Source: Betaproteobacteria bacterium
Lineage (GTDB): Bacteria; Pseudomonadota; Gammaproteobacteria; Burkholderiales; UBA3065
DNA length: 64,000 bases
Reading direction: 5' to 3'
Assembly: GCA_027490755.1 (NCBI GenBank)
Contig: JAIXXL010000021.1
Span: forward strand, 25,675 to 89,674
In this document: positions 1 through 64,000 of the stretch, piece after piece
How the letters are laid out: each line of letters begins with the position of its first letter
How positions within the stretch are numbered: the stretch's first letter is position 1
The notes under the pieces: generated by a model
Seen by the model: only the letters and a program-made list of their open reading frames with translations
Told to the model about the DNA's origin: nothing
Databases searched by the model: none
Program-made: the position numbers and the translations under genes

Positions 1-368
1 ACCGACCCGGTCAGCCTGAGCCTGCTCGGGCACTTCGACCAGTTGCTGCTGGTGGCCACCCCCGATATCGCGTCGTTGCGGCGCGCTGCCAAGGTGCTGC
101 GCATGTGGCAGGGCATGGGCCGCGACACCTCGCGGGTCGGCCTGGTCGCCAACCGGGTCACGGCGAACCCTGAGGTTCCGGTGACGCGCTTCGCCGCGAC
201 CTTGGGTTTACCGGTGTTGCGCGAGATCGCCGAGGAGTCCGAGGGCGTCAGCCAGTCCTTGCTGGAGGGCGTACCGGTGCTGGTCACCGCGCCCGCCAGC
301 GCATTCAGTCGGGCCATCCGCCACTGGGCGGCAGACCTGTCCGGTATCCATCCTGTCGAGGAGTCCTT

Positions 369-1784
<1,416 letters not shown>

Positions 1785-1793
1785 GGAGGCGTC

Positions 1794-2771
1794 ATGCAAC
1801 AGAACACGTGGCTGATGGTGGCGGTGGGGCTGGCCTTCCTCGCCGGGGTGGTCGGGGTGTTGGCCCTGGCCGGTGTCCTCGAACTGCGCTTCGGCAAGCG
1901 TGCGCGCGCGCTCGAGCGGCAGATCGGGCGGGTGCTCGAGCGTCCCGCCACGGCGATGGCGGCCGAACTGGCACGCAGCATCGAGCTGCGCCTGCCGGCG
2001 ATGCTCCAGCGCGCTCGCCAGACCCCGCTGCTGCGTGGCCTCGAGTTGCTGTTGCTGCGCTCTGGCAGCACCCGGCACCTGGTGGAACTGCTGGGCTTGT
2101 TGGCCCTCTTGGCGTTGGTCGGGCTGATCGCCGGTCTGCTGCTGCAGGCTGGCTGGCCCGGCGTGTTGCTCGCCGTCGTCTGCGCGGTGGGTGCTCCCCT
2201 CGCCTGGCTATATCTGCGCGCCGCGCGCCGGCGGGCGCGCTTCGAGGCGCAGCTGCCCGAGGCGCTCGACTTCATCGCCCGCGCGCTGCGTGCCGGCCAC
2301 GGCCTGATGGCCGGGCTGGGCATGGTCGCCAGCGAGCTTTCCGACCCGGTGGCGGCCGAGTTCGGCACCGTCTTCGAGGAGGTCAACTTTGGCGTGCCGC
2401 TCGGCGAGGCGCTGTCGCGCATGGCGGCGCGTGTCGATAGCCGCGACCTCGACTTCTTCGTCGTCGCGGTCTCGATCCAGCGCGAGACCGGCGGCAACCT
2501 CGCCGAGCTGCTCGGCGGACTTGCGGGCACCGTCCGCGAGCGCATGAAGCTGGCCGGCAAGGTGCGCGCGCTGTCCTCTGAGGGGCGCCTGTCGGCGGTG
2601 CTGATGACGGCGCTGCCGTTCGTCCTCGGCGCCATCCTCAACTTCATCAACCCTGAATACATGTCGCTGCTCTGGACCACGCCAGAGGGCCGCCAGACCG
2701 TCGCCGTGATGCTGGTGATGATGCTGGTCGGCAGCATCTGGATCCAGGTGCTGGTGCGTATCCGCGTCTGA
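1794..2771 (+). CDS. tadB: TadB-like Flp pilus assembly membrane protein (T2SS F family)
   Basis: 325-aa polytopic ORF 9 nt after cpaF. It has the T2SF-type segment 'QLPEALDFIARALRAGHGL...' and the expected position in a tad operon. Confidence 0.85.
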   Translation: MQQNTWLMVAVGLAFLAGVVGVLALAGVLELRFGKRARALERQIGRVLERPATAMAAELARSIELRLPAMLQRARQTPLLRGLELLLLRSGSTRHLVELLGLLALLALVGLIAGLLLQAGWPGVLLAVVCAVGAPLAWLYLRAARRRARFEAQLPEALDFIARALRAGHGLMAGLGMVASELSDPVAAEFGTVFEEVNFGVPLGEALSRMAARVDSRDLDFFVVAVSIQRETGGNLAELLGGLAGTVRERMKLAGKVRALSSEGRLSAVLMTALPFVLGAILNFINPEYMSLLWTTPEGRQTVAVMLVMMLVGSIWIQVLVRIRV

Positions 2772-2792
2772 GCGGCACCCCAGGAGACCCCC

Positions 2793-3731
2793 ATGAACAC
2801 TGCCCAGATGATGTTCGCCGTATCGGTATCCGCCGCATTCCTTGCGGTGGTGATGCTTACCGTCAGCGCCGCGCTGCTGTGGCGCGACCGGCGCCTCGGC
2901 GCCCGTCTGGCGCAACTCAGCGGTCGCCCGCGTCTGCCGCAGGCGTCAGGTACGCAGCCGTATGGGCGGCGCGTCGCGCGGGTGGTCGCGGCGCTATCGA
3001 ACCTGTCGGCACCCGACCGCCGGCTCCACGATTCGAAACTGCGCCTGCGTCTGGCTACGGCGGGTCTGCGTGGTGAGCGCGCGCCCTTGGGCTACTACGC
3101 AGCGCGCACCGCGCTGACGCTGTTGCTGCCGCTGCTGGCGGTTCTGGTGCTGCCGCAATTGGGGGCTTCTTTGTCGGGCACGGCGCTGGCACTGACCGCG
3201 TTCGTCATGGCGGTGGCTGGCTACTTCCTGCCCACTCTGCTGCTCGAGTTGCGCATCCGTGCTCGCCGCGAGCAGATCCGCGAGAGCTTGCCGGACATGG
3301 TCGACCTGCTGCTGGTCTGCGTGGAATCGGGACTGGCGCTGGACGCGGCCATCAACCGCGTCTCGCGCGAGATCGCCGGCCGCAACCCGGCCCTGGCCGA
3401 GGAGTTCCACCTGGCTGCGCTGGAGATCCGCGCCGGCGCACGCCGGGTGGACGCCTTGCACAATCTCGCCTCGCGCTGCGGGCTGGACGACATCAACAAC
3501 CTGGTCGCCATGCTGGTGCAGTCGGAACGGTTTGGCACCAGCCTGGGCGATGCCCTGCGCGTCCACGCCGACTTCATGCGGGTAAAGCGCATCCAGCGCG
3601 CCGAGGAGCTGGCGGCGAAGGTCCCGCTCAAGATCCTGTTCCCACTCATCCTGCTGATCTTCCCGTCGCTGCTGGTGGTCATCCTTGGCCCGGCGATGAT
3701 CAGGCTTCCGCAGTTCCTGGGTTCGCCATGA
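2793..3731 (+). CDS. tadC: TadC-like Flp pilus assembly membrane protein (T2SS F family)
   Basis: 312-aa ORF, paralogous in layout to tadB ('LPDMVDLLLVCVESGLALDAAINRV', C-terminal TM helices). It follows tadB. Confidence 0.85.
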   Translation: MNTAQMMFAVSVSAAFLAVVMLTVSAALLWRDRRLGARLAQLSGRPRLPQASGTQPYGRRVARVVAALSNLSAPDRRLHDSKLRLRLATAGLRGERAPLGYYAARTALTLLLPLLAVLVLPQLGASLSGTALALTAFVMAVAGYFLPTLLLELRIRARREQIRESLPDMVDLLLVCVESGLALDAAINRVSREIAGRNPALAEEFHLAALEIRAGARRVDALHNLASRCGLDDINNLVAMLVQSERFGTSLGDALRVHADFMRVKRIQRAEELAAKVPLKILFPLILLIFPSLLVVILGPAMIRLPQFLGSP

Positions 3732-3744
3732 GCGGGGTGACGCG

Positions 3745-4344
3745 ATGAACCACTACCCGGCCGGCGTCATCAAGGCGCTGCAGCGCATCGTCACCTCGGC
3801 GGATGGCGCCGTCGTGGCGCTGTCCATGACCACGCTGGGCTTTGCGCTGGACTGGCGCTACGGCACATCAGCGCAGACCTGGGTCCTGATCGGCTTTGCC
3901 TGGGTGCTGGTGTGGCTGGCGGCGATCGACCGCATCACGCGCCTGCTGCCCGACGTGCTCACGCTGCCGCTGCTGTGGCTGGGACTGCTCGCGCAGCTGC
4001 ACCCGGCGACGCGCACGGTGGGCGCGGAACTGGCCATCGGTGGCGCGGTGCTGGGCTACCTGCCGCTGCGTGCGCTGGAGCTGGCCTGGTTCAACCTGCG
4101 CGGCGTCGAGGCGCTGGGTTTTGGCGATCTCAAATTGCTGGCCGCCATCGGTGCCTGGCTGGGTCCGCAGGCGGCGATGCTGGTGCTGGTCGGTGGCACC
4201 CTGGCCGGCTCGGCCTGGCACCTGCTCCGCCCGATGGTGGGACGCACGCGTCTGGCGCAGAACTTTCCGCTGGGGCCTTGGCTGGTGGGGGCGGCGCTGG
4301 CGTTACTGCTGGCCGGGCCGCAATGGATGGGGTGGGGTGGCTGA
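3745..4344 (+). CDS. A24-family prepilin peptidase (TadV/CpaA type, no methyltransferase domain)
   Basis: 199-aa polytopic ORF with both aspartyl-protease blocks ('AAIDRITRLLPD' and 'GFGDLKLLAAIGAWLG'). Its last codons and TGA stop (4342-4344) lie inside the tRNA-His-derived repeat. Confidence 0.8.
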   Translation: MNHYPAGVIKALQRIVTSADGAVVALSMTTLGFALDWRYGTSAQTWVLIGFAWVLVWLAAIDRITRLLPDVLTLPLLWLGLLAQLHPATRTVGAELAIGGAVLGYLPLRALELAWFNLRGVEALGFGDLKLLAAIGAWLGPQAAMLVLVGGTLAGSAWHLLRPMVGRTRLAQNFPLGPWLVGAALALLLAGPQWMGWGG

Positions 4345-4365
4345 TGGGACTCGAACCCACGACAA
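4332..4365 (-). repeat. 34-nt direct-repeat copy of the tRNA-His 3' end (att-like island boundary)
   Basis: 'gtggggtggctgatgggactcgaacccacgacaa' is identical to 9129-9162, which covers the 3' end of the intact tRNA-His plus 1 flanking nt. Both copies have the same orientation. Confidence 0.85.
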
Positions 4366-4553
4366 ACCAGGTTCGAACGGATTAGAAGTCATTGTTCGCA
4401 TCGGTCGGCGTGATGTTCGCTGGGGGCAGCTGCGCTGCTGGCGCGCTGGCGATGAACCTATCTCGCGACGAGCGCATCGGCGAGGCTAGCCGCTGGGCCG
4501 GTCGTGGCAGCCAATTGGCATTAAACTCACTTCATTTCCGCCCGACCTGAGCC

Positions 4554-4727
4554 ATGCAGATCTATCGCGCCGCCCTCGATGCCAGTCCGATCGCCTTTTG
4601 CATCATGCGTCGTGATGACGGGCGGCTGATACACGTCAACGCGCGCCATCTGGACCCGTTCGGTGTTTCCGCCGGTGACCTCGACAGCATCGACCCGAGC
4701 CGGCTCTATCGTGTCCGCGGCGCCTGA
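4554..4727 (+). pseudogene. PAS-like N-terminal fragment of a sensor kinase (remnant)
   Basis: 57-codon ORF '[43 protein letters not shown]...' looks like the start of a PAS sensor domain. It terminates after 57 aa and overlaps, out of frame, the linker of the downstream REC-HPt ORF. Confidence 0.4.
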
Positions 4728-5775
4728 CATCAGCGGCTTCGCTGCGGTGCGCGGCGCGCGCATCCTTCTCGCCGAGGACAACCTGCTAAACCAGCAGATC
4801 GCCTGCGAACTGCTGGCTGACGAGGGGTTGGTGGTGGAGGTTGCGACCAATGGTCGCGAGGCGTTGGAGATGGCGCTCTCGCGCCGTTACGACTTGGTCC
4901 TGATGGACATGCAGGTGCCGGAGATGGACGGCCTCGCCGCTACTCGGGCGCTTCGCGAGCGCTTCAGCACCGCTGAGTTGCCGATTCTGGCCATGACCGC
5001 CAACGCGTCCGAGGCCGACCGCCGACGGTGCGCCGAGGCAGGCATGGACGCGCACATCAGCAAGCCGATCGACCCACCGCAGCTCTACGCCACCCTGCAA
5101 CGGTGGCTGCGTCCCCCGGCGCTGCCGGTGCTTGCCGCCGACGCCGGGTATGGCAGCACGGTGCCATCATCCCAGATGCTCGGCGTTGCCGGTATCGACT
5201 CCAGCCTCGGCTTGCGCCGCGCCGGCGGCAAGCCGGCGCTCTACCGCAAGCTGCTCGCCATCTTCGTGCGCGACATGGCCAGCAGTGTCGATGCCGTGCG
5301 GTCGGCGCTGGGTGCCGGCGACCGCGCGGCGGCGGTACGCGCCGCGCATTCGCTCAAGGGTAGCGCGGGGACCATCGGCGCCGGCGCCTTGGAGTCCGCC
5401 GCGGGCGCGCTAGAGGCGCGGCTTGCCGCTGGGCAAGACCCCGAGCCACTCGCGCTGGCGATGCTGGCGGCCGATCTGGCATCGTTGGTCGCCTGCATCG
5501 AGGGCGCGCTGACGACGATGCCGGCCGCGGTGCCAGCCGTTCCCGAGGGCAACGCGGCAGCGCACGGGGCCACTGCCAACGACTCGCCCGACCCGGTGCT
5601 GCTGCGCCGGGTCGAGGCCCTTCTTGCCAGCGACGACACCGCTGCTGCCGGCCTTATCGATGAACACGCAGGCGCGCTCCGGGCACAACTCGGTCCGATG
5701 CGCTTCGAAGCGCTCCGCCAAGCCATTGACGGTTACGATTTCGAGGCGGCGCTGGCCGCCTTCCGCGGCAGTTGA
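4663..5775 (+). CDS. Receiver (REC) + HPt phosphotransfer protein; C-terminal part of a hybrid sensor kinase lacking HisKA/HATPase
   Basis: REC blocks '[18 protein letters not shown]', '[14 protein letters not shown]' and 'ILAMTANA', plus HPt motif '[13 protein letters not shown]'. No kinase core lies upstream. The true start is uncertain. Confidence 0.75.
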
Positions 5776-5834
5776 ACCGTTCATCCGGGCTTGTTCAGAC
5801 CCCTACCGCCCCCTAGCCGAGACATCGAGAACGC

Positions 5835-7118
5835 ATGATCGACACTGCCCGGCCCATCATCCTTGTTGTCGACGACACGCCTGCCAACGTCACGCTGATG
5901 AGTGGTCTGCTTCAGCAGGAGTACACCGTCAAGGCGGCGACCAACGGCGAGCGCGCGCTGAAGATCGCATTCAGCGAGCCGCCGCCGGACCTCATCCTGC
6001 TCGATATCGTCATGCCGGAGATGGATGGCTATGAGGTCTGCCGGCAACTCAAGGCCAACCCGGCCACGGCGCAGATCCCGGTGATCTTCCTCACCGCCAA
6101 GTCAGACAGCGAGGACGAGGCACTCGGTCTGGCCATGGGCGCGGTCGACTACATCACCAAGCCAGTGAGCCCGGCTATCGCCAAGGCTCGCATCGGCACG
6201 CACATGTCGCTCTATCGGCACAAGCAACGCATCAAGGAGACTTTCGGCCAGTACATCGACCCACGCATTGTGGAGAACCTCATCAGCGGTCGCGCCGAGG
6301 GAGTGCCCGCAGGTGAGAAGCAGGTGGTGACCGTCTACTTCTCCGACCTGGTCGCCTTCGCCACGCTGGCCGAGCTGCTCAGCCCGGCAGGCTTGGTCGG
6401 CTTCATCAATGAATACTTCTCGGTGATGTCTGAGCCGATCCGTGCCCACAACGGTGTCATCGACAAGTACATCGGCGACTCCATAATGGCATTCTGGTCG
6501 CCGCCTTTTTCGCCGACGGCCAGCCAGGCAGCTGACGCCTGCCTCGCTGTGGCTGCGCAACTGGAGGCGCTTGACGCCTTCCGCGCGCGGGTACCCGACC
6601 TGATCGGCCTGCGCAAGGGCGTGCGCGACGTCGGCATGCGTATCGGGCTAGCCAGCGGAGACGCCATCGTCGGCAGCATCGGCTCAGATACCTCGCGCAG
6701 CTTTACGGTGATGGGTGACACGGTCAACCTCGGCTCGCGGCTGGAGGGGGCAAACAAGGTCTACGACACGCGAGTACTTATCGACGAGAACACGCGCCGT
6801 ATGGCTGGCGCTGCGATCCAGGTGCGCGAGATCGACTCGCTGTCGGTGGTTGGCAAGACCGAGCCGGTGGTCGTATTCGAGCTGCTCGGCGTAGCCGGCA
6901 GCGCGTCACCGCTGGCCGAGGGGCTAGTCGAGGCCTACGGTCGCGGGCTTGAACGATACCGCGCTGGCGACTGGCGCGCGGCGCAGACTCACTTCGCGAC
7001 CTGCCTAAGCATTGCTCCCGACGATGGCCCGACCAAGACACTGCTGGCGCGTTGCTGGCAACTGCTGCGCGACCCGCCGGCGGAGTGGGACGGCACCTGG
7101 CGGCTGGCGACCAAGTAG
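5835..7118 (+). CDS. Response-regulator receiver fused to class III adenylate/guanylate cyclase domain
   Basis: REC 'ILVVDDTPANVTLM...DLILLDIVMPEMDGYEV...VIFLTAK'. Cyclase blocks 'VTVYFSDLVAFATLAE', 'KYIGDSIMAFW' and 'GDTVNLGSRLEG'. Confidence 0.85.
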   Translation: MIDTARPIILVVDDTPANVTLMSGLLQQEYTVKAATNGERALKIAFSEPPPDLILLDIVMPEMDGYEVCRQLKANPATAQIPVIFLTAKSDSEDEALGLAMGAVDYITKPVSPAIAKARIGTHMSLYRHKQRIKETFGQYIDPRIVENLISGRAEGVPAGEKQVVTVYFSDLVAFATLAELLSPAGLVGFINEYFSVMSEPIRAHNGVIDKYIGDSIMAFWSPPFSPTASQAADACLAVAAQLEALDAFRARVPDLIGLRKGVRDVGMRIGLASGDAIVGSIGSDTSRSFTVMGDTVNLGSRLEGANKVYDTRVLIDENTRRMAGAAIQVREIDSLSVVGKTEPVVVFELLGVAGSASPLAEGLVEAYGRGLERYRAGDWRAAQTHFATCLSIAPDDGPTKTLLARCWQLLRDPPAEWDGTWRLATK

Positions 7119-7437
7119 CGCGCAGACCTCTTGATATGTGCCCGAGTCGGAGGAAAACAAAAAGCCCAAACCCCTCTGCTCGGGCCTAGCGCTTGAATCT
7201 TTTGGCCCCCGGCCTGGGCTCGAGCAAGGGACACAAGGGTTCACAGGCCGTTGCTCTACCAGCTCCAATCGCCCGGCAAGGGATCTTGAGAGTATTCGTC
7301 CGTGATGTAGAGGGCTTGGTTGGGCGGACTCTGGGTGGCGCGGATAGAGGTGTGTGGAAGACATCTACTTGTTTTACGCGGGAGAAGGGGGTAGCGTAAC
7401 TGGGCGGTTCCCCTTTAAAAGTTAAAAACTGGAGCAA

Positions 7438-7893
7438 ATGATGATTTACAAAAAAATGTTATTTATTGTGCTTTTTTTGGGATTAACAAGTGTCTCACAT
7501 GCCGGTGATCAAGATACTATGGGCAAAACCAAGCTGACCTTTACAATAGTAGCCCCCGCTGGTCTGGCTCAGGAAGGTAAACAATTGTTTCTTTCACACG
7601 CGGCGTGGATGAAGGCTACACACAGTAGAACAGGACCGAAAGCTCTGCTGAGTTATGATGTTTCAGAAATGGATGAGCTCACAAATCCAACAGACTTAAA
7701 ATCAAAGTCGACCGGGAATAAAATCTTTATACTGTCTGAAACCTATGAGTCATCTGCGGGCGTTGAAGACCATTTTGCCAAAACACCCGATTGGAAAGAT
7801 TGGCCTAAGTTTGATGCTTGGTTAAAAAAATGCAAGGTGACCAAGGCTTCATCTACAACAATTTTTAACTCACTTACTTGGGGCGGAAAGTAG
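7438..7893 (+). CDS. Secreted hypothetical protein (signal peptide)
   Basis: 151-aa ORF in an AT-rich patch. N-terminus 'MMIYKKMLFIVLFLGLTSVSHA' is a typical signal peptide. An RBS-like 'ctggag' lies upstream and a hairpin terminator follows. Confidence 0.6.
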   Translation: MMIYKKMLFIVLFLGLTSVSHAGDQDTMGKTKLTFTIVAPAGLAQEGKQLFLSHAAWMKATHSRTGPKALLSYDVSEMDELTNPTDLKSKSTGNKIFILSETYESSAGVEDHFAKTPDWKDWPKFDAWLKKCKVTKASSTTIFNSLTWGGK

Positions 7894-7920
7894 CCCGGCT
7901 TAAGTACAAAATCAAAGAAA

Positions 7921-7947
7921 GCCACTCATCGCAGTGGCTTTTTTTAA
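7921..7947 (+). terminator. Rho-independent terminator
   Basis: Hairpin 'gccactcatcgcagtggc' followed by a T-run (ttttttt), just after the 7438-7893 ORF. Confidence 0.6.
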
Positions 7948-8166
7948 ATCGGGGAATTGCCCTCAAGAAAAACTTTTCCAAGTTCGTCCGACACCTTAAA
8001 TCGGAGAGATTCGGGGGGCATTTCTCAGGAATGAATGGGCCGACGAAACTTGGCGGGTCATCCAGATTGAGAGGGCGTTAAATATAAATTATATATTGTA
8101 AATACAGGATTAGCATAAAAATAATAGCCCTTCGCGGAGACGTTCCTTTTTTAGGAGAAAAAAATC

Positions 8167-8883
8167 ATGGAACAAGCGATCGCGGTTCTATTTCCACTCC
8201 TGAGTGGTGCCCTAGTGGTGTACGGCTTTAATCGGCTCGATAGCTCTGTATATCAAGTTAAAGGCGTCGTTGGCCCCTATTTTGCTGCATTGGCTTTGTT
8301 ATTCGGGTTGTTTGCAAGCCTCACTGCGGGTGACGTTTGGCAAAGAGTCAGCAAAGCCAATGCACAAATCACCTCTGAAGCCAACGCGATGCGAACGCTC
8401 TTGCGAATCTCGCAAGCCATGGACAGATCGGATCTGCGCGTCGGCGACTTATTGCACGCTTATACTGACAGAGAAAATGCTACAGAAAAAACCATCGAGA
8501 ATACTGGTAGGGTTGATATTCAATCCACATCGGAAATCGAGGCTTTATTTAAAACAGCGATCGATCCGGCGAATTTTTCTAACAATGTGGTGCAGGCTGA
8601 ATTCTTGAAAGCCTTGGTTCAATTGCGCTCTGCCAGATTTGAACGGCTAGAGGCCAACAAAGCCCACCTGGCTATGTATAAGCTGGTTGTCCTGGGATTT
8701 TTCGGTGTGTTGACGCAAATTGCAATTGCATTATGCCACCCCGCTAACTACCGCGCACTGCTGTGTTCGGTCATGCTATTCAGCATTGCCTTTTCCTGCA
8801 CAATGGGCTTCGTCACGATGTTCGAGAACAATGAGATCTTCTCATCGCTTCTAAATTTAAATCAGTTTGAGGATATAAATTGA
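8167..8883 (+). CDS. Hypothetical membrane protein (DUF4239-like layout)
   Basis: 238-aa ORF in the AT-rich patch. It has two N-terminal and two C-terminal hydrophobic helices flanking a soluble helical middle, and 'aggagaaaaaaatc' RBS context. Confidence 0.55.
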   Translation: MEQAIAVLFPLLSGALVVYGFNRLDSSVYQVKGVVGPYFAALALLFGLFASLTAGDVWQRVSKANAQITSEANAMRTLLRISQAMDRSDLRVGDLLHAYTDRENATEKTIENTGRVDIQSTSEIEALFKTAIDPANFSNNVVQAEFLKALVQLRSARFERLEANKAHLAMYKLVVLGFFGVLTQIAIALCHPANYRALLCSVMLFSIAFSCTMGFVTMFENNEIFSSLLNLNQFEDIN

Positions 8884-8907
8884 TGGGGGCCAAGAGTGGC
8901 CTGCCCC

Positions 8908-9128
8908 TGACCTGACCCAGGATTTTCGGGCCAGTTGAAACTTGAGAGGATGGCTTCTGCCGATGAGGAGGGGCTTGTTGAGGAAGTCCCGGTTCAGTGA
9001 AGAGAGGATGGTTCGGACGTTGCGCGAGACTGTCCGAGTGCCGTTGAGCAAATGGGAGCATGCTCAACATCCTCGCCACGTCGCCCCAGGGTTTGGGTTG
9101 ACGTAAGTCTTTGTTGTTGATGGTGTTT
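8908..9128 (+). mobile_element. IS3-family (IS407-like) left-end remnant
   Basis: It starts with an IR-like 'tgacctgacccaggattttcggg...agttgaaact'. This is followed by a truncated orfA start encoding '(L)RKSRFSEERMVRTLRE', the characteristic MRKSRF(T/S)EEQ N-terminus. By eye it is roughly 80% identical over about 90 nt to the second remnant at 32881-32990 (opposite strand). Confidence 0.6.
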
Positions 9129-9129
9129 G

Positions 9130-9206
9130 TGGGGTGGCTGATGGGACTCGAACCCACGACAACCGGAATCACAATCCGGGACTCTACCAACTGAGCTACA
9201 GCCACC
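9130..9206 (-). tRNA. tRNA-His (GTG)
   Basis: The reverse complement folds as a cloverleaf: 5' 'ggtggctg' (with G-1), anticodon arm 'ccgga ttGTGat tccgg', T-arm 'gtgggttcgagtcccat', encoded CCA. Confidence 0.92.
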
Positions 9207-9247
9207 ACTGGACCAACGATCTACAACTGGCACTGCACGGAAGAGAC

Positions 9248-9324
9248 TGGCCTGCCCGACAGGAGTCGAACCTGTAACCCCCGGCTTAGAAGGCCGGTGC
9301 TCTATCCGGTTGAGCTACGGGCAG
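9248..9324 (-). tRNA. tRNA-Arg (TCT)
   Basis: The reverse complement shows D-arm 'tagctcaaccggatagagc', anticodon arm 'ccggc ctTCTaa gccgg', T-arm 'caggttcgactcctg', CCA. Confidence 0.9.
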
Positions 9325-9347
9325 TCTGCGTAACCTGCTTCGGCGCC

Positions 9348-9424
<77 letters not shown>

Positions 9425-9436
9425 AGGGCCGCGATA

Positions 9437-10471
9437 TTAGCCGTTTCTGGCCCGCCGCACCAGCGCATCGGTCAACTCGCGGGTGTTGGCCTTGCCGCCA
9501 AGGTCACCGGTGCGGATCTTGTCGACATTCAGCGTCTCGCCCACCGCCTTGCGCACGCGGGTGGCCTTGTCCTGCAGGCCAACGTGGTCGAGCATCATGG
9601 CGCTGGCCAAAATGAGCGCGATGGGGTTGGCGATGCCCTTGCCGGCGATGTCCGGCGCGCTGCCGTGCACCGCCTCGAAGATCGCTGCATCGGCGCCGAT
9701 ATTCGCGCCCGGTGCCATGCCCAGGCCGCCGACCAGGCCCGATGTCAGGTCCGAGAGGATGTCGCCGAACAGGTTGGTGGTGACCAGCACATCGAACTGC
9801 CACGGGTTCATCACCAGCTTCATGGCGCAGGCGTCGACGATGACCTCCTCGAACTCGATCCTGCCCTTGTAGCTCGCCTCGTACATCTCGCGGGCGGTCT
9901 CCAGGAAGATGCCGGTCAACGCCTTCATGATGTTGGCCTTGTGCACCACCGTGACCTTCTTGCGGCCGTTGGCGATGGCGTACTCGAACGCGTATTCCAG
10001 AATATGGCGCGAGCCCTGACGGGTGTTCACGCCGGTCGCCATGCCCACCGCGTGCGGGTCGTTGTCGATGGCGATGAAGTTCTCGAAGCCCATGTAGAGG
10101 CCCTCGAGGTTCTCGCGGCAGATGACCAGGTCGATGTTGTCGTAGCGGCCGCCGGGGATGATGGTCAGCGCCGGGCGGATGTTGGCGTACAGCTTGAAGG
10201 CCTCGCGCAGGCGCACGTTGATCGAGCGGAAGCCGCCGCCGGACGGCGTCTCGAGCGGGCCCTTGAGGCCCAGCCGGGTACGGCGGATGCTGTCCAGCGT
10301 GGCCTGCGGCAGCGGGTCGCCGGTGTCCTTGAGCGCGCCCATTCCGGCGATCTGCCGGTCCCACTCGAAGGGCGCCTCCACCGCATCCAGGACCGCCAGC
10401 GTGGCGTCCATGATCTCGGGCCCGATGCCGTCTCCGGCGATCAGGGTGGCGGGGATGATCTTGCGGGTCAT
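9437..10471 (-). CDS. Isocitrate/isopropylmalate dehydrogenase family protein (NAD-dependent IDH-like)
   Basis: Start taken at ATG 10471 ('MTRKIIPATLIAGDGIGPEI'). Family blocks 'NIRPALTIIPG', 'DLVICRENLEGLY', 'NLFGDILSDL' and 'FEAVHGSAPDIAGKG'. The upstream part of the track ORF has no homology-like content. Confidence 0.85.
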   Translation of the reverse strand: MTRKIIPATLIAGDGIGPEIMDATLAVLDAVEAPFEWDRQIAGMGALKDTGDPLPQATLDSIRRTRLGLKGPLETPSGGGFRSINVRLREAFKLYANIRPALTIIPGGRYDNIDLVICRENLEGLYMGFENFIAIDNDPHAVGMATGVNTRQGSRHILEYAFEYAIANGRKKVTVVHKANIMKALTGIFLETAREMYEASYKGRIEFEEVIVDACAMKLVMNPWQFDVLVTTNLFGDILSDLTSGLVGGLGMAPGANIGADAAIFEAVHGSAPDIAGKGIANPIALILASAMMLDHVGLQDKATRVRKAVGETLNVDKIRTGDLGGKANTRELTDALVRRARNG

Positions 10472-10585
10472 GGGGCCTTCCGTGATGGTGACGGGAACGC
10501 AGTCGAAGCGAGGCGGCGGTGCTGGGGAGCCGGTAGCATTGCGTGCCGAGCCCCCTGCAAAACCGCCCGACTCTGGCACCCCCGC

Positions 10586-13500
10586 ATGACCGCTTCCTTA
10601 CCGCCGATCAACGACACCCTCGACACCCTGGAGCCGACTTCCAGCTGGGTGGTGGAGGCCTGCGCCGGCAGCGGCAAGACCTGGCTTCTGGTCAGCCGTA
10701 TTGTGCGCCTTTTGCTGGATGGCGCGCAGCCGCGGAGCATCCTCGGCATCACCTTCACGCGCCGCGCCGCGCGCGAGATGCGGCAGCGTCTCGACGAGTG
10801 GCTGTGGCTGCTGGCCAGCGCCCCGGACGATCAAGCCGCCGCGTTTCTGACCGAGCGCGGTGTACCCGCCGAGCGGCTGCCAGTGCTGCTGCCACGCGCC
10901 CGCGCGCTCTACGAGACGGTCCTCAACGACCCGGTCGGCGTGCGCCTCGACACCTTTCATTCGTGGTTCCTTGACCTGATCGACGCGTCGCCGCTGGACT
11001 GCCCGCAGGGTGGGCGCAGCCTCGCCGAGGCCACCGGCGCGCTCGAGGATGAGGCGTGGCGGGCGCTGATGGCCGAGGCTGGCGGCGCTGCCGGGCCTGC
11101 GCCGGCCGACGGCGACGACGAGGAGGGTGCGGACCAGGGCACGCTGGCGGTCGCCGCGGCGCTGCGGCGGCTGTGGCGGCACCTCAGCCCGGCCGCAACG
11201 CGCGACCTGCTGGTGTCACTGATGCGCCAGCGCGCCGCCTTGCGCCGGCTCGACCCCGGGCGCGCCGATCTGCCCGCTGCCGCCATGGCGGCGCTTGAGG
11301 CAGCGTTTCCCTGCGCCGCCGGCGCCGACCCCTTCGGCGCCTGGCTGCAGCGCGACGCGGGCCGACTGCGCGCCCTGGCCGACGCCCTCTCCGATGCCGA
11401 CAAGCACGGGCCGACGCAACGCGACGCCATCCTCGCCGCGCTGCAGGCGCCGGCCGATGCCCGCCGGCGCACCGCGCTCTGCCGCGTGTTCCTCAAGGGC
11501 GATGACGGGGTGGCCGCAAACCCCTTTCCCAAGACCCGCCGCACGGCCTATGGCCAGGCTGGCGAGGCGGTGGCAGCGGCCTTCATCGATCTGGTGCACG
11601 CCTGCCACGCCGCACGCGAGGCGCAGGTGCACCGCGACTGGCTGGACCTGCACGCCGACCTGTTTCCGCTGGCGGCCCGCCTGCTGCAGCACTACGAGCG
11701 GGCCAAGGCGACCGCTCGCGTCATCGACTTCGCCGACGTCGAGGACCGCGCCGTGGAGGAGTTGGCCGACGGCGAACGCCACGCCTACCTGATGGCGCGG
11801 CTGGATGCCCGCTACCGGCACGTCCTGCTCGACGAGTTCCAGGACACCAGCCCGCTGCAGTGGCTGGCGCTGGAGGCCTGGTTCAGCGCGGTCCGCGATG
11901 CTGGCACCGGCCTGACCGTATTCATGGTGGGCGACCCCAAGCAGTCGATCTACCGTTTCCGTGGCGCCGAGCCCTTGTTGTTCGACGCCGCCCGCGTCTG
12001 GCTGCAGGACAAGGGTAATTTTGGCGCCGGCACCCGCCGCACCGACAAGACCCGGCGCAACCCGGCCCGTGTCACGGATCTGGTCAACGCCGTGTTCGAT
12101 GGCCGCCCGGATTTTGCCGGCTTTGCCAGCCACAGCACCGCAAGCGCCATCGACGGCAGCGTGCTGGCGTTGTCGCTGTTCGAGCCGCCGCCGAAGGATG
12201 CGGGCGCGACATCCGCCGAGGCCGCAGCTGATGGGCAGGAGCAGGACGCCGCCGGCGCGGACGCAGACGATCTGGTCTGGCGCGACCTCCTTGCCGAGCC
12301 GCGCAGCGACCCGGAAGAGTCGAGCCGGGCCCGCGAGGCGCGCGAGGTGGCGGGCTGCATCGCCGACTGGGTGGCACGCGCGCGCGTGCCGGACGGCCAC
12401 GGCGCCGACCGCCCGGCCCGTTACGGCGACGTCGCCATCCTGTTCCGGACGCGCGCAAACCACGCGGTGTTCGAGCGCGCGCTGGCGCAGGAGGGCATCC
12501 CCAGCCTGAGCGATGGCGGCGATGGGCTGCTGGACACGCTCGAGGTCAGCGACCTGCGGGCGCTGCTGCGCTGCCTGATCGACCCGTCGGCGGATCTGGA
12601 GCTGGCGCAGACCCTGCGCTCGCCCATGTTCGGCGCGCCCACGGCGGCGCTGGCGAGCCTGGCCGCGGCCGCCGCCGATGCCGGCTCGTGGTGGTCCGGG
12701 CTCGAGGCGCTGGCGGCAGGCGGTGGCGACTGGGCGGTCTGGCGCAGCCGTCTTGCCGCTTGGCGCGAGCTGTCGCAGCGGCTGCCGGTGCACGACCTGC
12801 TCGACCGCGTCTACCACGAGGCCGGTCTGCCGGATGCCTACTGCGCGGTGCTGCCACCCGCCATGGCCAGCGTGGCGCGCGCCAACCTGGATGCCTTCCT
12901 CAACCTGGCGCTGGACATGGACGGTGGCCGCCAGCCGGGCGTCGCTGCGTTCCTCGCCCGTCTGCAGGACCTGCGCACGCGCGAGTCGGATGCCGCACCG
13001 GCGATCGCGCCGCCGCTCGAGAGCCCAGACGCGGTGCGGCTGCTCACCGTCCACTCGGCGAAGGGGCTCGAGTGGCCGATGGTCTGGCTGGCCGATGCCG
13101 CGGCCAAGGGGCGCGGCGACGGCGCCGGCGCGCTGGTCAACTGGCATCCGGGCAGCCCGCGCCCGGCCTGGGTCGGCTGCCGCTTCGCCAGCGAGGGCCC
13201 CCTGCGTGGGCCGGCGGCCTTGCTGCAGCATCTGGACCAGAACCGCGAACACGCGAGCCGCGAGATGCTCAACCTGCTCTACGTCGCGCTGACGCGTTGC
13301 CGGCAGGCGTTCGGTATCAGCGCATCGGTCGGCCGCAGGCCCGCGGCCAACCACTGGTACGCCGAGGTGGCGCTGCGGTGCGCCGAACTGGGCATCGAGC
13401 CGCTCAACGCAGCGCCCCGACGCCCGTCCGGTGGTGCGGGTGCGGGGGCTGGTGCGTCGGGCGGGCAAGGTACCGTGCCCGTTGCCCCTGCGGCCCTGCC

Positions 13501-14005
13501 TGTGCCGGTGCTCCAACAGCCGGTCGGCCAGCGTCGCGATCCGCCGGCCGAGATTAGTGATGCGCAGCGGGACGGCCTGCTGGTGCATGCGGTGATGCAG
13601 TGGTTGGCACCACCGGCCGCGCCCCGCGACGAAGAGGCGCTGGCGCAGCTGCTCGGTGTCGATGCCGCGACGCTGGCCGGGCCGCTGGCGCGCGCCAGGG
13701 CATGGCTTGCTCAGGCTCATCTCGCGCATCTGTTCGACCCGGCAGGCTATGAGGCGGCCTTCAACGAGTTTCCGCTGATCGACGCGGACGGTAGCCAGCG
13801 GCGTATCGACCGGCTGGTGCTGGCCCCGGGCGAGGCCTGGGTGGTCGATTACAAGAGTGGTGGCCTGGACGAGCAGACGATGGCGACCTACCGCAACCAG
13901 GTTCAGGCGTACCGGCGCGCGGTCGCCGCCATCTGGCCAGACCGCAGGGTGCGTGCCGGGCTTGTGGTGGGCGAGGGCGATTGGGTGCCGATAGATCAGG
14001 GCTGA
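10586..14005 (+). CDS. UvrD/Rep-type helicase with C-terminal PD-(D/E)XK nuclease (AddA-like)
   Basis: Start at ATG 10586 ('MTASLPPIND...VVEACAGSGKTWLLVSR'). Helicase motifs 'ITFTRRAAREM', 'LLDEFQDTSPLQW' and 'VGDPKQSIYRFRGA'. C-terminal nuclease block 'RIDRLVL...AWVVDYKSG'. The 5' third of the 1473-aa track ORF is antisense to the dehydrogenase gene. Confidence 0.8.
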   Translation: MTASLPPINDTLDTLEPTSSWVVEACAGSGKTWLLVSRIVRLLLDGAQPRSILGITFTRRAAREMRQRLDEWLWLLASAPDDQAAAFLTERGVPAERLPVLLPRARALYETVLNDPVGVRLDTFHSWFLDLIDASPLDCPQGGRSLAEATGALEDEAWRALMAEAGGAAGPAPADGDDEEGADQGTLAVAAALRRLWRHLSPAATRDLLVSLMRQRAALRRLDPGRADLPAAAMAALEAAFPCAAGADPFGAWLQRDAGRLRALADALSDADKHGPTQRDAILAALQAPADARRRTALCRVFLKGDDGVAANPFPKTRRTAYGQAGEAVAAAFIDLVHACHAAREAQVHRDWLDLHADLFPLAARLLQHYERAKATARVIDFADVEDRAVEELADGERHAYLMARLDARYRHVLLDEFQDTSPLQWLALEAWFSAVRDAGTGLTVFMVGDPKQSIYRFRGAEPLLFDAARVWLQDKGNFGAGTRRTDKTRRNPARVTDLVNAVFDGRPDFAGFASHSTASAIDGSVLALSLFEPPPKDAGATSAEAAADGQEQDAAGADADDLVWRDLLAEPRSDPEESSRAREAREVAGCIADWVARARVPDGHGADRPARYGDVAILFRTRANHAVFERALAQEGIPSLSDGGDGLLDTLEVSDLRALLRCLIDPSADLELAQTLRSPMFGAPTAALASLAAAAADAGSWWSGLEALAAGGGDWAVWRSRLAAWRELSQRLPVHDLLDRVYHEAGLPDAYCAVLPPAMASVARANLDAFLNLALDMDGGRQPGVAAFLARLQDLRTRESDAAPAIAPPLESPDAVRLLTVHSAKGLEWPMVWLADAAAKGRGDGAGALVNWHPGSPRPAWVGCRFASEGPLRGPAALLQHLDQNREHASREMLNLLYVALTRCRQAFGISASVGRRPAANHWYAEVALRCAELGIEPLNAAPRRPSGGAGAGAGASGGQGTVPVAPAALPVPVLQQPVGQRRDPPAEISDAQRDGLLVHAVMQWLAPPAAPRDEEALAQLLGVDAATLAGPLARARAWLAQAHLAHLFDPAGYEAAFNEFPLIDADGSQRRIDRLVLAPGEAWVVDYKSGGLDEQTMATYRNQVQAYRRAVAAIWPDRRVRAGLVVGEGDWVPIDQG

Positions 14006-14022
14006 TTCGGAGACAATGCGGT

Positions 14023-14786
14023 ATGAGCCAGAACACACCCATGCGCCCCATAGGCGCCTTCATCATTGGCGACGAGATCCTCTCGGGCAAGCGCAAGGAC
14101 AGCCACCTGGCGCATGTCATCGCCACCCTGCGCGCCCGCGGCCTGGCGCTGTCCTGGGCGCTCTACCTGGGTGACGATCGCGAGCGGCTGATCGACGAAC
14201 TGCGCCGCAGCATGGCCAGCAACGCCCTGGTGTTCTCGTTCGGCGGCATCGGCGCCACACCCGACGACCACACGCGTCAGGCGGCCGCCACGGCCGCCGG
14301 CCTGCCGCTGGAGCGGCACCCCGGCGCGGTGGCCCTGATCGAGGCGCAGTTCGGCGAATCGGCCTACCCCAAGCGCGTGCTGATGGCCGACCTGCCGCGC
14401 GACGCCGGCCTCATCCCCAACCCGGTCAACCGCGTGCCCGGCTTCTTCGTCGGGGAGCACCATTTCTTCCCCGGCTTCCCCGACATGGCCTGGCCGATGC
14501 TCGACTGGGTGCTGGCCGAGCGCTACCCCGAGTGGCGCGCCGAGCCCGAGGTCGAGCTGGCGATCCGCGTCAGCGGCGCCGGCGAGAGTCAGCTGATCGA
14601 CCTGATGGAGCGCGTGGTGCGTGACCACCCGGCCTGCAAGCTGTTCAGCCTGCCCAGCCTCAAGCCGGTGCGCACCATCGAGCTGGGTGTGCGCGGCCTG
14701 CGCGTCGATTGCGAGCCCGCCATCGCCGCCCTGCAGGACGGTGTCACCGCCGCCGGCTTCGGCTGGGAGCGGATGGCGGACCGGGT

Positions 14787-14790
<4 letters not shown>
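14023..14790 (+). CDS. CinA-like molybdopterin-binding (MoCF-biosynthesis) domain protein
   Basis: '[20 protein letters not shown]...[17 protein letters not shown]' is typical of the CinA N-terminal/MoaB-MogA fold. ATG at 14023. Confidence 0.7.
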
Positions 14791-15266
<476 letters not shown>

Positions 15267-15370
15267 GTCCGGATGAGGTGTCCGTGTAAGAGGGCAGGGG
15301 GAACACCTGCGCCGAGAACGTATCCTAGCAATACCACCCTCATGCGCGCCCCGCGACCCGACGCCGTCAC

Positions 15371-16825
15371 GTGTCTGCCACGTCATCCTCACTCCGACTC
15401 CCGCTGCTGCTGACCGGCCTGATGCTGGCCATGGCCAGTCCGGCCATCGAGCTGCCCGATCTCGGCGATCCTTCGTCTGGTGTGCTCTCGCCGGTGATGG
15501 AGCGCAAGCTCGGCGAGCAGATCATGACCGACGTCCGCAACGACCCCGGTTACCTGCGCGACGTCGAGATGGTGCAGTACCTCAACGAGCTGGCCGACCG
15601 CCTGCTGGCGGGCTCGCCCGACAAGTCGACACCGATCACCGTGTTCGCCGTTCGCGACCGCAGCATCAACGCCTTCGCTCTGCCCGGCGGTTTCATCGGC
15701 GTGCACACTGGCCTGATGCGCTCGGCGCAGAACGAGTCCGAGCTGGCCGGGGTGATGGGCCACGAGATCTCGCACGTGACCCAGCGCCACATCGCGCGCT
15801 TCTTCGAGAAGCAGCAGTCCAACTCGGTGCCCATGCTGCTGTCGTTGGCGGTCGCCCTGCTGGCGGCGCGCTCCAGCCCCGAACTCGCGGCAGCGGCCAT
15901 GACCGTGCCGCAGGCGGTGGCCATGCAGAGCGCGCTCAACTTCAGCCGCGACAACGAGCGCGAGGCCGACCGCCTGGGCTACCAGATGCTGGTCAGCGGC
16001 GGCTTCGACCCCTTGGGCATGGCCGGCTTCTTCGCCCGCCTGCAGGACGCCACGCGCTTCCTCGAGAACAACGCGCCGGCCTACCTGCGCACGCACCCGC
16101 TCACCCAGGAGCGGATGGCCGACATGCAGAACCGCTCGCAGCAGACCGGCTACAAGCAGGTCCCCGACAACCGCGACTTCCAGTTGCTGCGCGCCAAGGC
16201 GCGCGCCGCAGAGGGCGAGGCGCGCGACGCGGTGGCTGCCTTCCGCCAGCCCGATGGTCTGCGCGGCATGCCCGAGGCAGCCCGCCAGTACGGGCTCGGC
16301 CAGGCCTTGATGCGAGCCGGCGACCTCAAGCAGTCGCGCACCGCGCTGGAGGCCGCCCGCCGCGAGTGGCCGGACCACGCGATCATCGAATCGGCGTGGG
16401 GACGGCTGCTCGGCCAGCCCGGCGGCGATCGCGCCACCGCCGAGGCCTTCTACGAGTCGGCCACCAGGCGCTTCCCGCGCAGTCGCGGGCTGGTCCACGA
16501 CCAGGCGCGCTGGCTGCTCGACAATGCTCTGGGCGCCAAGGCCATGCCGCTGCTGCAGCAGCAGACGCGCAACTACCCCGGCGACCTCGACCTGCTGCCC
16601 CTGCTGGCGCGCGCCTACGCCGACACCGGCCGCCAACTGATGTCGCACTCCACGCTGGCCGAGTACCACGCCCGCCGCAACGAGCTCAACCGCGCCATCG
16701 AGCAGCTGCGCATCGCCCTGCTGGCGGGCGACGGCAACTTCTACGAGCTGTCGGTGGCCGAGGCACGCAAGCGTGAGCTCGAGGCGCTCGAGCGCGAACG
16801 CAAGGCCGAGCGCGAGAAGCGCTGA
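15371..16825 (+). CDS. M48-family periplasmic metalloprotease with TPR region (BepA/YfgC-like)
   Basis: Signal-like N-terminus, zinc motif '[14 protein letters not shown]', C-terminal TPR-like repeats. GTG start at 15371. Confidence 0.8.
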
Positions 16826-16840
16826 CGCGCAGCTGGTCGG

Positions 16841-18160
16841 TCAGGCGAGGGCGTATGCGCCGATGCCCAGCGCCGCGCCGGCGGTCACCAGCCGCACGCC
16901 GGTCAGCCCGAACCGCCACCGCAGCGTGCCCAAAGCGACCAGCAGCGCCGCCGCCTGCAGGTCGAGCCCACCCGACAGGCGCGCCTCGACCCAGCCGGCC
17001 GGCCACAGCACGTGCGCGGCGAAGGTCAGCCCCAACGCCGTCACCAGCCCCGCCACCGCCGCCGAGATGCCGCGCAGCGGTGCGCGCAGCCAGGCCAGGT
17101 CGCGACTGCGTTCGACCCACGGCGCGCCGACCAGGACGAAGGCGAACGAGGGCAGGAAGGTGAACAGTGTCACCACCAGCGCCGCGCCAAGGGCCAGGCC
17201 GGCATCACCGCCGCCCGCGTTCCAGCCGGCCATGAAGCCGATGTAGCTGTTGACCAGGATGAGCGGGCCGGGCGTGGTCTCGCCCAGCGCCAGACCGTCG
17301 ATCATCTGCGCCGGCGACAGCCACTGCGCCTCGCGCACGGCGACGTCGAACACATACGGCAGCACGGCATAGGCGCCGCCAAAGGTGACCAGCGCGGCGC
17401 GGGTGAAGAAGTCCGCCAGCTCGCCGAGCAGGGGCGGGCCGGTGCCTACGCCCAGCCGGCAGGCCGCCCACGCCAGCAGTGCGGCGCCGACGCCGGCCAG
17501 CAGCCGGCGGAGCGAGGGCGCGCGAACGCGTACCGGTAGGGGCCCGGGCTCGTTGTCTGGCGCCTGGCCGGCGGCGTGGCCTTGCACCGGGTGTGGTGCT
17601 GCCTCGCCGCGGCGCCCCACCCACCACCCGGCCAGCGCTGCCAGCCCGATGATCGCGGCGAAGTGCAGCAGGCCCGAGACCGTCGCCGCGAGGGCGGCGC
17701 CGGCGATCAGGCCCTCGCGTCCGCGTAGCTGCCCGGCCATGCGCCACGCCGCCGCCGCCACCAGCACCACCACCGCCGGCTTGAGCCCGGCCAGCGCCGC
17801 CCCCACCGCCGGCAGCTGCCCCCAGCCGGCGATCAGCCACGACAGCCCCAGCACCAGCAGCAGGCCCGGCAGGATGAACAGCATCCCGGCGGCGATGCCG
17901 CCTGCCCGCCCGTAGAGCAGCCAGCCCAGGTAGGTGGCCAGTTGCTGCGCCTCGGGGCCGGGCAGCACCATGCAGTAGCCGAGCGCGTGGCGGAACGCGG
18001 CCTCGCCGAGCCAGCCGCGTCGCTCGACCAGTTCCTCGTGCATCAGCGCGATCTGTCCGGCCGGGCCGCCGAAACCAGTCGCGCCGATGCGCAGCCAGAC
18101 CGACAGGAAGTCGCGTGGCGCGGGCGTTGGGCTCATGTTCTTGGCGGGTTCAGGGTTCAT
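16841..18160 (-). CDS. chrA: Chromate transporter (CHR family)
   Basis: 439-aa polytopic ORF with duplicated CHR halves ('FLSVWLRIGATGFGGPAGQIALMHEELVERRGWL', 'FGGAYAVLPYV'). Confidence 0.8.
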   Translation of the reverse strand: MNPEPAKNMSPTPAPRDFLSVWLRIGATGFGGPAGQIALMHEELVERRGWLGEAAFRHALGYCMVLPGPEAQQLATYLGWLLYGRAGGIAAGMLFILPGLLLVLGLSWLIAGWGQLPAVGAALAGLKPAVVVLVAAAAWRMAGQLRGREGLIAGAALAATVSGLLHFAAIIGLAALAGWWVGRRGEAAPHPVQGHAAGQAPDNEPGPLPVRVRAPSLRRLLAGVGAALLAWAACRLGVGTGPPLLGELADFFTRAALVTFGGAYAVLPYVFDVAVREAQWLSPAQMIDGLALGETTPGPLILVNSYIGFMAGWNAGGGDAGLALGAALVVTLFTFLPSFAFVLVGAPWVERSRDLAWLRAPLRGISAAVAGLVTALGLTFAAHVLWPAGWVEARLSGGLDLQAAALLVALGTLRWRFGLTGVRLVTAGAALGIGAYALA

Positions 18161-18250
18161 GCTGGGGCGGGAATCTGGTATTCTGGCGATCTGTGTTGAT
18201 CATGCAGTTGTTCGTGGGCCGTCGAGCCCATTTTTTATTTCTGCGAGACG

Positions 18251-18724
18251 ATGAAGGGTGCTGATGAAGTCGTAAGGTCTGTGGCAGCCGGGCTGGGGTT
18301 CGATGTGATCGACATCGAGCGCGCCGCCGGCGGCCGTCTGCTGCGCGTCTTCATCGATCGCCCCTGGGACGGGGTCACGCCTTACTCCGCGACCGAGGCC
18401 GGCAACGGCGTCACCATTGACGACTGCACCCTGCTGAGCAACCAGCTCACGCGTGTCTTCATGGTCGAGGACATCGACTACGAACGGCTCGAGGTCTCTT
18501 CGCCGGGGCTCGACCGTATCGTCCGCCGCGAGCAGGACTTTCCGCGATTTGTCGGGCAGCGCATGCGGGTCACGCTGCGCATGCCGATCGAGGGCCGCAC
18601 GCGGGTGCTGGTGGGCGTCCTGATGGCGGCAGGTGACGGGAGTTTGACCATGCAGGTCGACAACCGGACCCACACCGTAGAGATTGGCAACGTCGAGAAG
18701 GCCCGCCTGGTGCCTGCTTTCTGA
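18251..18724 (+). CDS. rimP: Ribosome maturation factor RimP
   Basis: 157 aa, 'LLRVFIDRP...GVTIDDCTLLSNQL...LEVSSPGLDR'. First gene of the rimP-nusA-infB operon. Confidence 0.85.
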   Translation: MKGADEVVRSVAAGLGFDVIDIERAAGGRLLRVFIDRPWDGVTPYSATEAGNGVTIDDCTLLSNQLTRVFMVEDIDYERLEVSSPGLDRIVRREQDFPRFVGQRMRVTLRMPIEGRTRVLVGVLMAAGDGSLTMQVDNRTHTVEIGNVEKARLVPAF

Positions 18725-18759
18725 AAGATAGAAAAAGTTTGAAAGGCTGAGACGCTGAG

Positions 18760-20262
18760 ATGAAATCCGAGATCCTGATGCTGGTCGATGCGCTGGCCCG
18801 CGAAAAGAACGTCGACCGCGAGACGGTGTTCGTCGCGCTCGAACTGGCGCTGGCGTCTGCCACCAAGAAGGCTTGGCAGGCGACGCAGAAGGTTGTCGAG
18901 GATGCCGACATCGTCGTGCGCATCGACCGCGAGACCGGCGAGTACGCCGCCAACCGCCGCTGGAAGGTCGTCGCCGACGACGAGAACGAGCCGTTCGAAT
19001 TCCCCGACTACCAGTACCTGCTGCAGGAAGCCCAGGAAGAGGACCCCGCCAAGCAGGTCGGTGACTATATCGAGCAAGCGATGGAGGCCGTCGACTTCGG
19101 CCGCATCGGCGCCCAGGCCGCCAAGCAGGTCATTCTGCAGCGCGTGCGCGACGCCGAGCGCGAGCAGTTGCTGAACGACTTCCTCGACCGCGACGAGAAG
19201 CTGGTCACCGGTACCGTCAAGCGCCTTGACCGCATGGGCATGATCATCGAGAGCGGCAAGCTCGAGGCCCTGCTGCCGCGCGAGCACATGATCCCGAAGG
19301 AGAATCTTCGCGTCGGTGACCGCGTCCGTGCCTTCGTACTGCGCGTGGACCGTCAGGCCCGCGGGCCGCAACTCATCCTGTCGCGCACCTCGCCCGACTT
19401 CATCATCCATCTGTTTGAGCTCGAGGTCCCGGAGATGCAGGAGGATCTGCTCGAGATCCGTGCCGCTGCCCGCGACCCGGGCCTGCGCGCCAAGATCGCG
19501 GTGAAGAGCAACGACGCCCGCGTCGACCCGATCGGCACCTGCGTCGGCATGCGCGGCTCGCGCGTGCAGGCGGTCACCAACGAACTCGCCGGCGAGCGCG
19601 TCGACATCATCCTCTGGTCGGATGATCCGGCCAGCTTTGTCATCAAGGCGCTGCAGCCGGCCGAGGTCAGCAGCATCGTCGTCGACGAGGAACTCCACTC
19701 GATGGACGTGGTGGTGCAGGAAGACCAGCTCGCCCAAGCCATCGGCCGCGGTGGCCAGAACGTGCGCCTGGCCTCCGAGCTCACCGGCTGGCAGCTGAAC
19801 ATCGTCACCGTCGAAGAGGCGGCGCAGAAGAGTGCCGAGGAATCCGACTCGATCCGCCATCTGTTCATGGAGAAGCTGGACCTGGACGAGGAGGTCGCAG
19901 ACGTGCTGATCGCCGAGGGCTTCAGCACGCTCGAGGAGATCGCCTACGTGCCGGTTTCAGAGATGCTGGAGATCGAGGGCTTCGACGAGGACGTCGTCAA
20001 CGAACTGCGCGAGCGCGCCCGCAACGTGCTGCTCACCGAGGCACTGGTGAGTGAAGAGCGGGTCGAGGAAGCAGCCGACATCGCCACGCTCGAGGGCATC
20101 GACGACGACACCATCGCCGTGCTGACCAAGGTCGGCATCCACACGCAGCAGGCGCTGGCGGATCTCGCCACCGACGAACTGGTGGAGATGACCGGCATGG
20201 ACGAGTCGCGCGCCACCGCCCTCATCATGAAGGCGCGTGCGCCGTTGTTCGCGGCGGATTGA
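18760..20262 (+). CDS. nusA: Transcription termination/antitermination factor NusA
   Basis: 500 aa, '[21 protein letters not shown]', S1/KH regions ('[21 protein letters not shown]', '[18 protein letters not shown]'). Confidence 0.95.
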
Positions 20263-20344
20263 GCGGCAACGGGATCTTGCAGGGCAGTCAAGCAGCGGCA
20301 TACATATTGATCAGCACGCGAAGCGTGCAAGGACAGCGTAGAAG

Positions 20345-22816
20345 ATGAACGTCGACGATTTCGCCAAGGAACTGAACGTACCGGTCGCCCGGCTGCTGGA
20401 GCAGCTGACCTCGGCTGGCGTCAGCAAGTCCGGAGCCGCAGATGCCGTGAGCGCGGACGACAAGGCTGCGCTGCTGGCGTATCTGCACAAGCAGCACGGC
20501 AGCACTGGCGAGCGCCGCAAGATCACGCTGACCCGTCGGCAGACCACCGAGATCAAGCAGTCCGACAGCACCGGCAAGGCCCGCACCATCCAGGTCGAGG
20601 TCCGCAAGAAGCGGGTCTTCGTCAAGCGTGAGCCAGGTGCGCCGGAAGAGGTCGAGCAGACCCCGGCAGCCCGTGCCGAGGCGGAAGCCGAGCAGGTGCG
20701 CATCCGCGAAGAGGAGGCGCGCAAGCAGGCCGAGCTGATCGCCCGTCAGGCCGCCGAGATCAAGGAGAAGCAGGACCGCCAGGTGAAGCGCATGCAGGAG
20801 ATCGAGGCCGCCGCGGTCGCTGCCGCCGCCGCCTCCGGGTTGCCTGCTCCAGTGCCTGCCACCGAGGCCGTTCCGGCTCGCCCGAGCGAGAAGCCGGGAG
20901 AGAAGAAGAAGGGCGACCGTGGCTGGCAGGATCGCCAACCGGCGCGCCGCGGCGGCCTGCGCACGCGCGGTTCAACCGGCGGCGACGGCTGGCGCGACAA
21001 GCAGCGTCCGCGGCACCGCGACGACGGCGAGCACGGCTTCCAGGCGCCGACCGAACCGGTGGTGCGCGAGGTCCACGTGCCCGAGACCATCACCGTGGCC
21101 GATCTTGCGCACAAGATGTCGGTCAAGGCCATCGAGGTCATCAAGACCATGATGGGCATGGGCTCCATGGTCACCATCAACCAGATGCTCGACCAAGAGA
21201 CGGCGATGATCGTCGTCGAGGAGATGGGTCACAAGGCGGTGCCAGCCAAGCTGGACGACCCCGACGCATTCCTCGACACCGGCGTCGAGCACCACGATGC
21301 CGAGCAGCTTGCGCGGGCGCCCGTGGTCACCGTCATGGGCCACGTCGACCACGGCAAGACCTCGCTGCTCGACTACATCCGCCGCGCCAAGGTGGCTGCG
21401 GGCGAGGCTGGCGGCATCACCCAGCACATCGGCGCCTACCACGTCGAGACGCCGCGCGGCATGGTCACCTTCCTCGACACGCCGGGCCACGAGGCCTTCA
21501 CGGCGATGCGGGCGCGGGGTGCCAAGGCCACCGACATCGTCATCATCGTGGTGGCCGCCGACGACGGTGTCATGCCGCAGACGCGCGAGGCCATCAGCCA
21601 CGCCAAGGCTGCCGGTGTCCCGATCGTCGTCGCCATGAACAAGATCGACAAGTCGGGCGCCAACCCCGACCGCGTCAAGCAGGAGATGGTCGCAGAGGAG
21701 GTGTTGCCCGAGGAGTACGGTGGTGAAGTGCCGTTCGTTCCGGTCTCGGCAAAGACCGGCGAGGGCGTCGACGACCTGCTCGAGAACGTCCTGCTGCAGG
21801 CCGAGGTGCTGGAACTCAAGGCGCCGGTCGAATCGCCGGCCAAGGGTCTGGTGATCGAAGCCCGTCTGGACAAGGGCAAGGGCCCGGTTGCCACCGTCCT
21901 GGTGCAGTCGGGCACGCTCAAGCGTGGCGACATCATCCTCGCTGGCTCGGTGTTCGGCCGCATCCGCGCCATGACCGACGAAGCCGGCAAGGCCGTGCAG
22001 AGCGCAGGCCCCTCGATCCCGGTCGAGATCCAGGGTCTGCAGGACGTGCCGGCGGCTGGCGACGAGGCGCTGGTGCTCGGTGACGAGCGCAAGGCACGCG
22101 AGATCGCGCTGTTCCGCCAGGGCAAGTTCCGCGACGTCAAGCTCGCCAAGCAGCAGGCCGCCAAGCTCGAGAACATGCTGACGCAGATGACCGAGGGCGA
22201 GGTGCAGCAGCTGCCGCTGATCATCAAGGCCGACGTGCAGGGCTCGTTCGAAGGCTTGGCCCACGCGCTGCAGAAGCTGTCGACCGGCGAGGTGCAGGTC
22301 AAGATCGTGCACGCCGCGGTCGGTGCCATCACCGAGTCCGACATCAACCTGGCGATCGCCTCCAAGGCGGTGGTCATCGGCTTCAACGTGCGTGCCGACG
22401 GCGGCGCGCGCAAGGTCGCCGAAGACAACGGCATCGACCTGCGTTACTACAACATCATCTACGAGGCGGTGGATGAGGTGAAGGCTGCGCTGTCCGGCAT
22501 GCTCGCCCCCGAGAAGCGCGAGAGCGTGATCGGTCTGGTCGAGATCCGCGAGGTCTACCGCATCAGCAAGGTCGGTGCGGTGGCAGGTTGTTACGTGCTC
22601 GACGGCATCGTCAAGCGCGGCTCGCAGGTGCGGGTGCTGCGCAACAACGTGGTCGTGCACACCGGCGAACTCGACTCGCTCAAGCGCTTCAAGGACGACG
22701 TCAAAGAGGTCAAGGCCGGCTTCGAGTGCGGCCTCACCCTGCGCAACTTCAACGACATCGAACAGGGCGATCAGCTCGAGGTGTTCGAGATCGTCGAAGT
22801 CGCGCGCACGCTGTAA
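20345..22816 (+). CDS. infB: Translation initiation factor IF-2
   Basis: 823 aa, GTPase motifs '[14 protein letters not shown]', 'DTPGHEAF' and 'NKID'. It follows nusA. Confidence 0.95.
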
Positions 22817-22825
22817 GGCGGGCGC

Positions 22826-23263
22826 TTGGCCGATAGCCGGGTCCAGCGCGTCGCCGACCAGCTGCAACGCGAGCTGGCGGAGATCATCCGCCTCGAGCTC
22901 AAGGACCCGCGCGCCGGCCTGATCACCGTCACGGGCCTGGACCTGACCTCCGACTTCGCCTACGCCAAGGTGTTCGTCTCGGTGTTCGGCGAGGCCGAGG
23001 CGCAGCAGGCCTCGCTCGCCGTGCTGCGGCGCGCTGCCGGTTTTCTGCGCAGCCAGCTGGCGCGCCGCATCAGCATCCACCAGACGCCGCAGCTGCGCTT
23101 CCTGCTCGACGAGTCGATCGAGCGCGGCTCGCGGCTTTCTGCGTTGATCGACAAGGCGGTCGCCGAGGACCGCGCGCACCCTGCGGAACCCGCGGCAGAC
23201 AGCGCCCCGGCCCCTGGCGGCGCTGCCAAGCCGGCACGCCGCAAGAGCGGCGCCGGCACTTGA
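22826..23263 (+). CDS. rbfA: Ribosome-binding factor A
   Basis: 'RVQRVADQLQRELAEIIRLELKDPR...ITVTGLDLTSDFAYAKVFVS'. TTG start at 22826. C-terminal Ala/Pro-rich tail. Confidence 0.85.
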   Translation: MADSRVQRVADQLQRELAEIIRLELKDPRAGLITVTGLDLTSDFAYAKVFVSVFGEAEAQQASLAVLRRAAGFLRSQLARRISIHQTPQLRFLLDESIERGSRLSALIDKAVAEDRAHPAEPAADSAPAPGGAAKPARRKSGAGT

Positions 23264-24174
23264 CGACGCGCTCGCGCTGGCGGGCGGTCGACGGTCTGCT
23301 GCTGCTCGACAAGCCCTCTGGCATCACCTCCACCGCCGCCCTGCAACGCGCCCGCCGTGTGCTGCAGGCGGAGAAGGCGGGCCACACCGGCACCCTCGAC
23401 CCGCTGGCCAGCGGCCTGTTACCACTGTGCTTCGGGCAAGCCACCAAGTTCGCGCGCTTCCTGCTCGACGCCGACAAGCGCTACACCGCGACCCTGCGCT
23501 TTGGCCTGACCACCACCACCGGTGACGCCGATGGCGAGCCGCTGCGGCAACGTCCGGTGGCGGTCGACGAGCCCGCCCTGCGCGCGGCGCTGGCGCGCTT
23601 CACCGGCGACATCGAGCAGGTGCCGCCGATGTACTCGGCGCTCAAGCGCGACGGCCGCCCCCTTTACGAATACGCGCGCGCCGGCATCGAGCTCGAGCGC
23701 GCGTCGCGGCCCGTGACTATCCACGCCATCGATCTGCTCTCTTTCGATGGGCAGGAGGCGGTGATCGACGTCACCTGCAGCAAGGGCACCTACATCCGCG
23801 TGCTGGCCGAGGACATCGGCGAGGCGTTGGATTGTGGCGCGCACCTGGGCGGGCTGCGGCGCACCGCGAGCTCCGGCTGGATCCTGGCGCAGGCGGTGGC
23901 GCTGGCCGACCTCGAGGCGCTGGCCGCAGACGCGGCCGAGGCCACGCTGCTCCACCCGCGGCAGATGGTCGCGCACCTGCCGCTGCTGCGCCTGCCGGAT
24001 ACGCAGCTGGCGCAGCGCTTTGCCTGGGGCCAGCGCCTTGTGCTCGACGCCCCGGCCAGCGGCCCGCTGGCGGTGTGGGGCCCCGGCGATGCCGATGCCG
24101 ACTTTCTTGGCGTGGCGGAGGCCGACGCCGAGGGCGTGCTGCAGCCGTTGCGGCTGATGTCGTCTGTGGTTTGA
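23260..24174 (+). CDS. truB: tRNA pseudouridine(55) synthase TruB
   Basis: 'GLLLLDKPSGITS...KAGHTGTLDPLASGLLPLCFG' with the catalytic Asp block. TTG start overlaps the rbfA stop (ttga). Confidence 0.9.
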   Translation: MTTRSRWRAVDGLLLLDKPSGITSTAALQRARRVLQAEKAGHTGTLDPLASGLLPLCFGQATKFARFLLDADKRYTATLRFGLTTTTGDADGEPLRQRPVAVDEPALRAALARFTGDIEQVPPMYSALKRDGRPLYEYARAGIELERASRPVTIHAIDLLSFDGQEAVIDVTCSKGTYIRVLAEDIGEALDCGAHLGGLRRTASSGWILAQAVALADLEALAADAAEATLLHPRQMVAHLPLLRLPDTQLAQRFAWGQRLVLDAPASGPLAVWGPGDADADFLGVAEADAEGVLQPLRLMSSVV

Positions 24175-24311
24175 GGCGCCGCGCTTGCGGCAGCCTGCAT
24201 TTGCGCCGCGTCCGCCGCTTCTGGTAGACACCACTTGAGGATTGCGCCCCGGCCGAGTTACAATCTTGGTTTATCTGAACCGGGCATGCCCCGTCACACG
24301 GAACCCAGAAC

Positions 24312-24581
24312 ATGGCAGTCAGTACCCAGCAGAAGGCCGAGATCGTCGGCCAGCACAAGCAAAGCACCGCCGACACCGGCTCGCCGGAAGTCCAGGTCGC
24401 CCTGCTCACCGCCCGTATCAACGACCTCACCGGTCACTTCAAGGCCAACGCCAAGGACCACCACTCGCGTCGTGGCCTGCTGAAGATGGTCAGCCGTCGT
24501 CGCAAGATGCTCGACTACCTGAAGAGCCGTAGCAATGATCGCTACAAGGCCCTGATCGAGCGCCTCGGTCTGCGCAAGTAA
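24312..24581 (+). CDS. rpsO: 30S ribosomal protein S15
   Basis: 89 aa, '[49 protein letters not shown]'. Confidence 0.95.
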
Positions 24582-24600
24582 TCGTTTTTGTTGTCTCGCT

Positions 24601-24652
24601 GACGCGGGCGCCGGTCGCAAACCATCGCGACAACCGGCCCCGCGTTTTTGTT
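24601..24652 (+). terminator. rpsO terminator / pnp leader hairpin
   Basis: Long imperfect hairpin 'gacgcgggcgccggtcgc...gcgacaaccggccccgcgt' followed by 'ttttgtttg'. It lies in the rpsO-pnp spacer, where such a structure is expected. Confidence 0.5.
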
Positions 24653-24748
24653 TGTCTGTCGCAAGCCGTTCAGTTACAGCCGTCAAAGGTTCAGGGCTGA
24701 GGTCGGAAGCATGGTGTCAGCCCGCGGCTATTCAATGTTGAGGAAATC

Positions 24749-26854
24749 GTGACCATTACCCGCAAAAGCATCCCATTCGGTCAGCAGACGCTGACCATCG
24801 AGACCGGCGAAGTCGCCCGTCAGTCCCACGGTTCCGTGATGGTCAGCCTGGACGACACCGTCGTGCTGGTGACCGCGGTCGGCCGCAAGGACATCAAGCC
24901 CGGCCAGGACTTCTTTCCCCTGACCGTCGACTACCAGGAAAAGACCTACGCCGCCGGCAAGATCCCGGGCGGCTTCTTCAAGCGTGAGGGCAAGCCCTCC
25001 GAGAAGGAGACGCTCACCAGCCGCCTGATCGACCGCCCGATCCGCCCGCTCTTTCCCGAGGGTTTCTTCAACGAGGTGCAGATCATCGCCACCGTGTTGT
25101 CGATCGACCCCGAGATCGATTCCGACATCCCCGCCGTGATCGGCGCATCGGCAGCGCTGGCGCTGTCGGGCATGCCCTTCAATGGCCCGATCGGTGCCGC
25201 TCGCGTGGGCTACCTGGATGGCGAGTACGTGCTCAACCCGACCAAGACCCAGCTTGAGACCTCCGAGCTGAACCTGGTCGTTGCCGGCACCACCGATGGC
25301 GTGCTGATGGTCGAGTCGGAAGCCATGCAGCTGCCCGAAGACGTCATGCTCGGCGCCGTGGTCTACGGCCACGAGCAGATGCAGGCGGTCATCCAGATGA
25401 TCAACGAACTGGCTGACGAGGCCGGCAAGGAAGCCTGGGACTGGACCCCGCCCCCGGTCGACGAGGCGATGGTCGCCAAGATCGCCGAGGTCGCCGAGAA
25501 GGACCTCAACGAAGCCTTCCGCATCAAGAGCAAGTCGGAGCGCAGTGGCCGCATCAGCGAGATCAAGAAGGCGGTCATGGCCGCCGTGCTGCCCGAGGGC
25601 GCCGACACCATGACCGTGAATACTGCGAATGGCGCGTTCAAGGACCTCGAGTCGAAGATCGTGCGCAACCAGATCCTGTCTGGCGAGCCGCGTATCGACG
25701 GTCGCGACACCCGCACCATCCGCCCGATCAGCATCCGCACCAGCGTGCTGCCGCGCACCCACGGTTCGGCGCTGTTCACCCGCGGTGAGACGCAGTCGCT
25801 GGCGGTGGCCACGCTGGGTACCGCGCGCGACGAGCAGATCATCGACGCGCTGCAGGGCGAGTACCACGACCGCTTCATGCTGCACTACAACATGCCCCCG
25901 TATGCCACCGGCGAGACCGGCCGCGTCGGCGTGCCCAAGCGCCGCGAGATCGGTCACGGCCGTCTGGCCAAGCGCTCGCTGATCGCTGTGCTGCCGAGCG
26001 CGGAGGAGTGCCCGTACGCCATGCGCGTGGTCTCCGAGATCACCGAGTCCAACGGTTCGTCGTCGATGGCCTCTGTCTGCGCCGGCTGCTTGGCGCTGAT
26101 GGACGCCGGCGTGCCGATGAAGGCGCACGTCGCCGGCATCGCCATGGGCCTGATCAAGGACGGCAAGCGCTTCGCGGTGCTGTCCGACATCCTCGGTGAC
26201 GAGGACCACCTGGGCGACATGGACTTCAAGGTCGCGGGCACCGAGAACGGCATCACCGCGCTGCAGATGGACCTCAAGATTGACTCGATCTCGCCGGCGA
26301 TCATGCAGAAGGCGCTGGACCAGGCGCGCGAAGGCCGCCTGCACATCCTCGGCCTGATGAAGGGTGCGCTCGACACCGCCCGTGACGACGTCTCGACCTA
26401 CGCGCCGCGCATGATCACCATCAAGATCAACCCGGAGAAGATCCGCGATGTCATCGGCAAGGGCGGTGCAGTCATCCGCGCCCTCACCGAGGAGACCAAG
26501 GCCACCATCGACATCCAGGACGACGGCACCGTCACCCTGGCCTCTGCCGTGCCGGGCGCCGTCGACGAGGCCCGCCGCCGCATCGAGGAGATCACCGCCG
26601 AGGTCGAGGTGGGCAAGGTCTACGAGGGTCCGGTGGTCAAGATCCTCGACTTCGGCGCGCTGATCAACGTGCTGCCGGGCAAGGACGGCCTGCTGCACAT
26701 CAGCCAGATCGCCAACGAGCGCGTCAATGCCGTCACCGACTACCTCAAGGAAGGTCAGGTGGTGCGCGTCAAGGTGCTCGAGGCCGACGAGAAGGGCCGT
26801 ATGCGTCTGTCGATGAAGGCGCTGCTCAGCGAGCAGGCTCCGGCCGGCGAATAA
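24749..26854 (+). CDS. pnp: Polyribonucleotide nucleotidyltransferase (PNPase)
   Basis: 701 aa, GTG start, '[27 protein letters not shown]', KH '[15 protein letters not shown]', S1 '[20 protein letters not shown]'. Confidence 0.95.
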
Positions 26855-26920
26855 GCCGCGCGGCTCGGCGAGGGCGGCTGCGGCCGCTCTGCCGGCCGTG
26901 TTGGGCGCAGCAACAAAAAA

Positions 26921-26946
26921 GCGAGGCTCCGGCCTCGCTTTTTTGT
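26921..26946. terminator. Bidirectional rho-independent terminator (pnp / dksA convergent)
   Basis: 'aaaaaagcgaggctccggcctcgctttttt': a GC hairpin flanked by an A-run and a T-run. Confidence 0.7.
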
Positions 26947-27035
26947 TGGTCAGGGGCACCGTCGCCGGGCCTGCCCTGTTCACCTGTCCCGCTGCTGCCC
27001 CGTGGCCTGTCGCCCACGGGAACGGCCGCCTGCGA

Positions 27036-27452
27036 CTAGCGAGCGACTTGGCGCTCGCGCATCTCGTCGAGCTCCTTGCAGTCGATGCACAGGGTGGCGG
27101 TGGGCCGTGCCTCGAGCCGCTTCAGACCGATCTCCACGCCGCACTTGTCGCAGAAGCCGTAGTCGTCGTCGTCGATGCGGCCGATCGTCTCGTCGATCTT
27201 TTTGATCAGCTTGCGCTCGCGGTCGCGGTTGCGCAGTTCAAGCGCCATGTCGGATTCCTGGCTGGCGCGGTCGTTGGGGTCGGCGAACACGGTGGCCTCG
27301 TCCTGCATGGTGTGTACCGTGCGGTCGATGTCCTGGCTGAGTTCTTTGCGCGTCTCTTCGAGGATGCGGCGGAAGTGGGCTAGCTGATTGGCGTTCATGT
27401 ACTCCTCGCCAGCTGCCGGCTCGTAAGGCGTGAAATGCTTCTGGGTGTCCAC
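27036..27452 (-). CDS. dksA: RNA polymerase-binding transcription factor DksA
   Basis: 138 aa, coiled-coil 'DPNDRASQESDMALELRNRDRERKLIKKI', C4 zinc finger 'CDKCGVEIGLKRLEARPTATLCIDCK'. Confidence 0.9.
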   Translation of the reverse strand: MDTQKHFTPYEPAAGEEYMNANQLAHFRRILEETRKELSQDIDRTVHTMQDEATVFADPNDRASQESDMALELRNRDRERKLIKKIDETIGRIDDDDYGFCDKCGVEIGLKRLEARPTATLCIDCKELDEMRERQVAR

Positions 27453-27617
27453 TGCAGTCTCCGTGGGAAGTGCTCGTTATCGTGGCCCCCAAGCATTCCC
27501 AGTCAGGGGGCGAGCGCTTAGATAACAGAATAGCCGGATGTCGGCAACCGCCATTTGACCGCGCTCAGTTTGTCGCGGCTTGCGGCGGTCCATATCGAAC
27601 ATGATTCATGGCAGCGC

Positions 27618-27646
27618 TTGAGCAAGCCGACCTTTCGGGCTATCAT
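27618..27646 (+). promoter_or_regulatory. Candidate sigma-70 promoter of rpmB-rpmG
   Basis: 'TTGAGC'-N17-'TATCAT' (27618-27623 / 27641-27646), 30 nt upstream of the rpmB ATG. Confidence 0.45.
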
Positions 27647-27675
27647 CTCTGGCTTTCGTGTTCTCGGAGACCGCC

Positions 27676-27912
27676 ATGTCGCGCGTCTGCATCGTTACCG
27701 GCAAGAAGCCGATGGTTGGCAACAACGTTTCGCACGCCAACAACAAGACCAAGCGCCGTTTTCTGCCCAACCTCCAGTACCGTCGTTTCTGGTCGGAGAC
27801 CGAGAACCGCTGGGTCAGCATGCGCCTGTCCAACGCCGGCCTTCGTCTGATCGACAAGAAGGGCCTGGACGTCGTTGTTGCAGAGCTGCGCGCTCGCGGC
27901 GAGAAGGTCTGA
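27676..27912 (+). CDS. rpmB: 50S ribosomal protein L28
   Basis: Start at ATG 27676: '[34 protein letters not shown]'. Confidence 0.95.
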
Positions 27913-27922
27913 GGGTCCGATC

Positions 27923-28078
27923 ATGCGCGACAAGATCAAGCTCGAATCGACCGCCGGCACCGGCCATTTCTACACCACCACCAAGAACAAGAAGACCACG
28001 CCGGACAAGCTCGAGATCAAGAAATTCGATCCGAAGGCTCGCAAGCACGTGACCTACAAGGAAACCAAGCTCAAGTAA
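27923..28078 (+). CDS. rpmG: 50S ribosomal protein L33
   Basis: Start at ATG 27923: '[37 protein letters not shown]'. Confidence 0.95.
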
Positions 28079-28160
28079 GGTCTGCCGTCACAGGGTTGGC
28101 TCAGGCCACCTCGGACCACTTGAAGCCGCCGCTCGGATGACCTCCGCGCTGGACAGAAAG

Positions 28161-28194
28161 GGCGTCGGGACAACAGTCCCGGCGCCTTTTTGTT
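28161..28194 (+). terminator. Rho-independent terminator after rpmG
   Basis: Hairpin 'ggcgtcgggacaacagtcccggcgcc' followed by 'tttttgttt'. Confidence 0.65.
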
Positions 28195-29245
28195 TGCCCG
28201 ACGCGGGGCCGGGGGCGTGATGCCGGCTCTGCCCGTCTGGCTTGTTCCGGCCATTGCCGCCGCGGTGCTGCTGCACCTGCTGGGCGATGTTCTGGTGCCG
28301 TTCGCCCTGGCCGGTGTGCTGGCCTACATCTTCGAGCCGCTGGTGCTCTGGCTGCACGCGCGCCGCGTCCCGCGTGGCGCGGCAGCGGCGCTGGTGCTGC
28401 TGCTTCTGGTGGCGCTGCTGGCCGGGCTGGTGCTGCTGATCCTGCCACTGCTGCTGGCGCAGACGGCCGCCCTTGCCGAGCGGGTGCCGCAGATGATCGC
28501 GCTGTTGCACGAGCGCCTGCCGGAGCTGCTGCACCACTACGGCATCGACGGCGATCCGGTGACCGACCTGCAGGGTCTGGCAAGACGTCACGCTGGTGAG
28601 GTGTCGGGCTGGCTGCGCAGCGGTCTGCTGCGCGCCGGGCAGGGTGGCGCGGCGCTGGCCGGCACGCTCGGCATGCTGGTGCTGTTCCCGGTGGTCCTGT
28701 TCTACGCCCTGCGCGACCTGCCAAGCATCGGCCCGGCGCTGCTCGGGCTGTGCCCGCCCAACATCCGCGGCACCGTGGCCACGCTGGCGGCCGATGCCGA
28801 CGCGGTGCTGGGCGAGTTCGTGCGCGGGCAACTGGCGGTGATGCTGACCATGGCGGTGGTCTACTCGGTCGCGCTCGGCCTGCTGAACGTGCCGCACGCG
28901 CTGTCGATCGGCGTGCTGGCCGGCATCCTCACCTTCGTGCCGATGCTGGGCGTGGTCGGTGGTGCGCTGCTCGCCCTGGGTGCGGCCGCTCTGCTGCCGG
29001 GCGAGCCGACGCCACTGTGGGCCATCGTGCTGCTGTTCGCCGGCGGCAACCTGCTGGAGAACTTTGTCGTGACGCCGTGGCTGGTGGGCGAGCGCATCGG
29101 CCTGCATCCACTCACGGTCATCTTCGCGCTGCTCGCCTTCGGGCAGCTGTTCGGCTTCAGCGGCGTGCTGGTGGCGCTGCCGGCGACCGCCGTGATGCAG
29201 GCCTGGCTGGCGCGCTGGCAAGCCACCCATGCGGGGGCCGGCTAG
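28190..29245 (+). CDS. AI-2E family transporter (PerM-like permease)
   Basis: 351-aa polytopic ORF, 'FVRGQLAVMLTMAVVYSVALGLLNVPHALSIGVLAGILTFVPMLG' and 'LENFVVTPWLVGERIGLHPL' are typical of the family. The start may be slightly downstream. Confidence 0.75.
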   Translation: MFARRGAGGVMPALPVWLVPAIAAAVLLHLLGDVLVPFALAGVLAYIFEPLVLWLHARRVPRGAAAALVLLLLVALLAGLVLLILPLLLAQTAALAERVPQMIALLHERLPELLHHYGIDGDPVTDLQGLARRHAGEVSGWLRSGLLRAGQGGAALAGTLGMLVLFPVVLFYALRDLPSIGPALLGLCPPNIRGTVATLAADADAVLGEFVRGQLAVMLTMAVVYSVALGLLNVPHALSIGVLAGILTFVPMLGVVGGALLALGAAALLPGEPTPLWAIVLLFAGGNLLENFVVTPWLVGERIGLHPLTVIFALLAFGQLFGFSGVLVALPATAVMQAWLARWQATHAGAG

Positions 29246-29787
29246 CCGCGCGGCGGTGTCCGTTCGATCTGGCCGACGTGCAGGCCAAAGTCACCGCCGC
29301 GGCGGTCCTCGAAGAAATGTTCGAGCGTGCGGCGGATGGTGCTGAAGGCCAGCTCGTCCCAGGGGATGTCGGCCTCGTCGAACAGAGCCACCTCAAGGCT
29401 CTCGACGCCGGCAGCGAAGACCGGCTCTGGCAGGGTGGCGCGGAACATCATGTAGATCTGGTTGGCGTGGACGATGCTCAGCACGGTGTAGAGCCCGTCG
29501 ATCTGCACTGTCGCGCCGGCCTCTTCCTGCGTCTCGCGCAAAGCCCCGTTCTCGAGTGTCTCGCCGCACTCCAGGAAGCCGGCCGGCAGGGTCCACTTGC
29601 CGTAGCGCGGCTCGATGGCGCGCCGGCACAGCAGCACCTGGTCGCCGATCACCGGCAGGCAGCCGACCACCACCTTCGGGTTGACGTAGTGGATCTCGCC
29701 GCAGGCGCTGCAGACATGGCGGGGCCGGTTGTCGTCATCCGGGATACGGAGGGCGACCGGCGCGGCGCATAGGGTGCAATAGTTCAA
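29242..29787 (-). CDS. NUDIX hydrolase with N-terminal zinc ribbon
   Basis: 'YCTLCAAPV...HVCSACGEIHYVNPK' followed by Nudix box 'GFLECGETLENGALRETQEEAGA'. Confidence 0.8.
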   Translation of the reverse strand: MNYCTLCAAPVALRIPDDDNRPRHVCSACGEIHYVNPKVVVGCLPVIGDQVLLCRRAIEPRYGKWTLPAGFLECGETLENGALRETQEEAGATVQIDGLYTVLSIVHANQIYMMFRATLPEPVFAAGVESLEVALFDEADIPWDELAFSTIRRTLEHFFEDRRGGDFGLHVGQIERTPPRG

Positions 29788-29924
29788 GAATCAGACCTCT
29801 TTCAGGGGCCAAGTTAGCAGAAAGCCATGTCGGCGGTAAGGCTAGAATGCGGGTCAATCGCCGGCCCGTGGGTCGGTCCCGCCAGACTGCTGGCTAGCCT
29901 CGATACGGTTCGTCCGCCCCTCGC

Positions 29925-31724
29925 GTGAGCAAGCCCCCGTCAGCCCCACCGGCGCCCGCCGCCAACTTCATCCGCAACATCATCGAGGCCGACCTCGCCG
30001 CCGGCGCTTATGCCGCGCGCCGCTGGTCGGGCAAGCCCGGCACCGCCGTGCAGCAGCAGGCCGGCGCGCCCGATCCGGCGAAGATCCGCACACGCTTTCC
30101 GCCCGAGCCCAATGGCTACCTGCACTACGGACACGCCAAGAGCATCTGCCTCAATTTTGGCTTGGCGCGCGACTTTGGCGGCGTGTGCCACATGCGCTTC
30201 GACGACACCAACCCCACCCGCGAGGAGCAGGAGTACGTCGACGGCATTCTGGAAGCGGTGCAGTGGCTCGGCTTCGGCTGGGACGCGTTCGGCGCCTCGC
30301 ACCAGTATTTCGCCAGCGACTACTTCGGCTGGCTCTACGAATTCGCCGAGAAGTTGATCGAGAGCGGTGCCGCCTACGTCGACAGCCAGAGCGCGGACGA
30401 GATGCGCACCCGCCGCGGCACGCTGACGCAGGTGGGCGAGGACTCGCCGTTCCGTGGCCGCAGCGTCGCCGAGAATCTGGACCTGTTCCGCCGCATGAAG
30501 GCTGGCGAGTTCGCCGATGGGGCGCACGTGCTGCGCCTCAAGATCGACATGCAGAGCCCCAACATCAACCTGCGCGACCCGGTGGCCTACCGCATCCGCC
30601 ACGCGCACCACCATCGTACGGGCGACGCCTGGTGCATCTACCCGATGTACGACTACACCCACGGTGTGTCGGACGCGCTGGAGAACGTGACCCACAGCAT
30701 CTGCACGCTCGAGTTCGAGGACCACCGCCCGCTCTACGACTGGCTCAACGAAAAGCTTGCCGCACTGGGTCTGCTCAACACGCCGCTGCCGCGCCAGTAC
30801 GAGTTCAGCCGCCTCAACCTGAGCTATGTCGTGCTCTCCAAACGCAAGCTGATCCAGCTGGTGGAGGAGGGCCATGTGGCCGGCTGGGACGACCCGCGCC
30901 TGCCGACGCTGGTGGGCGCGCGCCGACGCGGCTTTACGGCCGAGGGCTTCCGCCTGTTCGCCGACCGCATCGGCGTGAGCAAGTCCGACAGCTGGATCGA
31001 CATGAGCGTGCTCGAGGAGTGCATGCGCGAGCACCTCAACGAGGCCGCCGAGCGTCGCGTGGCGGTGCTCGACCCGCTCAAGCTGGTCATCACCAACTTT
31101 CCCGAGGGCGCGGTCGAGACCTGCCACGCGCCCAACCACCCGCTTCACCCCGAACTGGGCAAGCGCGACATGCCCTTCACACGTGAGCTGTGGATCGAGC
31201 GCGAGGACTTTCAGGAGGTGCCGGAGAAGGGCTTCCACCGCCTGTACCCGGGCAACACGGTGCGGTTGCGCTACGGGTTCGTGGTGACCTGCACCGGCTG
31301 CGAGAAGGATGCGGCCGGCAACGTGACCGCGGTGCACGCCGAGTACTTTGCCGATTCCAAGTCCGGCACCCCCGGTGCCGACAACTACAAGACCAAGGGC
31401 AACCTGCACTGGGTCTCGGTGGCGCATGCGTATGCGGCCACCGTGCGGCTGTATGACCGCCTGTTCGCGCACCCCAACCCGGGCGCGCGGCGTGAGGGCG
31501 ACGCGCCGGACGCGGAACGTGATTTCCTCGAGGACATCAACCCGGACTCGCTGCGTGTGATCAGCGCCCAGCTGGAGCCGTCACTGCGCGATGCCGCGCC
31601 CGAGCAGCGCTTTCAGTTCGAGCGGCATGGTTACTTCGTGGCCGACCGCCACGACAGCCAGCCGGGCGAGCCGGTGTTCAACCGGGCAGTGACGCTGAAG
31701 GACGGTTGGGCGCAACGCAGCTAG
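29925..31724 (+). CDS. glnS: Glutaminyl-tRNA synthetase
   Basis: GTG start. 'RFPPEPNGYLHYGHAKS' (HIGH region), 'VLSKRKL' (KMSKS-like), GlnRS-type C-terminal anticodon-binding region. Confidence 0.9.
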   Translation: MSKPPSAPPAPAANFIRNIIEADLAAGAYAARRWSGKPGTAVQQQAGAPDPAKIRTRFPPEPNGYLHYGHAKSICLNFGLARDFGGVCHMRFDDTNPTREEQEYVDGILEAVQWLGFGWDAFGASHQYFASDYFGWLYEFAEKLIESGAAYVDSQSADEMRTRRGTLTQVGEDSPFRGRSVAENLDLFRRMKAGEFADGAHVLRLKIDMQSPNINLRDPVAYRIRHAHHHRTGDAWCIYPMYDYTHGVSDALENVTHSICTLEFEDHRPLYDWLNEKLAALGLLNTPLPRQYEFSRLNLSYVVLSKRKLIQLVEEGHVAGWDDPRLPTLVGARRRGFTAEGFRLFADRIGVSKSDSWIDMSVLEECMREHLNEAAERRVAVLDPLKLVITNFPEGAVETCHAPNHPLHPELGKRDMPFTRELWIEREDFQEVPEKGFHRLYPGNTVRLRYGFVVTCTGCEKDAAGNVTAVHAEYFADSKSGTPGADNYKTKGNLHWVSVAHAYAATVRLYDRLFAHPNPGARREGDAPDAERDFLEDINPDSLRVISAQLEPSLRDAAPEQRFQFERHGYFVADRHDSQPGEPVFNRAVTLKDGWAQRS

Positions 31725-32098
31725 GGCGTATTCCAAGCCTGCCAGGCGGCGACCAGCAGCGCCAACCAGATGGCGGCGATCAGCACCGCACCGAGCATCA
31801 TGCGCGGCTTGGCGCGCCCGTCAGCCAGCCACTGCTCGGCCTGTGCGCGGCATTCGGCCATCACCCCGGCGGGCAGGGCGCGCGCCAGCAGGCCCACCGC
31901 CAGCGGCAGCAGCAGCGCCTCGTCCAGATAGCCGATCACCGGAATGAAGTCGGGGATGAGGTCGATCGGCGAGAGCGCGTAGGCCACCACCAGCAGCAGT
32001 CCGGCCTTGATCCAGGCCGGTGTGAGCGGGTGGCGGAGAGCGAACCAGAGCGCGAGGCCGTCGCGTTTGGCGGCGCGGATCCAGGTTTTGAGGTCCAT
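31721..32098 (-). CDS. YkvA/DUF1232 family membrane protein
   Basis: Start at ATG 32098. 'VAYALSPIDLIPDFIPVIGYLDEALLL' is the DUF1232 signature. Confidence 0.65.
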   Translation of the reverse strand: MDLKTWIRAAKRDGLALWFALRHPLTPAWIKAGLLLVVAYALSPIDLIPDFIPVIGYLDEALLLPLAVGLLARALPAGVMAECRAQAEQWLADGRAKPRMMLGAVLIAAIWLALLVAAWQAWNTP

Positions 32099-32258
32099 TG
32101 CGGCATTGTGCCGCAGCCTTGTCAGGCGCGCCCCGGGTGGGGCGGGTTGCGCCGGCATCCATCTGGAGCGGTTCAAGAAAATGGCCGCAGCGTTGACCGC
32201 AAGCAGCATTCGCCCCTACTGTTCGCAACGCTGCACCCCTTCATCCTGGAGACAAAGC

Positions 32259-32426
32259 ATGGACAAGTTGATGTACTACGCAGGCATCGGCGGCATGGTC
32301 GCCAGCATCTCGATCGTCACCTACCTGATCCTCCCGGCCTCCAGTTCGCCGGGCAAGCTTGTTGCCTGCCTTGGTATCGGTGTCGCTTTTTCTGCCCTGA
32401 CGATGCTCAACCGCGGCCGCGCCTGA
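32259..32426 (+). CDS. Small hypothetical membrane protein (55 aa)
   Basis: ATG 32259 after 'ctggagac'. The translation has two hydrophobic segments 'YYAGIGGMVASISIVTYLIL' and 'LVACLGIGVAFSALTML'. No homology assessed. Confidence 0.35.
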   Translation: MDKLMYYAGIGGMVASISIVTYLILPASSSPGKLVACLGIGVAFSALTMLNRGRA

Positions 32427-32529
32427 CCGCTCTCTTTGGTGGCACGGGGCCCGCCGCGCGCGGGCCTCTTTAATTTCTGGACGCCGACTTGACTCCGGAG
32501 GGGCCGGCCAGTACCCTCGCGACTCTCTT

Positions 32530-32605
32530 GGCTAGGTAGCTCAGTTGGTAGAGCATGCGATTGAAAATCGCAGTGTCGGCAGTTCGATTCTGCCCCTGGC
32601 CACCA
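32530..32605 (+). tRNA. tRNA-Phe (GAA)
   Basis: 'ggctaggtagctcagttggtagagcatgcgattGAAaatcgcagtgtcggcagttcgattctgcccctggccacca'. The acceptor, anticodon and T stems all pair. Confidence 0.92.
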
Positions 32606-32610
32606 GACAC

Positions 32611-32641
32611 CAACGCCCAACCCCAAACGGTTGGGCGTTTT
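32611..32641 (+). repeat. Terminator hairpin after tRNA-Phe; left copy of a 31-nt direct repeat
   Basis: 'caacgcccaaccccaaacggttgggcgtttt'. It matches 38004-38034 at 29 of 31 positions, and both differences fall in the hairpin loop. Confidence 0.8.
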
Positions 32642-32644
32642 CAT

Positions 32645-32990
32645 GTGTACTAGCCCCAGAAGCCGCGGCTTCGCGCCGGTTCTGGCTGCGTCGCAGGGGT
32701 CGACGCATACCCTACCGTGGGACCCGACGAGGACAGCAGCGCGCAGGCCCTTCGCTGTGACAGGCACCGCACCATTGCGTAACGGACCTGTTCGCGGCGA
32801 GCCGATGCGCTCACTGTTCTTTGCGGGCATCTCCTTCATCGCGTCGATCTCAAGATTCCGATCGACCAGCAACTTCTGCAGGCTTCTCTTCACCGAACCG
32901 CGACTTCCTCATCAGCCCCTCACTGATCGGAAGGAGCCATCATCTGAAGTTTCAACTGCGCCGAAAATCCCGGGGCAAGTTGGCACTGCA
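32645..32990 (-). mobile_element. IS3-family (IS407-like) remnant with internally deleted, frameshifted orfA/orfB start
   Basis: The minus strand reads an IR-like end, then 'MRKSRFGEE'. This is joined out of frame to '...LQKLLVDRNLEIDAMKEM' (orfA C-terminus). Another frame then gives 'RREQVRYAMVR.LSQRRACALL' (orfB N-terminus). No full transposase is present. Confidence 0.6.
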
Positions 32991-33037
32991 TCGCCGAGAA
33001 GTCAGGCACGTAAAGTAGTTTTACGGCGATACCTTGA

Positions 33038-33658
33038 TCAGCGTTTGGCATCAAAGCCGACATAGCGCCAGAAAACCAGCTTCAACTCAGAAATCGCTGC
33101 AGCAAGATCGAAGTCAGGTTGTATTTGGCTGCGGACGATCACTCCATCGAGCATGGTCGATGCCACCTGCGCAGCATTGTTGATATCTAAATCACCAAAA
33201 AGGCCTTGCGTGATGCCATCGTTCAGATATTTGACGAGGATATCCCTTTCGGTGCAATAAAATCGCTGGATCCCACTCTCAATCATGTCGCGCTGGGGAT
33301 GGGTTGCGGCGAAATCCAGCATTACCTTGACCATGTACCTGATCAGATCGGCTGACTCGATGTGATTATCAAACCAAGCCTCAATAAATTCGGGTGGAGT
33401 GGTGAGCCCCTTGCACATATCTTCATAGCGCGCGATCGCTATATCTGCGGCGTGGTCTAACGAAGCTCGAAATAGCGCTTCCTTGTTCTCAAAGTAATAG
33501 TAAATCAACGCGCTGTTAACCGGGATCGAGTTGGCAATGTCCTTGATGGTCACGGTATTGAAGTCATGTCGGGCGAAATGATAAAGCGCCGCATTCATAA
33601 GTTCGCCGGCTCGATCGGGTCGTTGGCGCATTTTGGTGGTGTTCCGTTCTTTCGGCAT
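33038..33658 (-). CDS. TetR/AcrR family transcriptional regulator
   Basis: Start at ATG 33658 ('MPKERNTTKMRQRPDRAGELMNAALYHFARHDFNTVTIKDIANSIPVNSALIYYYFENKEALF' is the TetR HTH). The gene is AT-rich relative to the backbone. Confidence 0.8.
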   Translation of the reverse strand: MPKERNTTKMRQRPDRAGELMNAALYHFARHDFNTVTIKDIANSIPVNSALIYYYFENKEALFRASLDHAADIAIARYEDMCKGLTTPPEFIEAWFDNHIESADLIRYMVKVMLDFAATHPQRDMIESGIQRFYCTERDILVKYLNDGITQGLFGDLDINNAAQVASTMLDGVIVRSQIQPDFDLAAAISELKLVFWRYVGFDAKR

Positions 33659-33932
33659 AAAACAATTAAAAATCCGGATTTTGCTAGCGAAATATACGAT
33701 ACAAAGCCCAAGGCCACACTGATCCATCTCCGCACCAGAGATGGGAAGGGGCCACTGCCCTGAGGCGATGTGGGCGTCGACCTGGAACTAGCGTGAGCAA
33801 CTTGACCTCGGGGTGCTTCCCGCGAGCAGGTGCAGCCGTGCGCGAATCCCGCCCCGCTCCGGGCGCATCACAAACGGTTCAGGGGGCATCGTCACTTGCA
33901 CCGCACGGCAACCGCGTGGATCTGCTTGTGCC

Positions 33933-33961
33933 TGATTTCAATCAGCAAATGAAAGTTCATT
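33933..33961. promoter_or_regulatory. Two adjacent inverted repeats, candidate TetR operator
   Basis: 'TGATT-tc-AATCA' (33933-33944) and 'AATGAA-ag-TTCATT' (33948-33961). They lie in the roughly 530-bp tetR/permease divergent spacer. Confidence 0.3.
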
Positions 33962-34189
33962 GACGGATTAAGTAATACATGTTGTGATTGGTCTATGGTG
34001 AAGTAGTAGTAGGCCCCAACCAGCACGACTTGGCATCATCAGGCAGCACCGATTGGCTCGACACATGATCGAGCACCGTAGGGAGCAACACAGAAGATGC
34101 TGCGCAGCTGCATGTACTGACCTGCGCTTTCCTGAAGGCCTCACAAATCGATGCCTGCGCCTTTTTGGTGGTGGGCTCAGGAGGTACAC

Positions 34190-35812
34190 ATGAGCATTGC
34201 CGAGTCGGCGGGCGCGTCCGCTTCTCCCCAGCCTCACACCCTCCAGCGCAGCCTTACGTGGGTTCACGCCTTCTGGTTTGCGGCGGGAACGCCCGCGCTT
34301 GTCCTGTTCTCGATCGGAGCGATCGCTGCCACGGTAGGCAACGTGTCGCCTTTGGTGTGGTTCCTTTCGATCAGCTTCGGGTTCCTGCAGTGCTTCACCT
34401 ATGCAGAGATCGCCAGCATGTACCCCCACAAATCGGGCGGTGCCTCTGTCTACGGCGCGATCGCGTGGGTCCGCTACGGCAAGTTGCTGGGACCGATCTC
34501 GGTGTGGTCCAACTGGTTCTCTTGGTCTCCAGTGCTTGCAATCGGGACGGGCTTGGGAGCCGGCTACATTCTTACCCTGCTTTTTCCGCCCGATGCGGCC
34601 GTACACACGTGGGAAGTAACGGTGCTGCCCCTGTCCTGGTTGGGAGAAGGGCTGAAATTGCGTATCAACGCGACTTTTTTACTGGGATGGTTCCTGGTGC
34701 TGCTGGTCTTCGCGATCCAGCACCGCGGTGCCCTGAAGGCAGCGCGCGCTCAGATGATCATGGCAGTGATCGCTCTTCTTCCGCTGCTTATCATCGGCAT
34801 CCTTCCTGTGCTTCGGGGCGATATTCCGGAAGCGCACTACACACCTTTCGTCCCGCTCGCCCATGACGAAAAGGGTGCACCCGTTTCTGGCATGTGGGAC
34901 ATCGCTGGCATCACCGTATTCGCCGGCGGCCTGTTCATCGCGGGTTGGTCCACCTACGCGTTCGAGACGGCCATCTGTTACACCCGCGAGTTCAAGGACC
35001 CCGCGCGCGATACCTTCCGCGCCATCTTCACTGCCGGCATGCTCTGCATGGCTGTCTTCACCTTGGTGCCTTTCGCCTTCCAGGGCGCCTTGGGCCTCGA
35101 CGGCATGCTGGACCCAGGTATCTACAGCGGCATGGGTGTGGCAAAGGCCATGGCAGGTATCGTCGGCGGTGGTGCATGGGTGGAGGACATCATCGTCATC
35201 CTGCTCATCGTCTCCCTGTTGCTGACCGTCAGCATGGCGATGGCGGGGTCCGCGCGCACCCTTTATCAGGGCTCGCTCGACGGGTGGCTGCCCAAGTACC
35301 TGTCGCATGTGAACGAGAACGGCGCGCCGACCGCGGCGATGTGGACCGATCTCTGCTTCAACATGTTGCTGCTGATGATGTCGGACTATGTGTTCTTGCT
35401 CGCGATCGCGAACGTGAACTACATGATCTTCATCTTCATGAACCTCCAGGCCGGCTGGCTTCACCGCATCGACCGTCCGCACACCCCGCGCCCTTATCGC
35501 GCGCCGAGCCTGCTGCTGGCGGTCGGCGCTCTGCTCGGCTTTGTGAACCTCTTCCTGATGGGCATGGGCGCCAACGTCTGGGGGCAGGGCACGCTGGGGG
35601 CTGGCATCATCGTGGCGGTCCTCATCATTCCTGTCTTCCTGTTCCGCCACTATGTTCAGGACAAGGGCAAGTTCCCGGCGCAGCTCGCCGAGGACATGCG
35701 TCCGGTGGGTGCCGATGAGGAGACTGTTGCACCCCGTGCCGGCGTGCTTCCCTATCTGGCGCTTGCAGCCGGCGGCGGCGCTGTCGTCTGCGGCTACCTT
35801 CTTTCAGCATGA
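34190..35812 (+). CDS. APC-superfamily amino acid/amine permease
   Basis: ATG 34190 after 'caggaggt'. The 540-aa ORF has about 12 hydrophobic segments, and 'FTYAEIASMYPHKSGGASVYG' matches the APC signature region. Confidence 0.8.
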   Translation: MSIAESAGASASPQPHTLQRSLTWVHAFWFAAGTPALVLFSIGAIAATVGNVSPLVWFLSISFGFLQCFTYAEIASMYPHKSGGASVYGAIAWVRYGKLLGPISVWSNWFSWSPVLAIGTGLGAGYILTLLFPPDAAVHTWEVTVLPLSWLGEGLKLRINATFLLGWFLVLLVFAIQHRGALKAARAQMIMAVIALLPLLIIGILPVLRGDIPEAHYTPFVPLAHDEKGAPVSGMWDIAGITVFAGGLFIAGWSTYAFETAICYTREFKDPARDTFRAIFTAGMLCMAVFTLVPFAFQGALGLDGMLDPGIYSGMGVAKAMAGIVGGGAWVEDIIVILLIVSLLLTVSMAMAGSARTLYQGSLDGWLPKYLSHVNENGAPTAAMWTDLCFNMLLLMMSDYVFLLAIANVNYMIFIFMNLQAGWLHRIDRPHTPRPYRAPSLLLAVGALLGFVNLFLMGMGANVWGQGTLGAGIIVAVLIIPVFLFRHYVQDKGKFPAQLAEDMRPVGADEETVAPRAGVLPYLALAAGGGAVVCGYLLSA

Positions 35813-36594
35813 GCGCCGCGATGAGGGGTAACGGCTCACCCGTCCGCTGGCAGGACCTCACCTGGGAACAGGTCGCGGCCTTGAGGGACAGCGGAATAGA
35901 CCTTGCCATCCTGCCGGTAGGGGCCACAGAACAGCACGCGCTTCATCTGCCCTTGGGCGTCGATACGCTCTCTGCGGTGGCCGTGGCGGAAGGTGTTTCG
36001 GCGCGCACCGGGTTCCCTGTGCTGCCCGCCATCCCGGTAGGGTGCTCGCTGGGCCACAGCAAGCACTGGCCTGGAACACTCTCGCTGCGGCCCGAGACGC
36101 TCGCTCGCGTGGTCTACGAGATCGCCGAATGGGTCGAGGCCGCGGGCTTCCAGCGTCTGGTCATCCTCAATGGGCACGTCACCAACTGGGCGCCGCTGCG
36201 TTGTGCGCTTGAGAATGTGCGGGCCGATTTTCCCGAAGTGCGCATCGCATTGCGCTCCATCTGGGAGATCACTCGCGAGATCGGGGAGGTCTATTTCAGC
36301 GACGGCGGGACCAATTTCCACGCCAACACGGCGGAAACGTCGCTGATGCTGCACCTTCACCCAGAGCTCGTCGACATGGACAAGGCCACGGCCGAGCCGG
36401 ACCGCTCTACATGCTGCTTCTTTTCCTACACGGTGAACAAGGAGAGTGTCCACGGCGGTTGCGGCGACCCGACCGGTGCCACTGCCGAGGACGGTGCGGC
36501 GTTACTCGCAAAATGTGTCGAGGAATTCTCGATTCAACTGGTCAAGGCTCAAGCCGAACGCAACCCCCTGGAGGAGATGCCTCCACCTGGTTGA
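35809..36594 (+). CDS. Creatininase-family amidohydrolase
   Basis: 'AILPVGATEQHALHLPLGVD' and 'ILNGHVTNW...' are creatininase-fold metal-binding blocks. The start overlaps the permease stop (atga). Confidence 0.8.
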   Translation: MSAAMRGNGSPVRWQDLTWEQVAALRDSGIDLAILPVGATEQHALHLPLGVDTLSAVAVAEGVSARTGFPVLPAIPVGCSLGHSKHWPGTLSLRPETLARVVYEIAEWVEAAGFQRLVILNGHVTNWAPLRCALENVRADFPEVRIALRSIWEITREIGEVYFSDGGTNFHANTAETSLMLHLHPELVDMDKATAEPDRSTCCFFSYTVNKESVHGGCGDPTGATAEDGAALLAKCVEEFSIQLVKAQAERNPLEEMPPPG

Positions 36595-36624
36595 ATCACC
36601 CCCGACGAACGCAAGGAGAACACA

Positions 36625-37986
36625 TTGGAAAAGTCCAACAATCCCGAGTTGGTAAAGCTCAGGGAGCAACTCACCGCCAAGGGCGTGAAGCACCTGTTTG
36701 CCAGCTATGTCGACATGCATGGCGTATCGAAGAGCAAGGTGGTGCCGATCGCGCACTTCGATCGCATGATGACGGGCTCCGAACTCTGCACGGGCGCGGC
36801 TCTGGAAGGCGTCCCGCAGGACGTCAGCGACGAAGAGGTGGCGGCCCACCCCGATCCCGCATCGTGCATGGTGCTGCCGTGGCAGCGCGACACGGCGTGG
36901 TTCGCCAGCGATCTGTGGTGCGAGGGCAAGCCCTTCGAGCCCTGCAGCCGCAACATCCTCGGCCGCCAGATGAAGAGGGCCAGCGACATGGGCTTCACCT
37001 TCAACCTGGGGATCGAGGCCGAATTCTTTGTCCTGAAGGACGACCCGGTGCATGGCTTCGTCCCCATGTCGGATCGCAAGCACCTGGAGAAGCCCGCCTA
37101 CGACGTCTCGCGCATGCTGGACAACATGGGCTGGATGAGCGAACTCGTCGCGGCCATGAACGAACTCGGCCTCGATGTCTATTCTTTCGACCACGAGGAC
37201 GGCATCGGCCAGTTCGAGGTGGACTTCAACTACTTCAACGCGCTCGCGATGTCGGATCGCTTCGTGCTGCTCCGCCTCATGGCACATGAGATCGCGAGAA
37301 AGCACGGCGGCTTTGCCACCTTCATGCCCAAGCCGTATGGTGACCGGGCCGGGAGCGGCGCTCATTTCAACATGTCGCTCGCCGACTCGAAGACCGGCAA
37401 GAACCTGTTCGCCGACGACAACGACCCGCGCAAGCTCGGCATCTCCAAGCTTGCCTATCAGTTCATCGGCGGTGTTCTGCGGCACCTGCCGGCGATCTGC
37501 GCCGTTGTCGCGCCGACGGTGAATAGTTACAAGCGACTCATCCTCAAGGGAAGCATGTCCGGCTTCACCTGGGCGCCAGTGTGGGCCTGCTACGGCAACA
37601 ACAACCGGACCAATACCGTGCGTATCCCGCGCGGAGGCGGCCGTGTGGAATTGCGCGCCGCAGACAGCGCCTGCAACCCCTATCTGGGCGCAGCCTTGAC
37701 CCTGGCAGCCGGCCTGGAGGGCATCGAGCAGGGGATCGACCCCGGCGATCCGCATCTTGAGAACATGTATCTGAAGTCGGATAAGGAGCTGAAGAAGCTG
37801 GGCGTCAAGCGCCTGCCCAAGACGCTGGAAGAAGCGGTGAATGCCTTCGAGGCCGATCCGCTGGCCGAGCAGGTCTTCGGCAAGAAGATGCGTGACACCT
37901 GGATCGACTTCAAGCGCGACGAGTGGCTCAGCTACCTCAACCACGTATCAGACTGGGAACGCGCCCGTTACCTGAAATTCTTCTGA
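36625..37986 (+). CDS. Glutamine synthetase family protein (gamma-glutamyl ligase-like)
   Basis: 453 aa, 'FASYVDMHGVSKSKVVP', 'NLGIEAEFFV', 'FMPKPYGDRAGSGAHFNMSL' and 'NNRTNTVRIP' are GS type I-like catalytic blocks. TTG start. Confidence 0.85.
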   Translation: MEKSNNPELVKLREQLTAKGVKHLFASYVDMHGVSKSKVVPIAHFDRMMTGSELCTGAALEGVPQDVSDEEVAAHPDPASCMVLPWQRDTAWFASDLWCEGKPFEPCSRNILGRQMKRASDMGFTFNLGIEAEFFVLKDDPVHGFVPMSDRKHLEKPAYDVSRMLDNMGWMSELVAAMNELGLDVYSFDHEDGIGQFEVDFNYFNALAMSDRFVLLRLMAHEIARKHGGFATFMPKPYGDRAGSGAHFNMSLADSKTGKNLFADDNDPRKLGISKLAYQFIGGVLRHLPAICAVVAPTVNSYKRLILKGSMSGFTWAPVWACYGNNNRTNTVRIPRGGGRVELRAADSACNPYLGAALTLAAGLEGIEQGIDPGDPHLENMYLKSDKELKKLGVKRLPKTLEEAVNAFEADPLAEQVFGKKMRDTWIDFKRDEWLSYLNHVSDWERARYLKFF

Positions 37987-38003
37987 TCGCCTCGAGCTGG
38001 CGA

Positions 38004-38035
38004 CAACGCCCAACCCTGAACGGTTGGGCGTTTTT
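38004..38035 (+). repeat. Terminator hairpin; right copy of the 31-nt direct repeat
   Basis: 'caacgcccaaccctgaacggttgggcgttttt', a near-identical copy of 32611-32641. Confidence 0.8.
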
Positions 38036-38213
38036 ATTTTGGCGCGTACAGCGGTGCTGCAATGCAGCCGCTCGTCACAAAGATTTCGCTTGCTTTGTGC
38101 GGCGCAACGTGAGATTTTCGTATATAAATCAGATAGATATAGATTCAGTATAAACCGGGGGGGGGGTAACCTGATCTCAGGTCGCCCACGCCCAAACATT
38201 CCGGGGTCCCGAC

Positions 38214-38588
38214 ATGGCGACTAAGATCTGCGACACCGAATACCCGGGCTTGCAGCTCGAGGCGCAACTCTGCTTCAAGCTGTATTCCGCGTACTCGCGC
38301 TTCTTTGGCCGTTTCGATCGGCTTCTGCGCGCGCACAACCTGAACTTCACCGAGTACATCATCCTGCTGACGGTGTGGGACGAAGGCCCGGTCGAGGCGA
38401 CCTTGGAAAGTCTCGAACTGCGCCCCACACTCAACAGTGCGCGGCCGGGTTTTCTCTGCGATTCCGGCTTGCCCGAGGCCGACTGGAAGATGCTGGGTGC
38501 GCAACTCGACAAGATGTCCGATGCGCTCGCGCAGATCGGGCTGGAGGGTTTTGATTTCGCCGCCTCGGCAGTCCGGCGAGACACCTGA
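38214..38588 (+). CDS. MarR/OhrR-like protein, apparently internally shortened
   Basis: N-terminus '[19 protein letters not shown]...[18 protein letters not shown]' resembles OhrR, including the reactive-Cys context. The ORF is only 124 aa, and the recognition-helix/wing segment seems to be missing. Confidence 0.5.
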
Positions 38589-38670
38589 CCGACACCTTGC
38601 GACCGCGCCGGACGTGCGGTCCGGCGGTATGGCTCGCGTACAATCGGGCATCGCCAGACAGGGCCCTGAG

Positions 38671-39237
38671 ATGAGCATCAAGTCCGACAAGTGGATCCGC
38701 CGCATGGCGGAGCAGCACGGCCTTATCGAGCCGTTCGAGCCGTCCCTGGTGCGCGAGGTCGACGGCCGCAAGGTGGTGAGCTATGGCACCAGCAGCTACG
38801 GGTACGACATCCGCTGCGCGCCTGATTTTCGCGTGTTCACCAACATCAACTCGACCATCGTCGACCCGAAGAACTTCGACCCGGACAGCTTCGTCGAGAT
38901 GCACGGGGAGAGCTGCATCATCCCACCCAACTCGTTCGCCCTGGCGCGCACCGTGGAGTACTTCCGCATCCCGCGCAATGTCCTCACCATCTGCCTCGGC
39001 AAGAGCACCTACGCGCGTTGCGGCATCATCGTCAACGTCACGCCCTTCGAGCCGGAGTGGGAGGGCTATGTGACGCTCGAGTTCTCCAACACCACGCCGC
39101 TGCCGGCCCGCATCTATGCCGGGGAGGGCTGTGCTCAGGTCATCTTCTTCGAGTCCGACGAGGTCTGCGAGACCAGTTACAAGGACCGTGGCGGCAAGTA
39201 CCAGGGCCAGACCGGCGTCACGCTGCCGAAGATCTGA
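38671..39237 (+). CDS. dcd: dCTP deaminase
   Basis: Start at ATG 38671: '[24 protein letters not shown]...[14 protein letters not shown]...[33 protein letters not shown]'. Confidence 0.92.
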
Positions 39238-39245
39238 GGGGCGGC

Positions 39246-40613
39246 GTGGCGCGCCCCAAGACCCTCCACACCTGCACCGAGTGCGGTGCGTCCTCGTCCA
39301 AGTGGCAGGGCCAGTGCCCCGGCTGCGGGCTCTGGAACACCCTGGTCGAGACGGTCGCCGAGCCAGCCTCGGGCACCCGCTTCGTTCCGGTCGCCGGTGA
39401 GGCCGGCGGCGCCCGCGTCGTCACGCTGGCCAGCGTCGATGCGCGCGAGGAAGCCCGCACCCCGACCGGCATCGACGAACTCGACCGCGTGCTCGGCGGC
39501 GGCATCGTCCGCGGTGGCGTGGTGCTGCTCGGCGGAGACCCCGGCATCGGCAAGTCGACCCTGCTCATGCAGGCCGGCGCCCGCGTCGCCGCGGTGGCGT
39601 CGGTGCTCTACGTTTCCGGGGAGGAATCGGCGCAGCAGATCGCGCTGCGCGCGCAGCGCCTGCAGGTCGATGCCGAGCGGCTGCACCTGCTCACCGAGAT
39701 CCGGCTCGAATCCATCCTCGCCCACCTGCAGGAGCGCAAGCCGGCGCTGGCGGTGATCGATTCGATCCAGACCGTCTACTCGGACGCGCTCACCTCCGCA
39801 CCCGGTTCGGTGGCGCAGGTGCGCGAATGCGCCGCGCAACTGACCCGCTACGCCAAGCAGTCGGGCACCGCCATCGTACTGGTGGGGCACGTGACCAAGG
39901 AGGGCGCGCTGGCCGGGCCGCGTGTGCTCGAGCACATCGTCGACACGGTGCTCTACTTCGAGGGCGATACGCACAGCAGCTATCGCCTCGTCCGCGCCAT
40001 CAAGAACCGCTTCGGCGCCGCCAACGAGCTCGGCGTGTTCGGCATGACCGAGCGCGGCCTCAAGCCCATCAGCAACCCCTCGGCGCTGTTCCTCGCCGGG
40101 CACGCCAAGCCGGTGCCGGGCACCTCGGTGCTGGCGACGCTAGAGGGTACGCGCCCGCTGCTTATCGAGCTGCAGGCGCTGGTCGACACCGCATACGGCT
40201 CCGCGCCGCGCCGCGTCTCGGTGGGCCTGGAGAACAACCGCCTTGCCCTGCTGCTGGCGGTGCTGCACCGCCACGCCGGCATCGCTACCGGCGACCAGGA
40301 GGTCTACATCAACGCGGTCGGCGGCATGCGTGTCTCCGAGCCCGCCGCCGACCTGCCGGTGCTGCTGGCGATCGTCTCCTCGCTCAAGAACCGGCCGCTG
40401 CCGGCGGGGCTGATCGCTTTTGGCGAGGTCGGTCTTGCCGGCGAGGTTCGGCCCGTGCAGCGCGGCCAAGACCGCCTGCGCGAGGCGGCCAAGCTCGGCT
40501 TCAGCCGTGCGCTGTTGCCGAAAGCGAACGTCGCCAAGCCGGCCGTGCCTGGCATAGAGGCGATCGGCGTGGAGCGCCTCGAGGACGCATTGGAGGCTGC
40601 ATGGCGCAACTAG
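39246..40613 (+). CDS. radA: DNA repair protein RadA
   Basis: GTG 39246. Zinc finger 'CTECGASSSKWQGQCPGCGLWNT', Walker A 'LGGDPGIGKSTLLMQ', 'KNRFG' motif, Lon-like C-terminus. Confidence 0.92.
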   Translation: MARPKTLHTCTECGASSSKWQGQCPGCGLWNTLVETVAEPASGTRFVPVAGEAGGARVVTLASVDAREEARTPTGIDELDRVLGGGIVRGGVVLLGGDPGIGKSTLLMQAGARVAAVASVLYVSGEESAQQIALRAQRLQVDAERLHLLTEIRLESILAHLQERKPALAVIDSIQTVYSDALTSAPGSVAQVRECAAQLTRYAKQSGTAIVLVGHVTKEGALAGPRVLEHIVDTVLYFEGDTHSSYRLVRAIKNRFGAANELGVFGMTERGLKPISNPSALFLAGHAKPVPGTSVLATLEGTRPLLIELQALVDTAYGSAPRRVSVGLENNRLALLLAVLHRHAGIATGDQEVYINAVGGMRVSEPAADLPVLLAIVSSLKNRPLPAGLIAFGEVGLAGEVRPVQRGQDRLREAAKLGFSRALLPKANVAKPAVPGIEAIGVERLEDALEAAWRN

Positions 40614-40635
40614 GGCGGTCACCCGGGGGCGCAGC

Positions 40636-41541
40636 ATGACCGGCAACGCGGCACGTGGACCAGCGGGTGGCGAGGGAGCGGGCCAGCTCCCGATCGCCAC
40701 CCTGGCCGCAACGGCGGCGGCAGATGCCGTGCGTGCCCTCGCCGAGGACATCGGCAGCGGCGACGTGACCGCGCGCCTGGTGCCGGCCGACGCCGTGGCG
40801 CGCGCGCGACTGGTCTGCCGTGACGCCGCAGTGGTGTGCGGCCAGCCCTGGGCCGAGGCGGTGCTGGCTGCGGTCGATCCGCGCCTCTCGTTCAAGTGGA
40901 GGGTGGAGGAGGGTGCTGGCGTGGCCCCCGGTACCGTGATCGCCGAATTCGAGGGCCCCGCGGCGGGCCTGCTGACCGCCGAGCGCACCATGCTCAACTT
41001 CCTGCAGACGCTGTCGGCCATCGCCACCCGCACGCGGATCTTTGTGGATGCCGTCTCGCACACCCGTGCCCGCATCTGCGACACCCGCAAGACGCTGCCG
41101 GGCCTGCGACTGGCCAGCAAGTACGCGGTACGCGTGGGCGGCGGCCACAACCAGCGCATTGGTTTGAGTGATGGCGTACTCATCAAAGAGAATCACATCC
41201 GCGCCTGCGGCGGCATCGCGCAGGCGGTCGCCGCGGTACACTGCACTGCAGCAAATGTCCCGTTGCAGGTCGAAGTGACCACGCTGGACGAATTGCGGCA
41301 GGCGCTTGGCGCAGGCGTGTCGAGGGTCCTGCTCGACAACTTCAGCCTGGAGGCGCTGCGTGTCGCAGTGCAACAGGCTGGTGATGTTGCTGAGCTTGAG
41401 GCGTCTGGCGGTGTTAATCTGGACACTGTCCGAAATATCGCTGAGACGGGTGTTCACCGGATCTCGGTCGGCTCGCTGACCAAAGACCTCGTGGCCACTG
41501 ATCTGTCGTTGCAGTTCTGGCCGTGGCCGGAAGCGGGTTGA
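40636..41541 (+). CDS. nadC: Nicotinate-nucleotide pyrophosphorylase (quinolinate phosphoribosyltransferase)
   Basis: 'LLTAERTMLNFLQTLSAIAT', 'DTRKTLPGLRLASKYAVRVGGGHNQRIGLSDGVLIKENH', 'LEASGGVNLDTV'. Confidence 0.88.
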   Translation: MTGNAARGPAGGEGAGQLPIATLAATAAADAVRALAEDIGSGDVTARLVPADAVARARLVCRDAAVVCGQPWAEAVLAAVDPRLSFKWRVEEGAGVAPGTVIAEFEGPAAGLLTAERTMLNFLQTLSAIATRTRIFVDAVSHTRARICDTRKTLPGLRLASKYAVRVGGGHNQRIGLSDGVLIKENHIRACGGIAQAVAAVHCTAANVPLQVEVTTLDELRQALGAGVSRVLLDNFSLEALRVAVQQAGDVAELEASGGVNLDTVRNIAETGVHRISVGSLTKDLVATDLSLQFWPWPEAG

Positions 41542-41607
41542 TAGCGCAAACACGCGCGCCCCGGTCCGGGTCCCGGCGAATGTCTTCAAATCGCAGAGGG
41601 ATTCACC

Positions 41608-42027
41608 ATGGGTACCACGCAACTTTTCATCATCGGCAGGACCAAGGCGGGCAAGCAGTTCCGTCCCAGCGACTGGGCCGAGCGGCTGTGCAGCCAGACC
41701 GCCACCTTTTGCAGCAAGGCGCGGATGACCTATTCACCTCACATGAAGCCAGTGGTGGTGGAGGGCTTCCGCAGCGTGCTGGTCAGCGGTGAGTTCGAGC
41801 AGGCCGATCCGCGCGCCTGGCAGTTCGTCCTGGCTTTCGCCCGCGACAACGACCTTGAGGTGCGTACCGAGGCCGTCTGCGAGGAAGCGCCCCCGGTCGA
41901 GGTCGGCGCCGACGAGCCCGACCTGCCGTGGCCGGTCGCGGTCGAGGAGGTGCCCTACGGCGCCATGCTCGCTTCTATCTACGCGCAGCGCGACTCGCTG
42001 GACGGTGGCTCGGGCAGCAGCCCCTGA
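41608..42027 (+). CDS. DUF3579-like conserved hypothetical protein
   Basis: 139 aa, 'FIIGRTKAGKQFRPSDWAERLC...TYSPHMKPV'. RBS 'agaggg'. This ORF type recurs beside rpsT/murJ in betaproteobacteria (recollection, not searched). Confidence 0.6.
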   Translation: MGTTQLFIIGRTKAGKQFRPSDWAERLCSQTATFCSKARMTYSPHMKPVVVEGFRSVLVSGEFEQADPRAWQFVLAFARDNDLEVRTEAVCEEAPPVEVGADEPDLPWPVAVEEVPYGAMLASIYAQRDSLDGGSGSSP

Positions 42028-42050
42028 TTTGTGCTGTTCCGCTGGTACCA

Positions 42051-42076
42051 AGCCGCTCGATGGGCGGCTTTTTTAC
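42051..42076 (+). terminator. Rho-independent terminator
   Basis: 'agccgctcgatgggcggctttttt'. Confidence 0.6.
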
Positions 42077-42112
42077 GTCGGTTTGGATGGCTCGGCTGGC
42101 GGTGGCGGCAAC

Positions 42113-42140
42113 AAAAAAGCCGCCCTCGGGCGGCTTTTTG
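42113..42140 (-). terminator. Rho-independent terminator of rpsT (bidirectional hairpin)
   Basis: 'aaaaaagccgccctcgggcggcttttt', 30 nt beyond the rpsT stop. Confidence 0.65.
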
Positions 42141-42171
42141 CGACCCACCGGCAGAGCCGGCGGGGGCGGAC

Positions 42172-42435
42172 TCAGGCCATGGCCTTGATCGCGGCCGACA
42201 GGCGGCTCTTGTGGCGCGCGGCCTTGTTCTTGTGATAGATCTTCTTGTCGGCGATGCTGTCGAGCGTGCTCACTGCGGTCTGGAAGACGGCGCGGGCAGC
42301 TGCCTTGTCACCGGTCTCGATCGCGGCACGCACGCGCTTGATCGCGGTGCGGAACTCGGAGCGGAGGCTGGCGTTGTGCTCGCGCTGGGCGTCGTTCTGG
42401 CGGGCGCGCTTGCGGGCTTGTACGGTATTGGCCAT
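42172..42435 (-). CDS. rpsT: 30S ribosomal protein S20
   Basis: Start at ATG 42435: '[35 protein letters not shown]'. Confidence 0.93.
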
Positions 42436-42504
42436 TTGTGCGGATATCCTTGCTGTTTCTGCTTTATCGGCGGGCCTGCCAACGGCGGGCCGGAAAAACC
42501 CGCG

Positions 42505-42533
42505 ATAATACGCGCCGTCATGGCTGGTGGCAA
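42505..42533 (-). promoter_or_regulatory. Candidate sigma-70 promoter of rpsT
   Basis: The minus strand reads 'TTGCCA'-N17-'TATTAT'. It lies about 70 nt upstream of the rpsT ATG and directly abuts the divergent murJ start. Confidence 0.5.
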
Positions 42534-42539
42534 GCACGC

Positions 42540-44078
42540 ATGAACCTTCTGAAGGCCCTGTTCACCGTCAGCAGCATGACGCTGCTGTCGCGCGTACTCG
42601 GCTTCGTCCGCGATGCCGTGATCGCCCGTGTGTTCGGCGCTGGCGCCGTCACCGATGCCTTCTTTGTTGCCTTCAGGCTGCCCAATCTGTTGCGCCGCAT
42701 GTTCGCCGAGGGCGCCTTCTCTCAGGCCTTCGTGCCCATCTTCGCCGAGGTGCGCAACCGTCAGGGTGAGGATGCCGCCCGCGCACTCGCCGTGCGCTGC
42801 GCTGGTGCCCTGGGCCTGATGCTGCTGCTGGTGACGCTGCTCGGGGTTCTTCTGGCACCGGTGGTGGTGATGGTCACGGCGCCGGGGTTTGCCGCAGACC
42901 CGGCCACCTTCGACCTGACCGTCGACCTGCTGCGGGTGACCTTCCCCTACATCCTGTTCATCTCGCTCACCGCGCTCGCCGCCGGCATCCTCAACAGCCA
43001 CGGCCGTTTCAGCATCCCGGCGCTGGCGCCGGCGTTGCTCAACGTCTGCTTCATCGTCGCCGCGCTGTTCGTCGCGCCGCATCTGGAGCAGCCGGTCATG
43101 GCGCTGGCCTGGGGCGCGCTGGTCGGTGGCGTGCTCCAGCTCGGCCTGCAGTGGCCGGTGCTGCGCCGCATCGGCTACGCGCTCATGCCGCGCCTCGACC
43201 TCGCTGACGCGGGCGTGCGACGGGTGGCGAAGCAGATGGGGCCGGCTCTTTTTGGCGTTTCCATCGGCCAGATCTCGCTCGTCATCAACACCATCTTTGC
43301 CAGCTTCCTGGCGGTAGGCAGCGTGTCCTGGCTCTACTACGCCGACCGCCTGATGGAGTTTCCCACCGGCCTGCTAGGCGCGGCGCTGGGCACCATCCTG
43401 CTGCCATCGCTGGCTCGTCACTACGCCGACGACGACCGCGAGGCCTTCTCGACGCTGCTCGACTGGGGGCTGCGGCTGACCATCCTGCTGGCCGCGCCGT
43501 CGGCGCTGGGCTTGGCCCTGCTCGCCACGCCTCTGGTGGCCACGCTGTTTCTGCACGGCGCCTTCACTGCGCACGACATGGAGATGACGCGTCAGGCGCT
43601 GTGGGCCTACAGCGCCGGACTGGTCGGGCTGATCATGGTCAAGGTGCTGGCCCCGGGCTTCTACGCCCGGCAGAACATCCGCACGCCGGTGAAGATCGGC
43701 CTCGCCACGCTGGGGGTCACGCAGGCGCTCAACCTGGTGCTGGTGGTGCCGCTGGGCCACGCCGGTCTGGCGCTGGGCATCGGGCTGGGTGCCTGCTTCA
43801 ACGCGGCGCTGCTGCTGTACTTCCTGCGCCGTCACGGCATCTACCAGCCGGAGCCACGCTGGGGCCGTTTCGCGTTGCAACTTTTGGCCGGCCTGCTGGC
43901 GATGGGCGCGTTCCTGTTCACCCTCTCGCCGCCCGCAGCCGACTGGGTCGCGATGGACCTGTTCGAGCGGGTACGCAGCCTCGCCGGGTTGGTCGGCGGT
44001 GGCGTGGTGGTGTACTTCGCGACGCTGTATGCCGCCGGCATCCGTCCGATGCAGTATGTGCGCCGCGGCGCCGTGTGA
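42540..44078 (+). CDS. murJ: Lipid II flippase MurJ (MviN)
   Basis: Start at ATG 42540: '[64 protein letters not shown]'. Confidence 0.9.
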
Positions 44079-44091
44079 GAGACTCGCGGCC

Positions 44092-44931
44092 ATGGCAAAC
44101 AAGACCGGGATCGACCTTTACTCGCCGGCCGAGATCGTCGACAAGTTGGAGAATGTCGGGGTGGTCAAGGCCAACCTCGCGTTCCGCTCGATGGCCATGC
44201 TGGGCCTGCTGGCCGGTGCTTTCATTGGTTTCGGCGGTCTCTTCTTCGTCCTGATGACCAGCGACCCGGGCGTACCCTGGGCGATGTCTCGTCTGGTGGG
44301 TGGCGTGGCCTTTTCGCTCGGCCTGATCCTGGTAGTGGTGGCCGGCGCCGAACTCTTCACCGGCAATACCTTCCTCGTCATGGCCTGGGCCGAGGGGCGC
44401 ATCAGCCTCGGCCTGCTGTTGCGCAACTGGGCCATCGTCTACGGCGCCAACGTGGTCGGTGCGCTCGCCATGGTCTTGCTGGTTTGGGCCTCGCACCACC
44501 CCGAGATGAACCACGGCGCCATCGCCGATAACTATGTGCGCATCGCCACGGCCAAGGTATCGGCGCCGTTCAGCGCGATCTTCGTCAAGGGCCTGCTGTG
44601 CAACGCGCTGGTCTGCCTGGCGGTGTGGCTGGCCTACGCCGGGCGCACGGTGACCGACAAGATCCTCGCTATCCTCTTCCCGGTCTCGGCATTCGTTGCG
44701 GCTGGCTTCGAGCACTGCATCGCCAACTTCTACCTCATCCCCATGGGTCTGCTGCTGCACCTGGTCGACGGCGTGACGCCCGAGGGCGTGGCGGTCGGCG
44801 CGCTGACCATCCCGGCGGCCGCCACCAACATCCTCGCCGCCACGCTCGGCAACATCGTCGGCGGCAGCGTCATGGTGGCCGGCGTCTACTACGTGACCTT
44901 CCGCGGCGCGCCCCGCCTGCCGCGTGGCTGA
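44092..44931 (+). CDS. Formate/nitrite transporter (FNT) family channel
   Basis: ATG 44092. 'AELFTGN' and 'FEHCIANF' are the two FNT signature blocks. Six TM segments. Confidence 0.85.
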   Translation: MANKTGIDLYSPAEIVDKLENVGVVKANLAFRSMAMLGLLAGAFIGFGGLFFVLMTSDPGVPWAMSRLVGGVAFSLGLILVVVAGAELFTGNTFLVMAWAEGRISLGLLLRNWAIVYGANVVGALAMVLLVWASHHPEMNHGAIADNYVRIATAKVSAPFSAIFVKGLLCNALVCLAVWLAYAGRTVTDKILAILFPVSAFVAAGFEHCIANFYLIPMGLLLHLVDGVTPEGVAVGALTIPAAATNILAATLGNIVGGSVMVAGVYYVTFRGAPRLPRG

Positions 44932-46876
44932 GTCGGGCGCCGGCATCTCCCGCGAGATCGCCGGCGTCTTTGCACCCGAGGGCCCGCTCGGCGCGCGCAT
45001 CCCTGGCTTCAACGCCCGCCCGCAGCAGGTCGAGATGGCGCATGCGGTGATGGACGCCATCGACGACAACGGCGTGCTGGTGGCAGAGGCCGAGACCGGC
45101 ACCGGCAAGACTTTCGCCTATCTGGTCCCGGCGCTGCTCTCCGGTGGCAAGGTGATCGTCTCCACCGGCACGCGTGCGCTGCAGGACCAGCTGTACCAGC
45201 GCGATCTGCCGGCGGTGCGTGACGCGCTCGGCCGCCCGGTCACCATGGCGCTGCTCAAGGGCCGCTCCAACTACGTCTGCCACCACCACCTGCGGCGCAC
45301 GCTGGCCGAGGGGCTGCTGGATTTTGCCGAGCAGGTGCCGCAGCTGCGCGCCATCGAGCGCTTCGCCGCGCGCAACGCCAGCGGTGACCGTGCCTTGCTG
45401 GCCGAGGTGCCGGAGGACGCGCCGGTCTGGCAGAAGGTCACCTCCACCCGCGAGAACTGCCTGGGCAACCGTTGCGAGGACCACGAGCGTTGTTTTGTCT
45501 TGAACGCTCGCAGGAACGCGCTCAAGGCCGACGTCGTGGTGGTCAATCACCACCTGTTCTTCGCCGACATCCTGCTCAAGGACGAGGGCGGTGGCGAGTT
45601 GCTGCCGTCCTGCAACACCGTGATCTTCGACGAGGCGCACCAGCTGCCGGAGACGGCGACGCTGTTCTTCGGCGCCAACCGTTCCACTGCGCAGTTGCTG
45701 GAGGCCGCGCGCGAGGTGCGTGCGGAGTTGCGCGTGCTGGGCGATGACGACCCGGTACTCAAGGCCGCCACGCTGGCGCTGGAGCCCGCATGCAAGCGGC
45801 TGCGCAACCTGCTGGGCGAGGCCGGGCAACGGCTGACCCGCGGTCAGGCGCTGGATGTCGGCGGTTTTGGCGCCGCGCTGGATGCCCTGGTCGACGCGCA
45901 GCAGGCCATCTCCGACCGGCTTGCCGCGGTGGCCACGCGCAGCGAGACGCTGACCCGCTGCAACGAGGTGGCGCTGGCCAGCGCCACCGAGCTCGAGACC
46001 TGGCGGGCGGGCCAGGGCGCCGACCGCGTGTTCTGGCTGGAGTGCGCGGCGCAGTCGGTGCGCCTGCACCGCTCGCCGCTGTCGGTCGCGCCGCTGATGG
46101 CCGAGACGCTACAGAACAACCGTCGCGGCTGGGTCTTCACCTCGGCCACGCTGTCGGCCGGTGGCGACTTCCGCCTGTTCCGCGAGCAGATGGGGCTGGT
46201 CGATGCCGTCGAGCGGCACTGGGACAGCCCCTTCGACTACGCCACCCAGGCCCGGCTGTACGTGCCGCCGGGTCTGCCGGAGCCCGCATCGCGCGACTAC
46301 AACGCCGCGGTGATCGACACCCTGCGCGACTTGCTGCCGGTCAGCCGCGGCCGCGCCTTCGGCCTGTTCACCAGCCTGCGCGCGCTGCGCGAGGCGGCCG
46401 CAGCGTTGCGGCGACCGGGGGCGACGCGCTACCCGGTGCTGGTGCAGGGCGACGCCCCCCGCCACGAGTTGCTGGAGCGTTTCAAGCAGCTCGGCAACGC
46501 CGTGCTGCTAGGGAGCATGTCGTTCTGGGAGGGTGTCGACGTGCGTGGCGAGGCGCTCTCGCTGGTGCTGATAGACCGGCTGCCGTTCGCGCCGCCCGAC
46601 GACCCGGTGCTGGCCGCGCGCCTCGAGCAGGTCCGCCAGTCGGGCGGCAACCCTTTCAACGACTGGCAGGTACCGCAGGCGGCGATCCTGCTGCGCCAAG
46701 GTGCCGGTCGGCTGATCCGCGATGCATCAGACCGCGGCGTGCTGGTCATCTGCGACCCGCGCCTGCTCGGCAAGCCCTACGGACGAAAGTTGCGCGAGGC
46801 ATTGCCACCGATGCCGCTGGTGCGCGACATCGATGAGGTGCGTCAATTCTTTGCTGCGCTGGATTCCGCAGCATGA
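44924..46876 (+). CDS. DinG/YoaA-family ATP-dependent DNA helicase
   Basis: GTG start overlapping the FNT stop. 'VAEAETGTGKTFAYLVPAL', 'IFDEAHQLPE', Fe-S cysteines 'CHHH...C..C..C', 'LLGSMSFWEGVDVRGEALSLVLIDRLPF'. Confidence 0.85.
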   Translation: MAESGAGISREIAGVFAPEGPLGARIPGFNARPQQVEMAHAVMDAIDDNGVLVAEAETGTGKTFAYLVPALLSGGKVIVSTGTRALQDQLYQRDLPAVRDALGRPVTMALLKGRSNYVCHHHLRRTLAEGLLDFAEQVPQLRAIERFAARNASGDRALLAEVPEDAPVWQKVTSTRENCLGNRCEDHERCFVLNARRNALKADVVVVNHHLFFADILLKDEGGGELLPSCNTVIFDEAHQLPETATLFFGANRSTAQLLEAAREVRAELRVLGDDDPVLKAATLALEPACKRLRNLLGEAGQRLTRGQALDVGGFGAALDALVDAQQAISDRLAAVATRSETLTRCNEVALASATELETWRAGQGADRVFWLECAAQSVRLHRSPLSVAPLMAETLQNNRRGWVFTSATLSAGGDFRLFREQMGLVDAVERHWDSPFDYATQARLYVPPGLPEPASRDYNAAVIDTLRDLLPVSRGRAFGLFTSLRALREAAAALRRPGATRYPVLVQGDAPRHELLERFKQLGNAVLLGSMSFWEGVDVRGEALSLVLIDRLPFAPPDDPVLAARLEQVRQSGGNPFNDWQVPQAAILLRQGAGRLIRDASDRGVLVICDPRLLGKPYGRKLREALPPMPLVRDIDEVRQFFAALDSAA

Positions 46877-46913
46877 CCGGCATAGGCTGACAAGCTTGCC
46901 CCAGGAGAACCCA

Positions 46914-47471
46914 ATGGACCCGATCCCCGGCGAAGTCGTCGGACTGCTGAAAGAGGTGCGTGCGCATCTGGCGAATTCCGGTGACCCATGGGAGCGCCGG
47001 CGCGAACTGATTGTCGCCATCAACCAGTTCGTCGAGGGCGGTGAGGCCGACCTGTTTGTCGGCACGGTGCGCGAGATGAGCCGCATCGGCGCCACCTACA
47101 CCAACCTGATCCAGACCTTGGCGCAGATGAATACCGGGCCCGACGCCGCAGCCCGCCTCAGCCAACTGATGGCTGGGACGATGCCCACCGCGGCTTTCCT
47201 GATGCCGGGGGCATTCAATCCGGCCACGGCGTTTGGCATGGGCAACGCGGCCATGTCCAACGCCGCGCAGCAGGCTTTCTCCAACCCGTTCATGGGCGGT
47301 CAGGCTGGGTCCAACGGCGCCCCGCCGCCCATCCCCGGGATGGACTACTTCCGCATGGTCACCGACTTCCTCAACGCGCAGGCCACCAGCTTCAAGGCAG
47401 CCAGCGGAGCGGCCGGGAACAGCGCCGCCGCCCCCGCTGCCGAGCAGGGCGGAGAATCCGCGCGGCCCTGA
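46914..47471 (+). CDS. Hypothetical protein with Met/Ala/Gly/Asn-rich low-complexity C-terminal half
   Basis: ATG 46914 after 'caggagaac'. 185 aa, with G/C-rich third codon positions like its neighbours. No recognisable motif. Confidence 0.5.
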   Translation: MDPIPGEVVGLLKEVRAHLANSGDPWERRRELIVAINQFVEGGEADLFVGTVREMSRIGATYTNLIQTLAQMNTGPDAAARLSQLMAGTMPTAAFLMPGAFNPATAFGMGNAAMSNAAQQAFSNPFMGGQAGSNGAPPPIPGMDYFRMVTDFLNAQATSFKAASGAAGNSAAAPAAEQGGESARP

Positions 47472-47480
47472 GGGTTGGGT

Positions 47481-48638
47481 TCAGCCGGCCAGGTGCGTCA
47501 GGGTCTCGGCGTAGACGGCCGAAAGCGGTTCCAGCTCGTCCACTGCGACGCATTCGTTGATCTTGTGGATGGTCCCATTGGGCGGACCGAACTCGATCAC
47601 CTGCGGGCACCACTTGGCAATAAAGCGCCCGTCTGACGTGCCGCCCGTGGTGGATAGCTCGGTGTCGAGCCCCGTGACACCGCGGATCGCGCCGCGGATG
47701 GCATCGACCAGGCTGCCGGCCGGCGTCACGAAAGGCGCACCGGGGCGCGCCCAGGCCAGCGTGTAGTCCAGGCCGTGGCTGCGCAGGATCACATCGACCC
47801 GATCCTTGAGTTCGTCGGCCGTCACTGCTGTGCTGTGGCGGAAGTTGAAGTCGATCGACACCTCGCCGGGGATGACGTTGTTGGCCCCGGTGCCACCGTG
47901 GATATTGCTGATCTGCCAGGTGGTCTTGGGGAAGTGGGCGTTGCCCTCGTCCCAGATTTCCCTCGCCAATTGTGCGATCGCCGGCGCGACCTCGTGGATC
48001 GGGTTGCGCGCCAGGTGCGGGTAGGCGATGTGGCCCTGGATGCCGCGCACCGTCAGGCGTGCCGAAAGTGATCCGCGGCGGCCGTTCTTGATGGTGTCGC
48101 CCAGGCGTGCTGAGCAGGTCGGCTCGCCGATGATGCAGTGATCGGCCTTGACACCACGCGCCTGCAGCGCCTGCACCACCTTCTCGGTGCCGTCGACGGC
48201 GTCGCCTTCTTCATCGGACGTCAGCAGCAGCGCGATCGAGCCGCGCGGGCCCGGGTTGGCCGCGTAGAAGCGCTCCAGCCCGGTGACGAAGGCCGCAAGA
48301 CCCGCCTTCATGTCGGCAGCGCCACGTCCGTAGAGCAGGCCGTCGCGCACCGTCGGCTCGAACGGCGCGCTGGTCCACTGCTCAAGCGGGCCGGTCGGCA
48401 CCACGTCGGTGTGGCCGGCCAGTACCGTGAGTGTTGCGGCATCGCCGGCGCCATGGCCATCGCGCACCGCCCAGAGGTTGTCGACGCGGCCGAAGCGCAT
48501 GCGCTCAAGCCGGAAGCCGAGTGGTTCCAGGCGCGCCGAGAGCAGGTCCAGGCAACCGGCATCGTCCGGCGTGATCGAAGGCCGTCGGATCAGGTCCTCG
48601 AGCAGGGACTGGGTGGGCGTGCTCACGGTCAAGGTCAC
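47481..48638 (-). CDS. dapE: Succinyl-diaminopimelate desuccinylase
   Basis: GTG start at 48638 ('[29 protein letters not shown]'). '[11 protein letters not shown]', '[10 protein letters not shown]', 'TSDEEG'. The upstream part of the track ORF overlaps the arsC-like gene. Confidence 0.9.
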
Positions 48639-48982
48639 ACCCCGAACAGCGCGGCGTAGCGCTTTTCCGAAAAGCCCAGCTCGATCTGGCCGTCCTTCTC
48701 CAGCACCGGTCGCTTGATCAGCGAGGGCTTCTCCATCATCAGCTCGATGGCCTGCTCGGGGCTGGTCACGGCCTCCTTGCGCTCGGCCGGCAGCGCCCGC
48801 CAGGTCAGCCCGGCGCGGTTGCACAGCCGCTCCCAAGGCACCTGCGCCAGCCACACCTCCAGCTGCTCGCGCGTCACCCCCTGCGACTTGAAGTCATGGA
48901 AGTCGTAGGCCTGGCCGCTGGCATCCAGCCAGGCGCGCGCCTTCTGCACCGTGCCGCACTTCTCGAGTCCGTACATCCTCAT
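48635..48982 (-). CDS. ArsC/Spx-family reductase-like protein (YffB type)
   Basis: 115 aa, '[19 protein letters not shown]...IKRPVLE'. Its stop overlaps the dapE GTG (gtga). Confidence 0.8.
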
Positions 48983-49073
48983 GGCCTGCTCCTCCTTGTG
49001 AGCCGGGGCCCGCAGTCGCGGACCCGCAGCAGCACGGGTTCCGTTGCTACGGACCCGCGCGCCGGCTCCAGGT

Positions 49074-49895
49074 TCAGACGCCGCGCAGCAGTTCGTTGAT
49101 GCTGGTCTTGGCGCGCGTCTTGGCGTCGACCTTTTTGACGATGACCGCGCAGTAGAGGCTGCAGGTGCCGTCGGAGGAGGGCAGGTTGCCGCTGACCACC
49201 ACCGAGCCGGCCGGGATGCGGCCGTAGCTGACCTCGCCGGTCTCGCGGTCGTAGATCTTGGTCGATTGGCCGATGTAGACGCCCATCGAGATGACCGAGC
49301 CCTCTTCGACGATCACGCCCTCGACCACTTCCGAGCGGGCGCCGATGAAGCAGTTGTCCTCGATGATCGTGGGGTTGGCCTGCACCGGCTCCAGCACGCC
49401 GCCGATGCCGACGCCGCCAGAGAGGTGCACGTTCTTGCCGATCTGCGCGCACGAACCCACGGTGGCCCAGGTGTCGACCATGGTGCCCTCGTCCACGTAG
49501 GCGCCGATGTTCACGTAGCTGGGCATCAGCACCACGTTCTTGCCGATGAATGCGCCACGGCGCACGGCAGCGGGCGGCACGACGCGGAAGCCACCGTCGC
49601 GGAAGTCGCGGCTGGAGTAGTCGGCGAACTTGCTCGGCACCTTGTCGAAGTAGTTGGTGTAGCCGCCGCGGGTGAACTGGTTGTCCTCCAGCCGGAAGGA
49701 CAGCAGCACGGCCTTCTTCAGCCACTGGTGGGTGTTCCACTGGCCATCGATCTTCTCGGCGACGCGCAGCTTGCCGCTGTCGATGTCGGCCAGAACGTGG
49801 TCGACCGCCTCACGCAGTTGCGAGTCGGCGTTGCGGGGGGTGATGTCGGCGCGGCGCTCGAAGGCCGCTTCGATGAGTTGCTTGACGTCTGACAT
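49074..49895 (-). CDS. dapD: 2,3,4,5-tetrahydropyridine-2,6-dicarboxylate N-succinyltransferase
   Basis: 273 aa, '[18 protein letters not shown]' and hexapeptide repeats '[47 protein letters not shown]'. Confidence 0.93.
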
Positions 49896-49940
49896 GTGGG
49901 GCTCCTTGGGGATCGTGTTGTTCGGTGAGGGTGTTCAGGT

Positions 49941-51185
49941 TCAGGCGCCAAGACGCTGCCAGTGGCGGGCGATGCGGTGGGCGCCTTCGACACACTGCTC
50001 GAAGGGTGCCACCAGCGCGATACGGGCGTAGTTTGCGCCGGGGTTGATGCCGTGCGCCTCCCGTGCCAGGTAGCTGCCGGGCAGCAGCAGCACGTTCTCT
50101 TCCGCCAGCAGCGTCTTCACAAAGGTCTCGTCATCAACCGGCGTCGGTAGCCACAGATAGAAGCCGGCGTCCGGCCGCTCCACGCCAGTCACCGGGCCGA
50201 GGATGGGCAGCAGGGCGTCGAACTTGGCCTTGTACAGCGCGCGGTTCTCGCGCACGTGAGCCTCGTCGTGCCAGGCCGCCACGCTGGCAGCCGCCACCGC
50301 CTCGCTCATGGCGCAGCCGTGGTAGGTCCGGTAGAGCAGGAACTTCTTGATCAGCTCGTCTTCGCCGATGACATAGCCGGACCGCAGGCCCGGCGCGTTG
50401 GAGCGCTTGGACAGCGAGCCGAACACCAGCAGCTTGCGGTAGTCGCTGCGGCCCAGCTCCTGAGCTGCCTGCAGCGCACCCAGCGGCGGGTGCGCCTCGT
50501 CGAAGTAGATCTCCGAGTAGCACTCGTCGGAGGCGATGACGAAGCCGTAGCGGTCGGCGAGTGCGAACAGTGTCCGCCAGAAGTCGAGGCCTAGCACGGC
50601 GCCGGTGGGGTTGCCGGGTGAGCAGATGTAGAAGAGCTGGGTGCGCGCCCAGATGGCATCCGGCACGCTGCCGAGGTCTGGCACGTAGCCTGAGGCCGAG
50701 ACCGTGTTCAGGTAATAGGGCTCGGCGCCAGCCAGCAGGGCCGCACCTTCGTAGATCTGATAGAACGGGTTGGGCGAGATGACCACCGGCCGCACGCCGC
50801 CCTCGGGCGCTGGCCGCACCACCGCCTGCGCGATGGCGAACAGCGCCTCGCGGCTGCCGTTGACCGGGATCACCTGGCTGCCGATGTCCAACGCCGGCAG
50901 GCCATACCGGCGCTGCGCCCAGTCGGCGATAGCTTGGCGCAGGCTGGCCGGGCCTTGCGTGGTCGGGTAATTGGAAAGACTGCCCAGCCCCGCAGTCAAC
51001 GCCTCGCCTATGAGTGCCGGCGTGGCGTGGCGCGGCTCGCCGATGGACAGGTTGACGCGCGGCAGGTCGCTGCGTTCGGGGATGCCGGCCACCAGCGCCG
51101 AGAGCTTCTGGAACGGGTAGGTCTGAAGGGTGTCTAGGCGAGGGTTCAAAAACGTGTCCAGGTTGGGGCCGTGCCCGGGCTTCAC
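49941..51185 (-). CDS. dapC: Succinyldiaminopimelate aminotransferase (class I PLP aminotransferase)
   Basis: 'NPRLDTLQTYPFQKL', 'SPGNPTG', 'SLSKRSNAPGLRSG' (PLP Lys). A TTG at 51149 giving 'MNPRLD...' is a likely alternative start. Confidence 0.85.
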   Translation of the reverse strand: MKPGHGPNLDTFLNPRLDTLQTYPFQKLSALVAGIPERSDLPRVNLSIGEPRHATPALIGEALTAGLGSLSNYPTTQGPASLRQAIADWAQRRYGLPALDIGSQVIPVNGSREALFAIAQAVVRPAPEGGVRPVVISPNPFYQIYEGAALLAGAEPYYLNTVSASGYVPDLGSVPDAIWARTQLFYICSPGNPTGAVLGLDFWRTLFALADRYGFVIASDECYSEIYFDEAHPPLGALQAAQELGRSDYRKLLVFGSLSKRSNAPGLRSGYVIGEDELIKKFLLYRTYHGCAMSEAVAAASVAAWHDEAHVRENRALYKAKFDALLPILGPVTGVERPDAGFYLWLPTPVDDETFVKTLLAEENVLLLPGSYLAREAHGINPGANYARIALVAPFEQCVEGAHRIARHWQRLGA

Positions 51186-51246
51186 TCGTGATAGGGTCGG
51201 CGCGGTCCGGCCACCGGGGTGGGCCGGAGATTATAGGGGGGCGGGA

Positions 51247-52161
51247 GTGGTCGGCAAAGGCACTGGGGCGGGAGACGTCTCTTCCGGGCGTGAGGGGGCG
51301 GTTGTCGTGATCGGGGTGATGACCGGTGCCGCGGTCTGGGGCTTGGTCTGGTATCCCTACCGCGCGCTTGAGGCCGCCGGGTTCTCTTCTACCGCATCGA
51401 CGGCGCTGACCTACGCCATCAGTCTGGCCGTTGGCGTCGCGTTGTTCGGCACCCGGCTCGGCGAGCTGCGACGGCACTGGCGCGCGGTGCTGCTGATCGC
51501 GGTCATCGCCGGCTGGACCAATCTTTCCTATGTGCTCGGCATGGTCGGCGGCGAGGTCATGCGCGTGCTGCTGTTGTTCTACCTGGCGCCGCTGTGGACC
51601 GTGATTCTTGCGCGCATCGTGCTCGGCGAGCGGCTGACGCTGCAGTCCGGTGTACTGGTCGCGCTGTCGCTGGCGGGCGCCCTGATCATGCTCTGGCCGG
51701 AGCAGGGCCTGCCCCTGCCGGCCAATGCGGCCGAATGGTTCGGCGTGACCGGCGGCATGAGCTTCGCCAGCATGAACGTGCTGTCGAAGGGCGCAGACCA
51801 GGTGAGCATCGAGACCAAGTCGGTGGCGACCTGGGCAGGCGTCCTCATCGTGTCCGCCATCTGGCTGGCGGTGGGCGGGGGGGCGTGGGCGGTGCCGGCG
51901 GCCGGCTGGGCGGAGTGGCTGATCCTCGTCCTGCTTGGTGTGGCGATGTTTGCCAGCACGGTGATCATTCAACACGGCATCCAGCGGGTCCCGGCCAATA
52001 CCGCGATCGTTCTGTTCCTGATCGAGCTGGTGGCGGGTGCGGTGTCCGCGGCGTTGTTGTCGGACGAGATGCTGCGGCCACAGGACTGGCTGGGTGGGTC
52101 GCTGATCATCGGCGCGAGTCTGGTGGCTGCGGCGAGAAAGGTAGGGGGCAGACGAGATTGA
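51247..52161 (+). CDS. EamA/DMT-family transporter
   Basis: About 10 TM helices with two EamA-like halves. GTG 51247 was chosen so that TM1 ('AVVVIGVMTGAAVWGLVW') is retained. Start uncertain (track ORF begins at 51130). Confidence 0.7.
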   Translation: MVGKGTGAGDVSSGREGAVVVIGVMTGAAVWGLVWYPYRALEAAGFSSTASTALTYAISLAVGVALFGTRLGELRRHWRAVLLIAVIAGWTNLSYVLGMVGGEVMRVLLLFYLAPLWTVILARIVLGERLTLQSGVLVALSLAGALIMLWPEQGLPLPANAAEWFGVTGGMSFASMNVLSKGADQVSIETKSVATWAGVLIVSAIWLAVGGGAWAVPAAGWAEWLILVLLGVAMFASTVIIQHGIQRVPANTAIVLFLIELVAGAVSAALLSDEMLRPQDWLGGSLIIGASLVAAARKVGGRRD

Positions 52162-52241
52162 GTGGACATGAAGCGCAGGTGTCGCTCAGCCGGTATCTGA
52201 CCGGGCCCAGCCTTTTTGGCGCGTGCTCCGGGGCACTGGTC

Positions 52242-54836
52242 ATGATGCGTCTTTCGCCTCAGTTGATTGCCTGGCTGGGTGGTGTAGCCAAGCGCGTTGA
52301 TCTGGCGATTTGGCGAAAGACCCTAGAGCTCGTGCTCGGGCGAGCGCCTGAACCGGCGCGTCACGGGCCCGGCACTGCGCAGACTCTCCGCTGGATCGAC
52401 CACCTGCTCGCGCTCAATGATGCCCTGCGTCTTTACTACTGCATCGCACAGGAGCCAGCGCGCGTCCACGAGTTGTCCTCGACTCGCTTGGTCACTTTTG
52501 TGCCTTGTGATGATTCACAGTTGGGCTTGCGCGCCACTGCCGTATCGGTCGCCATGCTTCTCGACATGCTTGGGCCGCGCCTGGGCAATACCCGCTTCGG
52601 ATCGTTCCAACCACTGGATCACGGCTTGTCTGAACGTTTGCGTGAACGGGTCCGCGCCTGGCGCGAATGGGCCGAGGCCAACGCGCTGAACGTCAACGCC
52701 CGCTGGATCGCGCGCGAGGCTGTTGCGCGGGGCATCCCGTATCACCGTGAACCTGGATCCAAGCTGCTCGTTCGGCTCGGGCATGGTGCGAGCCAGCGGC
52801 GACTCAACGGCCCGTACGTGGACCGGGTGAGCAGCGTTGCCACGCATTGGTCAAATGACAAATGGCAGACCAGCAACCTCTTCGCCGCGCACGGCCTGCC
52901 GACGGCCGGGACCCGGTTGGTCGCCAGTTTCGAGCAGGCTCTGGCCCAGGCTAAGCGGTTCGGCTGGCCGGTCGTCGTCAAGCCGCGTTCTACTGACAAG
53001 GGCGTCGGCATCACCATCAACATCACCGACGAACCCGGCCTGCGGCAAGCTTTTGAGCATGCCACCAGATTTCGCGGGGGTGTCCTCGTGGAGCGCCATG
53101 TATCCGGATATGACCATCGCCTGCTGGTGGTCGGTGGCCGCTTTGTCGCCGCTGCTCTCCGACTGCCCGCACGCGTCGAGGGCGATGGCCAAAGGACCAT
53201 CGCGGAACTTGTCCATGCCCTGAATCTGGCCCGGTTTACGGGTCGGTTGCCAGGCGCCTACCGCTCTGAGGTGCCTGTGGTCCTGGACCATGAAGCGCTG
53301 CGGGTCCTCATAGCCCAGGGGTATGCGCCGGGTGACGTTCCAGCGGCAGGCGCCACGGTCACCCTTCGTGGGAACGCGAATCTTTCGACAGGCGGGAGTG
53401 CCGAGGACGTTACCGAGCAGGTTCACGTCGACAACCGCGCGCTGGCGGAGCAAGCGGCACGCCTCATAGGGCTGTGCACGGCAGGGCTCGACCTGCAGAC
53501 GAGCGATATCAGCCGGTCTTGGCGCGAGGTCGGCGGCGCTATCCTCGAGATCAACGCCGGCCCGGGTCTGCCGGTGCACCACTCGAGAACGTCCCGCTAC
53601 ACGGTACGAAAGGCCATCGTCGACGATCTGTTCCCGGCAGGGGCGACCGGTCGGATCCCCACCGCAGGTGTGACTGGCAGCATCGGCAAGACCACAACCT
53701 GCCGCATGCTTTCGAGCATCCTGAAGCATGCCGGGCACACGGTAGCGCTCACGGGCACCCAAGGCGCCTTCCTCGACGAGCGGCAGTTGCGAAAGGGCGA
53801 TCTGGCGGGGGGGCGGGCGGCACTGTCTCTGCTGCAAGACCCTGCGGCCACCGCCTGCGTCGCTGAGCTGGCGCGTGGGGGCCTCATCCGTAGCGGCTTG
53901 GGGTTGGACGTCCTCGATGTCGGTTCGGTGCTGAATGTGTACGACAACCATGTCGGGCTCGACGGCATCGAGACCCGCGAGCAGATGGCCCGCGTCAAGC
54001 AGTTGGTCGTCAGGCATGCCCGGCAGCTGGCGGTCCTGAACGCGGATGACCCGCTATGTCTGGCGATGAGCGATGGTATGGACCCGACCAGGGTGTGTCT
54101 GGTCAGCGAGGCGATGAGTCCGCGACTGACGGCGCACCTTGAGGCGGGTGGCATGGTCGCGACGATGCGCGACGCGGAACGAGGCCCGCTGCTCAGTTTG
54201 CAACGGGGCGCCGACATTCTGGGGGAGATGCCCGTCGCAGACATCCCGGCGACGTGGGGTGCCAGATTCCGCCCGGCGATGCTCAACGCACTGTTCGCTG
54301 CGGCTCTGGCTCACGGGCTCCGCGTACCGTTTCGGCATATCGAGACCGGCCTGGCGGCCTTTACGTCCGATTACGCCAGCAACCCGGGGCGGACGAACCG
54401 CATCTCGGGTCTGCCGTTCGATCTGTGGGTCGCGTGGTGCGATGGCCCCGAGGCGTGCACCGAGATGTCGCGCTTGATGTCCCGAATCGGGGGCGATGTG
54501 ATAGGGCATCTGGTGATCTATGCGGTTGGCAATCGCCCTGACGCCTTCACCCGCGCCTCAGCAGACGCTGTCGCCGGCGCTTTCGATCGCTACTACTGCA
54601 CCGACATGGAAGAAGACCGTCGCGGACGGGCGTTCGGCGAGGTCGCTGGGCTGCTGGCCGACAGCCTTCGGAAGGCAGGGGTCGCCGACTCCGCGATCGT
54701 CGTCGAGCCCTCCAGCAGTGCCGCCGTAAAAAGGGCCTTGGCCGAGATGCCAGCGGGGGGCATGTTGGTCATCCAGACCTACCATCCCGACACAGTCATG
54801 GCCTCGGTGCGTGCCATGTGGCCCGACGCCGCCTAG
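52242..54836 (+). CDS. Cyanophycin synthetase-like protein (N-terminal region + ATP-grasp + Mur-ligase-like domain)
   Basis: ATG-ATG at 52242 (in-frame GTG alternative at 52179). ATP-grasp blocks 'GWPVVVKPRSTDKGVGI', 'VLVERHVSGYDHRLLVVGGRFVAAALR' and 'AILEINAGPGLPVH'. Mur-ligase P-loop 'GVTGSIGKTTTCRML' and 'VAELARGGLIRSGLGLD...NVYDNHVG', as in CphA. The upstream part of the 1080-aa track ORF overlaps the EamA gene in another frame. Confidence 0.8.
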   Translation: MMRLSPQLIAWLGGVAKRVDLAIWRKTLELVLGRAPEPARHGPGTAQTLRWIDHLLALNDALRLYYCIAQEPARVHELSSTRLVTFVPCDDSQLGLRATAVSVAMLLDMLGPRLGNTRFGSFQPLDHGLSERLRERVRAWREWAEANALNVNARWIAREAVARGIPYHREPGSKLLVRLGHGASQRRLNGPYVDRVSSVATHWSNDKWQTSNLFAAHGLPTAGTRLVASFEQALAQAKRFGWPVVVKPRSTDKGVGITINITDEPGLRQAFEHATRFRGGVLVERHVSGYDHRLLVVGGRFVAAALRLPARVEGDGQRTIAELVHALNLARFTGRLPGAYRSEVPVVLDHEALRVLIAQGYAPGDVPAAGATVTLRGNANLSTGGSAEDVTEQVHVDNRALAEQAARLIGLCTAGLDLQTSDISRSWREVGGAILEINAGPGLPVHHSRTSRYTVRKAIVDDLFPAGATGRIPTAGVTGSIGKTTTCRMLSSILKHAGHTVALTGTQGAFLDERQLRKGDLAGGRAALSLLQDPAATACVAELARGGLIRSGLGLDVLDVGSVLNVYDNHVGLDGIETREQMARVKQLVVRHARQLAVLNADDPLCLAMSDGMDPTRVCLVSEAMSPRLTAHLEAGGMVATMRDAERGPLLSLQRGADILGEMPVADIPATWGARFRPAMLNALFAAALAHGLRVPFRHIETGLAAFTSDYASNPGRTNRISGLPFDLWVAWCDGPEACTEMSRLMSRIGGDVIGHLVIYAVGNRPDAFTRASADAVAGAFDRYYCTDMEEDRRGRAFGEVAGLLADSLRKAGVADSAIVVEPSSSAAVKRALAEMPAGGMLVIQTYHPDTVMASVRAMWPDAA

Positions 54837-54846
54837 CGCCTTCCCG

Positions 54847-56646
54847 TCAGCGTGCGTTCGCCGTGTCGGCGGCGTTGGCCTCGAGCATCGGCTCCAGCAG
54901 TTCCTTGAGGCGGCGGATGACGTTGGTATCCAGGTCAGCTTTGTTGCGCTGCCGCCCCGAGTGATCCTCCACCGTCGTGAAGCGGTCGACAGGGCTGCCG
55001 GTGCGCAGTAGTTCTTCGTTACTCACCACCAAGACGATGCGGTCGACGTCCGGGTCCAGCAGAAGGGCGGTGCAGCGTGCGTAAAGCCCTCGCGCTGTCA
55101 GGACCAACTCGGTTCGGTCGGGCCCGACCGTCCGGTCGTGGTCGGTGATGTAACAGCGCTCGTTGCTCGCGGCCGCCTCCGCGCGGATTTTCTCGGCGCG
55201 CTTCCAGGCCGACCCACCGCCAAGGATTGCATGGACAGGGATGCGGCCAGCGTGCGGAAGTACCGTCTCGAACATCTTGCGCAACAACGCTCGCGTACGC
55301 GGACCGCCGGACACGAAAGGTGCCGAGTTCACCTCGATGATGACGGCAGAGTTCTCGTGCCAAGGTATGGATGCGTCATCCGTCATAAGGTCCACACCGG
55401 CGATGTCCAGCCCCATCTGCCGCGCGGCCCGCACGCAGATCGCCGCGTTATCCGGGTGCAGATGGTCCGTTACGTTCCCAGATTCACCACCCCACTCTGT
55501 GGATTCTCGCGGGCGCAGGTAGACCCATCGTCCCTCAGTCGGCACAGACTCTACGGTGAGTCCCTGGCGGGAGAGTTCGGCCTCGGCGACCTTGTCGATC
55601 TGCGGCACATTCGATCGCTCCCACAATGGCTTGAGGCTCGCCTGGTGGTTTGCCAGCGTGATGAGCTCTTGTACCGTCGATGTCCCATCGCCCTGAATAC
55701 GTCTCGGAAAGCGCGTCACAGCAAACAGCACGCTGCCGAATCCCACCAGTACACGGTGGCAGATTCCGGGCGCCTGAGCTTCGACGAGGACCCGGCGCGA
55801 CAGTCTGTTTGCAGCCTCGAAGGCGGCGGCGAGGGTCGTCTCGTCGCCGATGCCGGTGGTCACGCCCTCTCCCCGGTCACGGTCGTTGGGTTTCACAACC
55901 ACGGGCCATCCGATCGCACGCGCGGCCTCAGCAGCTTGCTGCTCATCCAGAACCAGATGGTTCAAAGGCACAGGGATCCCAACCTGGCGCAAGATCTGCG
56001 TGGTCAGGGATTTTCTTTGAGCTGCACTTGCACCCAGATGAGAATCGGTGGAGACGTTGCTGCGGTGCAAGCGCATGGCTCTCGCTCCCCAGCCCAGGCA
56101 GTAGCGCGATGCTCCGAGGTGCAGGAAGGGAATGTCAGCGTCGTACGCGGCCCACAAAAGGCCGATCGAAGACTTGCCGCCTTCGCTCATGGTGCTTCGG
56201 ACCGGTTCGATGAACCCATCATGGATGCTCTTCTGCAGGCTCTCGTGGTCTCGTTCCGCAGCCGCGGGTTCAAGCCCCGCTTGCAGGATCCGTATGGCCA
56301 ACTTGTAGGCACTGTTGCGCTGCGCGGGCGGAAGAGGGTCGACGACCGGGACGCGGGCCACCACTTCGAACATGTCGTTCTCACCGGGCACGATCCGAAC
56401 GACAAGCCCGGCCTCGAAGACCGGTGCCCGGGCGGCCCGAAGGAGATGCGCGGCGAGCGCCAGCAGCCGATCGACGAGCAGCGCCGGGGTCGGGCTGGCG
56501 CCGGCCGACTCACCGGGCGGGAGACCAGTCCAACGCTCGAGCACTTGATCGAGTCTGGCTATCTCGCATGTGGTCTGGAGCGTGGCCTTGTCGACCCGGA
56601 GCGTGATGGTTCGCGTCCTTTGGCGGAGGCCGGGTAGGTAGCTCAT
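54847..56646 (-). CDS. CphA2-like ATP-grasp protein (CphA-type N/ATP-grasp regions, vestigial Mur-ligase region without P-loop)
   Basis: 599 aa. 'GKSSIGLLWAAYDADIPFLHLG...CLGWGARAMRL', 'GWPVVVKPNDRDRGEGV', 'VLVEAQAPGICHRVLV' and 'AVIIEVNSAPFV' are paralogous to 52242-54836. At the position of the P-loop it reads 'ILGGGSAWKRA'. Confidence 0.75.
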   Translation of the reverse strand: MSYLPGLRQRTRTITLRVDKATLQTTCEIARLDQVLERWTGLPPGESAGASPTPALLVDRLLALAAHLLRAARAPVFEAGLVVRIVPGENDMFEVVARVPVVDPLPPAQRNSAYKLAIRILQAGLEPAAAERDHESLQKSIHDGFIEPVRSTMSEGGKSSIGLLWAAYDADIPFLHLGASRYCLGWGARAMRLHRSNVSTDSHLGASAAQRKSLTTQILRQVGIPVPLNHLVLDEQQAAEAARAIGWPVVVKPNDRDRGEGVTTGIGDETTLAAAFEAANRLSRRVLVEAQAPGICHRVLVGFGSVLFAVTRFPRRIQGDGTSTVQELITLANHQASLKPLWERSNVPQIDKVAEAELSRQGLTVESVPTEGRWVYLRPRESTEWGGESGNVTDHLHPDNAAICVRAARQMGLDIAGVDLMTDDASIPWHENSAVIIEVNSAPFVSGGPRTRALLRKMFETVLPHAGRIPVHAILGGGSAWKRAEKIRAEAAASNERCYITDHDRTVGPDRTELVLTARGLYARCTALLLDPDVDRIVLVVSNEELLRTGSPVDRFTTVEDHSGRQRNKADLDTNVIRRLKELLEPMLEANAADTANAR

Positions 56647-56782
56647 CGAGATCTTCGCGCGGGTTCGATATAGATACGCCGCAGGATACTTGCTCGCGAC
56701 GCGGCTTTCGAGTTAGCCTGCGGATGCGATGGGGGTCTCGCCCCGCAAAGTAGTTTTTCGCCAACTCTTGAGGGAACCACAG

Positions 56783-56881
56783 ATGCAAAATCAAGCTCCG
56801 CTCGCCCCGTATGGCGCGCTTCGTTTCACTCCGATCTCTACCAAAGTCGGTGGTGGCAAGGGTCTCGACAAGCCCGCCTGA
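56783..56881 (+). CDS. Unannotated 32-codon ORF (candidate precursor/primer peptide)
   Basis: 'gaggga'-N7-ATG. Translation 'MQNQAPLAPYGALRFTPISTKVGGGKGLDKPA'. It ends 20 nt before the HExxH ORF and is too short for the ORF track. Only positional evidence supports it. Confidence 0.3.
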   Translation: MQNQAPLAPYGALRFTPISTKVGGGKGLDKPA

Positions 56882-56901
56882 TCCCCGAGTGGTCCTCCAG
56901 T

Positions 56902-58014
56902 TTGCCATTGCTCGAACCTTGCTTTGCTGAAGGTGCTTCGCTTGACGCGGACATAAACGCCGCGCTTCGTGAAGGGGTGGCATGGTGTGCGCAACAAGCC
57001 GGGCTTGACCCGGCTTGTTGTTTTGATGGCGGGCCGATGCCGTCTGCGTGGTGCGGCAGCCCGGTCGATTTCGCTGCCTATTACGATTGGGCCATAGCCT
57101 TGACGTCGGCCGTCGACGATCCGCCGGCTCCCTGGGAGCCGGCTTCTTCTTCCGGTTCTGATGCAGCGGCGCGGCGTTGGCGTCCCTTTCTGCAACATTT
57201 CTCCGCCGCGTTCGCCTCGTCGGCCCGACCCGCGACCGATCACGCGACCCGTAACGTGTTGGCCGCGCCCGCCGTCGTCACCTTGGGCGAGCCTTGGTTC
57301 GACGCCGCAGCGAGCGAGCGCATCGTCCGCTGGTTGGACCTTGAGCCTGACAACGCCATGGCGCTGGTCGGCCTCAGCGCCGCTGAACTCCACGAGGCTC
57401 GCAGCGATGTCGAGCGCGCATTGGCTGCGTTGGCGGCCTGGGCACCCGGTTTCCACGGCGAGTTCGTCGCGGTGGTGCGGCGGTTGATCGTCGTCAAGCC
57501 GTCTGGCTCGCAGCGGATGACCTTCCGTGCCGCATCTTCGTTTGCGCTGTGGGGCGCTCTGGCCGGCAACCAGCAGGTGCACCCGCGCTGGTGGGACTGG
57601 GTGCCCACCTTGGTCCATGAGACGGCGCACTCGATCCTGTTCGCCCTGTCGCGACACGCCCCACTGGTCGAGAACGACCCAGCGGAGCGTTACGCCTCGC
57701 CCTTGCGCGATGATCCTCGGCCGATCGACGGCATCTACCACGCAGCATTTGTCTCGGCGCGCGAGGCGGTGGCTTTGGGCGAGTGTCTGCAGGCGATCGA
57801 TGCTGGCGTGGCACTTCCCGGAGTGGGTGATGATGAAGTCAGCGCTGTGCGCGCCGACTTTGCCGCGGTGCGGGAGAACTCGGTGCGGTCTTTTCATGAC
57901 TGCGTCGCCGTGCTCGAGCGGCATGCGCGGTTGAGCCCGTCTGGTCGCGACATACTTGATACGCTGCGACGGGAGCTTGAGGCGTTGGTCGGTGCGGCGG
58001 TCCACGCTGCTTAG
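56902..58014 (+). CDS. HExxH-motif domain protein (peptide beta-hydroxylase-like family)
   Basis: 370 aa, TTG start. The central 'PTLVHETAHSILF' HExxH motif sits in a helix-rich protein with no signal peptide, so it resembles the HEXXH-motif domain family rather than a classical zincin protease. Confidence 0.65.
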   Translation: MPLLEPCFAEGASLDADINAALREGVAWCAQQAGLDPACCFDGGPMPSAWCGSPVDFAAYYDWAIALTSAVDDPPAPWEPASSSGSDAAARRWRPFLQHFSAAFASSARPATDHATRNVLAAPAVVTLGEPWFDAAASERIVRWLDLEPDNAMALVGLSAAELHEARSDVERALAALAAWAPGFHGEFVAVVRRLIVVKPSGSQRMTFRAASSFALWGALAGNQQVHPRWWDWVPTLVHETAHSILFALSRHAPLVENDPAERYASPLRDDPRPIDGIYHAAFVSAREAVALGECLQAIDAGVALPGVGDDEVSAVRADFAAVRENSVRSFHDCVAVLERHARLSPSGRDILDTLRRELEALVGAAVHAA

Positions 58015-58087
58015 CTTCGCCAGCCAGCCCCGAGGCTGATCAAGCCCGTGCGGGTTGACTTGCCGCGGCAGCCCTAGCCCGCCAACC

Positions 58088-58999
58088 ATGAACATCCTGC
58101 TCACCGGGGCATCGGGGTATTTCGGCAGCGCGCTTTTGGCCGAACTCTTGCCGGCCCACCGCGCGAACCTGCACCGGGTGACCGTGCTAGTTCGCGGGGA
58201 CCAGGCAGCGCAGTCGGGTCGGTCAGACGTCCCCACGCTGCGCGAGATGGACTTGCACGCGTCGACGCTCCGCTCGCGAGGCATCGATACCGTCATCCAT
58301 CTTGCTGCAGCGCGCTCGTCCACAGATATCCCAGCGCAGAACCGCTCCCTGGAGTTGAGCCGCAGACTGCTCGAAGCCTCAGCGGGTGCAGATGTGAGGC
58401 GCCTCGTCCTCGCGTCCAGTCACGCCGTGTACGGGACACAGCCAACGCCGTGGGACGAGGATGTGACTGTTCCCGCGCCCGTGACCTTGTACGGCTTGGC
58501 AAAACGCGCAACCGAGTTGATGCTCGATGCCAGTCCGGTGTCGACGGTCTCGGCCCGTCTGGCCAAGCTGGTCGGGCCGTCGCCGAGGTTCCGCGTTCAG
58601 CCAAGCGAACTCCCCCACGTCCTCTTGTCGTACGCCCTCAAGGGAAAGCTGGTTGTGATGCGCAACCCTAAACAGCGTTTCGATTTCCTCGACGTGCGCG
58701 ATGCAGTGCAGGGGGTCATCGCGATCGCCAACCACTCTGGGGAGGGGTTGCCAGGTGCGATCAACTTGGGTTCAGGTGGCGTGGTGATGAGTGCGGAGGT
58801 TGCCGCAATGGTCGATGACGTGTTCCGACCAATGGGTTTTCCCCTGCGTTATCAATTCGAGACCGAGAGTACGCCAGCACCGAGGGACTTCGGGATGTCC
58901 ATCAAACTTGCCCACCGTTGCTTGGGGTGGAGCCCGGAAATCGCCCTGCGGATGACGCTTGAAGGTATTGCAGGGCAATGGGCAATACGTGCCCTCTAA
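58088..58999 (+). CDS. NAD-dependent epimerase/dehydratase (extended SDR)
   Basis: ATG 58088: 'MNILLTGASGYFGSAL' (Rossmann GxxGxxG) and catalytic 'YGLAK' (YxxxK). Confidence 0.8.
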   Translation: MNILLTGASGYFGSALLAELLPAHRANLHRVTVLVRGDQAAQSGRSDVPTLREMDLHASTLRSRGIDTVIHLAAARSSTDIPAQNRSLELSRRLLEASAGADVRRLVLASSHAVYGTQPTPWDEDVTVPAPVTLYGLAKRATELMLDASPVSTVSARLAKLVGPSPRFRVQPSELPHVLLSYALKGKLVVMRNPKQRFDFLDVRDAVQGVIAIANHSGEGLPGAINLGSGGVVMSAEVAAMVDDVFRPMGFPLRYQFETESTPAPRDFGMSIKLAHRCLGWSPEIALRMTLEGIAGQWAIRAL

Positions 59000-59038
59000 A
59001 CCCCTGGACCGTGACGCTGGCCCGTCCTGACGACCCTA

Positions 59039-62000
59039 TCAATGAACCCAAGTGCGCAACAGTTCGTGCAGCCCGGTCAGCCTGCTCCGGGTAAGCAGCG
59101 AGGCTTTGTCGGAGTACGCATGCACCTGCTCATCGACGAACTCGACCCGATCGATCTGTCCCAGGGGCATCCCTCTGGCGAGGAACTCGTCGGTCTGCAC
59201 CACGACCACCAGCGCCCCGACATCCTTTCTTAGAACCAAGGCTCGGGTTCGCTCATATAAGACCCTTCCCGACGCCATTGCATGCGTTCGGCCTGACGGT
59301 GCAATTGTACGTTCTGCGCTGCTCAAGAACGCCGCGAGCCCTTTTCTGCAGAGTTCTTGCCATCGTGTCTCCGCCGCGCTCCACGCCGCGTCCCCACCCA
59401 CAAAAGCCTCCACAGGTATCCGGCCTTTGTTCACCAGCAGTCGGTCGAGATACTCGGGCAGGTAGCGGCGCGAGATCTCTCCGCCACCCAGCAAGGGCGC
59501 GTAGTTCACCTCATTGATGACCGCACCGTTCTCGTACCATGGCCGGGTGATGTCGGGGCTGATGATGTCCACGCCAGCGACCTCCAGGCTCATGAGCGCG
59601 GTGGCATCGAGCGCGATCCTCAGGTTGTCCGGATGAAGGTCGTGCGTAACTTCCTCGTCGACGCCGCCCCATGCCGAGGTCTCGATGCGTCGCAGACGCA
59701 CAAAGCGCCCCTTGCCGGGGACCGACTCGGCTAGCCAGCCGTCGCGCTTTAGGGTCTGCACGGCAAGTTCGTCCAGGGCGATCGGGTTGCACTGCCACGG
59801 CGGGATGAGCGACTGTCGCGCCCGTTCTCGCTCGACCAGCTCCCGTACTGTCGATTCGCCGTCCCCGTAGACGCCGATTGGGAGTCTGCGCACGGCATAC
59901 AGCAGCCGACCCGCGGTGATGAACAGCCGATGGCAAACCCCCTCGACCTGCTGCTCGACCAGTACCTGCTTGCCTCGTGATAGCTTGAGCGCTGCCGCGA
60001 ACGCAGCGTCGAGTGTCTCTGCATTGACATCGACGCTGACGCCTTCGCCACGCTCGCGGTCGGCCGGTTTCACGACCACCGGGTAACCCAGCCGGTCGGC
60101 GATCTGCTGCGCTTGTTCGCGTGCGCGCGCAACCCCGTGCCGCGGCGCTGGCAGACCTGCTTCGCGCAACAACTGCGCGGTCACGCGCTTGTTCTCTGTC
60201 AGCGCCATGCCGAAGACCGAATCCCGGTCGGTCGTGCTCCGGTCGATCCTCCGTGCCCGTTCACCCCAGCCCAATTGGTAGATGCCGCCGCTGATCGGTC
60301 GGAACGGTACGCCAGTCTCCCGCGCGACACGGAGCACCTCGAACGTGGATTTCCCGGCAGATACAGCTTGGGCGTGGCGCTTTACCAAGCTTTCATAGAT
60401 CTTTGCAAAGAACCCTTCGCGGAGCGAGGCATCTGCAGGGTCGGCGTTGTTCGCCCATTTGGCGACGGCGGATGCCTGCTTGAGAACATCCTGCAACACG
60501 CTATTTGGCGCCGCCTCGGTACCATTCAGACGGATAGTGGCTTGCCAACGCCCAGCGCGTGCGGTGTCAGGCTGACAGGTGAGGACCATCGGCTCATCAA
60601 ACATCGGCACTCGGACCGCATGCAGCAGGGCCAAGGCAAACCGCAAGACGCCGTGCAGCCAGAATCGGGCCCGCTCCTCTGTCCCCGAGGGAACCGTCTG
60701 GGGTTCCTCTGCGCGACCCGCATGGCCCGCGAGCAGTGTCAGCCAAGCCTGGAGTCTTAAGGCGTCTGGCTGGGCAGGGGGCTCGAAAGCCACATTCAGC
60801 GTTCCATTGGTGGCGACATGCGGCGCAGATGCCATTGGGGTCTTGCCACTCGTGGCCCCGGTCAAGTACTTGTGGAGCAGGGCCTGCACCGCATCGTGCT
60901 GGATCTTCCCTTGCTCGTTGCGGGGTATGCGATCAACCACCACTGCAGCGTGCAGCGCATGTGCCCCCAATCGTTCTTTCACATGCTCGACCAGGTGCGG
61001 CGGAGCGGCATCCATGGCGCGCCTGAGTTCGACAAGTGCCACAGGGACGTCCTGTAGAACAGAGTGCCGTATTGGCATGACGTGCGCGTCAGCGACAGCG
61101 GGGTGTGTCCGTAGGCACTCCTCCACCTCGGCGGGGTAGAGGTTGACGCCGCTGATGATCATCATGCCGTCGGCTCGACCGCGGTGGACGAGTTGCCCGC
61201 CAGGGGTCAACAAGCCTATATCGCCCGTCGCAAACCAGCCCTTCTTGAAAACGCGGCGGTTGTGTTCTCCCTCACCCACATAGCCGCAGATCGCAGCCGG
61301 GGAGTGGATCTCGATGAGGCCTTCTTGTCCATCAGGTAAGCGCTTGCCGTGCGCATCGACGACCCGCAAGCGGAAACCCGGGAGGGGGCTGCCCACGCCA
61401 CCGGGAAGCGTAAAAACATCCTCTGGCCTGGTTATCGTCGATGTGTGTGTCTCGTTGGTGCCGTAGAACAGGAACAGGTTGGGTGTCAGGCGGTCACGGA
61501 TCCTCTGGCGCAGGCCCATCGATACTGTTGAGCCTCCGATCATCAGGGCGTGCAGTCCAGCCAAGGGGCCCTTTCGCTCATTTTCAGGCTTCCTCAGCAT
61601 CAGCTCGGCGTGGAAGGCCGTGCCGTAGACAGCAGAGACTTGGCCAGACGTGACGAGAGACTCGAAATCGAACGCACCTGGTTTGCCAAGAAACACGCTG
61701 GCGCCTATGGCAAAGGCCTCGAGGCAACGTTGTTTGGCGGCATAGAAATGCATGCTCACCAAGCTGAGCAATGAGTCTTCGGGCCCGTATGGGAGCCACT
61801 TTGGCCCCAGGTTTGCGCGGGTGAGCTGTTGTCGATGGGTCACCGGTATGACCTTCGGCACGCCTGTGGACCCAGACCCGGTCACGTAGAGCCACGGTTG
61901 GTCGGCCACGTCTTCAGCGGCCGGTGGGACAGAGTCAGGGTCACCCGAGAGGGTCCCGAAGTCGATCGTGGGTAGGCCGTATGCCTTTGATTGAGGGGTG

Positions 62001-62356
62001 GCGTCGCCAGTCAGGATCGTGGCGGCGCTCGTGAGTGACAGCTGGCGTCGTGCATGTTCTTCGGGAGTCGAACTTGCGAGGCTCAGCGAGGTTGCACCAA
62101 TGTGCGCGAGTGCGAGCATTGCGACCAGATGGTCCAAAGGATCGTCCAGCGCTATGGCTACGGTACTACCCGTAACAATCCCGTATGCAAGCAGTCCGGA
62201 AGCGGTGGCGGCGACCCGCTGTTGCAATTCCACATAGGTGAGACGTTGGTCCGAGGTGGCGACAGCCGCCACGCCGGGATGCTGAATTGCCTCCCGGGAG
62301 AGGAGGCTTACGATGTTCTGTGACACTAGGGGGCTCTGCGGTGGTCGGCTAGGCAA
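59039..62356 (-). CDS. Fusion protein: ANL-superfamily adenylate-forming domain + CphA-like N/ATP-grasp module
   Basis: N-terminal approx. 500 aa: 'YVTGSGSTGVPKVIPVTH', 'FYGTNE', 'GWFATGDIG', 'GRADGMMIISGVNLYPAEVEE' and 'PRNEQGKIQ' (AMP-binding core motifs). C-terminal approx. 580 aa: 'GKSTFEVLRVARETGVPF...QLGWGERARRI', 'GYPVVVKPADRERGEGV', 'VLVEQQVEGVCHRLFI', 'AVINEVNYAPLL', then a P-loop-less region 'FVGGDAAWSAA'. An alternative GTG start at 62326 overlaps the GT stop (tagtg). Confidence 0.8.
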   Translation of the reverse strand: MPSRPPQSPLVSQNIVSLLSREAIQHPGVAAVATSDQRLTYVELQQRVAATASGLLAYGIVTGSTVAIALDDPLDHLVAMLALAHIGATSLSLASSTPEEHARRQLSLTSAATILTGDATPQSKAYGLPTIDFGTLSGDPDSVPPAAEDVADQPWLYVTGSGSTGVPKVIPVTHRQQLTRANLGPKWLPYGPEDSLLSLVSMHFYAAKQRCLEAFAIGASVFLGKPGAFDFESLVTSGQVSAVYGTAFHAELMLRKPENERKGPLAGLHALMIGGSTVSMGLRQRIRDRLTPNLFLFYGTNETHTSTITRPEDVFTLPGGVGSPLPGFRLRVVDAHGKRLPDGQEGLIEIHSPAAICGYVGEGEHNRRVFKKGWFATGDIGLLTPGGQLVHRGRADGMMIISGVNLYPAEVEECLRTHPAVADAHVMPIRHSVLQDVPVALVELRRAMDAAPPHLVEHVKERLGAHALHAAVVVDRIPRNEQGKIQHDAVQALLHKYLTGATSGKTPMASAPHVATNGTLNVAFEPPAQPDALRLQAWLTLLAGHAGRAEEPQTVPSGTEERARFWLHGVLRFALALLHAVRVPMFDEPMVLTCQPDTARAGRWQATIRLNGTEAAPNSVLQDVLKQASAVAKWANNADPADASLREGFFAKIYESLVKRHAQAVSAGKSTFEVLRVARETGVPFRPISGGIYQLGWGERARRIDRSTTDRDSVFGMALTENKRVTAQLLREAGLPAPRHGVARAREQAQQIADRLGYPVVVKPADRERGEGVSVDVNAETLDAAFAAALKLSRGKQVLVEQQVEGVCHRLFITAGRLLYAVRRLPIGVYGDGESTVRELVERERARQSLIPPWQCNPIALDELAVQTLKRDGWLAESVPGKGRFVRLRRIETSAWGGVDEEVTHDLHPDNLRIALDATALMSLEVAGVDIISPDITRPWYENGAVINEVNYAPLLGGGEISRRYLPEYLDRLLVNKGRIPVEAFVGGDAAWSAAETRWQELCRKGLAAFLSSAERTIAPSGRTHAMASGRVLYERTRALVLRKDVGALVVVVQTDEFLARGMPLGQIDRVEFVDEQVHAYSDKASLLTRSRLTGLHELLRTWVH

Positions 62357-63582
62357 TGCTGTACCCGCTCCATCAGCCGGTCGCCATTGCTTTGTAGATC
62401 ATGAAGTTTTCGCCCGGCCCCTCGAGCGCGGTCAACGTGGCGCCCATACACGGCCTCATCGTCAAACAACTCCTCCAGTCGTTGCGAAACATGCTCGACG
62501 ATTTCTTGGGGCACTAACCTTAAGTAGGGGGCTTCCTGGTACTCGGGCGGGAAGGCTATTGTCTCGCCGCCCTCCCCAAGTATCTCCGGGATACCGCCGG
62601 AGGTGCTGCCGATAACCGGGATACCATTCAGCAAAGCCTCAACGACCACGCGGGGACCGCTGTCCCACCAAAGGCTGGGGGCCAGAAGCACGCGAGCGCG
62701 GCCGTAAACCGGGCGCATATCCCGGGTGTTTGGGGTTAGGAGGACGTTTCGGACCTCATCCGGATCGATGCCCGTCTGGCTGGCGACGCTTTCAAGTAAG
62801 GCCAGCCATGTCGCGCGCGTGTCGACCACCTCAAACGGTATGTCTGGTCGACGCTGCGCCATGTGCAGGATCAGTTGAGCGACGAACACGCCTCCTTTGG
62901 CAGGTATCGGGTTGATAAACAGAACCCGCTCCCGCCTGTGAGCGTTCGCTGTGACCGGTGCCGGGTCTACGAAGGTCCCGAGCGGAATCATGTGGTAGCC
63001 CTCGCGCTGGCGATACATCTCAGCCGTTGCGCGGGTGTCGGTGAAAATGAAGTCGACATCTCTACACCATGTTGTTCCCCGGTTGTTGCCGTGCATTAGG
63101 AAGACACCTACGGCGATGTTCCTGCGGTGTGCCTCGTTCGCCGTCAACAGTGTGATGAGGGAGTTGTCGAAGAACAAGACGAGATCTGGCGAGTCTGCAT
63201 CGAGCAGGCGGCAGTACTCATCGAACCAGCGTTGCTCCTCGAAAGAGAGCATCAGCCGGCGCTGGCTGCGCTCGGTGACAAGGAGGCGGTGTCGTAGCAA
63301 GCCGTCGGGCACCTCGACGAATCTCCCTTTCTGTGCAAGCAGCCTTGGCCACAACTCTGCGCGACTCGCCATGCCCTGGGGGTTGACGAAAACCGTCGCG
63401 CCAATTGCCGCAACGTCGCATCCACGCAGTGCCAATTGGTTGAGGCACTCCCGGACCATCAGGCCGGCTCCGTTTGCGGTGTCGAGGAGCGTATTGGGGG
63501 AGGCCCAGAGGATTCTGATTGGCGGACTCATCTTGGATCCAACAACCGCAGCGGCGAGACTGTATCTAGCAGATTCAATCAC
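62326..63582 (-). CDS. Glycosyltransferase family 1/4 (GT-B)
   Basis: C-terminal 'LLAPSLWWDSGPRVVVEALLNGIPVIGSTSGGIPEILGEGGETIAF' is the GT1 EX7E-type region. The probable ATG start at 63531 gives 'MSPPIRILWASPN'; the track ORF starts at GTG 63582. Confidence 0.8.
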   Translation of the reverse strand: MIESARYSLAAAVVGSKMSPPIRILWASPNTLLDTANGAGLMVRECLNQLALRGCDVAAIGATVFVNPQGMASRAELWPRLLAQKGRFVEVPDGLLRHRLLVTERSQRRLMLSFEEQRWFDEYCRLLDADSPDLVLFFDNSLITLLTANEAHRRNIAVGVFLMHGNNRGTTWCRDVDFIFTDTRATAEMYRQREGYHMIPLGTFVDPAPVTANAHRRERVLFINPIPAKGGVFVAQLILHMAQRRPDIPFEVVDTRATWLALLESVASQTGIDPDEVRNVLLTPNTRDMRPVYGRARVLLAPSLWWDSGPRVVVEALLNGIPVIGSTSGGIPEILGEGGETIAFPPEYQEAPYLRLVPQEIVEHVSQRLEELFDDEAVYGRHVDRARGAGRKLHDLQSNGDRLMERVQHCLADHRRAP

Positions 63583-63754
63583 GGCCCCGGTCCGATGTGG
63601 CAGTGGGAGGACTTGCCCGCGCTACTGTGCCTCTGGATGGGGCTCCTCGCAAGGCGTCGGGCAGATACTCACGATATGCCTGGTGAGGAACGGGCAAAGC
63701 AAGACTGACGAACGAGACGCGGTATCCTGAGCCCCGAAACGGCGCAAACACCTT

Positions 63755-64000
63755 ATGCACCCTCCCATCAATTCACCCGATCGTCCCGCCTTTATCATCT
63801 GGACGATGCAGCGAACTGGTGGTACCAACTTCGCCCGTTGGCTGGATGGCTTCACCGGTAAACCCTTAGCCTTGCATGAACCGTTTATGGAGACACGAAT
63901 CCTCGGTCATGCCTCACGGGGTTGGAGACTAAACCAAAATGTAAGCATGCTTGAGGATGCTTTGTGCGCCGCACTGCACCAGCGACCTAGTTTAAAACAT
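63755..64000 (+). CDS. Hypothetical protein, 5' part only (possible sulfotransferase-like P-loop); continues beyond window
   Basis: ATG 63755, and the frame is open for 82 codons to the window edge. 'RPAFIIWTMQRTGGTNFARWL' is reminiscent of a PAPS-binding 5'-PSB loop. It is missing from the ORF track because no stop is reached. G+C is lower here. Confidence 0.35.
   Translation, partial: MHPPINSPDRPAFIIWTMQRTGGTNFARWLDGFTGKPLALHEPFMETRILGHASRGWRLNQNVSMLEDALCAALHQRPSLKH

What the first reader, a model, noticed from the sequence alone, without database searches (positions are those of the whole stretch)
56783..56881. Unannotated 32-codon ORF immediately upstream of the HExxH protein: candidate ribosomal precursor or primer peptide
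The 255-bp divergent spacer between the CphA2-like gene and the HExxH gene contains ATG 56783, preceded by 'gaggga'. The ORF encodes MQNQAPLAPYGALRFTPISTKVGGGKGLDKPA and stops 20 nt before the HExxH ORF. HExxH-motif hydroxylase-like proteins are reported to act on short ribosomal peptides, and cyanophycin synthetases need a peptide primer with a free C-terminal carboxylate. A genetically encoded short peptide, Gly/Lys-rich at its C-terminus and carrying a single Asp, is therefore a plausible substrate or primer for the surrounding enzymes. Two caveats apply: its third-position G/C bias is weaker than that of neighbouring genes, and short ORFs arise by chance.
Basis: inference. Interest (0 to 1): 0.7.

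Follow-up and report, generated by a model that had tools for sequence, protein, structure and literature searches.

The report
Real precursor-peptide gene beside HExxH oxygenase
The 32-codon reading frame is a real, strongly conserved small gene: it is the single-repeat member of a widespread, undescribed family of repeat peptides (L-A-P-Y-G, nine residues, K-V-G) encoded directly in front of a peptide-modifying iron oxygenase and usually next to ligases related to cyanophycin synthetase, so it most likely marks an uncharacterised class of modified peptides.

Summary
The ORF is at 56783-56881 as described: GAGGGA lies 7 nt upstream, and the stop lies 20 nt before TTG 56902 of the HExxH gene. 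An ORF of this size is not significant on its own (29% of shuffles).

Conservation is decisive. Four related loci keep it in the same place. The first 23 codons are nearly identical in protein, with 16 of 19 DNA differences at third positions (dN/dS about 0.02). The upstream DNA and the C-terminal tail diverge.

Among 84 HExxH-centred loci, the motif PYG-x9-[K/T][V/I]G occurs only beside the HExxH gene. It is often present as 2-4 tandem repeats within one small ORF. A more distant branch has an "LDxSKLLGFK" leader plus GAK[I/V]GxK repeats.

Only two protein families recur with the peptide: the alpha-KG-HExxH oxygenase and a roughly 600-aa ligase with cyanophycin synthetase 2 architecture. That ligase lacks the residues that recognise cyanophycin and free aspartate.

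Best reading: a RiPP-type substrate peptide of the HExxH enzyme that is then probably modified by the ligases. The chemistry is unresolved. The "precursor" reading is supported. The "C-terminal cyanophycin primer" reading is not: the C-terminus and the Asp are not conserved, and the motif is internal and repeated. No Pfam or NCBIfam model or paper describes the family.

The parts
56770..56775 (+). Shine-Dalgarno-like GAGGGA, 7 nt before the start codon of the peptide gene
   Evidence: The equivalent positions in L002 (GGAG) and L004 (AAGGAG) also carry a Shine-Dalgarno sequence although the surrounding DNA is unrelated.
56783..56881 (+). Precursor-peptide gene, 32 codons plus stop: MQNQAPLAPYGALRFTPISTKVGGGKGLDKPA
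   Evidence: Orthologues sit at the same place in L001, L002/L003 and L004. An identical protein, P0071, is in public collections. A peptide-first search found 10 further small proteins with 1-3 repeats of the motif.
56783..56851 (+). Conserved part, codons 1-23, holding the family motif LAPYG (56801-56815), nine residues, then TKVG (56840-56851)
   Evidence: dN/dS is about 0.02 with synonymous sites saturated. Differences fall 16/19, 13/15 and 9/10 at third codon positions, and the other five frames are not conserved. Invariant residues in 28 repeat units are L7, P9, Y10, G11 and G23; K21 is conserved in at least 90%.
56852..56878 (+). Variable Gly/Lys/Pro-rich tail, codons 24-32. It keeps a Lys 2-4 residues after the VG but is otherwise unconserved, including the Asp and the C-terminal residue.
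56902..58014 (+). alpha-ketoglutarate/Fe(II) HExxH-type peptide oxygenase, 370 aa, TTG start 20 nt after the peptide stop (probably translationally coupled). The HExxH motif is at 57616-57630.
   Evidence: TIGR04267 scores 89 bits against a cut-off of 40. ChlH structure 8S5F matches by sequence (E 2e-7) and by fold (TM 0.65-0.70, probability 1.0). The AF2 model has pLDDT 92.5 including residues 1-45. The N-terminus is conserved in homologues. H239, E240, H243, H280, R269, R273 and R287 are invariant.
54847..56646 (-). Divergently transcribed ATP-grasp ligase, 599 aa, with cyanophycin synthetase 2-like architecture (N domain, G domain, truncated M domain) but not cyanophycin-specific
   Evidence: AF2 gives pLDDT 91.8, and Foldseek aligns the full length to CphA1 and CphA2 (7TA5, TM 0.68/0.70). 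Catalytic K252, R298, R312, D419 and E438 are kept. The equivalents of TeCphA1 E215, H267, N394 and R458 are replaced family-wide. The gene is adjacent to the peptide and HExxH genes in about 30 loci.
59039..62356 (-). Fusion of an AMP-binding (adenylating) domain with a second ATP-grasp ligase of the same family, 1105 aa. Probable further tailoring enzyme.
   Evidence: L001 has the ligase part alone at 70% identity. The same fusion sits next to the peptide and HExxH genes in L151, and P0107 is another example.
52158..54836 (+). Cyanophycin synthetase 1-like protein (ATP-grasp plus Mur-ligase domain). The start is uncertain (TTG 52158, GTG 52179 or ATG 52242). Accessory: absent from L001 and L002.
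   Evidence: It scores 575-580 bits against cut-offs of 850-877. It lacks the E215, H267 and R458 equivalents. A 958-aa gene occupies the same position next to the P0164 peptide.
58055..58999 (+). NAD-dependent epimerase/dehydratase family protein, downstream of the HExxH gene on the same strand. Accessory: not present in L001 or L002.
   Evidence: PF01370, E 3.7e-32; gene contexts.

Best explanation
The ORF encodes a ribosomally made substrate (precursor) peptide of a small biosynthetic cassette.

Shown:
- It is a real gene under strong purifying selection at the protein level.
- It belongs to a family of peptides built from one or several copies of the unit [L/I]-L-A-P-Y-G, nine residues, then [S/A]-[T/A]-K-V-G, with a further Lys 2-4 residues later.
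- Family members sit immediately in front of an alpha-KG/Fe(II) HExxH oxygenase, usually 3-20 nt from its start. In most cases a roughly 600-aa ATP-grasp ligase with cyanophycin synthetase 2 architecture is adjacent.

Inferred:
- The peptide is translated from ATG 56783, and translation of the HExxH gene is coupled to it.
- The HExxH enzyme binds the LAPYG segment, which corresponds to the 'LLGF' leader of the more distant branch. It then oxidises a residue of the unit. Candidates with precedent for this enzyme class are Pro9 and Tyr10. The conserved K21-V-G is the other candidate, either for side-chain hydroxylation or for oxidative backbone cleavage of the PflC type.
- The ligases (599 aa; the 1105-aa fusion; the CphA1-like protein) then use ATP to make amide bonds on the modified peptide. 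The ligases keep the residue that holds the activated carboxylate but have lost the arginine that binds the alpha-carboxylate of a free incoming amino acid. The peptide's conserved functional groups are amines, not carboxylates. The most economical guess is therefore that a conserved Lys side chain is the nucleophile and that amino acids or short chains are grafted onto it.
- No protease or exporter is conserved with the cassette, so release and export, if any, use unlinked functions.
For: Conservation of the ORF:
- It has the same position, frame, start and Shine-Dalgarno sequence in L001, L002/L003 and L004, while the upstream DNA is unrelated.
- dN/dS is about 0.02, and 16/19, 13/15 and 9/10 differences fall at third codon positions.

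Specificity of the motif:
- PYG-x9-[K/T][V/I]G occurs in 29 translated segments from 25 sources (24 HExxH-centred loci plus the window). Every one is on the HExxH strand next to that gene, and none elsewhere in about 1.2 Mb x 6 frames.
- It has zero occurrences in 306 kb of unrelated metagenome DNA.
- Tandem repeats occur within one ORF: 4 in L009 and L011; 2 in L010, L013, L014, L016 and L022; 3 in P0159 and P0160.
- 51 of 84 loci have a leader plus K[V/I]G small ORF beside the HExxH gene.

Peptide-first retrieval from 1.84 billion proteins gave 10 true family members. Their neighbours are an HExxH gene (L156, E 8e-41), an ATP-grasp plus a 958-aa gene (P0164), or a gene with a Mur-ligase P-loop (L154/L155).

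Only two protein families recur with the peptide: the HExxH oxygenase and the ligase.

The HExxH protein is a member of the peptide-hydroxylase family by sequence and fold. Characterised members all act on ribosomal precursor peptides (PMC12636437, PMC12707348, PMC13060819).

Ligase: CphA2-like fold, catalytic residues kept, cyanophycin and aspartate determinants lost.

No RNA alternative: there is no Rfam match and the folding z-score is -0.81.
Against: - There is no expression, Ribo-seq or mass-spectrometry data. The modification, its site and the order of steps are all inferred.
- The ligase family is not exclusive to this system. Two of three ligase-first look-ups (L149, L152) have neither the HExxH gene nor the peptide.
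- Many loci have the peptide and HExxH genes without a ligase. The ligase may therefore use another substrate or act only in some lineages.
- All characterised relatives of the ligase (CphA1 G domain, CphA2, GshF) extend a C-terminal alpha-carboxylate, which fits a primer or scaffold role better than a Lys-acceptor role.
- The Lys is replaced by Thr in L022.
- Third-position G+C of the ORF is lower than in its neighbours.
- The homology between the PYG-type and LLGF-type peptides rests on short motifs and on the homology of the enzymes.
Confidence: 0.7

Rival explanations
1. Genetically encoded primer. The peptide supplies a free C-terminal carboxylate that the cyanophycin-synthetase-like ligases extend into a poly-amino-acid chain.
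For: - The closest solved relatives of the ligases activate the C-terminal backbone carboxylate of a primer (PMC9427784, PMC9262961).
- The carboxylate-binding Arg (R298) is conserved.
- The window holds three such G domains and one Mur-ligase-type domain.
- The CphA2-like N domain, which anchors the polymer in CphA enzymes, is retained at the fold level.
Against: - The C-terminal residue and tail are the least conserved part, even among close relatives.
- The constrained motif is internal and is repeated 2-4 times per polypeptide in many species, which a single C-terminus does not explain.
- The peptide and HExxH genes occur without any ligase in many genomes.
- The residues that recognise the Arg-decorated primer (E215) and the incoming Asp (R458, N394), and the P-loop His, are replaced in all three domains.
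- It could be rescued only if the precursor is first cut after each unit to create new C-termini.
Confidence: 0.12
2. Scaffold or carrier peptide, with logic of the pearlin or LysW type. An amino acid is ligated to the peptide, tailored while tethered (hydroxylation, epimerase, methyltransferase and so on), and then released as a small molecule. The peptide itself would not be the product.
For: - Accessory genes typical of small-molecule tailoring vary between otherwise orthologous clusters: the epimerase/dehydratase and AMP-binding domain in the window; a methyltransferase and a TIM-barrel enzyme in L002.
- No protease or peptide exporter is conserved.
- An EamA-type metabolite exporter flanks the cluster in the window, L001 and L002.
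- ATP-grasp ligases of this lineage attach amino acids.
Against: - The HExxH and peptide pair exists without any ligase, so the oxygenase must act on the peptide itself there.
- There is no conserved acidic residue or conserved C-terminus to serve as the tether.
- Multi-repeat precursors are typical of peptides that are themselves the product.
- No release enzyme is linked.
Confidence: 0.08
3. The ORF is translated but is not a substrate. It would be either a small accessory subunit of the HExxH enzyme or an upstream ORF whose translation merely delivers ribosomes to the weakly initiated TTG start of the HExxH gene.
For: - The stop-to-start distance is 3-20 nt in all loci, and no clear Shine-Dalgarno sequence precedes the HExxH start.
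Against: - A coupling uORF needs no conserved amino-acid sequence, yet the sequence is under dN/dS of about 0.02 and the motif is duplicated in tandem.
- In L005 the three peptide genes lie downstream of the HExxH gene.
- Every characterised enzyme of this family modifies an adjacent small peptide (PMC12636437, PMC12707348, PMC13060819).
Confidence: 0.05
4. Chance ORF in a divergent promoter region; not a gene.
For: - An ORF of this size arises in 29% of shuffles.
- Third-position G+C is lower than in the neighbouring genes.
Against: - Frame, start and protein sequence are conserved across loci whose flanking DNA is unrelated, with third-position-only substitution.
- The family is found independently by a peptide-first search.
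Confidence: 0.01

Closest known systems
RiPP pathways with alpha-KG-HExxH oxygenases: ChlBH/ChlH (PDB 8S5F), BpmH/BipH of the biphenomycins, PflC/PosC, and the nitrilobacillin enzyme
   Same: The enzyme family and fold are the same. A short precursor gene lies next to the enzyme. Known reactions are beta-hydroxylation of Asp/His, ortho-Tyr, Gln and Pro, and for PflC/PosC oxidative backbone cleavage to a C-terminal amide (PMC12636437, PMC12707348, PMC13060819).
   Different: The precursor family is different: LAPYG...TKVG units, often in tandem, with no NHLP-type leader and no Cys or aromatic cross-link motif. The partner enzymes differ too: cyanophycin-synthetase-like ligases instead of radical SAM, MNIO or asparagine-synthetase-like enzymes. 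The identity to ChlH is only about 16%. The residue modified here is unknown.
Cyanophycin synthetase 2 (CphA2; PDB 7TA5, 8FXH) and the G domain of CphA1
   Same: The 599-aa ligase aligns over its whole length with CphA2 and with the N and G domains of CphA1. The G domain is roughly 35-40% identical by inspection of the printed alignments. ATP, Mg2+ and acyl-phosphate residues are conserved.
   Different: It scores far below the NCBIfam cut-offs (251 against 877 bits). The family forms a separate score group (258-511 bits for the more distant ~600-aa members; true CphA1 at 190 bits or less). It has no PF18921 N-domain hit. The residues for the primer's Arg side chain, the P-loop His and the incoming Asp are replaced. 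It is linked to a ribosomal peptide and an oxygenase, not to cyanophycinase.
Graspetides/microviridins, including multi-core precursors (PMC5934393, PMC8939145; titles and abstracts seen)
   Same: A ribosomal peptide, sometimes with several repeated cores in one precursor, is encoded next to ATP-grasp ligase(s).
   Different: Graspetide ligases are of the MdnB/MdnC/PsnB type; PsnB is only a weak fold match here (TM 0.24, against about 0.7 for CphA). Graspetide cores need conserved Asp/Glu with Thr/Ser/Lys for side-chain macrocycles, and no acidic residue is conserved here.
ATP-grasp peptide ligases that use a ribosomal peptide as a building block (pheganomycin PGM1), and carrier or scaffold systems (LysW/LysX; pearlins). 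These are cited from my own knowledge, not tested against sequences here.
   Same: The logic is shared: an ATP-dependent ligase joins an amino-acid-type unit to a small ribosomally made peptide.
   Different: LysW has a conserved acidic C-terminal tail, and pearlins use LanB-like aminoacyl-tRNA-dependent ligases. Neither feature is present. LysX and ArgX are only distant fold matches.

Membership tests
Precursor peptide of an alpha-KG-HExxH RiPP pathway | The adjacent enzyme is a member of the alpha-KG-HExxH peptide hydroxylase family (TIGR04267/IPR026337). | tested here: met
   89.2 bits against a cut-off of 40. PDB 8S5F matches at E 2e-7. Foldseek gives TM 0.65-0.70 and probability 1.0 over the full length. 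HExxH plus a downstream His and Arg residues are invariant in 46 sequences.
Precursor peptide of an alpha-KG-HExxH RiPP pathway | A short ORF that is co-oriented with and adjacent to the enzyme gene, conserved as a protein across homologous clusters. | tested here: met
Precursor peptide of an alpha-KG-HExxH RiPP pathway | The peptide is actually modified by the enzyme (hydroxylation or cleavage). | not testable with these tools
   This needs co-expression or in-vitro assays with mass spectrometry.
Cyanophycin synthetase (CphA1/CphA2), for the 599-aa ligase and its two paralogues | Domain architecture: N domain, ATP-grasp G domain, and a full (CphA1) or truncated (CphA2) Mur-ligase M domain. 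| tested here: met
   The AF2 model (pLDDT 91.8) aligns over 615-637 columns with CphA1 and CphA2. The 52158-54836 protein has a Mur_ligase_M domain.
Cyanophycin synthetase (CphA1/CphA2), for the 599-aa ligase and its two paralogues | Score above the curated family cut-offs (TIGR02068, NF010623). | tested here: not met
   Scores are 222-251 bits (599-aa ligase), 200-218 bits (fusion protein) and 575-580 bits (CphA1-like protein), against cut-offs of 850-877.
Cyanophycin synthetase (CphA1/CphA2), for the 599-aa ligase and its two paralogues | Substrate-determining residues of the G domain: E215 (Arg side chain of the primer), H267 (P-loop), N394 and R458 (incoming Asp). Numbering is TeCphA1 (PMC9427784). 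| tested here: not met
   In the 599-aa ligase they become S207, R258, S382 and hydrophobic or absent, and the replacements hold across 41 family members. E215, H267 and R458 are also replaced in the fusion and in the CphA1-like protein.
Graspetide (omega-ester/amide peptide) precursor | Conserved Asp/Glu together with Thr/Ser/Lys in the core for side-chain macrocyclisation, and an MdnB/MdnC-type ATP-grasp ligase. | tested here: not met
   No acidic residue is conserved in 28 repeat units. The ligase is of CphA type, and PsnB is only a weak fold match.
LysW-type amino-group carrier protein | A protein of about 54 aa with a zinc-finger core and a conserved acidic C-terminal tail ending in Glu, used by a LysX-type ligase. 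| tested here: not met
   The peptide has no Cys or His, and its C-terminus is variable and non-acidic. There is no Pfam or NCBIfam hit.
Any described peptide family (Pfam-A, NCBIfam) | A match to a curated model. | tested here: not met
   There are no matches above noise for single-repeat, multi-repeat and LLGF-type peptides. Literature searches for the motifs and for the enzyme combination found nothing.

The most novel reading that the evidence does not exclude
The cassette defines a new class of ribosomal natural product. Polymerase-type ligases recruited from the cyanophycin synthetase lineage (ATP-grasp G domains; in the window also a Mur-type M domain and an adenylating domain) graft amino acids or short branched chains onto conserved lysines of a hydroxylated ribosomal repeat peptide. 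The result would be a ribosomally templated, cyanophycin-like branched polyamide. The wider 'LLGF leader + GAK[I/V]GxK repeat' peptides found across at least five phyla would be its relatives.
Probability: 0.3. Interest if true: 0.85.

Novelty: new variant of a known kind. Interest (0 to 1): 0.68.

Why it matters
- It turns three genes that pipelines name 'hypothetical' or 'cyanophycin synthetase' into a testable three-part system: peptide, oxygenase and ligase.
- It identifies the substrate gene, which is what is needed to reconstitute such a pathway in E. coli.
- It shows that a whole clade of HExxH oxygenases, in Alpha-, Beta- and Gammaproteobacteria, Verrucomicrobia, Acidobacteria, Planctomycetes and Myxococcota, comes with a previously undescribed family of Lys/Gly-rich repeat peptides.
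- It suggests that cyanophycin-synthetase-like enzymes have a second life as peptide-tailoring ligases.
- It warns that 'cyanophycin synthetase' annotations of the roughly 600-aa proteins are probably wrong, because the substrate-recognition residues are missing.

Tried and rejected
1. The longer 50-codon version starting at ATG 56729 was rejected. The extension is not conserved.

2. An HExxH start upstream that reads through the ORF was rejected. There is no start codon in that frame before 56902. A downstream start, as in the truncated gene calls P0001 and P0002 (ATG 57037 in the window), was also rejected, because residues 1-45 are conserved and fold at pLDDT 90-96.

3. A conserved RNA element or an antisense gene as the cause of the conservation was rejected.
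   - There is no Rfam hit.
   - The folding z-score is -0.81.
   - Substitutions follow the codon phase of the sense frame only.

4. No sigma-70 consensus promoter was found in the spacer. This is uninformative for a 66% G+C genome.

5. My metagenome DNA-pattern scan was mistyped: 30 N instead of 28, so the two halves of the motif were out of frame. Its 62 loci (L085-L146) are chance matches and contain no true motif.

6. The correct pattern run on viral contigs gave two chance matches inside long ORFs.

8. A look-up of the window's own HExxH protein and of P0071 found no contig. The source organism was not identified. The flanking dapD, dapE-like and aminotransferase genes and the nearest relatives suggest Burkholderiales.

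9. A search for a conserved protease or exporter found none. The third most frequent neighbour family was an ABC-F ATPase at varying distances, judged to be housekeeping.

10. Neighbours in ligase-less loci were unrelated to each other.

11. P0161 (2374 aa) and P0167 (193 aa of 'FNPLAPYGAR' repeats without TKVG) from the peptide search were rejected as false positives.
Full report
**1. The observation.**
- Window 56783-56881 (+) reads ATG...TGA and translates to MQNQAPLAPYGALRFTPISTKVGGGKGLDKPA.
- GAGGGA lies at 56770-56775, 7 nt before the ATG.
- The spacer between the divergent 599-aa ATP-grasp gene (54847-56646, -) and the first possible start of the HExxH gene (TTG 56902) is 255 bp. The ORF ends 20 nt before that TTG.
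- Third-position G+C of the ORF is 0.58. Genes of the cluster have 0.71-0.75, and the flanking core genes have 0.85-0.93.
- On its own the ORF means little: 29% of shuffles of the spacer contain a complete ATG ORF of at least 32 codons on this strand.
- The reading frame is open back to ATG 56729 (50 codons).

**2. Conservation in close relatives.** Homologues of the HExxH protein at 92%, 76% and 65% identity were traced to their contigs L001, L002/L003 and L004.
- All carry the ORF in the same place:

| Locus | Peptide |
|---|---|
| L001 | MQNQAPLAPYGALRFTPISTKVGGKDPGKPA |
| L002 | MQNQAPLAPYGALRFAPIATKVGTPPKPSQR |
| L004 | MQNQAPLAPYGALRFAPIATKVGEIGKGSKQP |

- JGI called the L001 copy as a 31-aa gene.
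- In L002 and L004 the DNA upstream of the ATG is unrelated to the window, yet each has its own Shine-Dalgarno sequence.
- Over the first 23 codons, window versus L002 shows 16 synonymous and 3 non-synonymous differences. Window versus L004 shows 13 and 2. Synonymous sites are saturated, and dN/dS is about 0.02.
- By codon position the differences are 3/0/16, 2/0/13 and 1/0/9. None of the other five frames gives a conserved translation.
- The 18 codons upstream of ATG 56783 are not conserved, so 56783 is the start.
- An identical 32-aa protein (P0071) is on record from NCBI and Logan. The gene has therefore been called by at least some pipelines.

**3. The HExxH gene does not overlap the ORF.**
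- No ATG, GTG or TTG precedes 56902 in its frame.
- Residues 1-45 of the 370-aa product align with the N-termini of full-length homologues. They are modelled at pLDDT 90-96 as a helix packed into the fold.
- In all close loci the enzyme's start lies 12-20 nt after the peptide's stop. In the alphaproteobacterial loci the two genes are 0-15 nt apart. This suggests translational coupling (inference).

**4. A family of repeat peptides.** One scan of species-representative genomes with the HExxH alignment gave 262 relatives, of which the best 80 loci were kept.
- A profile of the four peptides, searched against the six-frame translation of all loci, found significant matches directly beside the HExxH gene in many of them.
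- Several have the unit in tandem within one small ORF:
  - four copies in L009 and L011;
  - two in L010 (Sulfitobacter sp. JB4-11), L013, L014, L016 and L022;
  - three separate genes downstream of the enzyme in L005 (Candidatus Nitrotoga fabula).
- The pattern PYG-x9-[K/T][V/I]G occurs in 29 translated segments from 25 sources, meaning 24 loci plus the window. All are on the enzyme's strand and next to it, and none is elsewhere in the loci or the window.
- The pattern is absent from 306 kb of unrelated DNA.
- In an alignment of 28 units, L7, P9, Y10, G11 and G23 are invariant and K21 is at least 90% conserved. The PYG-to-K spacing is fixed at nine residues. A further Lys follows 2-4 residues after the VG.

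**5. Peptide-first retrieval.** A phmmer search with the 32-aa peptide against 1.84 billion representative proteins gave 12 hits. Ten are small proteins (32-119 aa) with one to three LAPYG...TKVG units. The neighbours that could be read were:
- an HExxH gene (L156, E 8e-41 against the family profile);
- a 593-aa ATP-grasp gene plus a 958-aa gene, in the same arrangement as the window (P0164);
- a gene with a Mur-ligase P-loop (L154/L155).

**6. A wider superfamily.**
- More distant HExxH loci carry small ORFs with a leader 'LDxSKLLGFK(L/I)' followed by repeats of GAK[I/V/L]GxK. Examples are L044, L050, L055, L071, L075, L081, L082 and L151.
- A crude pattern (leader plus K[V/I]G) finds such an ORF beside the enzyme in 51 of 84 loci. 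These span Proteobacteria, Verrucomicrobia, Acidobacteria, Planctomycetes and Myxococcota.
- The LAPYG segment plausibly corresponds to the LLGF leader motif, and TKVG to the AK[V/I]G core. This is inference from short motifs plus the homology of the enzymes.
- No Pfam or NCBIfam model matches any of these peptides.
- Full-text searches for the motifs, or for HExxH together with cyanophycin-type or ATP-grasp ligases, found nothing relevant.

**7. The partners.** Clustering all larger ORFs of 30 peptide-bearing loci leaves only two shared families: the HExxH enzyme and a roughly 600-aa ATP-grasp protein. No protease or transporter recurs.

*The HExxH protein.*
- It is a member of the alpha-KG-HExxH peptide hydroxylase family: TIGR04267 at 89 bits against a cut-off of 40, ChlH 8S5F at E 2e-7, and fold TM 0.65-0.70.
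- Characterised members hydroxylate Asp/His, ortho-Tyr, Gln or Pro in ribosomal precursors. PflC/PosC also cleave the backbone oxidatively (PMC12636437, PMC12707348, PMC13060819).

*The ligase.*
- Its model (pLDDT 91.8) aligns over its full length with CphA1 and with CphA2 7TA5. The 'CphA2-like' label therefore holds for the architecture.
- It is not a cyanophycin synthetase. It scores 222-251 bits against cut-offs of 850-877.
- It belongs to a separate score group without the PF18921 N-domain signature.
- Mapping the functional residues of TeCphA1 (PMC9427784) onto it gives the table below.

| TeCphA1 residue(s) | Role | In the 599-aa ligase family |
|---|---|---|
| K261, R309, R323, D431, E450 | ATP, Mg2+, acyl-phosphate | kept |
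| E215 | binds the Arg side chain of the primer | Ser here; Arg or Lys in most of the family |
| H267 | P-loop His | Arg |
| N394 | incoming Asp recognition | Ser or Thr |
| R458 | alpha-carboxylate of the incoming Asp | absent or hydrophobic in 39 of 41 members |

- These replacements are shown. The other two G domains of the window also lack E215, H267 and R458.

**8. Limits on the ligase link.**
- Many loci have the peptide and the HExxH gene only, with unrelated neighbours. The minimal module is therefore peptide plus oxygenase.
- Of three look-ups that started from ligase homologues, one (L151) has the peptide, the HExxH gene and an AMP-binding/ATP-grasp fusion like the window. Two (L149, L152) have the ligase in other contexts.
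- The ligase is therefore a frequent but not obligatory or exclusive partner.

**9. The locus.**
- The cluster (about 52.2-63.6 kb) has lower third-position G+C than the flanking genes. Those are dapD, an aminotransferase, an M20 peptidase and EamA.
- L001 and L002 share those flanks. Between EamA and ThiG they carry only the core (ligase, peptide, HExxH, a second ligase), plus different accessory genes.
- The window's version adds a CphA1-like protein, an epimerase/dehydratase and an adenylating domain fused to the second ligase. A GT4 glycosyltransferase follows.

**10. Interpretation.**
- Shown: the ORF is a real, selectively constrained peptide gene. It is the single-unit member of a repeat-peptide family tied to the HExxH oxygenase.
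- Inferred: it is the oxygenase's substrate. LAPYG serves recognition, and the modified residue is P9, Y10 or the K-V-G segment. The ligases then form amide bonds on the peptide, most economically on a conserved lysine, given the loss of the alpha-carboxylate-binding Arg and the absence of conserved carboxylates in the peptide.
- The C-terminal primer model and a scaffold-peptide model remain possible at lower probability.
- A chance ORF, an RNA element and an overlapping gene are excluded.

**11. Novelty.** The kind (a precursor peptide next to a known RiPP oxygenase) is known. The peptide family, its tandem-unit organisation and its pairing with cyanophycin-synthetase-like ligases are, as far as the libraries and the literature held here show, undescribed.

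Noticed in passing
L025-L029, L034, L037, L039-L041, L044, L048-L050, L054, L055, L060, L063, L065, L067, L070, L071, L074, L075, L077, L078, L080-L083, L151 (just upstream of the HExxH match in each): A large set of small ORFs has the leader 'LDxSKLLGFK' and repeated GAK[I/V/L]GxK motifs. They are encoded directly in front of HExxH oxygenases in at least five phyla. No Pfam or NCBIfam model covers them and no paper was found.
   Followed up: partly
window 52158-54836 (+), 54847-56646 (-), 59039-62356 (-): All three cyanophycin-synthetase-like G domains lack the TeCphA1 residues E215, H267 and R458 that bind the primer and the incoming aspartate. Public sources name relatives 'cyanophycin synthetase', which is probably a misnomer.
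   Followed up: yes
window 59039-62356 (-); L151 1058-4261; P0107: A fusion of an AMP-binding (adenylating) domain with the roughly 600-aa ATP-grasp ligase recurs in distant clusters that also hold the peptide and the HExxH gene. No carrier (thiolation) domain was seen.
   Followed up: partly
window ~52.2-63.6 kb versus 36-52 kb; L001, L002: The cluster has third-position G+C of 0.70-0.75, against 0.85-0.93 in the flanking dapD/aminotransferase/M20 peptidase/EamA genes. Related genomes share the flanks and the core but carry different accessory genes between EamA and ThiG. It therefore behaves as a variable island.
   Followed up: partly
L154 549-953 and L155 564-986: A three-repeat peptide (P0160) is followed not by an HExxH gene but by a gene whose product carries a Mur-ligase-type P-loop (GSVGKTT). 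The contigs are too short to see more.
   Followed up: partly
L005 9250-9990 (Candidatus Nitrotoga fabula): Three separate peptide genes lie downstream of the HExxH gene instead of one upstream. One has two units, and two have proline-rich tails (for example PPPPPSPSPSPPP).
   Followed up: no
L014, L012, L015-L018, L021, L022, L024, L030 (C-termini of the peptides): In sphingomonad and some Burkholderiales loci the peptides end in a conserved basic tail of the type RRVVRRNAR. This may be a follower-type recognition or export signal. It is absent from the window's subfamily.
   Followed up: no
L022 7387-7596: Here the otherwise conserved Lys of the K-V-G motif is Thr (ATVG) in both units, while a Lys four residues later is kept. 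This is relevant to which Lys, if any, is the modified residue.
   Followed up: no
L042 and L045, 6250-7233 (-) and 5944-6927 (-): In two acidobacterial loci that lack the ligase, a conserved 327-aa protein without any Pfam match is divergently encoded next to the peptide and HExxH genes. It could be an alternative partner enzyme.
   Followed up: no
window 56804-56817: The DNA encoding A-P-Y-G-A also reads A-P-Y-G-A on the opposite strand. A search with the motif core alone therefore cannot assign the strand; the rest of the unit and the start and stop codons do.
   Followed up: yes
window 9130-9424 (-) and 32530-32605 (+): A tRNA-His/Arg/Pro cluster lies in a low-G+C stretch (6-10 kb, G+C 0.55-0.57). 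A tRNA-Phe lies at the edge of another low-G+C stretch (32-34 kb, 0.57). These could be integration sites or islands.
   Followed up: no
P0167 (193 aa): A 'protein' made of regularly spaced FNPLAPYGAR repeats without the TKVG half. It is probably a translated DNA repeat array and a false positive of the peptide search.
   Followed up: no

What the first reader, a model, noticed from the sequence alone, without database searches (positions are those of the whole stretch)
56902..58014. HExxH-motif protein embedded among ATP-grasp ligases
This 370-aa cytoplasmic-looking protein has a single central HETAH motif and no protease-like signal peptide or second zinc-ligand block that I can recognise. 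Proteins of this type have been linked to 2-oxoglutarate-dependent beta-hydroxylation of peptide residues. In this context it would predict hydroxylated residues (for example beta-hydroxy-Asp) in the product. That modification has not been described for cyanophycin-type polymers.
Basis: partly seen in the sequence, partly recalled or inferred. Interest (0 to 1): 0.6.

Follow-up and report, generated by a model that had tools for sequence, protein, structure and literature searches.

The report
Peptide hydroxylase with its own substrate gene
The gene encodes an iron- and alpha-ketoglutarate-dependent "HExxH" peptide oxygenase of a recently recognised family, and its likely substrate is the 32-residue peptide encoded just upstream rather than a cyanophycin polymer, so the three-gene set of peptide, oxygenase and ATP-grasp ligase looks like a widespread, unstudied pathway for modified ribosomal peptides.

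Summary
ORF 56902..58014 (+) encodes a 370-aa soluble protein with one HETAH motif (aa 239-243).

The family call is right. It scores 89 bits against TIGR04267 (cutoff 40). Its only PDB relatives by sequence and by fold are ChlH (8s5f) and SjiH, and no zincin protease matches. There is in fact a second conserved block, S266-P-x-R269-x3-R273-P-x2-G277-x2-H280-x6-R287.

The proposed substrate, a hydroxylated cyanophycin-type polymer, is not supported. The 32-aa ORF 20 nt upstream (56783..56881) is a real gene: 15 synonymous against 2 non-synonymous changes versus a relative. It belongs to an unnamed peptide family with a leader (LAPYG or KLLGF) and one to six core motifs [A/T/S]-K-[V/I]-G. The motif is 26-fold enriched next to HExxH genes. 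Seen from the ligase side, it occurs only where HExxH is present.

71 of 83 loci also carry an ATP-grasp ligase of one of two mutually exclusive types. The window has the cyanophycin-synthetase-2-like type. The CphA-like G+M enzyme, SDR, AMP-binding fusion and GT4 are strain-specific additions.

Best reading: a RiPP-type oxygenase acting on the adjacent peptide. The modified residue and the ligase chemistry are unknown.

The parts
56902..58014 (+). alphaKG-HExxH-type peptide oxygenase, 370 aa (the finding)
   Evidence: ORF. TIGR04267 at 89.2 bits against cutoff 40, E 3e-25, aa 170-354 against model positions 1-176 of 177. ChlH 8s5f by sequence at E 2e-7. AF2 model pLDDT 91.6. Foldseek hits only ChlH (TM 0.64/0.69) and SjiH.
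57616..57630 (+). HETAH motif (H239, E240, H243), the putative Fe(II) ligands
   Evidence: Invariant in 32 homologues. Aligned to HEHRH of ChlH. Coordinates.
57697..57762 (+). Second conserved block SPxRxxxRPxxGxxHAxxVxxR. H280 is the candidate third metal ligand; R269, R273 and R287 are candidate alphaKG-binding residues.
   Evidence: Invariant columns. Same block in ChlH (SPWREDLRPPSGLLHAIFV). PMC12614342 says the family has positively charged residues for alphaKG binding. The roles of the individual residues are inferred.
56783..56881 (+). 32-aa candidate precursor peptide MQNQAPLAPYGALRFTPISTKVGGGKGLDKPA (leader-like LAPYG, core STKVG)
   Evidence: SD plus ATG. Conservation with L001 begins exactly at the ATG, with 15 synonymous against 2 non-synonymous differences in 23 codons. 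It is a called 31-aa gene in L166, with the first 23 residues identical. LAPYG-x9-KVG is invariant in the clade. There are 96 unnamed homologues in public protein sets.
54847..56646 (-). ATP-grasp ligase A, 599 aa, with cyanophycin-synthetase-2-like architecture (N, G and truncated M domains). It is the conserved partner of the HExxH gene in this branch.
   Evidence: Pfam/NCBIfam: CphA models at 251 bits, below the 877 cutoff. AF2 pLDDT 90.1. Foldseek: CphA1 7wae at E 2e-40 and CphA2 7ta5 at TM 0.66/0.67 over 594 columns. A full-length homologue lies next to HExxH in 31 of 85 loci.
59039..62356 (-). AMP-binding (adenylating) domain fused to ATP-grasp ligase B, 1105 aa
   Evidence: Pfam AMP-binding, AMP-binding_C and ATP-grasp. 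The C-terminal 600 aa are 70% identical to the standalone second ATP-grasp of L166 and 37% identical to ligase A. The fusion with an overlapping GT4 gene recurs without HExxH in L109.
52242..54836 (+). CphA-like enzyme with ATP-grasp (G) and Mur-ligase (M) domains, 864 aa from the probable ATG. An accessory, strain-specific gene.
   Evidence: NCBIfam CphA models at 580 and 575 bits, below cutoffs 877 and 850; the N domain is not matched. Start choice. Absent from L166 and L001, which are syntenic.
58055..58999 (+). NAD-dependent epimerase/dehydratase (SDR), 314 aa. Accessory.
   Evidence: PF01370 at E 4e-32. No homologue next to HExxH in any of 85 loci.
62326..63582 (-). GT4 glycosyltransferase, 418 aa. 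Accessory; forms a module with the AMP-binding/ATP-grasp fusion.
   Evidence: PF13692 and PF00534. 55% identical to the L109 GT4, which also overlaps an 1118-aa fusion ORF. Never next to HExxH in the 85 loci.

Best explanation
The gene encodes a mononuclear non-haem Fe(II)/alpha-ketoglutarate oxygenase of the alphaKG-HExxH family, the ChlH fold. Iron is probably held by H239 and H243 of the HETAH motif plus H280, and the co-substrate by the invariant arginines R269, R273 and R287. The enzyme most likely acts on the ribosomal peptide encoded 20 nt upstream and probably co-transcribed with it. It would recognise the leader-like LAPYG element and oxidise a residue in or next to the invariant [A/T/S]-K-[V/I]-G core. 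By analogy with characterised members, the most likely outcome is beta-hydroxylation of a side chain; my first guesses are the Lys or the beta-branched Val. The neighbouring CphA2-like ATP-grasp ligase A then acts, or has already acted, on the same peptide, presumably forming an amide or ester bond through an acyl-phosphate. Shown here: family membership, fold, conserved residues, that the peptide gene is real, and the statistical coupling of peptide, oxygenase and ligase. Inferred: metal and co-substrate use, the peptide as substrate, the residue modified, the order of steps and the ligase chemistry.
For: Family: TIGR04267 at 89.2 bits against cutoff 40, full model coverage. ChlH is the sole PDB sequence hit. 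The model (pLDDT 91.6) matches only ChlH (prob 1.0, TM 0.64/0.69) and SjiH. H239, E240, H243, H280, R269, R273 and R287 are invariant in 32 homologues down to 26% identity. The literature says family members bind Fe through HExxH, use positively charged residues for alphaKG, and modify leader-bearing ribosomal peptides (PMC13060819; PMC12614342; PMC12636437). Substrate: the small ORF is under purifying selection. The motif x[AST]K[VI]G occurs at 0.578/kb in the same-strand zone next to HExxH against 0.022/kb elsewhere in 2.5 Mb of strand sequence. There are 68 unique peptides with 139 core instances, often in 2-6 tandem copies. In loci chosen through the ligase, the peptide is present in 10 of 12 with HExxH and in essentially none of 68 without. 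Partner: 71 of 83 loci have an ATP-grasp-superfamily gene beside HExxH.
Against: No biochemical data exist for this clade. The modified residue cannot be deduced. Members of the family also carry out oxidative backbone cleavage and even hydrolysis (PMC12636437). The third-ligand and alphaKG-binding roles rest on conservation, because the founding structural paper was not available and model coordinates could not be inspected. About 22 of 85 HExxH loci showed no peptide with the strict pattern. The cluster has no transporter or protease, so the fate of the product is unclear.
Confidence: 0.75

Rival explanations
1. Same enzyme and same peptide, but the reaction is C-alpha hydroxylation of the invariant Gly (or of the small residue before Lys). 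That would cleave the backbone oxidatively and release C-terminally amidated fragments ending in ...K-V/I-NH2. The oxygenase would then double as the processing enzyme for multi-core precursors.
For: PflC and PosC of this family cleave the backbone oxidatively at a small residue, and the authors infer that Ala and Gly favour alpha-hydroxylation (PMC12636437). Gly follows K-[V/I] in all 139 core instances by definition of the pattern, and V/I dominates K-x-G at 141 of 195. Precursors carry 2-6 cores, yet no protease gene recurs in the neighbourhood.
Against: Some repeat units lack the Gly (TKVS, AKVA). An amidated C-terminus would leave a CphA-type ligase no carboxylate to activate. Most characterised members are plain beta-hydroxylases.
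Confidence: 0.2
2. One reading: the enzyme beta-hydroxylates Asp (or another residue) in a non-ribosomal cyanophycin-like polymer made by the surrounding CphA-like ligases.
For: The window holds three CphA-G-domain-like ATP-grasp domains, one of them with a Mur-ligase M domain. Asp is a known target of the family.
Against: The G+M enzyme is absent from the 92%- and 76%-identity relatives L166 and L001, which keep peptide, HExxH and ligase. None of the 85 HExxH loci shows a match to the M half of that enzyme. The HExxH gene tracks the ribosomal peptide, not the ligase family. All characterised members act on leader-bearing ribosomal peptides. The CphA-like protein scores below the CphA equivalog cutoffs.
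Confidence: 0.06
3. The protein is a zinc metallopeptidase, a leader or linker peptidase for the adjacent precursor, that only resembles the oxygenase family.
For: HExxH with the Glu retained. The family fold is described as reminiscent of zincins, and PflC hydrolyses leaderless substrates with several metals (PMC12636437). No protease is encoded nearby.
Against: No Pfam peptidase family matches. No zincin structure appears among the Foldseek hits; after ChlH and SjiH the next E-value is 0.5. There is no metzincin HExxHxxGxxH extension. The invariant Arg-rich block fits alphaKG binding.
Confidence: 0.08
4. The small ORF is not a substrate. It would be a translated regulatory leader for the HExxH operon, or a chance ORF.
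For: It is very short and sits immediately upstream of the enzyme gene.
Against: It is conserved at the amino-acid level across phyla, with a synonymous substitution pattern. Copy number of the motif varies from 1 to 6. In L003 and L006 the peptide gene lies about 1 kb downstream of the HExxH gene. There are 96 homologous called genes.
Confidence: 0.03

Closest known systems
ChlH, the HExxH domain of ChlB (PDB 8s5f; Morishita et al. 2024, Nat Chem; cited)
   Same: Same fold (Foldseek prob 1.0, TM 0.64/0.69). Same HExxH and the downstream SPxRxDxRPxxGxxHAxFV block. Acts on a ribosomal peptide.
   Different: Only 16% identity. ChlH is fused to a radical SAM cyclophane synthase and needs a pre-formed cyclophane; its targets are Asp and His. 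The window's protein is standalone, pairs with an ATP-grasp ligase, and has peptides with no conserved Asp or His.
PflC/PosC, PesO and BpmH, the standalone alphaKG-HExxH enzymes (PMC12636437, PMC13060819, PMC12257519)
   Same: Standalone enzymes of the same family (IPR026337/TIGR04267), each encoded next to its precursor peptide and guided by a leader.
   Different: Their gene clusters contain MNIO enzymes, nitroreductase, B12-rSAM or Asn-synthetase-like enzymes, and their precursors are Gln-rich/ARMD, R(V/T)DN or FRF types. None has an ATP-grasp partner or a K-[V/I]-G core. Pairwise identity to them could not be measured.
Cyanophycin synthetase 2 (CphA2; PDB 7ta5, 8fxi), compared with partner ligase A
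   Same: Same three-part architecture and length (TM 0.66/0.67 over 594 columns). The ATP-grasp G domain is of the CphA/GshF clade, which activates backbone carboxylates.
   Different: 21% identity, and it scores far below the CphA model cutoffs. It lacks the Pfam CphA N-domain signature. It is genetically linked to a ribosomal peptide and an oxygenase, which is not known for cyanophycin synthetases.
Graspetides (microviridin and plesiocin type RiPPs made by MdnC/PsnB ATP-grasp ligases)
   Same: A RiPP logic of leader plus repeated short cores plus an ATP-grasp ligase. The cores are Lys-containing.
   Different: The ligase is much closer to CphA (E 2e-40) than to PsnB (7dro, E 8e-10). Some precursors have no Asp or Glu to crosslink (L001; L006). 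The oxygenase is an obligatory partner.

Membership tests
alphaKG-HExxH peptide beta-hydroxylase family (TIGR04267 / IPR026337) | Score above the curated cutoff of the family HMM over the whole domain | tested here: met
   89.2 bits against cutoff 40, E 3.1e-25, model positions 1-176 of 177
alphaKG-HExxH peptide beta-hydroxylase family (TIGR04267 / IPR026337) | Conserved HExxH iron-binding motif | tested here: met
   H239, E240 and H243 are invariant in 32 homologues and align to the HEHRH of ChlH
alphaKG-HExxH peptide beta-hydroxylase family (TIGR04267 / IPR026337) | Positively charged residues for alphaKG binding and a further metal ligand downstream of the motif | tested here: met
   R269, R273, R287 and H280 are invariant and shared with ChlH. 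The requirement is stated in PMC12614342. The roles of individual residues are inferred, not measured.
alphaKG-HExxH peptide beta-hydroxylase family (TIGR04267 / IPR026337) | ChlH-type fold, distinct from both cupin-type alphaKG oxygenases and zincin proteases | tested here: met
   Foldseek against the PDB returns only 8s5f (E 5e-10, TM 0.64/0.69) and 22ob; the next hit has E 0.5
alphaKG-HExxH peptide beta-hydroxylase family (TIGR04267 / IPR026337) | Encoded with a ribosomal precursor peptide that it modifies | tested here: met
   Genetic association only: conserved peptide gene 20 nt upstream, 26-fold motif enrichment, co-occurrence. Modification itself was not tested.
alphaKG-HExxH peptide beta-hydroxylase family (TIGR04267 / IPR026337) | Fe(II)-, alphaKG- and O2-dependent hydroxylation activity | not testable with these tools
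   Needs enzymology and mass spectrometry
Zincin metalloproteases | HExxH plus a family-specific third zinc ligand signature (the metzincin HExxHxxGxxH with Met-turn, or the gluzincin downstream Glu), and similarity to a peptidase family | tested here: not met
   The motif context is HETAHSILFAL, with no G or H extension. No Pfam peptidase hit. No zincin structure among the fold hits.
Canonical Fe/alphaKG dioxygenases (double-stranded beta-helix, HxD/E...H) | Cupin/JmjC fold and 2OG-FeII_Oxy Pfam domains | tested here: not met
   No Pfam hit. The model is mainly helical with a small sheet.
   580 and 575 bits against cutoffs 877 and 850. The match starts at model position 140-142, so the N domain is not matched.
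Graspetide (omega-ester peptide) RiPPs | MdnC/PsnB-type ATP-grasp, and precursor cores with conserved acidic plus Ser/Thr/Lys residues for side-chain crosslinks | tested here: not met
   The ligase is CphA-like. The L001 and L006 precursors contain no Asp or Glu.

The most novel reading that the evidence does not exclude
The peptide, HExxH oxygenase and CphA2-like ligase cassette defines a new RiPP class in which a cyanophycin-synthetase-type ATP-grasp enzyme works on a ribosomal peptide. For example, it could acylate the invariant Lys (or the hydroxyl installed by the oxygenase) with an amino acid. In the window's strain, the extra G+M CphA-like enzyme, the adenylating ligase, the SDR and the GT4 could extend that into a branched, cyanophycin-like or glycosylated chain primed by a ribosomal peptide. 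This would join ribosomal and cyanophycin-type peptide synthesis, which are currently treated as separate.
Probability: 0.12. Interest if true: 0.85.

Novelty: new variant of a known kind. Interest (0 to 1): 0.6.

Why it matters
The enzyme family was recognised only in 2024. A handful of members have been studied, and each has revealed new chemistry: beta-hydroxylation of Asp, His, Phe, Gln and Pro, and oxidative backbone cleavage.

This clade is large, with 686 clusters at 50% identity at E <= 1e-30, and it spans Proteobacteria, Verrucomicrobia, Planctomycetes, Myxococcota and Acidobacteria. It comes with a readily recognisable precursor family that no source has named and with an obligatory ATP-grasp ligase of one of two types. 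That gives a well-defined and directly testable three-gene system: co-express it and read the mass.

It would also be the first link I could find between cyanophycin-synthetase-like ligases and ribosomal peptides. Many "cyanophycin synthetase" auto-annotations on ~600-aa proteins are therefore probably wrong.

Tried and rejected
1. The founding structural paper (Morishita 2024) is not held, so ligand roles rest on conservation and on secondary citations.
2. Model coordinates are not exposed to scripts, so metal-site distances could not be measured.
4. PflC/PosC sequences exist only as OCR-damaged construct DNA in the supplement, so identity to characterised standalone members was not computed.
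5. NCBIfam found no family for the peptides, and Pfam and NCBIfam found none for the ~326-aa partner. Searches of the paper library for the peptide motifs and for HExxH plus ATP-grasp returned nothing relevant, and SjiH is not described in any held paper.
6. Rfam found nothing near the cluster, and there is no sigma-70-like promoter in 56600-58100.
7. Alignment A3 was spoiled by a wrongly included sequence and was not used.
8. I considered a graspetide-type intrapeptide crosslink and rejected it as the general mechanism, because some precursors lack acidic residues.
9. I considered C-terminal extension of the peptide by the CphA-type ligase and judged it unlikely, because C-termini are not conserved while internal motifs are.

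Full report
OBSERVATION. The ORF at 56902..58014 (+) exists as described: TTG start, 370 aa, and one HExxH motif, HETAH, at residues 239-243 (window 57616-57630). Composition alone predicts 0.02 such motifs. The N-terminus is not hydrophobic and no 19-residue window exceeds a Kyte-Doolittle mean of 1.4, so it looks like a soluble cytoplasmic protein. The start codon agrees with aligned homologues. The gene does lie among ATP-grasp genes.

WHAT THE PROTEIN IS. Pfam has no model for it. NCBIfam TIGR04267, now named 'aKG-HExxH-type peptide beta-hydroxylase', matches at 89.2 bits against a curated cutoff of 40, covering model positions 1-176 of 177. The only sequence relative in the PDB is ChlH (8s5f, E 2e-7). 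That alignment includes the HExxH and a downstream block, SPLRDDPRPIDGIYHAAFV against SPWREDLRPPSGLLHAIFV.

An alignment of 32 homologues, down to 26% identity, has the following invariant residues: H239, E240, H243, S266, P267, R269, R273, P274, G277, H280, A281, V284 and R287. An AlphaFold2 model built on that alignment is confident (pLDDT 91.6, pTM 0.91). In a Foldseek search of the PDB it matches only ChlH (prob 1.0, TM 0.64/0.69) and SjiH (22ob). The next hit has E 0.5, and no zincin protease appears.

The literature describes the family as Fe(II)/alphaKG oxygenases that bind iron through the HExxH motif and use positively charged residues for alphaKG. They act on leader-bearing ribosomal peptides. 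Known reactions are beta-hydroxylation of Asp, His, Phe, Gln and Pro, and oxidative backbone cleavage (PMC12636437; PMC13060819; PMC12614342).

THE SUBSTRATE GENE. Twenty nucleotides upstream lies a 32-codon ORF (56783..56881) with a GAGGGA Shine-Dalgarno. Compared with a relative whose HExxH protein is 76% identical (L001), the intergenic DNA is essentially unconserved until exactly this ATG. Over the next 23 codons there are 15 synonymous and 2 non-synonymous differences. In the closest relative (L166, 92%) a gene caller found the same gene, and its first 23 residues are identical.

Related loci carry the same peptide. In single-unit peptides the invariant residues are L-A-P-Y-G, nine residues, then K-V-G. 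In several genomes the whole unit is repeated two to four times in one ORF. More distant HExxH loci have peptides with one N-terminal leader, (I/L)xLDxSKLLGF(K/D), followed by up to six short cores of the type GAK(I/V)GK. Intermediates such as KLLSPYG and KLLSLYG link the two forms.

The numbers support the association:
- Over 85 loci, the pattern x-[AST]-K-[VI]-G occurs at 0.578 per kb in the same-strand zone next to the HExxH gene, against 0.022 per kb everywhere else. That is a 26-fold enrichment.
- There are 68 unique peptides with 139 core instances and the consensus [LIV]-[GAS]-[ATS]-K-[VI]-G-x-K.
- In variant units the Lys is retained more often than the V/I or the G.
- A profile of the LAPYG type finds 96 called peptides (29-118 aa) among 5.8 billion proteins. 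All are unnamed or 'hypothetical'.
- NCBIfam has no family for these peptides, and no held paper contains the motifs.

THE PARTNERS. Clustering all neighbouring ORFs in 83 non-redundant loci gave two partner families that never co-occur:
- The ~600-aa ATP-grasp protein found in the window, present in 31 loci.
- A ~326-aa protein with no Pfam hit, present in 40 loci.

A profile of the second family hits D-Ala-D-Ala ligases in the PDB (E 4e-5) across the ATP-grasp E-x-N motif, so both partners belong to the ATP-grasp superfamily. Together they accompany the HExxH gene in 71 of 83 loci.

The window's ligase A (54847..56646) models confidently (pLDDT 90.1). It superposes along its whole length on cyanophycin synthetases. 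The best length-matched hit is CphA2 (7ta5, TM 0.66/0.67 over 594 columns), whereas the graspetide ligase PsnB is a distant hit. By sequence it is far below the CphA cutoffs, and its family is mostly unnamed or auto-labelled 'cyanophycin synthetase'.

Starting instead from this ligase family in metagenomes, only about 12 of 80 loci have an HExxH neighbour. The K-[VI]-G peptide is found in 10 of those 12 and in essentially none of the other 68. The peptide therefore follows the oxygenase, not the ligase. This is the strongest available argument that it is the oxygenase's substrate.

THE REST OF THE WINDOW'S CLUSTER. The island sits between an EamA gene and, in relatives, thiG. In L166 it contains only ligase A, the peptide, HExxH and a second ligase B. 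In L001 it also has a methyltransferase, an unknown gene and an AP_endonuc_2-family protein.

In the window, ligase B carries an N-terminal AMP-binding domain; its C-terminal 600 aa are 70% identical to L166's ligase B. A GT4, an SDR and a CphA-like G+M enzyme are added. The G+M enzyme (52242..54836) scores 580 bits, below the CphA cutoff of 877. The SDR and GT4 have no match in any of the 85 HExxH loci, and none of those loci shows a match to the M half of the G+M enzyme.

The pair of GT4 and AMP-binding/ATP-grasp fusion recurs elsewhere without HExxH (L109, GT4 55% identical). The window therefore joins a RiPP-like module to a second recurrent module. Whether the two cooperate is open.

MECHANISM. 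Most likely (0.75) the protein is an Fe(II)/alphaKG oxygenase that binds the leader-like part of the adjacent peptide and oxidises a residue in or near the K-[V/I]-G core. By precedent this would be a beta-hydroxylation, with the Lys and the beta-branched Val/Ile as my first candidates.

A serious variant (0.2) is C-alpha hydroxylation of the following Gly, leading to oxidative cleavage and amidation as in PflC/PosC. That would explain multi-core precursors without a protease, but it fits poorly with a carboxylate-activating ligase.

Because some precursors have no acidic residue, the ligase probably joins an external carboxylate to the peptide, at the Lys amine or a new hydroxyl, rather than crosslinking the peptide internally. 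This is inference only.

NOVELTY. The enzyme is a new member of a known, recently defined family, and automatic annotation would already name it. The following look undescribed, as far as the held literature and curated libraries show:
- the precursor family;
- its obligatory pairing with an ATP-grasp ligase of one of two types;
- the use of a CphA2-like enzyme in a ribosomal-peptide context.

I rate the whole as a new variant of a known kind, a RiPP pathway built around an alphaKG-HExxH enzyme. The clade is large: 686 representatives at E <= 1e-30 and 4,224 at E <= 1e-3.

LIMITS. There is no biochemistry. The founding structure paper and two fold libraries were unavailable. Identity to the characterised standalone members was not measured. 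The literature search covers only the held open-access library.

Noticed in passing
L026-L085 (for example L026:7369-8373, L037:4575-5531); alignment A2: A ~326-aa protein family with no Pfam or NCBIfam model is the alternative partner of the HExxH/peptide pair in 40 loci, and it never co-occurs with the 600-aa ATP-grasp. A profile search links it to D-Ala-D-Ala ligases only through the E-x-N ATP-grasp motif (E 4e-5), so it seems to be a very divergent, unannotated ATP-grasp ligase.
   Followed up: partly
window 59039-63582; L109:2102-6617: The overlapping gene pair of GT4 glycosyltransferase and AMP-binding/ATP-grasp fusion recurs in metagenome contigs that lack any HExxH gene or K-[V/I]-G peptide (GT4 55% identical). 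In those HExxH-negative loci AMP-binding enzymes (10 loci), SDRs (7) and extra ATP-grasp paralogues also recur. This looks like a separate, non-ribosomal ligase module that has joined the RiPP-like module in this strain.
   Followed up: partly
L013, L015, L016, L017, L018, L019, L022, L031, L076 (peptide ORFs listed): In Sphingomonadaceae, Alcaligenaceae and some Burkholderiales the precursor peptides end in a second conserved, strongly basic tail (…RRVVRRNAR, …VVRLNARR, …RKVVRRRAR). The window's peptide lacks it. Its role is unknown.
   Followed up: no
L003:11972-12139; L006:11709-12116: In these loci (L006 is Candidatus Nitrotoga fabula; L003 is an unnamed metagenome contig) the precursor genes lie about 1 kb downstream of the HExxH gene rather than upstream, and they carry long poly-Pro or Pro/Ser tails after the KVG core. 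L003 also has a canonical 2OG-FeII_Oxy_3 gene next to the ATP-grasp.
   Followed up: no
window 63730-64000 (+): An ORF of at least 90 aa (…PAFIIWTMQRTGGTNFARWLDGFTGKPLALHEPF…) runs off the end of the window just beyond the GT4, so the island continues past the window. In relatives the island ends at thiG.
   Followed up: no
window 6001-10000 and 32001-34000: Two stretches of markedly lower G+C (0.55-0.57 against about 0.68) coincide with tRNA genes (three at 9133-9424 on the - strand, one at 32530-32602 on the + strand). These may be integrated elements. The HExxH island itself is also lower in G+C (0.60-0.65).
   Followed up: no
Proteins P0073-P0107: Many ~600-aa members of the ligase A family are auto-annotated 'cyanophycin synthetase' or 'acetate--CoA ligase family protein', although they lack the Mur-ligase M domain and the Pfam CphA N-domain. 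These names are probably misleading.
   Followed up: partly

What the first reader, a model, noticed from the sequence alone, without database searches (positions are those of the whole stretch)
59039..62356. Single 1105-aa polypeptide fusing an ANL adenylating domain to a CphA-like ATP-grasp module, with no carrier protein nearby
The N-terminal half carries the complete set of adenylate-forming core motifs (TGSGSTGVPK, YGTNE, TGD, GRADGMMIISGVNLYPAEVEE, terminal GK). The C-terminal half is a paralogue of the two neighbouring CphA-like proteins. ANL enzymes normally hand their acyl-adenylate to CoA or to a phosphopantetheinyl carrier. No carrier-domain motif (GxDS) or thioesterase appears in this protein or in the visible cluster. 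A covalent pairing of adenylation chemistry with acyl-phosphate (ATP-grasp) chemistry in one chain is not a domain architecture I recognise for cyanophycin synthetases. It could load a starter or cap carboxylate (acyl or aminoacyl) directly onto the growing polymer or primer.
Basis: partly seen in the sequence, partly recalled or inferred. Interest (0 to 1): 0.85.

Follow-up and report, generated by a model that had tools for sequence, protein, structure and literature searches.

The report
Fused adenylating and ATP-grasp peptide ligase
This is a real, conserved but unstudied bacterial enzyme that joins two different ATP-driven bond-forming machines in one chain, and it probably builds or decorates a small peptide-like product without the usual carrier protein.

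Summary
One minus-strand gene (59039-62326; the maximal ORF runs to 62356) encodes an adenylate-forming (ANL) domain, a flexible linker, and a cyanophycin-synthetase-like module.

That module has the CphA2 layout: an N-like domain, an intact ATP-grasp G domain and a truncated M domain with no P-loop. Catalytic residues of both halves are invariant in 25 homologues.

The fusion is not an artefact. The identical protein occurs in independent assemblies. 68 of the 150 best cluster representatives carry ANL plus G in one chain, always ANL first. Split-gene and multi-module forms also exist.

It is not a cyanophycin synthetase. It scores far below the family cut-offs, and the residues that hold the polymer's arginine side chain and the incoming aspartate in CphA1 are replaced.

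No carrier domain lies within about 30 kb. That is not anomalous, because CoA ligases and amide-bond synthetases need none.

The gene is translationally coupled to a GT4 glycosyltransferase. It lies next to a previously unnoticed set: a 32-aa precursor-like peptide, an αKG-HExxH peptide hydroxylase and CphA2-like ligases.

Best reading (0.4): a carrier-free ligase that caps with an acyl group and then elongates with an amino acid. No publication describing this architecture was found.

The parts
59039..62326 (-). Fusion gene, 1095 aa from GTG 62326. The maximal ORF from TTG 62356 gives 1105 aa. Residue numbers in this report use the 1105-aa ORF.
61280..62296 (-). ANL N-terminal subdomain (aa 21-359). 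It holds A3 TGSGSTGVPK 159-168, A4 SMHFYAAKQR 201-210 and A5 YGTNE 298-302.
   Evidence: Pfam AMP-binding E 9e-44; invariant residues; positions
60905..61129 (-). ANL C-terminal subdomain (aa 410-484), ending in the A10 catalytic Lys484. A7 ATGD 376-379 and A8 GRAD 393-396 lie just upstream.
   Evidence: Pfam AMP-binding_C E 1.7e-11
60809..60856 (-). Low-confidence flexible linker (aa ~501-516) between the ANL domain and the CphA-like module.
   Evidence: pLDDT below 50 for model residues 500-515
60377..60808 (-). N-like domain (aa ~517-660). It sits where the CphA N domain sits. It has no Cx19HxxEH zinc motif and a near-invariant Cys594.
   Evidence: Foldseek aligns 626-636 columns to TeCphA1
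59483..60376 (-). ATP-grasp G domain (aa ~661-958). Conserved residues: K723, K763, R810, R824, D930, E949, N951. Distinct P-loop DRERGEG and large loop RRIETSAWGG.
59042..59482 (-). Truncated, P-loop-less M-domain remnant (aa 959-1105). VGGDAAWSAA stands where the 892-aa paralogue has VTGSIGKTTT.
62326..63531 (-). GT4 glycosyltransferase. Its stop overlaps the fusion start (TAGTG). The GT4-to-fusion order is conserved in L087 (67% identity) and L089.
58088..58999 (+). NAD-dependent epimerase/dehydratase, convergent with the fusion gene.
57037..58014 (+). αKG-HExxH-type peptide β-hydroxylase (HETAH at aa 194).
   Evidence: NCBIfam TIGR04267, 89.7 bits against a cut-off of 40
56783..56881 (+). 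32-aa precursor-like peptide MQNQAPLAPYGALRFTPISTKVGGGKGLDKPA. A GAGGGA Shine-Dalgarno lies 7 nt upstream. It belongs to a LAPYG...TKVG repeat peptide family.
54847..56646 (-). 599-aa stand-alone CphA2-like paralogue (N-like, G, truncated M). It has the same active-site signature as the fusion.
52158..54836 (+). 892-aa CphA-like protein with a G domain and an intact Mur-ligase M domain (GSIGKT). It keeps the CphA1 aspartate-binding loop.
51247..52161 (+). EamA-family transporter, co-directional with and overlapping the 892-aa gene.

Best explanation
The gene encodes a genuine bifunctional, carrier-independent ligase. It makes two consecutive amide bonds with two different ATP chemistries.

Shown:
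- An ANL domain with intact adenylation motifs is tethered by a roughly 16-residue flexible linker to a CphA2-like module.
- In that module only the ATP-grasp G domain is catalytic. The M remnant has lost its P-loop.

Inferred:
- The ANL domain adenylates a carboxylic acid that is not a standard α-amino acid, because there is no A4 aspartate.
- It passes the acyl group directly to the amine of an amino acid or short peptide, as amide-bond synthetases do. A route via CoA is possible instead.
- The G domain phosphorylates the free carboxylate of that product, held by the conserved Arg810. It then adds an amino acid selected by its own RRIETSAWGG loop.
- The chain therefore grows from N to C from an acyl cap. 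Paralogous G modules (here the 599-aa protein, elsewhere fused in the same chain) add further residues, possibly iteratively.
- In this island the product would then be glycosylated by the translationally coupled GT4, perhaps sulfated, and exported.
For: Architecture and intact sites:
- Invariant ANL residues in 25 homologues (A1 alignment numbering, one less than ORF numbering): S160, G161, T163, G164, K167, G298, N300, E301, G377, D378, G392, R393, D395, K483.
- ATP-grasp residues K723, K763, R810, R824, D930, E949 and N951 are also conserved.

The fusion is selected, not accidental:
- The identical protein occurs in NCBI and in two read-level assemblies.
- 68 of the 150 best representatives have ANL plus G, always in the order ANL then G.
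- Split versions occur in Ottowia, Planctomycetia and Chlorobium loci.
- Colinear multi-module chains exist: ANL-G-G, ANL-ANL-N-G-M and ANL-ANL-G-N-G.
- GC3 is alike in the two halves, 0.70 and 0.73.

The enzyme is self-sufficient:
- The fusion stands alone in L007, L009 and L088, or with only a second G paralogue and a methyltransferase in L001, L004 and L013.
- The closest relative (L087) keeps GT4 plus fusion without the peptide/HExxH set.

Chemical precedent:
- In cystargolide biosynthesis the ANL enzyme CysC N-acylates valine. The ATP-grasp enzyme CysD then extends the C-terminus, without carriers and with a methyltransferase in the pathway (PMC11427300).
- CphA G domains activate a chain's C-terminal carboxylate through the Arg309 equivalent (PMC9427784).
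- Ngg and GshF are other fusions of an acylating or ligating domain with a CphA-type ATP-grasp (NCBIfam hits).
Against: - No product, substrate or activity is known for any family member.
- Sequence cannot tell an amide-bond synthetase from a CoA ligase.
- The A5 threonine that contacts AMP in other ANL enzymes is invariably asparagine here (YGTNE). Its effect is unknown.
- Gene contexts are heterogeneous.
- The sister paralogue type (599 aa) is tightly linked to a ribosomal peptide and a RiPP hydroxylase in seven loci. It shares the fusion's active-site signature. The acceptor could therefore be a ribosomal peptide rather than free building blocks.
- The AF2 inter-domain geometry is unreliable (pTM 0.54), so no hand-over path can be seen.
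Confidence: 0.4

Rival explanations
1. RiPP tailoring enzyme. The fusion and its 599-aa and 892-aa paralogues act on the ribosomal 32-aa LAPYG...TKVG peptide encoded 2 kb away. They would attach aminoacyl or acyl groups to its conserved Lys or to its C-terminus, before or after hydroxylation by the HExxH enzyme and glycosylation or sulfation.
For: - A precursor-like ORF with a good Shine-Dalgarno sits directly upstream of an αKG-HExxH peptide hydroxylase.
- All characterised members of that enzyme family act on precursor peptides (PMC12636437).
- The peptide family is real: 13 database homologues, E down to 5e-18, with 1-4 core repeats.
- The trio of ATP-grasp, peptide and HExxH recurs in window, L008, L016, L020, L091, L092 and L093.
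- The motif scan found no other hit in all loci.
- L008 also has a fusion next to its trio.
- The fusion and the 599-aa protein share a P-loop and large-loop signature.
- Other fusion loci hold protein- or peptide-directed enzymes: GT41, a kinase, SapC and FemAB-like.
Against: - Only 2 of about 13 fusion or split loci examined have the peptide and HExxH genes.
- The closest relative's GT4-fusion pair lacks them.
- L091 has the trio without any ANL, so the two gene sets are separable.
- The core repeats contain no conserved acidic residue for an ATP-grasp enzyme to activate.
Confidence: 0.25
2. The ANL half is an ordinary acyl-CoA synthetase that feeds an acyl-CoA to some other enzyme. The fusion merely co-localises or co-regulates two steps, with no direct hand-over between its halves.
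For: - The best NCBIfam and PDB matches are CoA ligases: long-chain fatty-acid-CoA ligase (E 3e-60), MenE, MatB and 4-chlorobenzoate-CoA ligase.
- The A8 motif YPAEVEE is CoA-ligase-like.
- The model superposes best on thioester-forming conformations, at 3.2-3.5 Å rmsd.
Against: - The strict ANL-first order, the colinear multi-module forms and the split-gene adjacency argue for coupled steps.
- No acyltransferase is conserved beside the fusion.
- Amide-bond synthetases such as McbA fit the fold equally well (rank 33).
Confidence: 0.15
3. It is a cyanophycin-type storage-polymer synthetase. The ANL domain supplies a primer or cap for iterative polymerisation of Asp/Arg-like units.
For: - The closest solved structures for the C-terminal half are the polymerases CphA1 and CphA2.
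- It has the N, G, truncated-M layout of CphA2.
- The neighbouring 892-aa protein keeps the CphA1 aspartate-binding loop and an active M domain.
Against: - It scores 218 and 200 bits against cut-offs of 877 and 850.
- TeCphA1 E215, which holds the polymer's Arg, is Ala here and mostly Arg or Lys in the family.
- H267 is Arg, R269 is Glu, N394 is Thr and S396 is Ala.
- No cyanophycinase or isoaspartyl dipeptidase was seen among the neighbouring genes scanned.
- The contexts are those of natural-product clusters.
Confidence: 0.07
4. The long ORF is an assembly-derived or decaying fusion of two genes.
For: None was found.
Against: - The identical protein occurs in independent assemblies.
- Dozens of full-length homologues at 34-57% identity align straight through the junction.
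- Both halves keep their catalytic residues, and GC3 is uniform.
Confidence: 0.01

Closest known systems
Cyanophycin synthetase 2 (CphA2; PDB 7ta5, 8fxh)
   Same: About 600 aa arranged as an N domain, an ATP-grasp G domain and a truncated inactive M domain, with a single active site (PMC10273328). It gives significant sequence hits to the G region (E 3e-39 and 8e-35).
   Different: CphA2 has no ANL domain. The acidic residue that binds the Arg side chain (StCphA2 D212, TeCphA1 E215) is Ala here and Arg or Lys in most relatives. The P-loop and large loop differ. The fusion is not cyanobacterial and is not paired with cyanophycin genes.
Cyanophycin synthetase 1 (CphA1; PDB 7wac, 7lg5)
   Same: The G-domain fold and the catalytic Lys, Lys, Arg, Arg, Asp, Glu and Asn are shared. 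Foldseek aligns 626-636 columns.
   Different: The fusion has no active M domain and no Cx19HxxEH site in its N-like domain. The substrate residues are replaced. It scores far below the NCBIfam cut-offs.
CysC (ANL amide-bond synthetase) plus CysD (ATP-grasp) of cystargolide biosynthesis
   Same: The same proposed logic: carrier-free N-acylation of an amino acid by an ANL enzyme, then C-terminal extension by an ATP-grasp ligase. A SAM methyltransferase also works in that pathway (PMC11427300). Methyltransferases recur beside this family.
   Different: There the two enzymes are separate proteins, and the paper does not describe CysD as CphA-like. Homology of CysC or CysD to the fusion was not tested here.
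Ngg (N-acetylglutaminylglutamine synthetase, TIGR03103) and GshF
   Same: Both are bifunctional fusions in which an acylating or ligating domain precedes a CphA-type ATP-grasp domain that adds the next residue. TIGR03103 aligns to aa 689-941 at E 1e-40. GshF structures 3ln6 and 3ln7 hit the G domain.
   Different: Their N-terminal partners are a GNAT domain (Ngg) or a glutamate-cysteine ligase (GshF), not an ANL domain. From own knowledge, they lack the N-like and M-remnant domains.
Stand-alone ANL amide-bond synthetases (McbA, CfaL) and acyl-CoA ligases (MenE, MatB, 4-chlorobenzoate-CoA ligase)
   Same: The fold and core motifs are shared. The model superposes on MenE, 4-chlorobenzoate-CoA ligase and McbA at 3.2-3.5 Å.
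   Different: Identity is only 20-25%. The A5 Thr is Asn. The fusion is covalently joined to an ATP-grasp module.

Membership tests
ANL (adenylate-forming) superfamily | Pfam AMP-binding and AMP-binding_C matches above the gathering score | tested here: met
   150.2 bits against 29.9, and 45.3 bits against 24.5
ANL (adenylate-forming) superfamily | Core motifs: A3 P-loop, A7 xxGD, A8 GRxD hinge and A10 catalytic Lys | tested here: met
   TGSGSTGVPK 159-168, ATGD 376-379, GRAD 393-396 and GK 483-484. All are invariant in 25 homologues.
ANL (adenylate-forming) superfamily | A5 motif YGxTE with an AMP-contacting Thr | tested here: inconclusive
   The motif is YGTNE. Asn replaces Thr in all 25 homologues, while Glu is kept. 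The functional effect is unknown.
NRPS amino-acid adenylation domain | An A4 Asp (GrsA D235) that binds the α-amino group, and a score above the TIGR01733 cut-off | tested here: not met
   A4 reads SMHFYAAKQR, with no FD. The score is 161.6 bits against a cut-off of 317.4.
NRPS amino-acid adenylation domain | A phosphopantetheinyl carrier domain in cis or nearby | tested here: not met
   No PP-binding domain was found in the protein, in 47.5-64 kb, or in the 10 kb beyond the window. The relative's cluster L087 does have carriers.
ATP-grasp ligases | ATP-binding lysines, Mg-binding Asp, Glu and Asn, and carboxylate-binding Arg | tested here: met
   K723, K763, D930, E949, N951, R810 and R824 align to TeCphA1 K220, K261, D431, E450, N452, R309 and R323. 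They are invariant in the family.
Cyanophycin synthetase 1 (CphA1) | A score above the NCBIfam TIGR02068 or NF010623 cut-off | tested here: not met
   200 bits against 850, and 218 bits against 877. Only model positions ~148-448 are matched.
Cyanophycin synthetase 1 (CphA1) | An active Mur-ligase-type M domain with a GxxGK(T/S) P-loop | tested here: not met
   The protein has no such motif. VGGDAAWSAA aligns to the paralogue's VTGSIGKTTT.
Cyanophycin synthetase 1 (CphA1) | G-domain residues that bind the β-Asp-Arg chain and the incoming Asp (E215, H267, N394, S396) | tested here: not met
   These positions are A718, R769, T893 and A895.
Cyanophycin synthetase 2 (CphA2) | N domain, G domain and truncated inactive M domain, with one active site | tested here: met
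   Domain HMMs built from the alignment, the Foldseek span of 626 columns on TeCphA1, and the missing P-loop support this. The N-like assignment rests on alignment span only.
Cyanophycin synthetase 2 (CphA2) | An acidic residue that binds the Arg of β-Asp-Arg (StCphA2 D212) | tested here: not met
   This position is Ala718 here, and Arg or Lys in 16 of 24 relatives.
Cyanophycin synthetase 2 (CphA2) | Polymerises β-Asp-Arg dipeptides | not testable with these tools
   This needs an enzyme assay.
RiPP biosynthetic cluster (αKG-HExxH type) | A HExxH hydroxylase above the family cut-off, with an adjacent conserved precursor peptide gene | tested here: met
   TIGR04267 scores 89.7 bits against 40. 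The 32-aa ORF belongs to a 13-member peptide family and the synteny holds in 7 loci.
RiPP biosynthetic cluster (αKG-HExxH type) | The fusion protein itself modifies the precursor peptide | not testable with these tools
   Only adjacency is available, in the window and in L008. Most fusion loci lack the peptide.

The most novel reading that the evidence does not exclude
ANL domains and CphA2-like ATP-grasp modules may together form a previously unrecognised modular, carrier-free peptide-assembly logic. It would use one module per amide bond, arranged colinearly from N to C. The observed forms are ANL-G, ANL-G-G, ANL-ANL-G and ANL-ANL-G-G.

In some clusters, including this one, the system would be grafted onto a ribosomal scaffold peptide (LAPYG...TKVG repeats) with an αKG-HExxH hydroxylase. 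That would be a hybrid in which ATP-grasp and ANL enzymes extend or branch a ribosomal peptide without tRNA or thiotemplate.
Probability: 0.15. Interest if true: 0.85.

Novelty: new variant of a known kind. Interest (0 to 1): 0.6.

Why it matters
Adenylation (acyl-AMP) and ATP-grasp (acyl-phosphate) are the two main carrier-free routes to amide bonds. Both are of interest for biocatalysis. A natural single-chain enzyme that couples them, and that also occurs in colinear multi-module forms, would be a compact template for making N-acyl peptides without NRPS machinery.

It also extends the cyanophycin-synthetase fold beyond nitrogen-storage polymers. Work on this locus exposed a conserved trio: a CphA2-like ligase, a repeat precursor peptide and an αKG-HExxH hydroxylase. 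This looks like an undescribed class of modified ribosomal peptides and gives direct, testable substrates.

Tried and rejected
1. Carrier search. I ran Pfam and NCBIfam on every gene of the island, a six-frame GxDS scan, and tblastn with AcpP, DltC, a PCP and an ArCP. I also read 10 kb beyond the window. Nothing was found.

2. Literature. Nine full-text searches covered ANL/ATP-grasp or CphA fusions, CphA3, CphA-like enzymes, amidoligases and HExxH plus ATP-grasp. None describes this architecture.

3. Curated families. No NCBIfam model reaches its cut-off for the fusion or for the 599-aa or 892-aa proteins.

4. Substrate prediction for the ANL domain. The closest structures are only 20-25% identical and span CoA ligases, aryl-AMP ligases and NRPS A domains. 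No specificity call is possible.

5. Inter-domain geometry.

6. A neighbour-joining tree of G domains was star-like, with fused and unfused forms intermixed. It showed only that the 599-aa type and the 'partner' proteins lie outside the main fused clade, so it was not used further.

7. I looked for LAPYG/TKVG-type peptides or HExxH genes near the other fusion loci. None was found apart from L008.

8. Pfam on large flanking proteins of L087, L089 and L090 gave no hits.

9. Promoter and terminator scans and Rfam gave nothing relevant.

10. The organism was not identified. The window has no rRNA, and the database entries for the identical protein carry no name.

Full report
**Observation**

The window has one uninterrupted ORF at 59039..62356, on the minus strand. 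From the first TTG it has 1105 codons.

The real start is very probably GTG at 62326, giving 1095 aa. Three things support this:
- That product is identical to database protein P0001.
- All homologues begin at the aligned position.
- The GTG overlaps the stop codon of the upstream GT4 gene as TAGTG, a typical translational coupling.

Residue numbers below use the 1105-aa ORF.

**Anatomy**

- Pfam finds AMP-binding (21-359, E 9e-44), AMP-binding_C (410-484) and ATP-grasp models from residue 720.
- The NCBIfam cyanophycin synthetase models align only their G-domain part (positions ~148-448) to residues 658-955. The scores are 200-218 bits, against cut-offs of 850-877.
- An AlphaFold2 model built on 25 homologues has mean pLDDT 84.7 but pTM 0.54. 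A disordered linker covers residues ~501-516.
- Foldseek matches the N-terminal half to MenE, 4-chlorobenzoate-CoA ligase, McbA and aryl-AMP ligases. It aligns 626-636 columns of the C-terminal half to TeCphA1. That span is more than G plus the C-terminal remnant can account for, so residues ~517-660 occupy the place of the CphA N domain. This last point is an inference.
- In the alignment with the neighbouring 892-aa CphA-like protein, the fusion's VGGDAAWSAA falls on that protein's Mur-ligase P-loop VTGSIGKTTT. The fusion has no GxxGK(T/S) anywhere.

The C-terminal ~590 residues therefore have the layout described for CphA2: an N domain, a catalytic G domain and a truncated inactive M domain (PMC10273328). 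The N-like domain lacks the Cx19HxxEH zinc site of CphA1 N domains (PMC9262961).

**Is it real, and how common is it?**

- The identical protein occurs in an NCBI genome and in two read-level assemblies.
- A word-indexed search of 5.8 billion clusters gave about 28 full-length homologues at 40-57% identity.
- An exhaustive HMMER scan of 1.84 billion representatives at 50% identity gave 68 proteins with ANL plus G in one chain among the best 150. ANL always comes first.
- Variants include ANL-ANL-N-G-M (P0129), ANL-ANL-G-N-G (P0131) and ANL-G-G-M (P0154).
- Among 185,579 species genomes, full-length fusions were returned for Marivita, a Comamonadaceae bacterium and Ramlibacter. Adjacent split genes occur in Planctomycetia, Ottowia and Chlorobium.
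- One member is named, in Roseicyclus mahoneyensis, and only as 'AMP-binding protein'.
- GC3 is similar in the two halves (0.70 and 0.73) and lower than in dapC (0.88), as expected for one gene in an acquired island.

An assembly artefact is excluded as far as sequence data can show.

**Active sites**

ANL half:
- The A3 P-loop, A7 Asp, A8 Arg/Asp hinge and A10 Lys484 are invariant in 25 homologues.
- A5 reads YGTNE. Asn replaces the usual AMP-contacting Thr in every member. This is a family-specific deviation of unknown effect.
- A4 reads SMHFYAAKQR, with no Asp at the α-amino-binding position of NRPS A domains. Two basic residues, K208 and R210, are conserved.
- TIGR01733 is missed, at 161.6 bits against a cut-off of 317.4.

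G domain, mapped on TeCphA1 using residues defined in PMC9427784:
- K723, K763, R810, R824, D930, E949 and N951 are conserved.
- Substrate positions differ: E215 is A718, H267 is R769, R269 is E771, N394 is T893, S396 is A895 and T397 is W896.
- The 599-aa neighbour shares this altered signature.
- The 892-aa neighbour keeps the CphA1 Asn/Ser loop.

Both halves therefore look catalytically competent. The G domain is not built for cyanophycin.

**Neighbourhood in this genome**

Gene calls from the same contig (L006, L095) give an island between dapC and thiG/trmB. In window order:
- EamA exporter, 51247-52161 (+)
- 892-aa CphA-like G+M protein, 52158-54836 (+)
- 599-aa CphA2-like protein, 54847-56646 (-)
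- a 32-aa ORF, 56783-56881 (+)
- αKG-HExxH peptide β-hydroxylase, 57037-58014 (+); TIGR04267 at 89.7 bits against a cut-off of 40
- NAD epimerase, 58088-58999 (+)
- the fusion (-)
- GT4, 62326-63531 (-)
- beyond the window: a 277-aa protein, a sulfotransferase and two unknown proteins

No PP-binding, condensation or thioesterase domain occurs in this stretch or in the further flank.

**A precursor-like peptide**

The 32-aa ORF encodes MQNQAPLAPYGALRFTPISTKVGGGKGLDKPA and has a GAGGGA Shine-Dalgarno 7 nt upstream.
- An alphaproteobacterial locus (L020) has a 102-aa ORF in the same position, with four repeats of APLAPYGD.xNLSLSTKVGG.KP.
- L016 and L008 have related SKVGGK peptides.
- A motif scan of all fetched loci in six frames hit only these ORFs.
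- A database search with the L020 peptide found 13 more, with 1-4 repeats and E down to 5e-18.
- The contexts of three of them again show a 600-aa CphA2-like ligase, the peptide and a HExxH enzyme. L091 adds a separate Mur-ligase-M protein that is 45% identical to the 892-aa protein's M domain.

Characterised αKG-HExxH enzymes hydroxylate ribosomal precursor peptides (PMC12636437). Part of the island is therefore a RiPP-like set, recurring in seven loci.

**Contexts of the fusion elsewhere**

- GT4 then fusion, overlapping, recurs in the closest relative L087 (GT4 67% identical, fusion 54%). It recurs in L089 as a GT4-TPR-sulfotransferase protein.
- L087 lacks the peptide and HExxH genes. It has A-T-sulfotransferase, C-T-TE and a phosphopantetheinyl transferase instead.
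- L001 and L004 have the fusion, a second 600-aa paralogue and a methyltransferase.
- L008 has an O-methyltransferase, the fusion, a paralogue, HExxH, a peptide and a flavin monooxygenase.
- L090 has GT41, a kinase, SapC, the fusion, a FemAB-like protein, a hydrolase, two ATP-grasp paralogues and a weak PP-binding hit.
- In L007, L009 and L088 the fusion stands alone.
- Unfused 600-aa paralogues sit beside methyltransferases, 2OG oxygenases or GNAT-BKACE proteins.

**Mechanism**

Shown: there are two intact ATP-dependent ligase sites in one chain, in a fixed order, and the pairing is conserved, split and multiplied across lineages.

Inferred:
- The ANL site makes an acyl-adenylate from a non-α-amino acid and couples it to an amine. 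A route through CoA is possible.
- The G site phosphorylates the resulting free carboxylate, as CphA G domains do through the Arg309 equivalent, and adds an amino acid.
- Further G modules repeat this step.

This cap-then-elongate logic has a characterised in-trans precedent in CysC and CysD (PMC11427300). It also explains the colinear ANL-...-G-... architectures. I give it 0.4.

Rivals:
- Tailoring of the neighbouring ribosomal peptide: 0.25.
- A plain CoA ligase fused for convenience: 0.15.
- A capped cyanophycin-like polymer: 0.07.
- An artefact: 0.01.

**Comparison and novelty**

The protein is a member of the ANL and ATP-grasp superfamilies. Its module has the CphA2 architecture. It fails the tests for CphA1, for CphA2 substrate binding and for NRPS A domains.

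No curated family or paper found here describes the fusion. I rate it a new variant of known kinds of enzyme, with interest 0.6.

On the other side, the modular family and the adjacent peptide/HExxH/CphA2-like set are more interesting than expected.

Noticed in passing
window 56783-56881 (+); also L020:11730-12038, L016:12714-12896(-), L008:16690-16911(-), L091:8001-8195, L092:5851-6021, L093:8001-8258: A conserved small-peptide family with 1-4 repeats of (I/L)LAPYG..x..(S/A)TKVG lies next to a ~600-aa CphA2-like ATP-grasp gene and an αKG-HExxH peptide hydroxylase in every locus examined. This is a candidate undescribed RiPP class. Thirteen further database members were found, and no paper describing it turned up.
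   Followed up: partly
window 57037-58014 (+): This protein has no Pfam hit, yet it is an αKG-HExxH-type peptide β-hydroxylase (TIGR04267, 89.7 bits; HETAH at aa 194). The longer wrong-strand ORF 56791-58323 (-) that overlaps it is spurious.
   Followed up: yes
window 52158-54836 (+) with 51247-52161 (+): An 892-aa CphA-like protein has an intact M-domain P-loop (GSIGKT) and the CphA1 Asn/Ser aspartate-binding loop, but a divergent N-terminus and P-loop. It scores 575-580 bits against cut-offs of 850-877. It is co-transcribed with an EamA exporter. In L091 the M domain is a separate 482-aa protein.
   Followed up: partly
window 62324-62328 (-): The GT4 stop and the fusion start overlap as TAGTG. 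The order GT4 then fusion is conserved in L087 and L089, where GT4 is fused to TPR and sulfotransferase domains. A sulfotransferase gene lies just beyond the window end (L095:8135-8752).
   Followed up: partly
database proteins P0129, P0131, P0154, P0177, P0181: Multi-module chains exist: ANL-ANL-N-G-M, ANL-ANL-G-N-G, ANL-G-G-M and N-G-M-G-M. They suggest one module per bond arranged colinearly. They come from metagenomes and their contexts were not examined.
   Followed up: no
fusion aa 298-302 (window ~61451-61465, -): The A5 motif is YGTNE in all 25 aligned family members. The usually conserved AMP-contacting Thr is Asn.
   Followed up: no
L095:2861-4666 (about 6-8 kb beyond the window end): The same genome has a further 601-aa ATP-grasp gene with the same Pfam pattern (RimK, ATP-grasp_5) as the 599-aa CphA2-like protein. 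It lies on the far side of thiG and trmB.
   Followed up: no
L007:9998-13180: In Marivita the fusion gene has GC3 of 0.52, against about 0.72 for its neighbours, and it stands alone. This suggests recent horizontal acquisition. The window island is also lower in GC (60-65%) than its flanks (68%).
   Followed up: no
window 6000-10000 and 9130-9424 (-): A low-GC stretch (55-57% against about 69%) sits next to a tRNA-His/Arg/Pro cluster. It could be an integrated element. It is unrelated to the finding.
   Followed up: no
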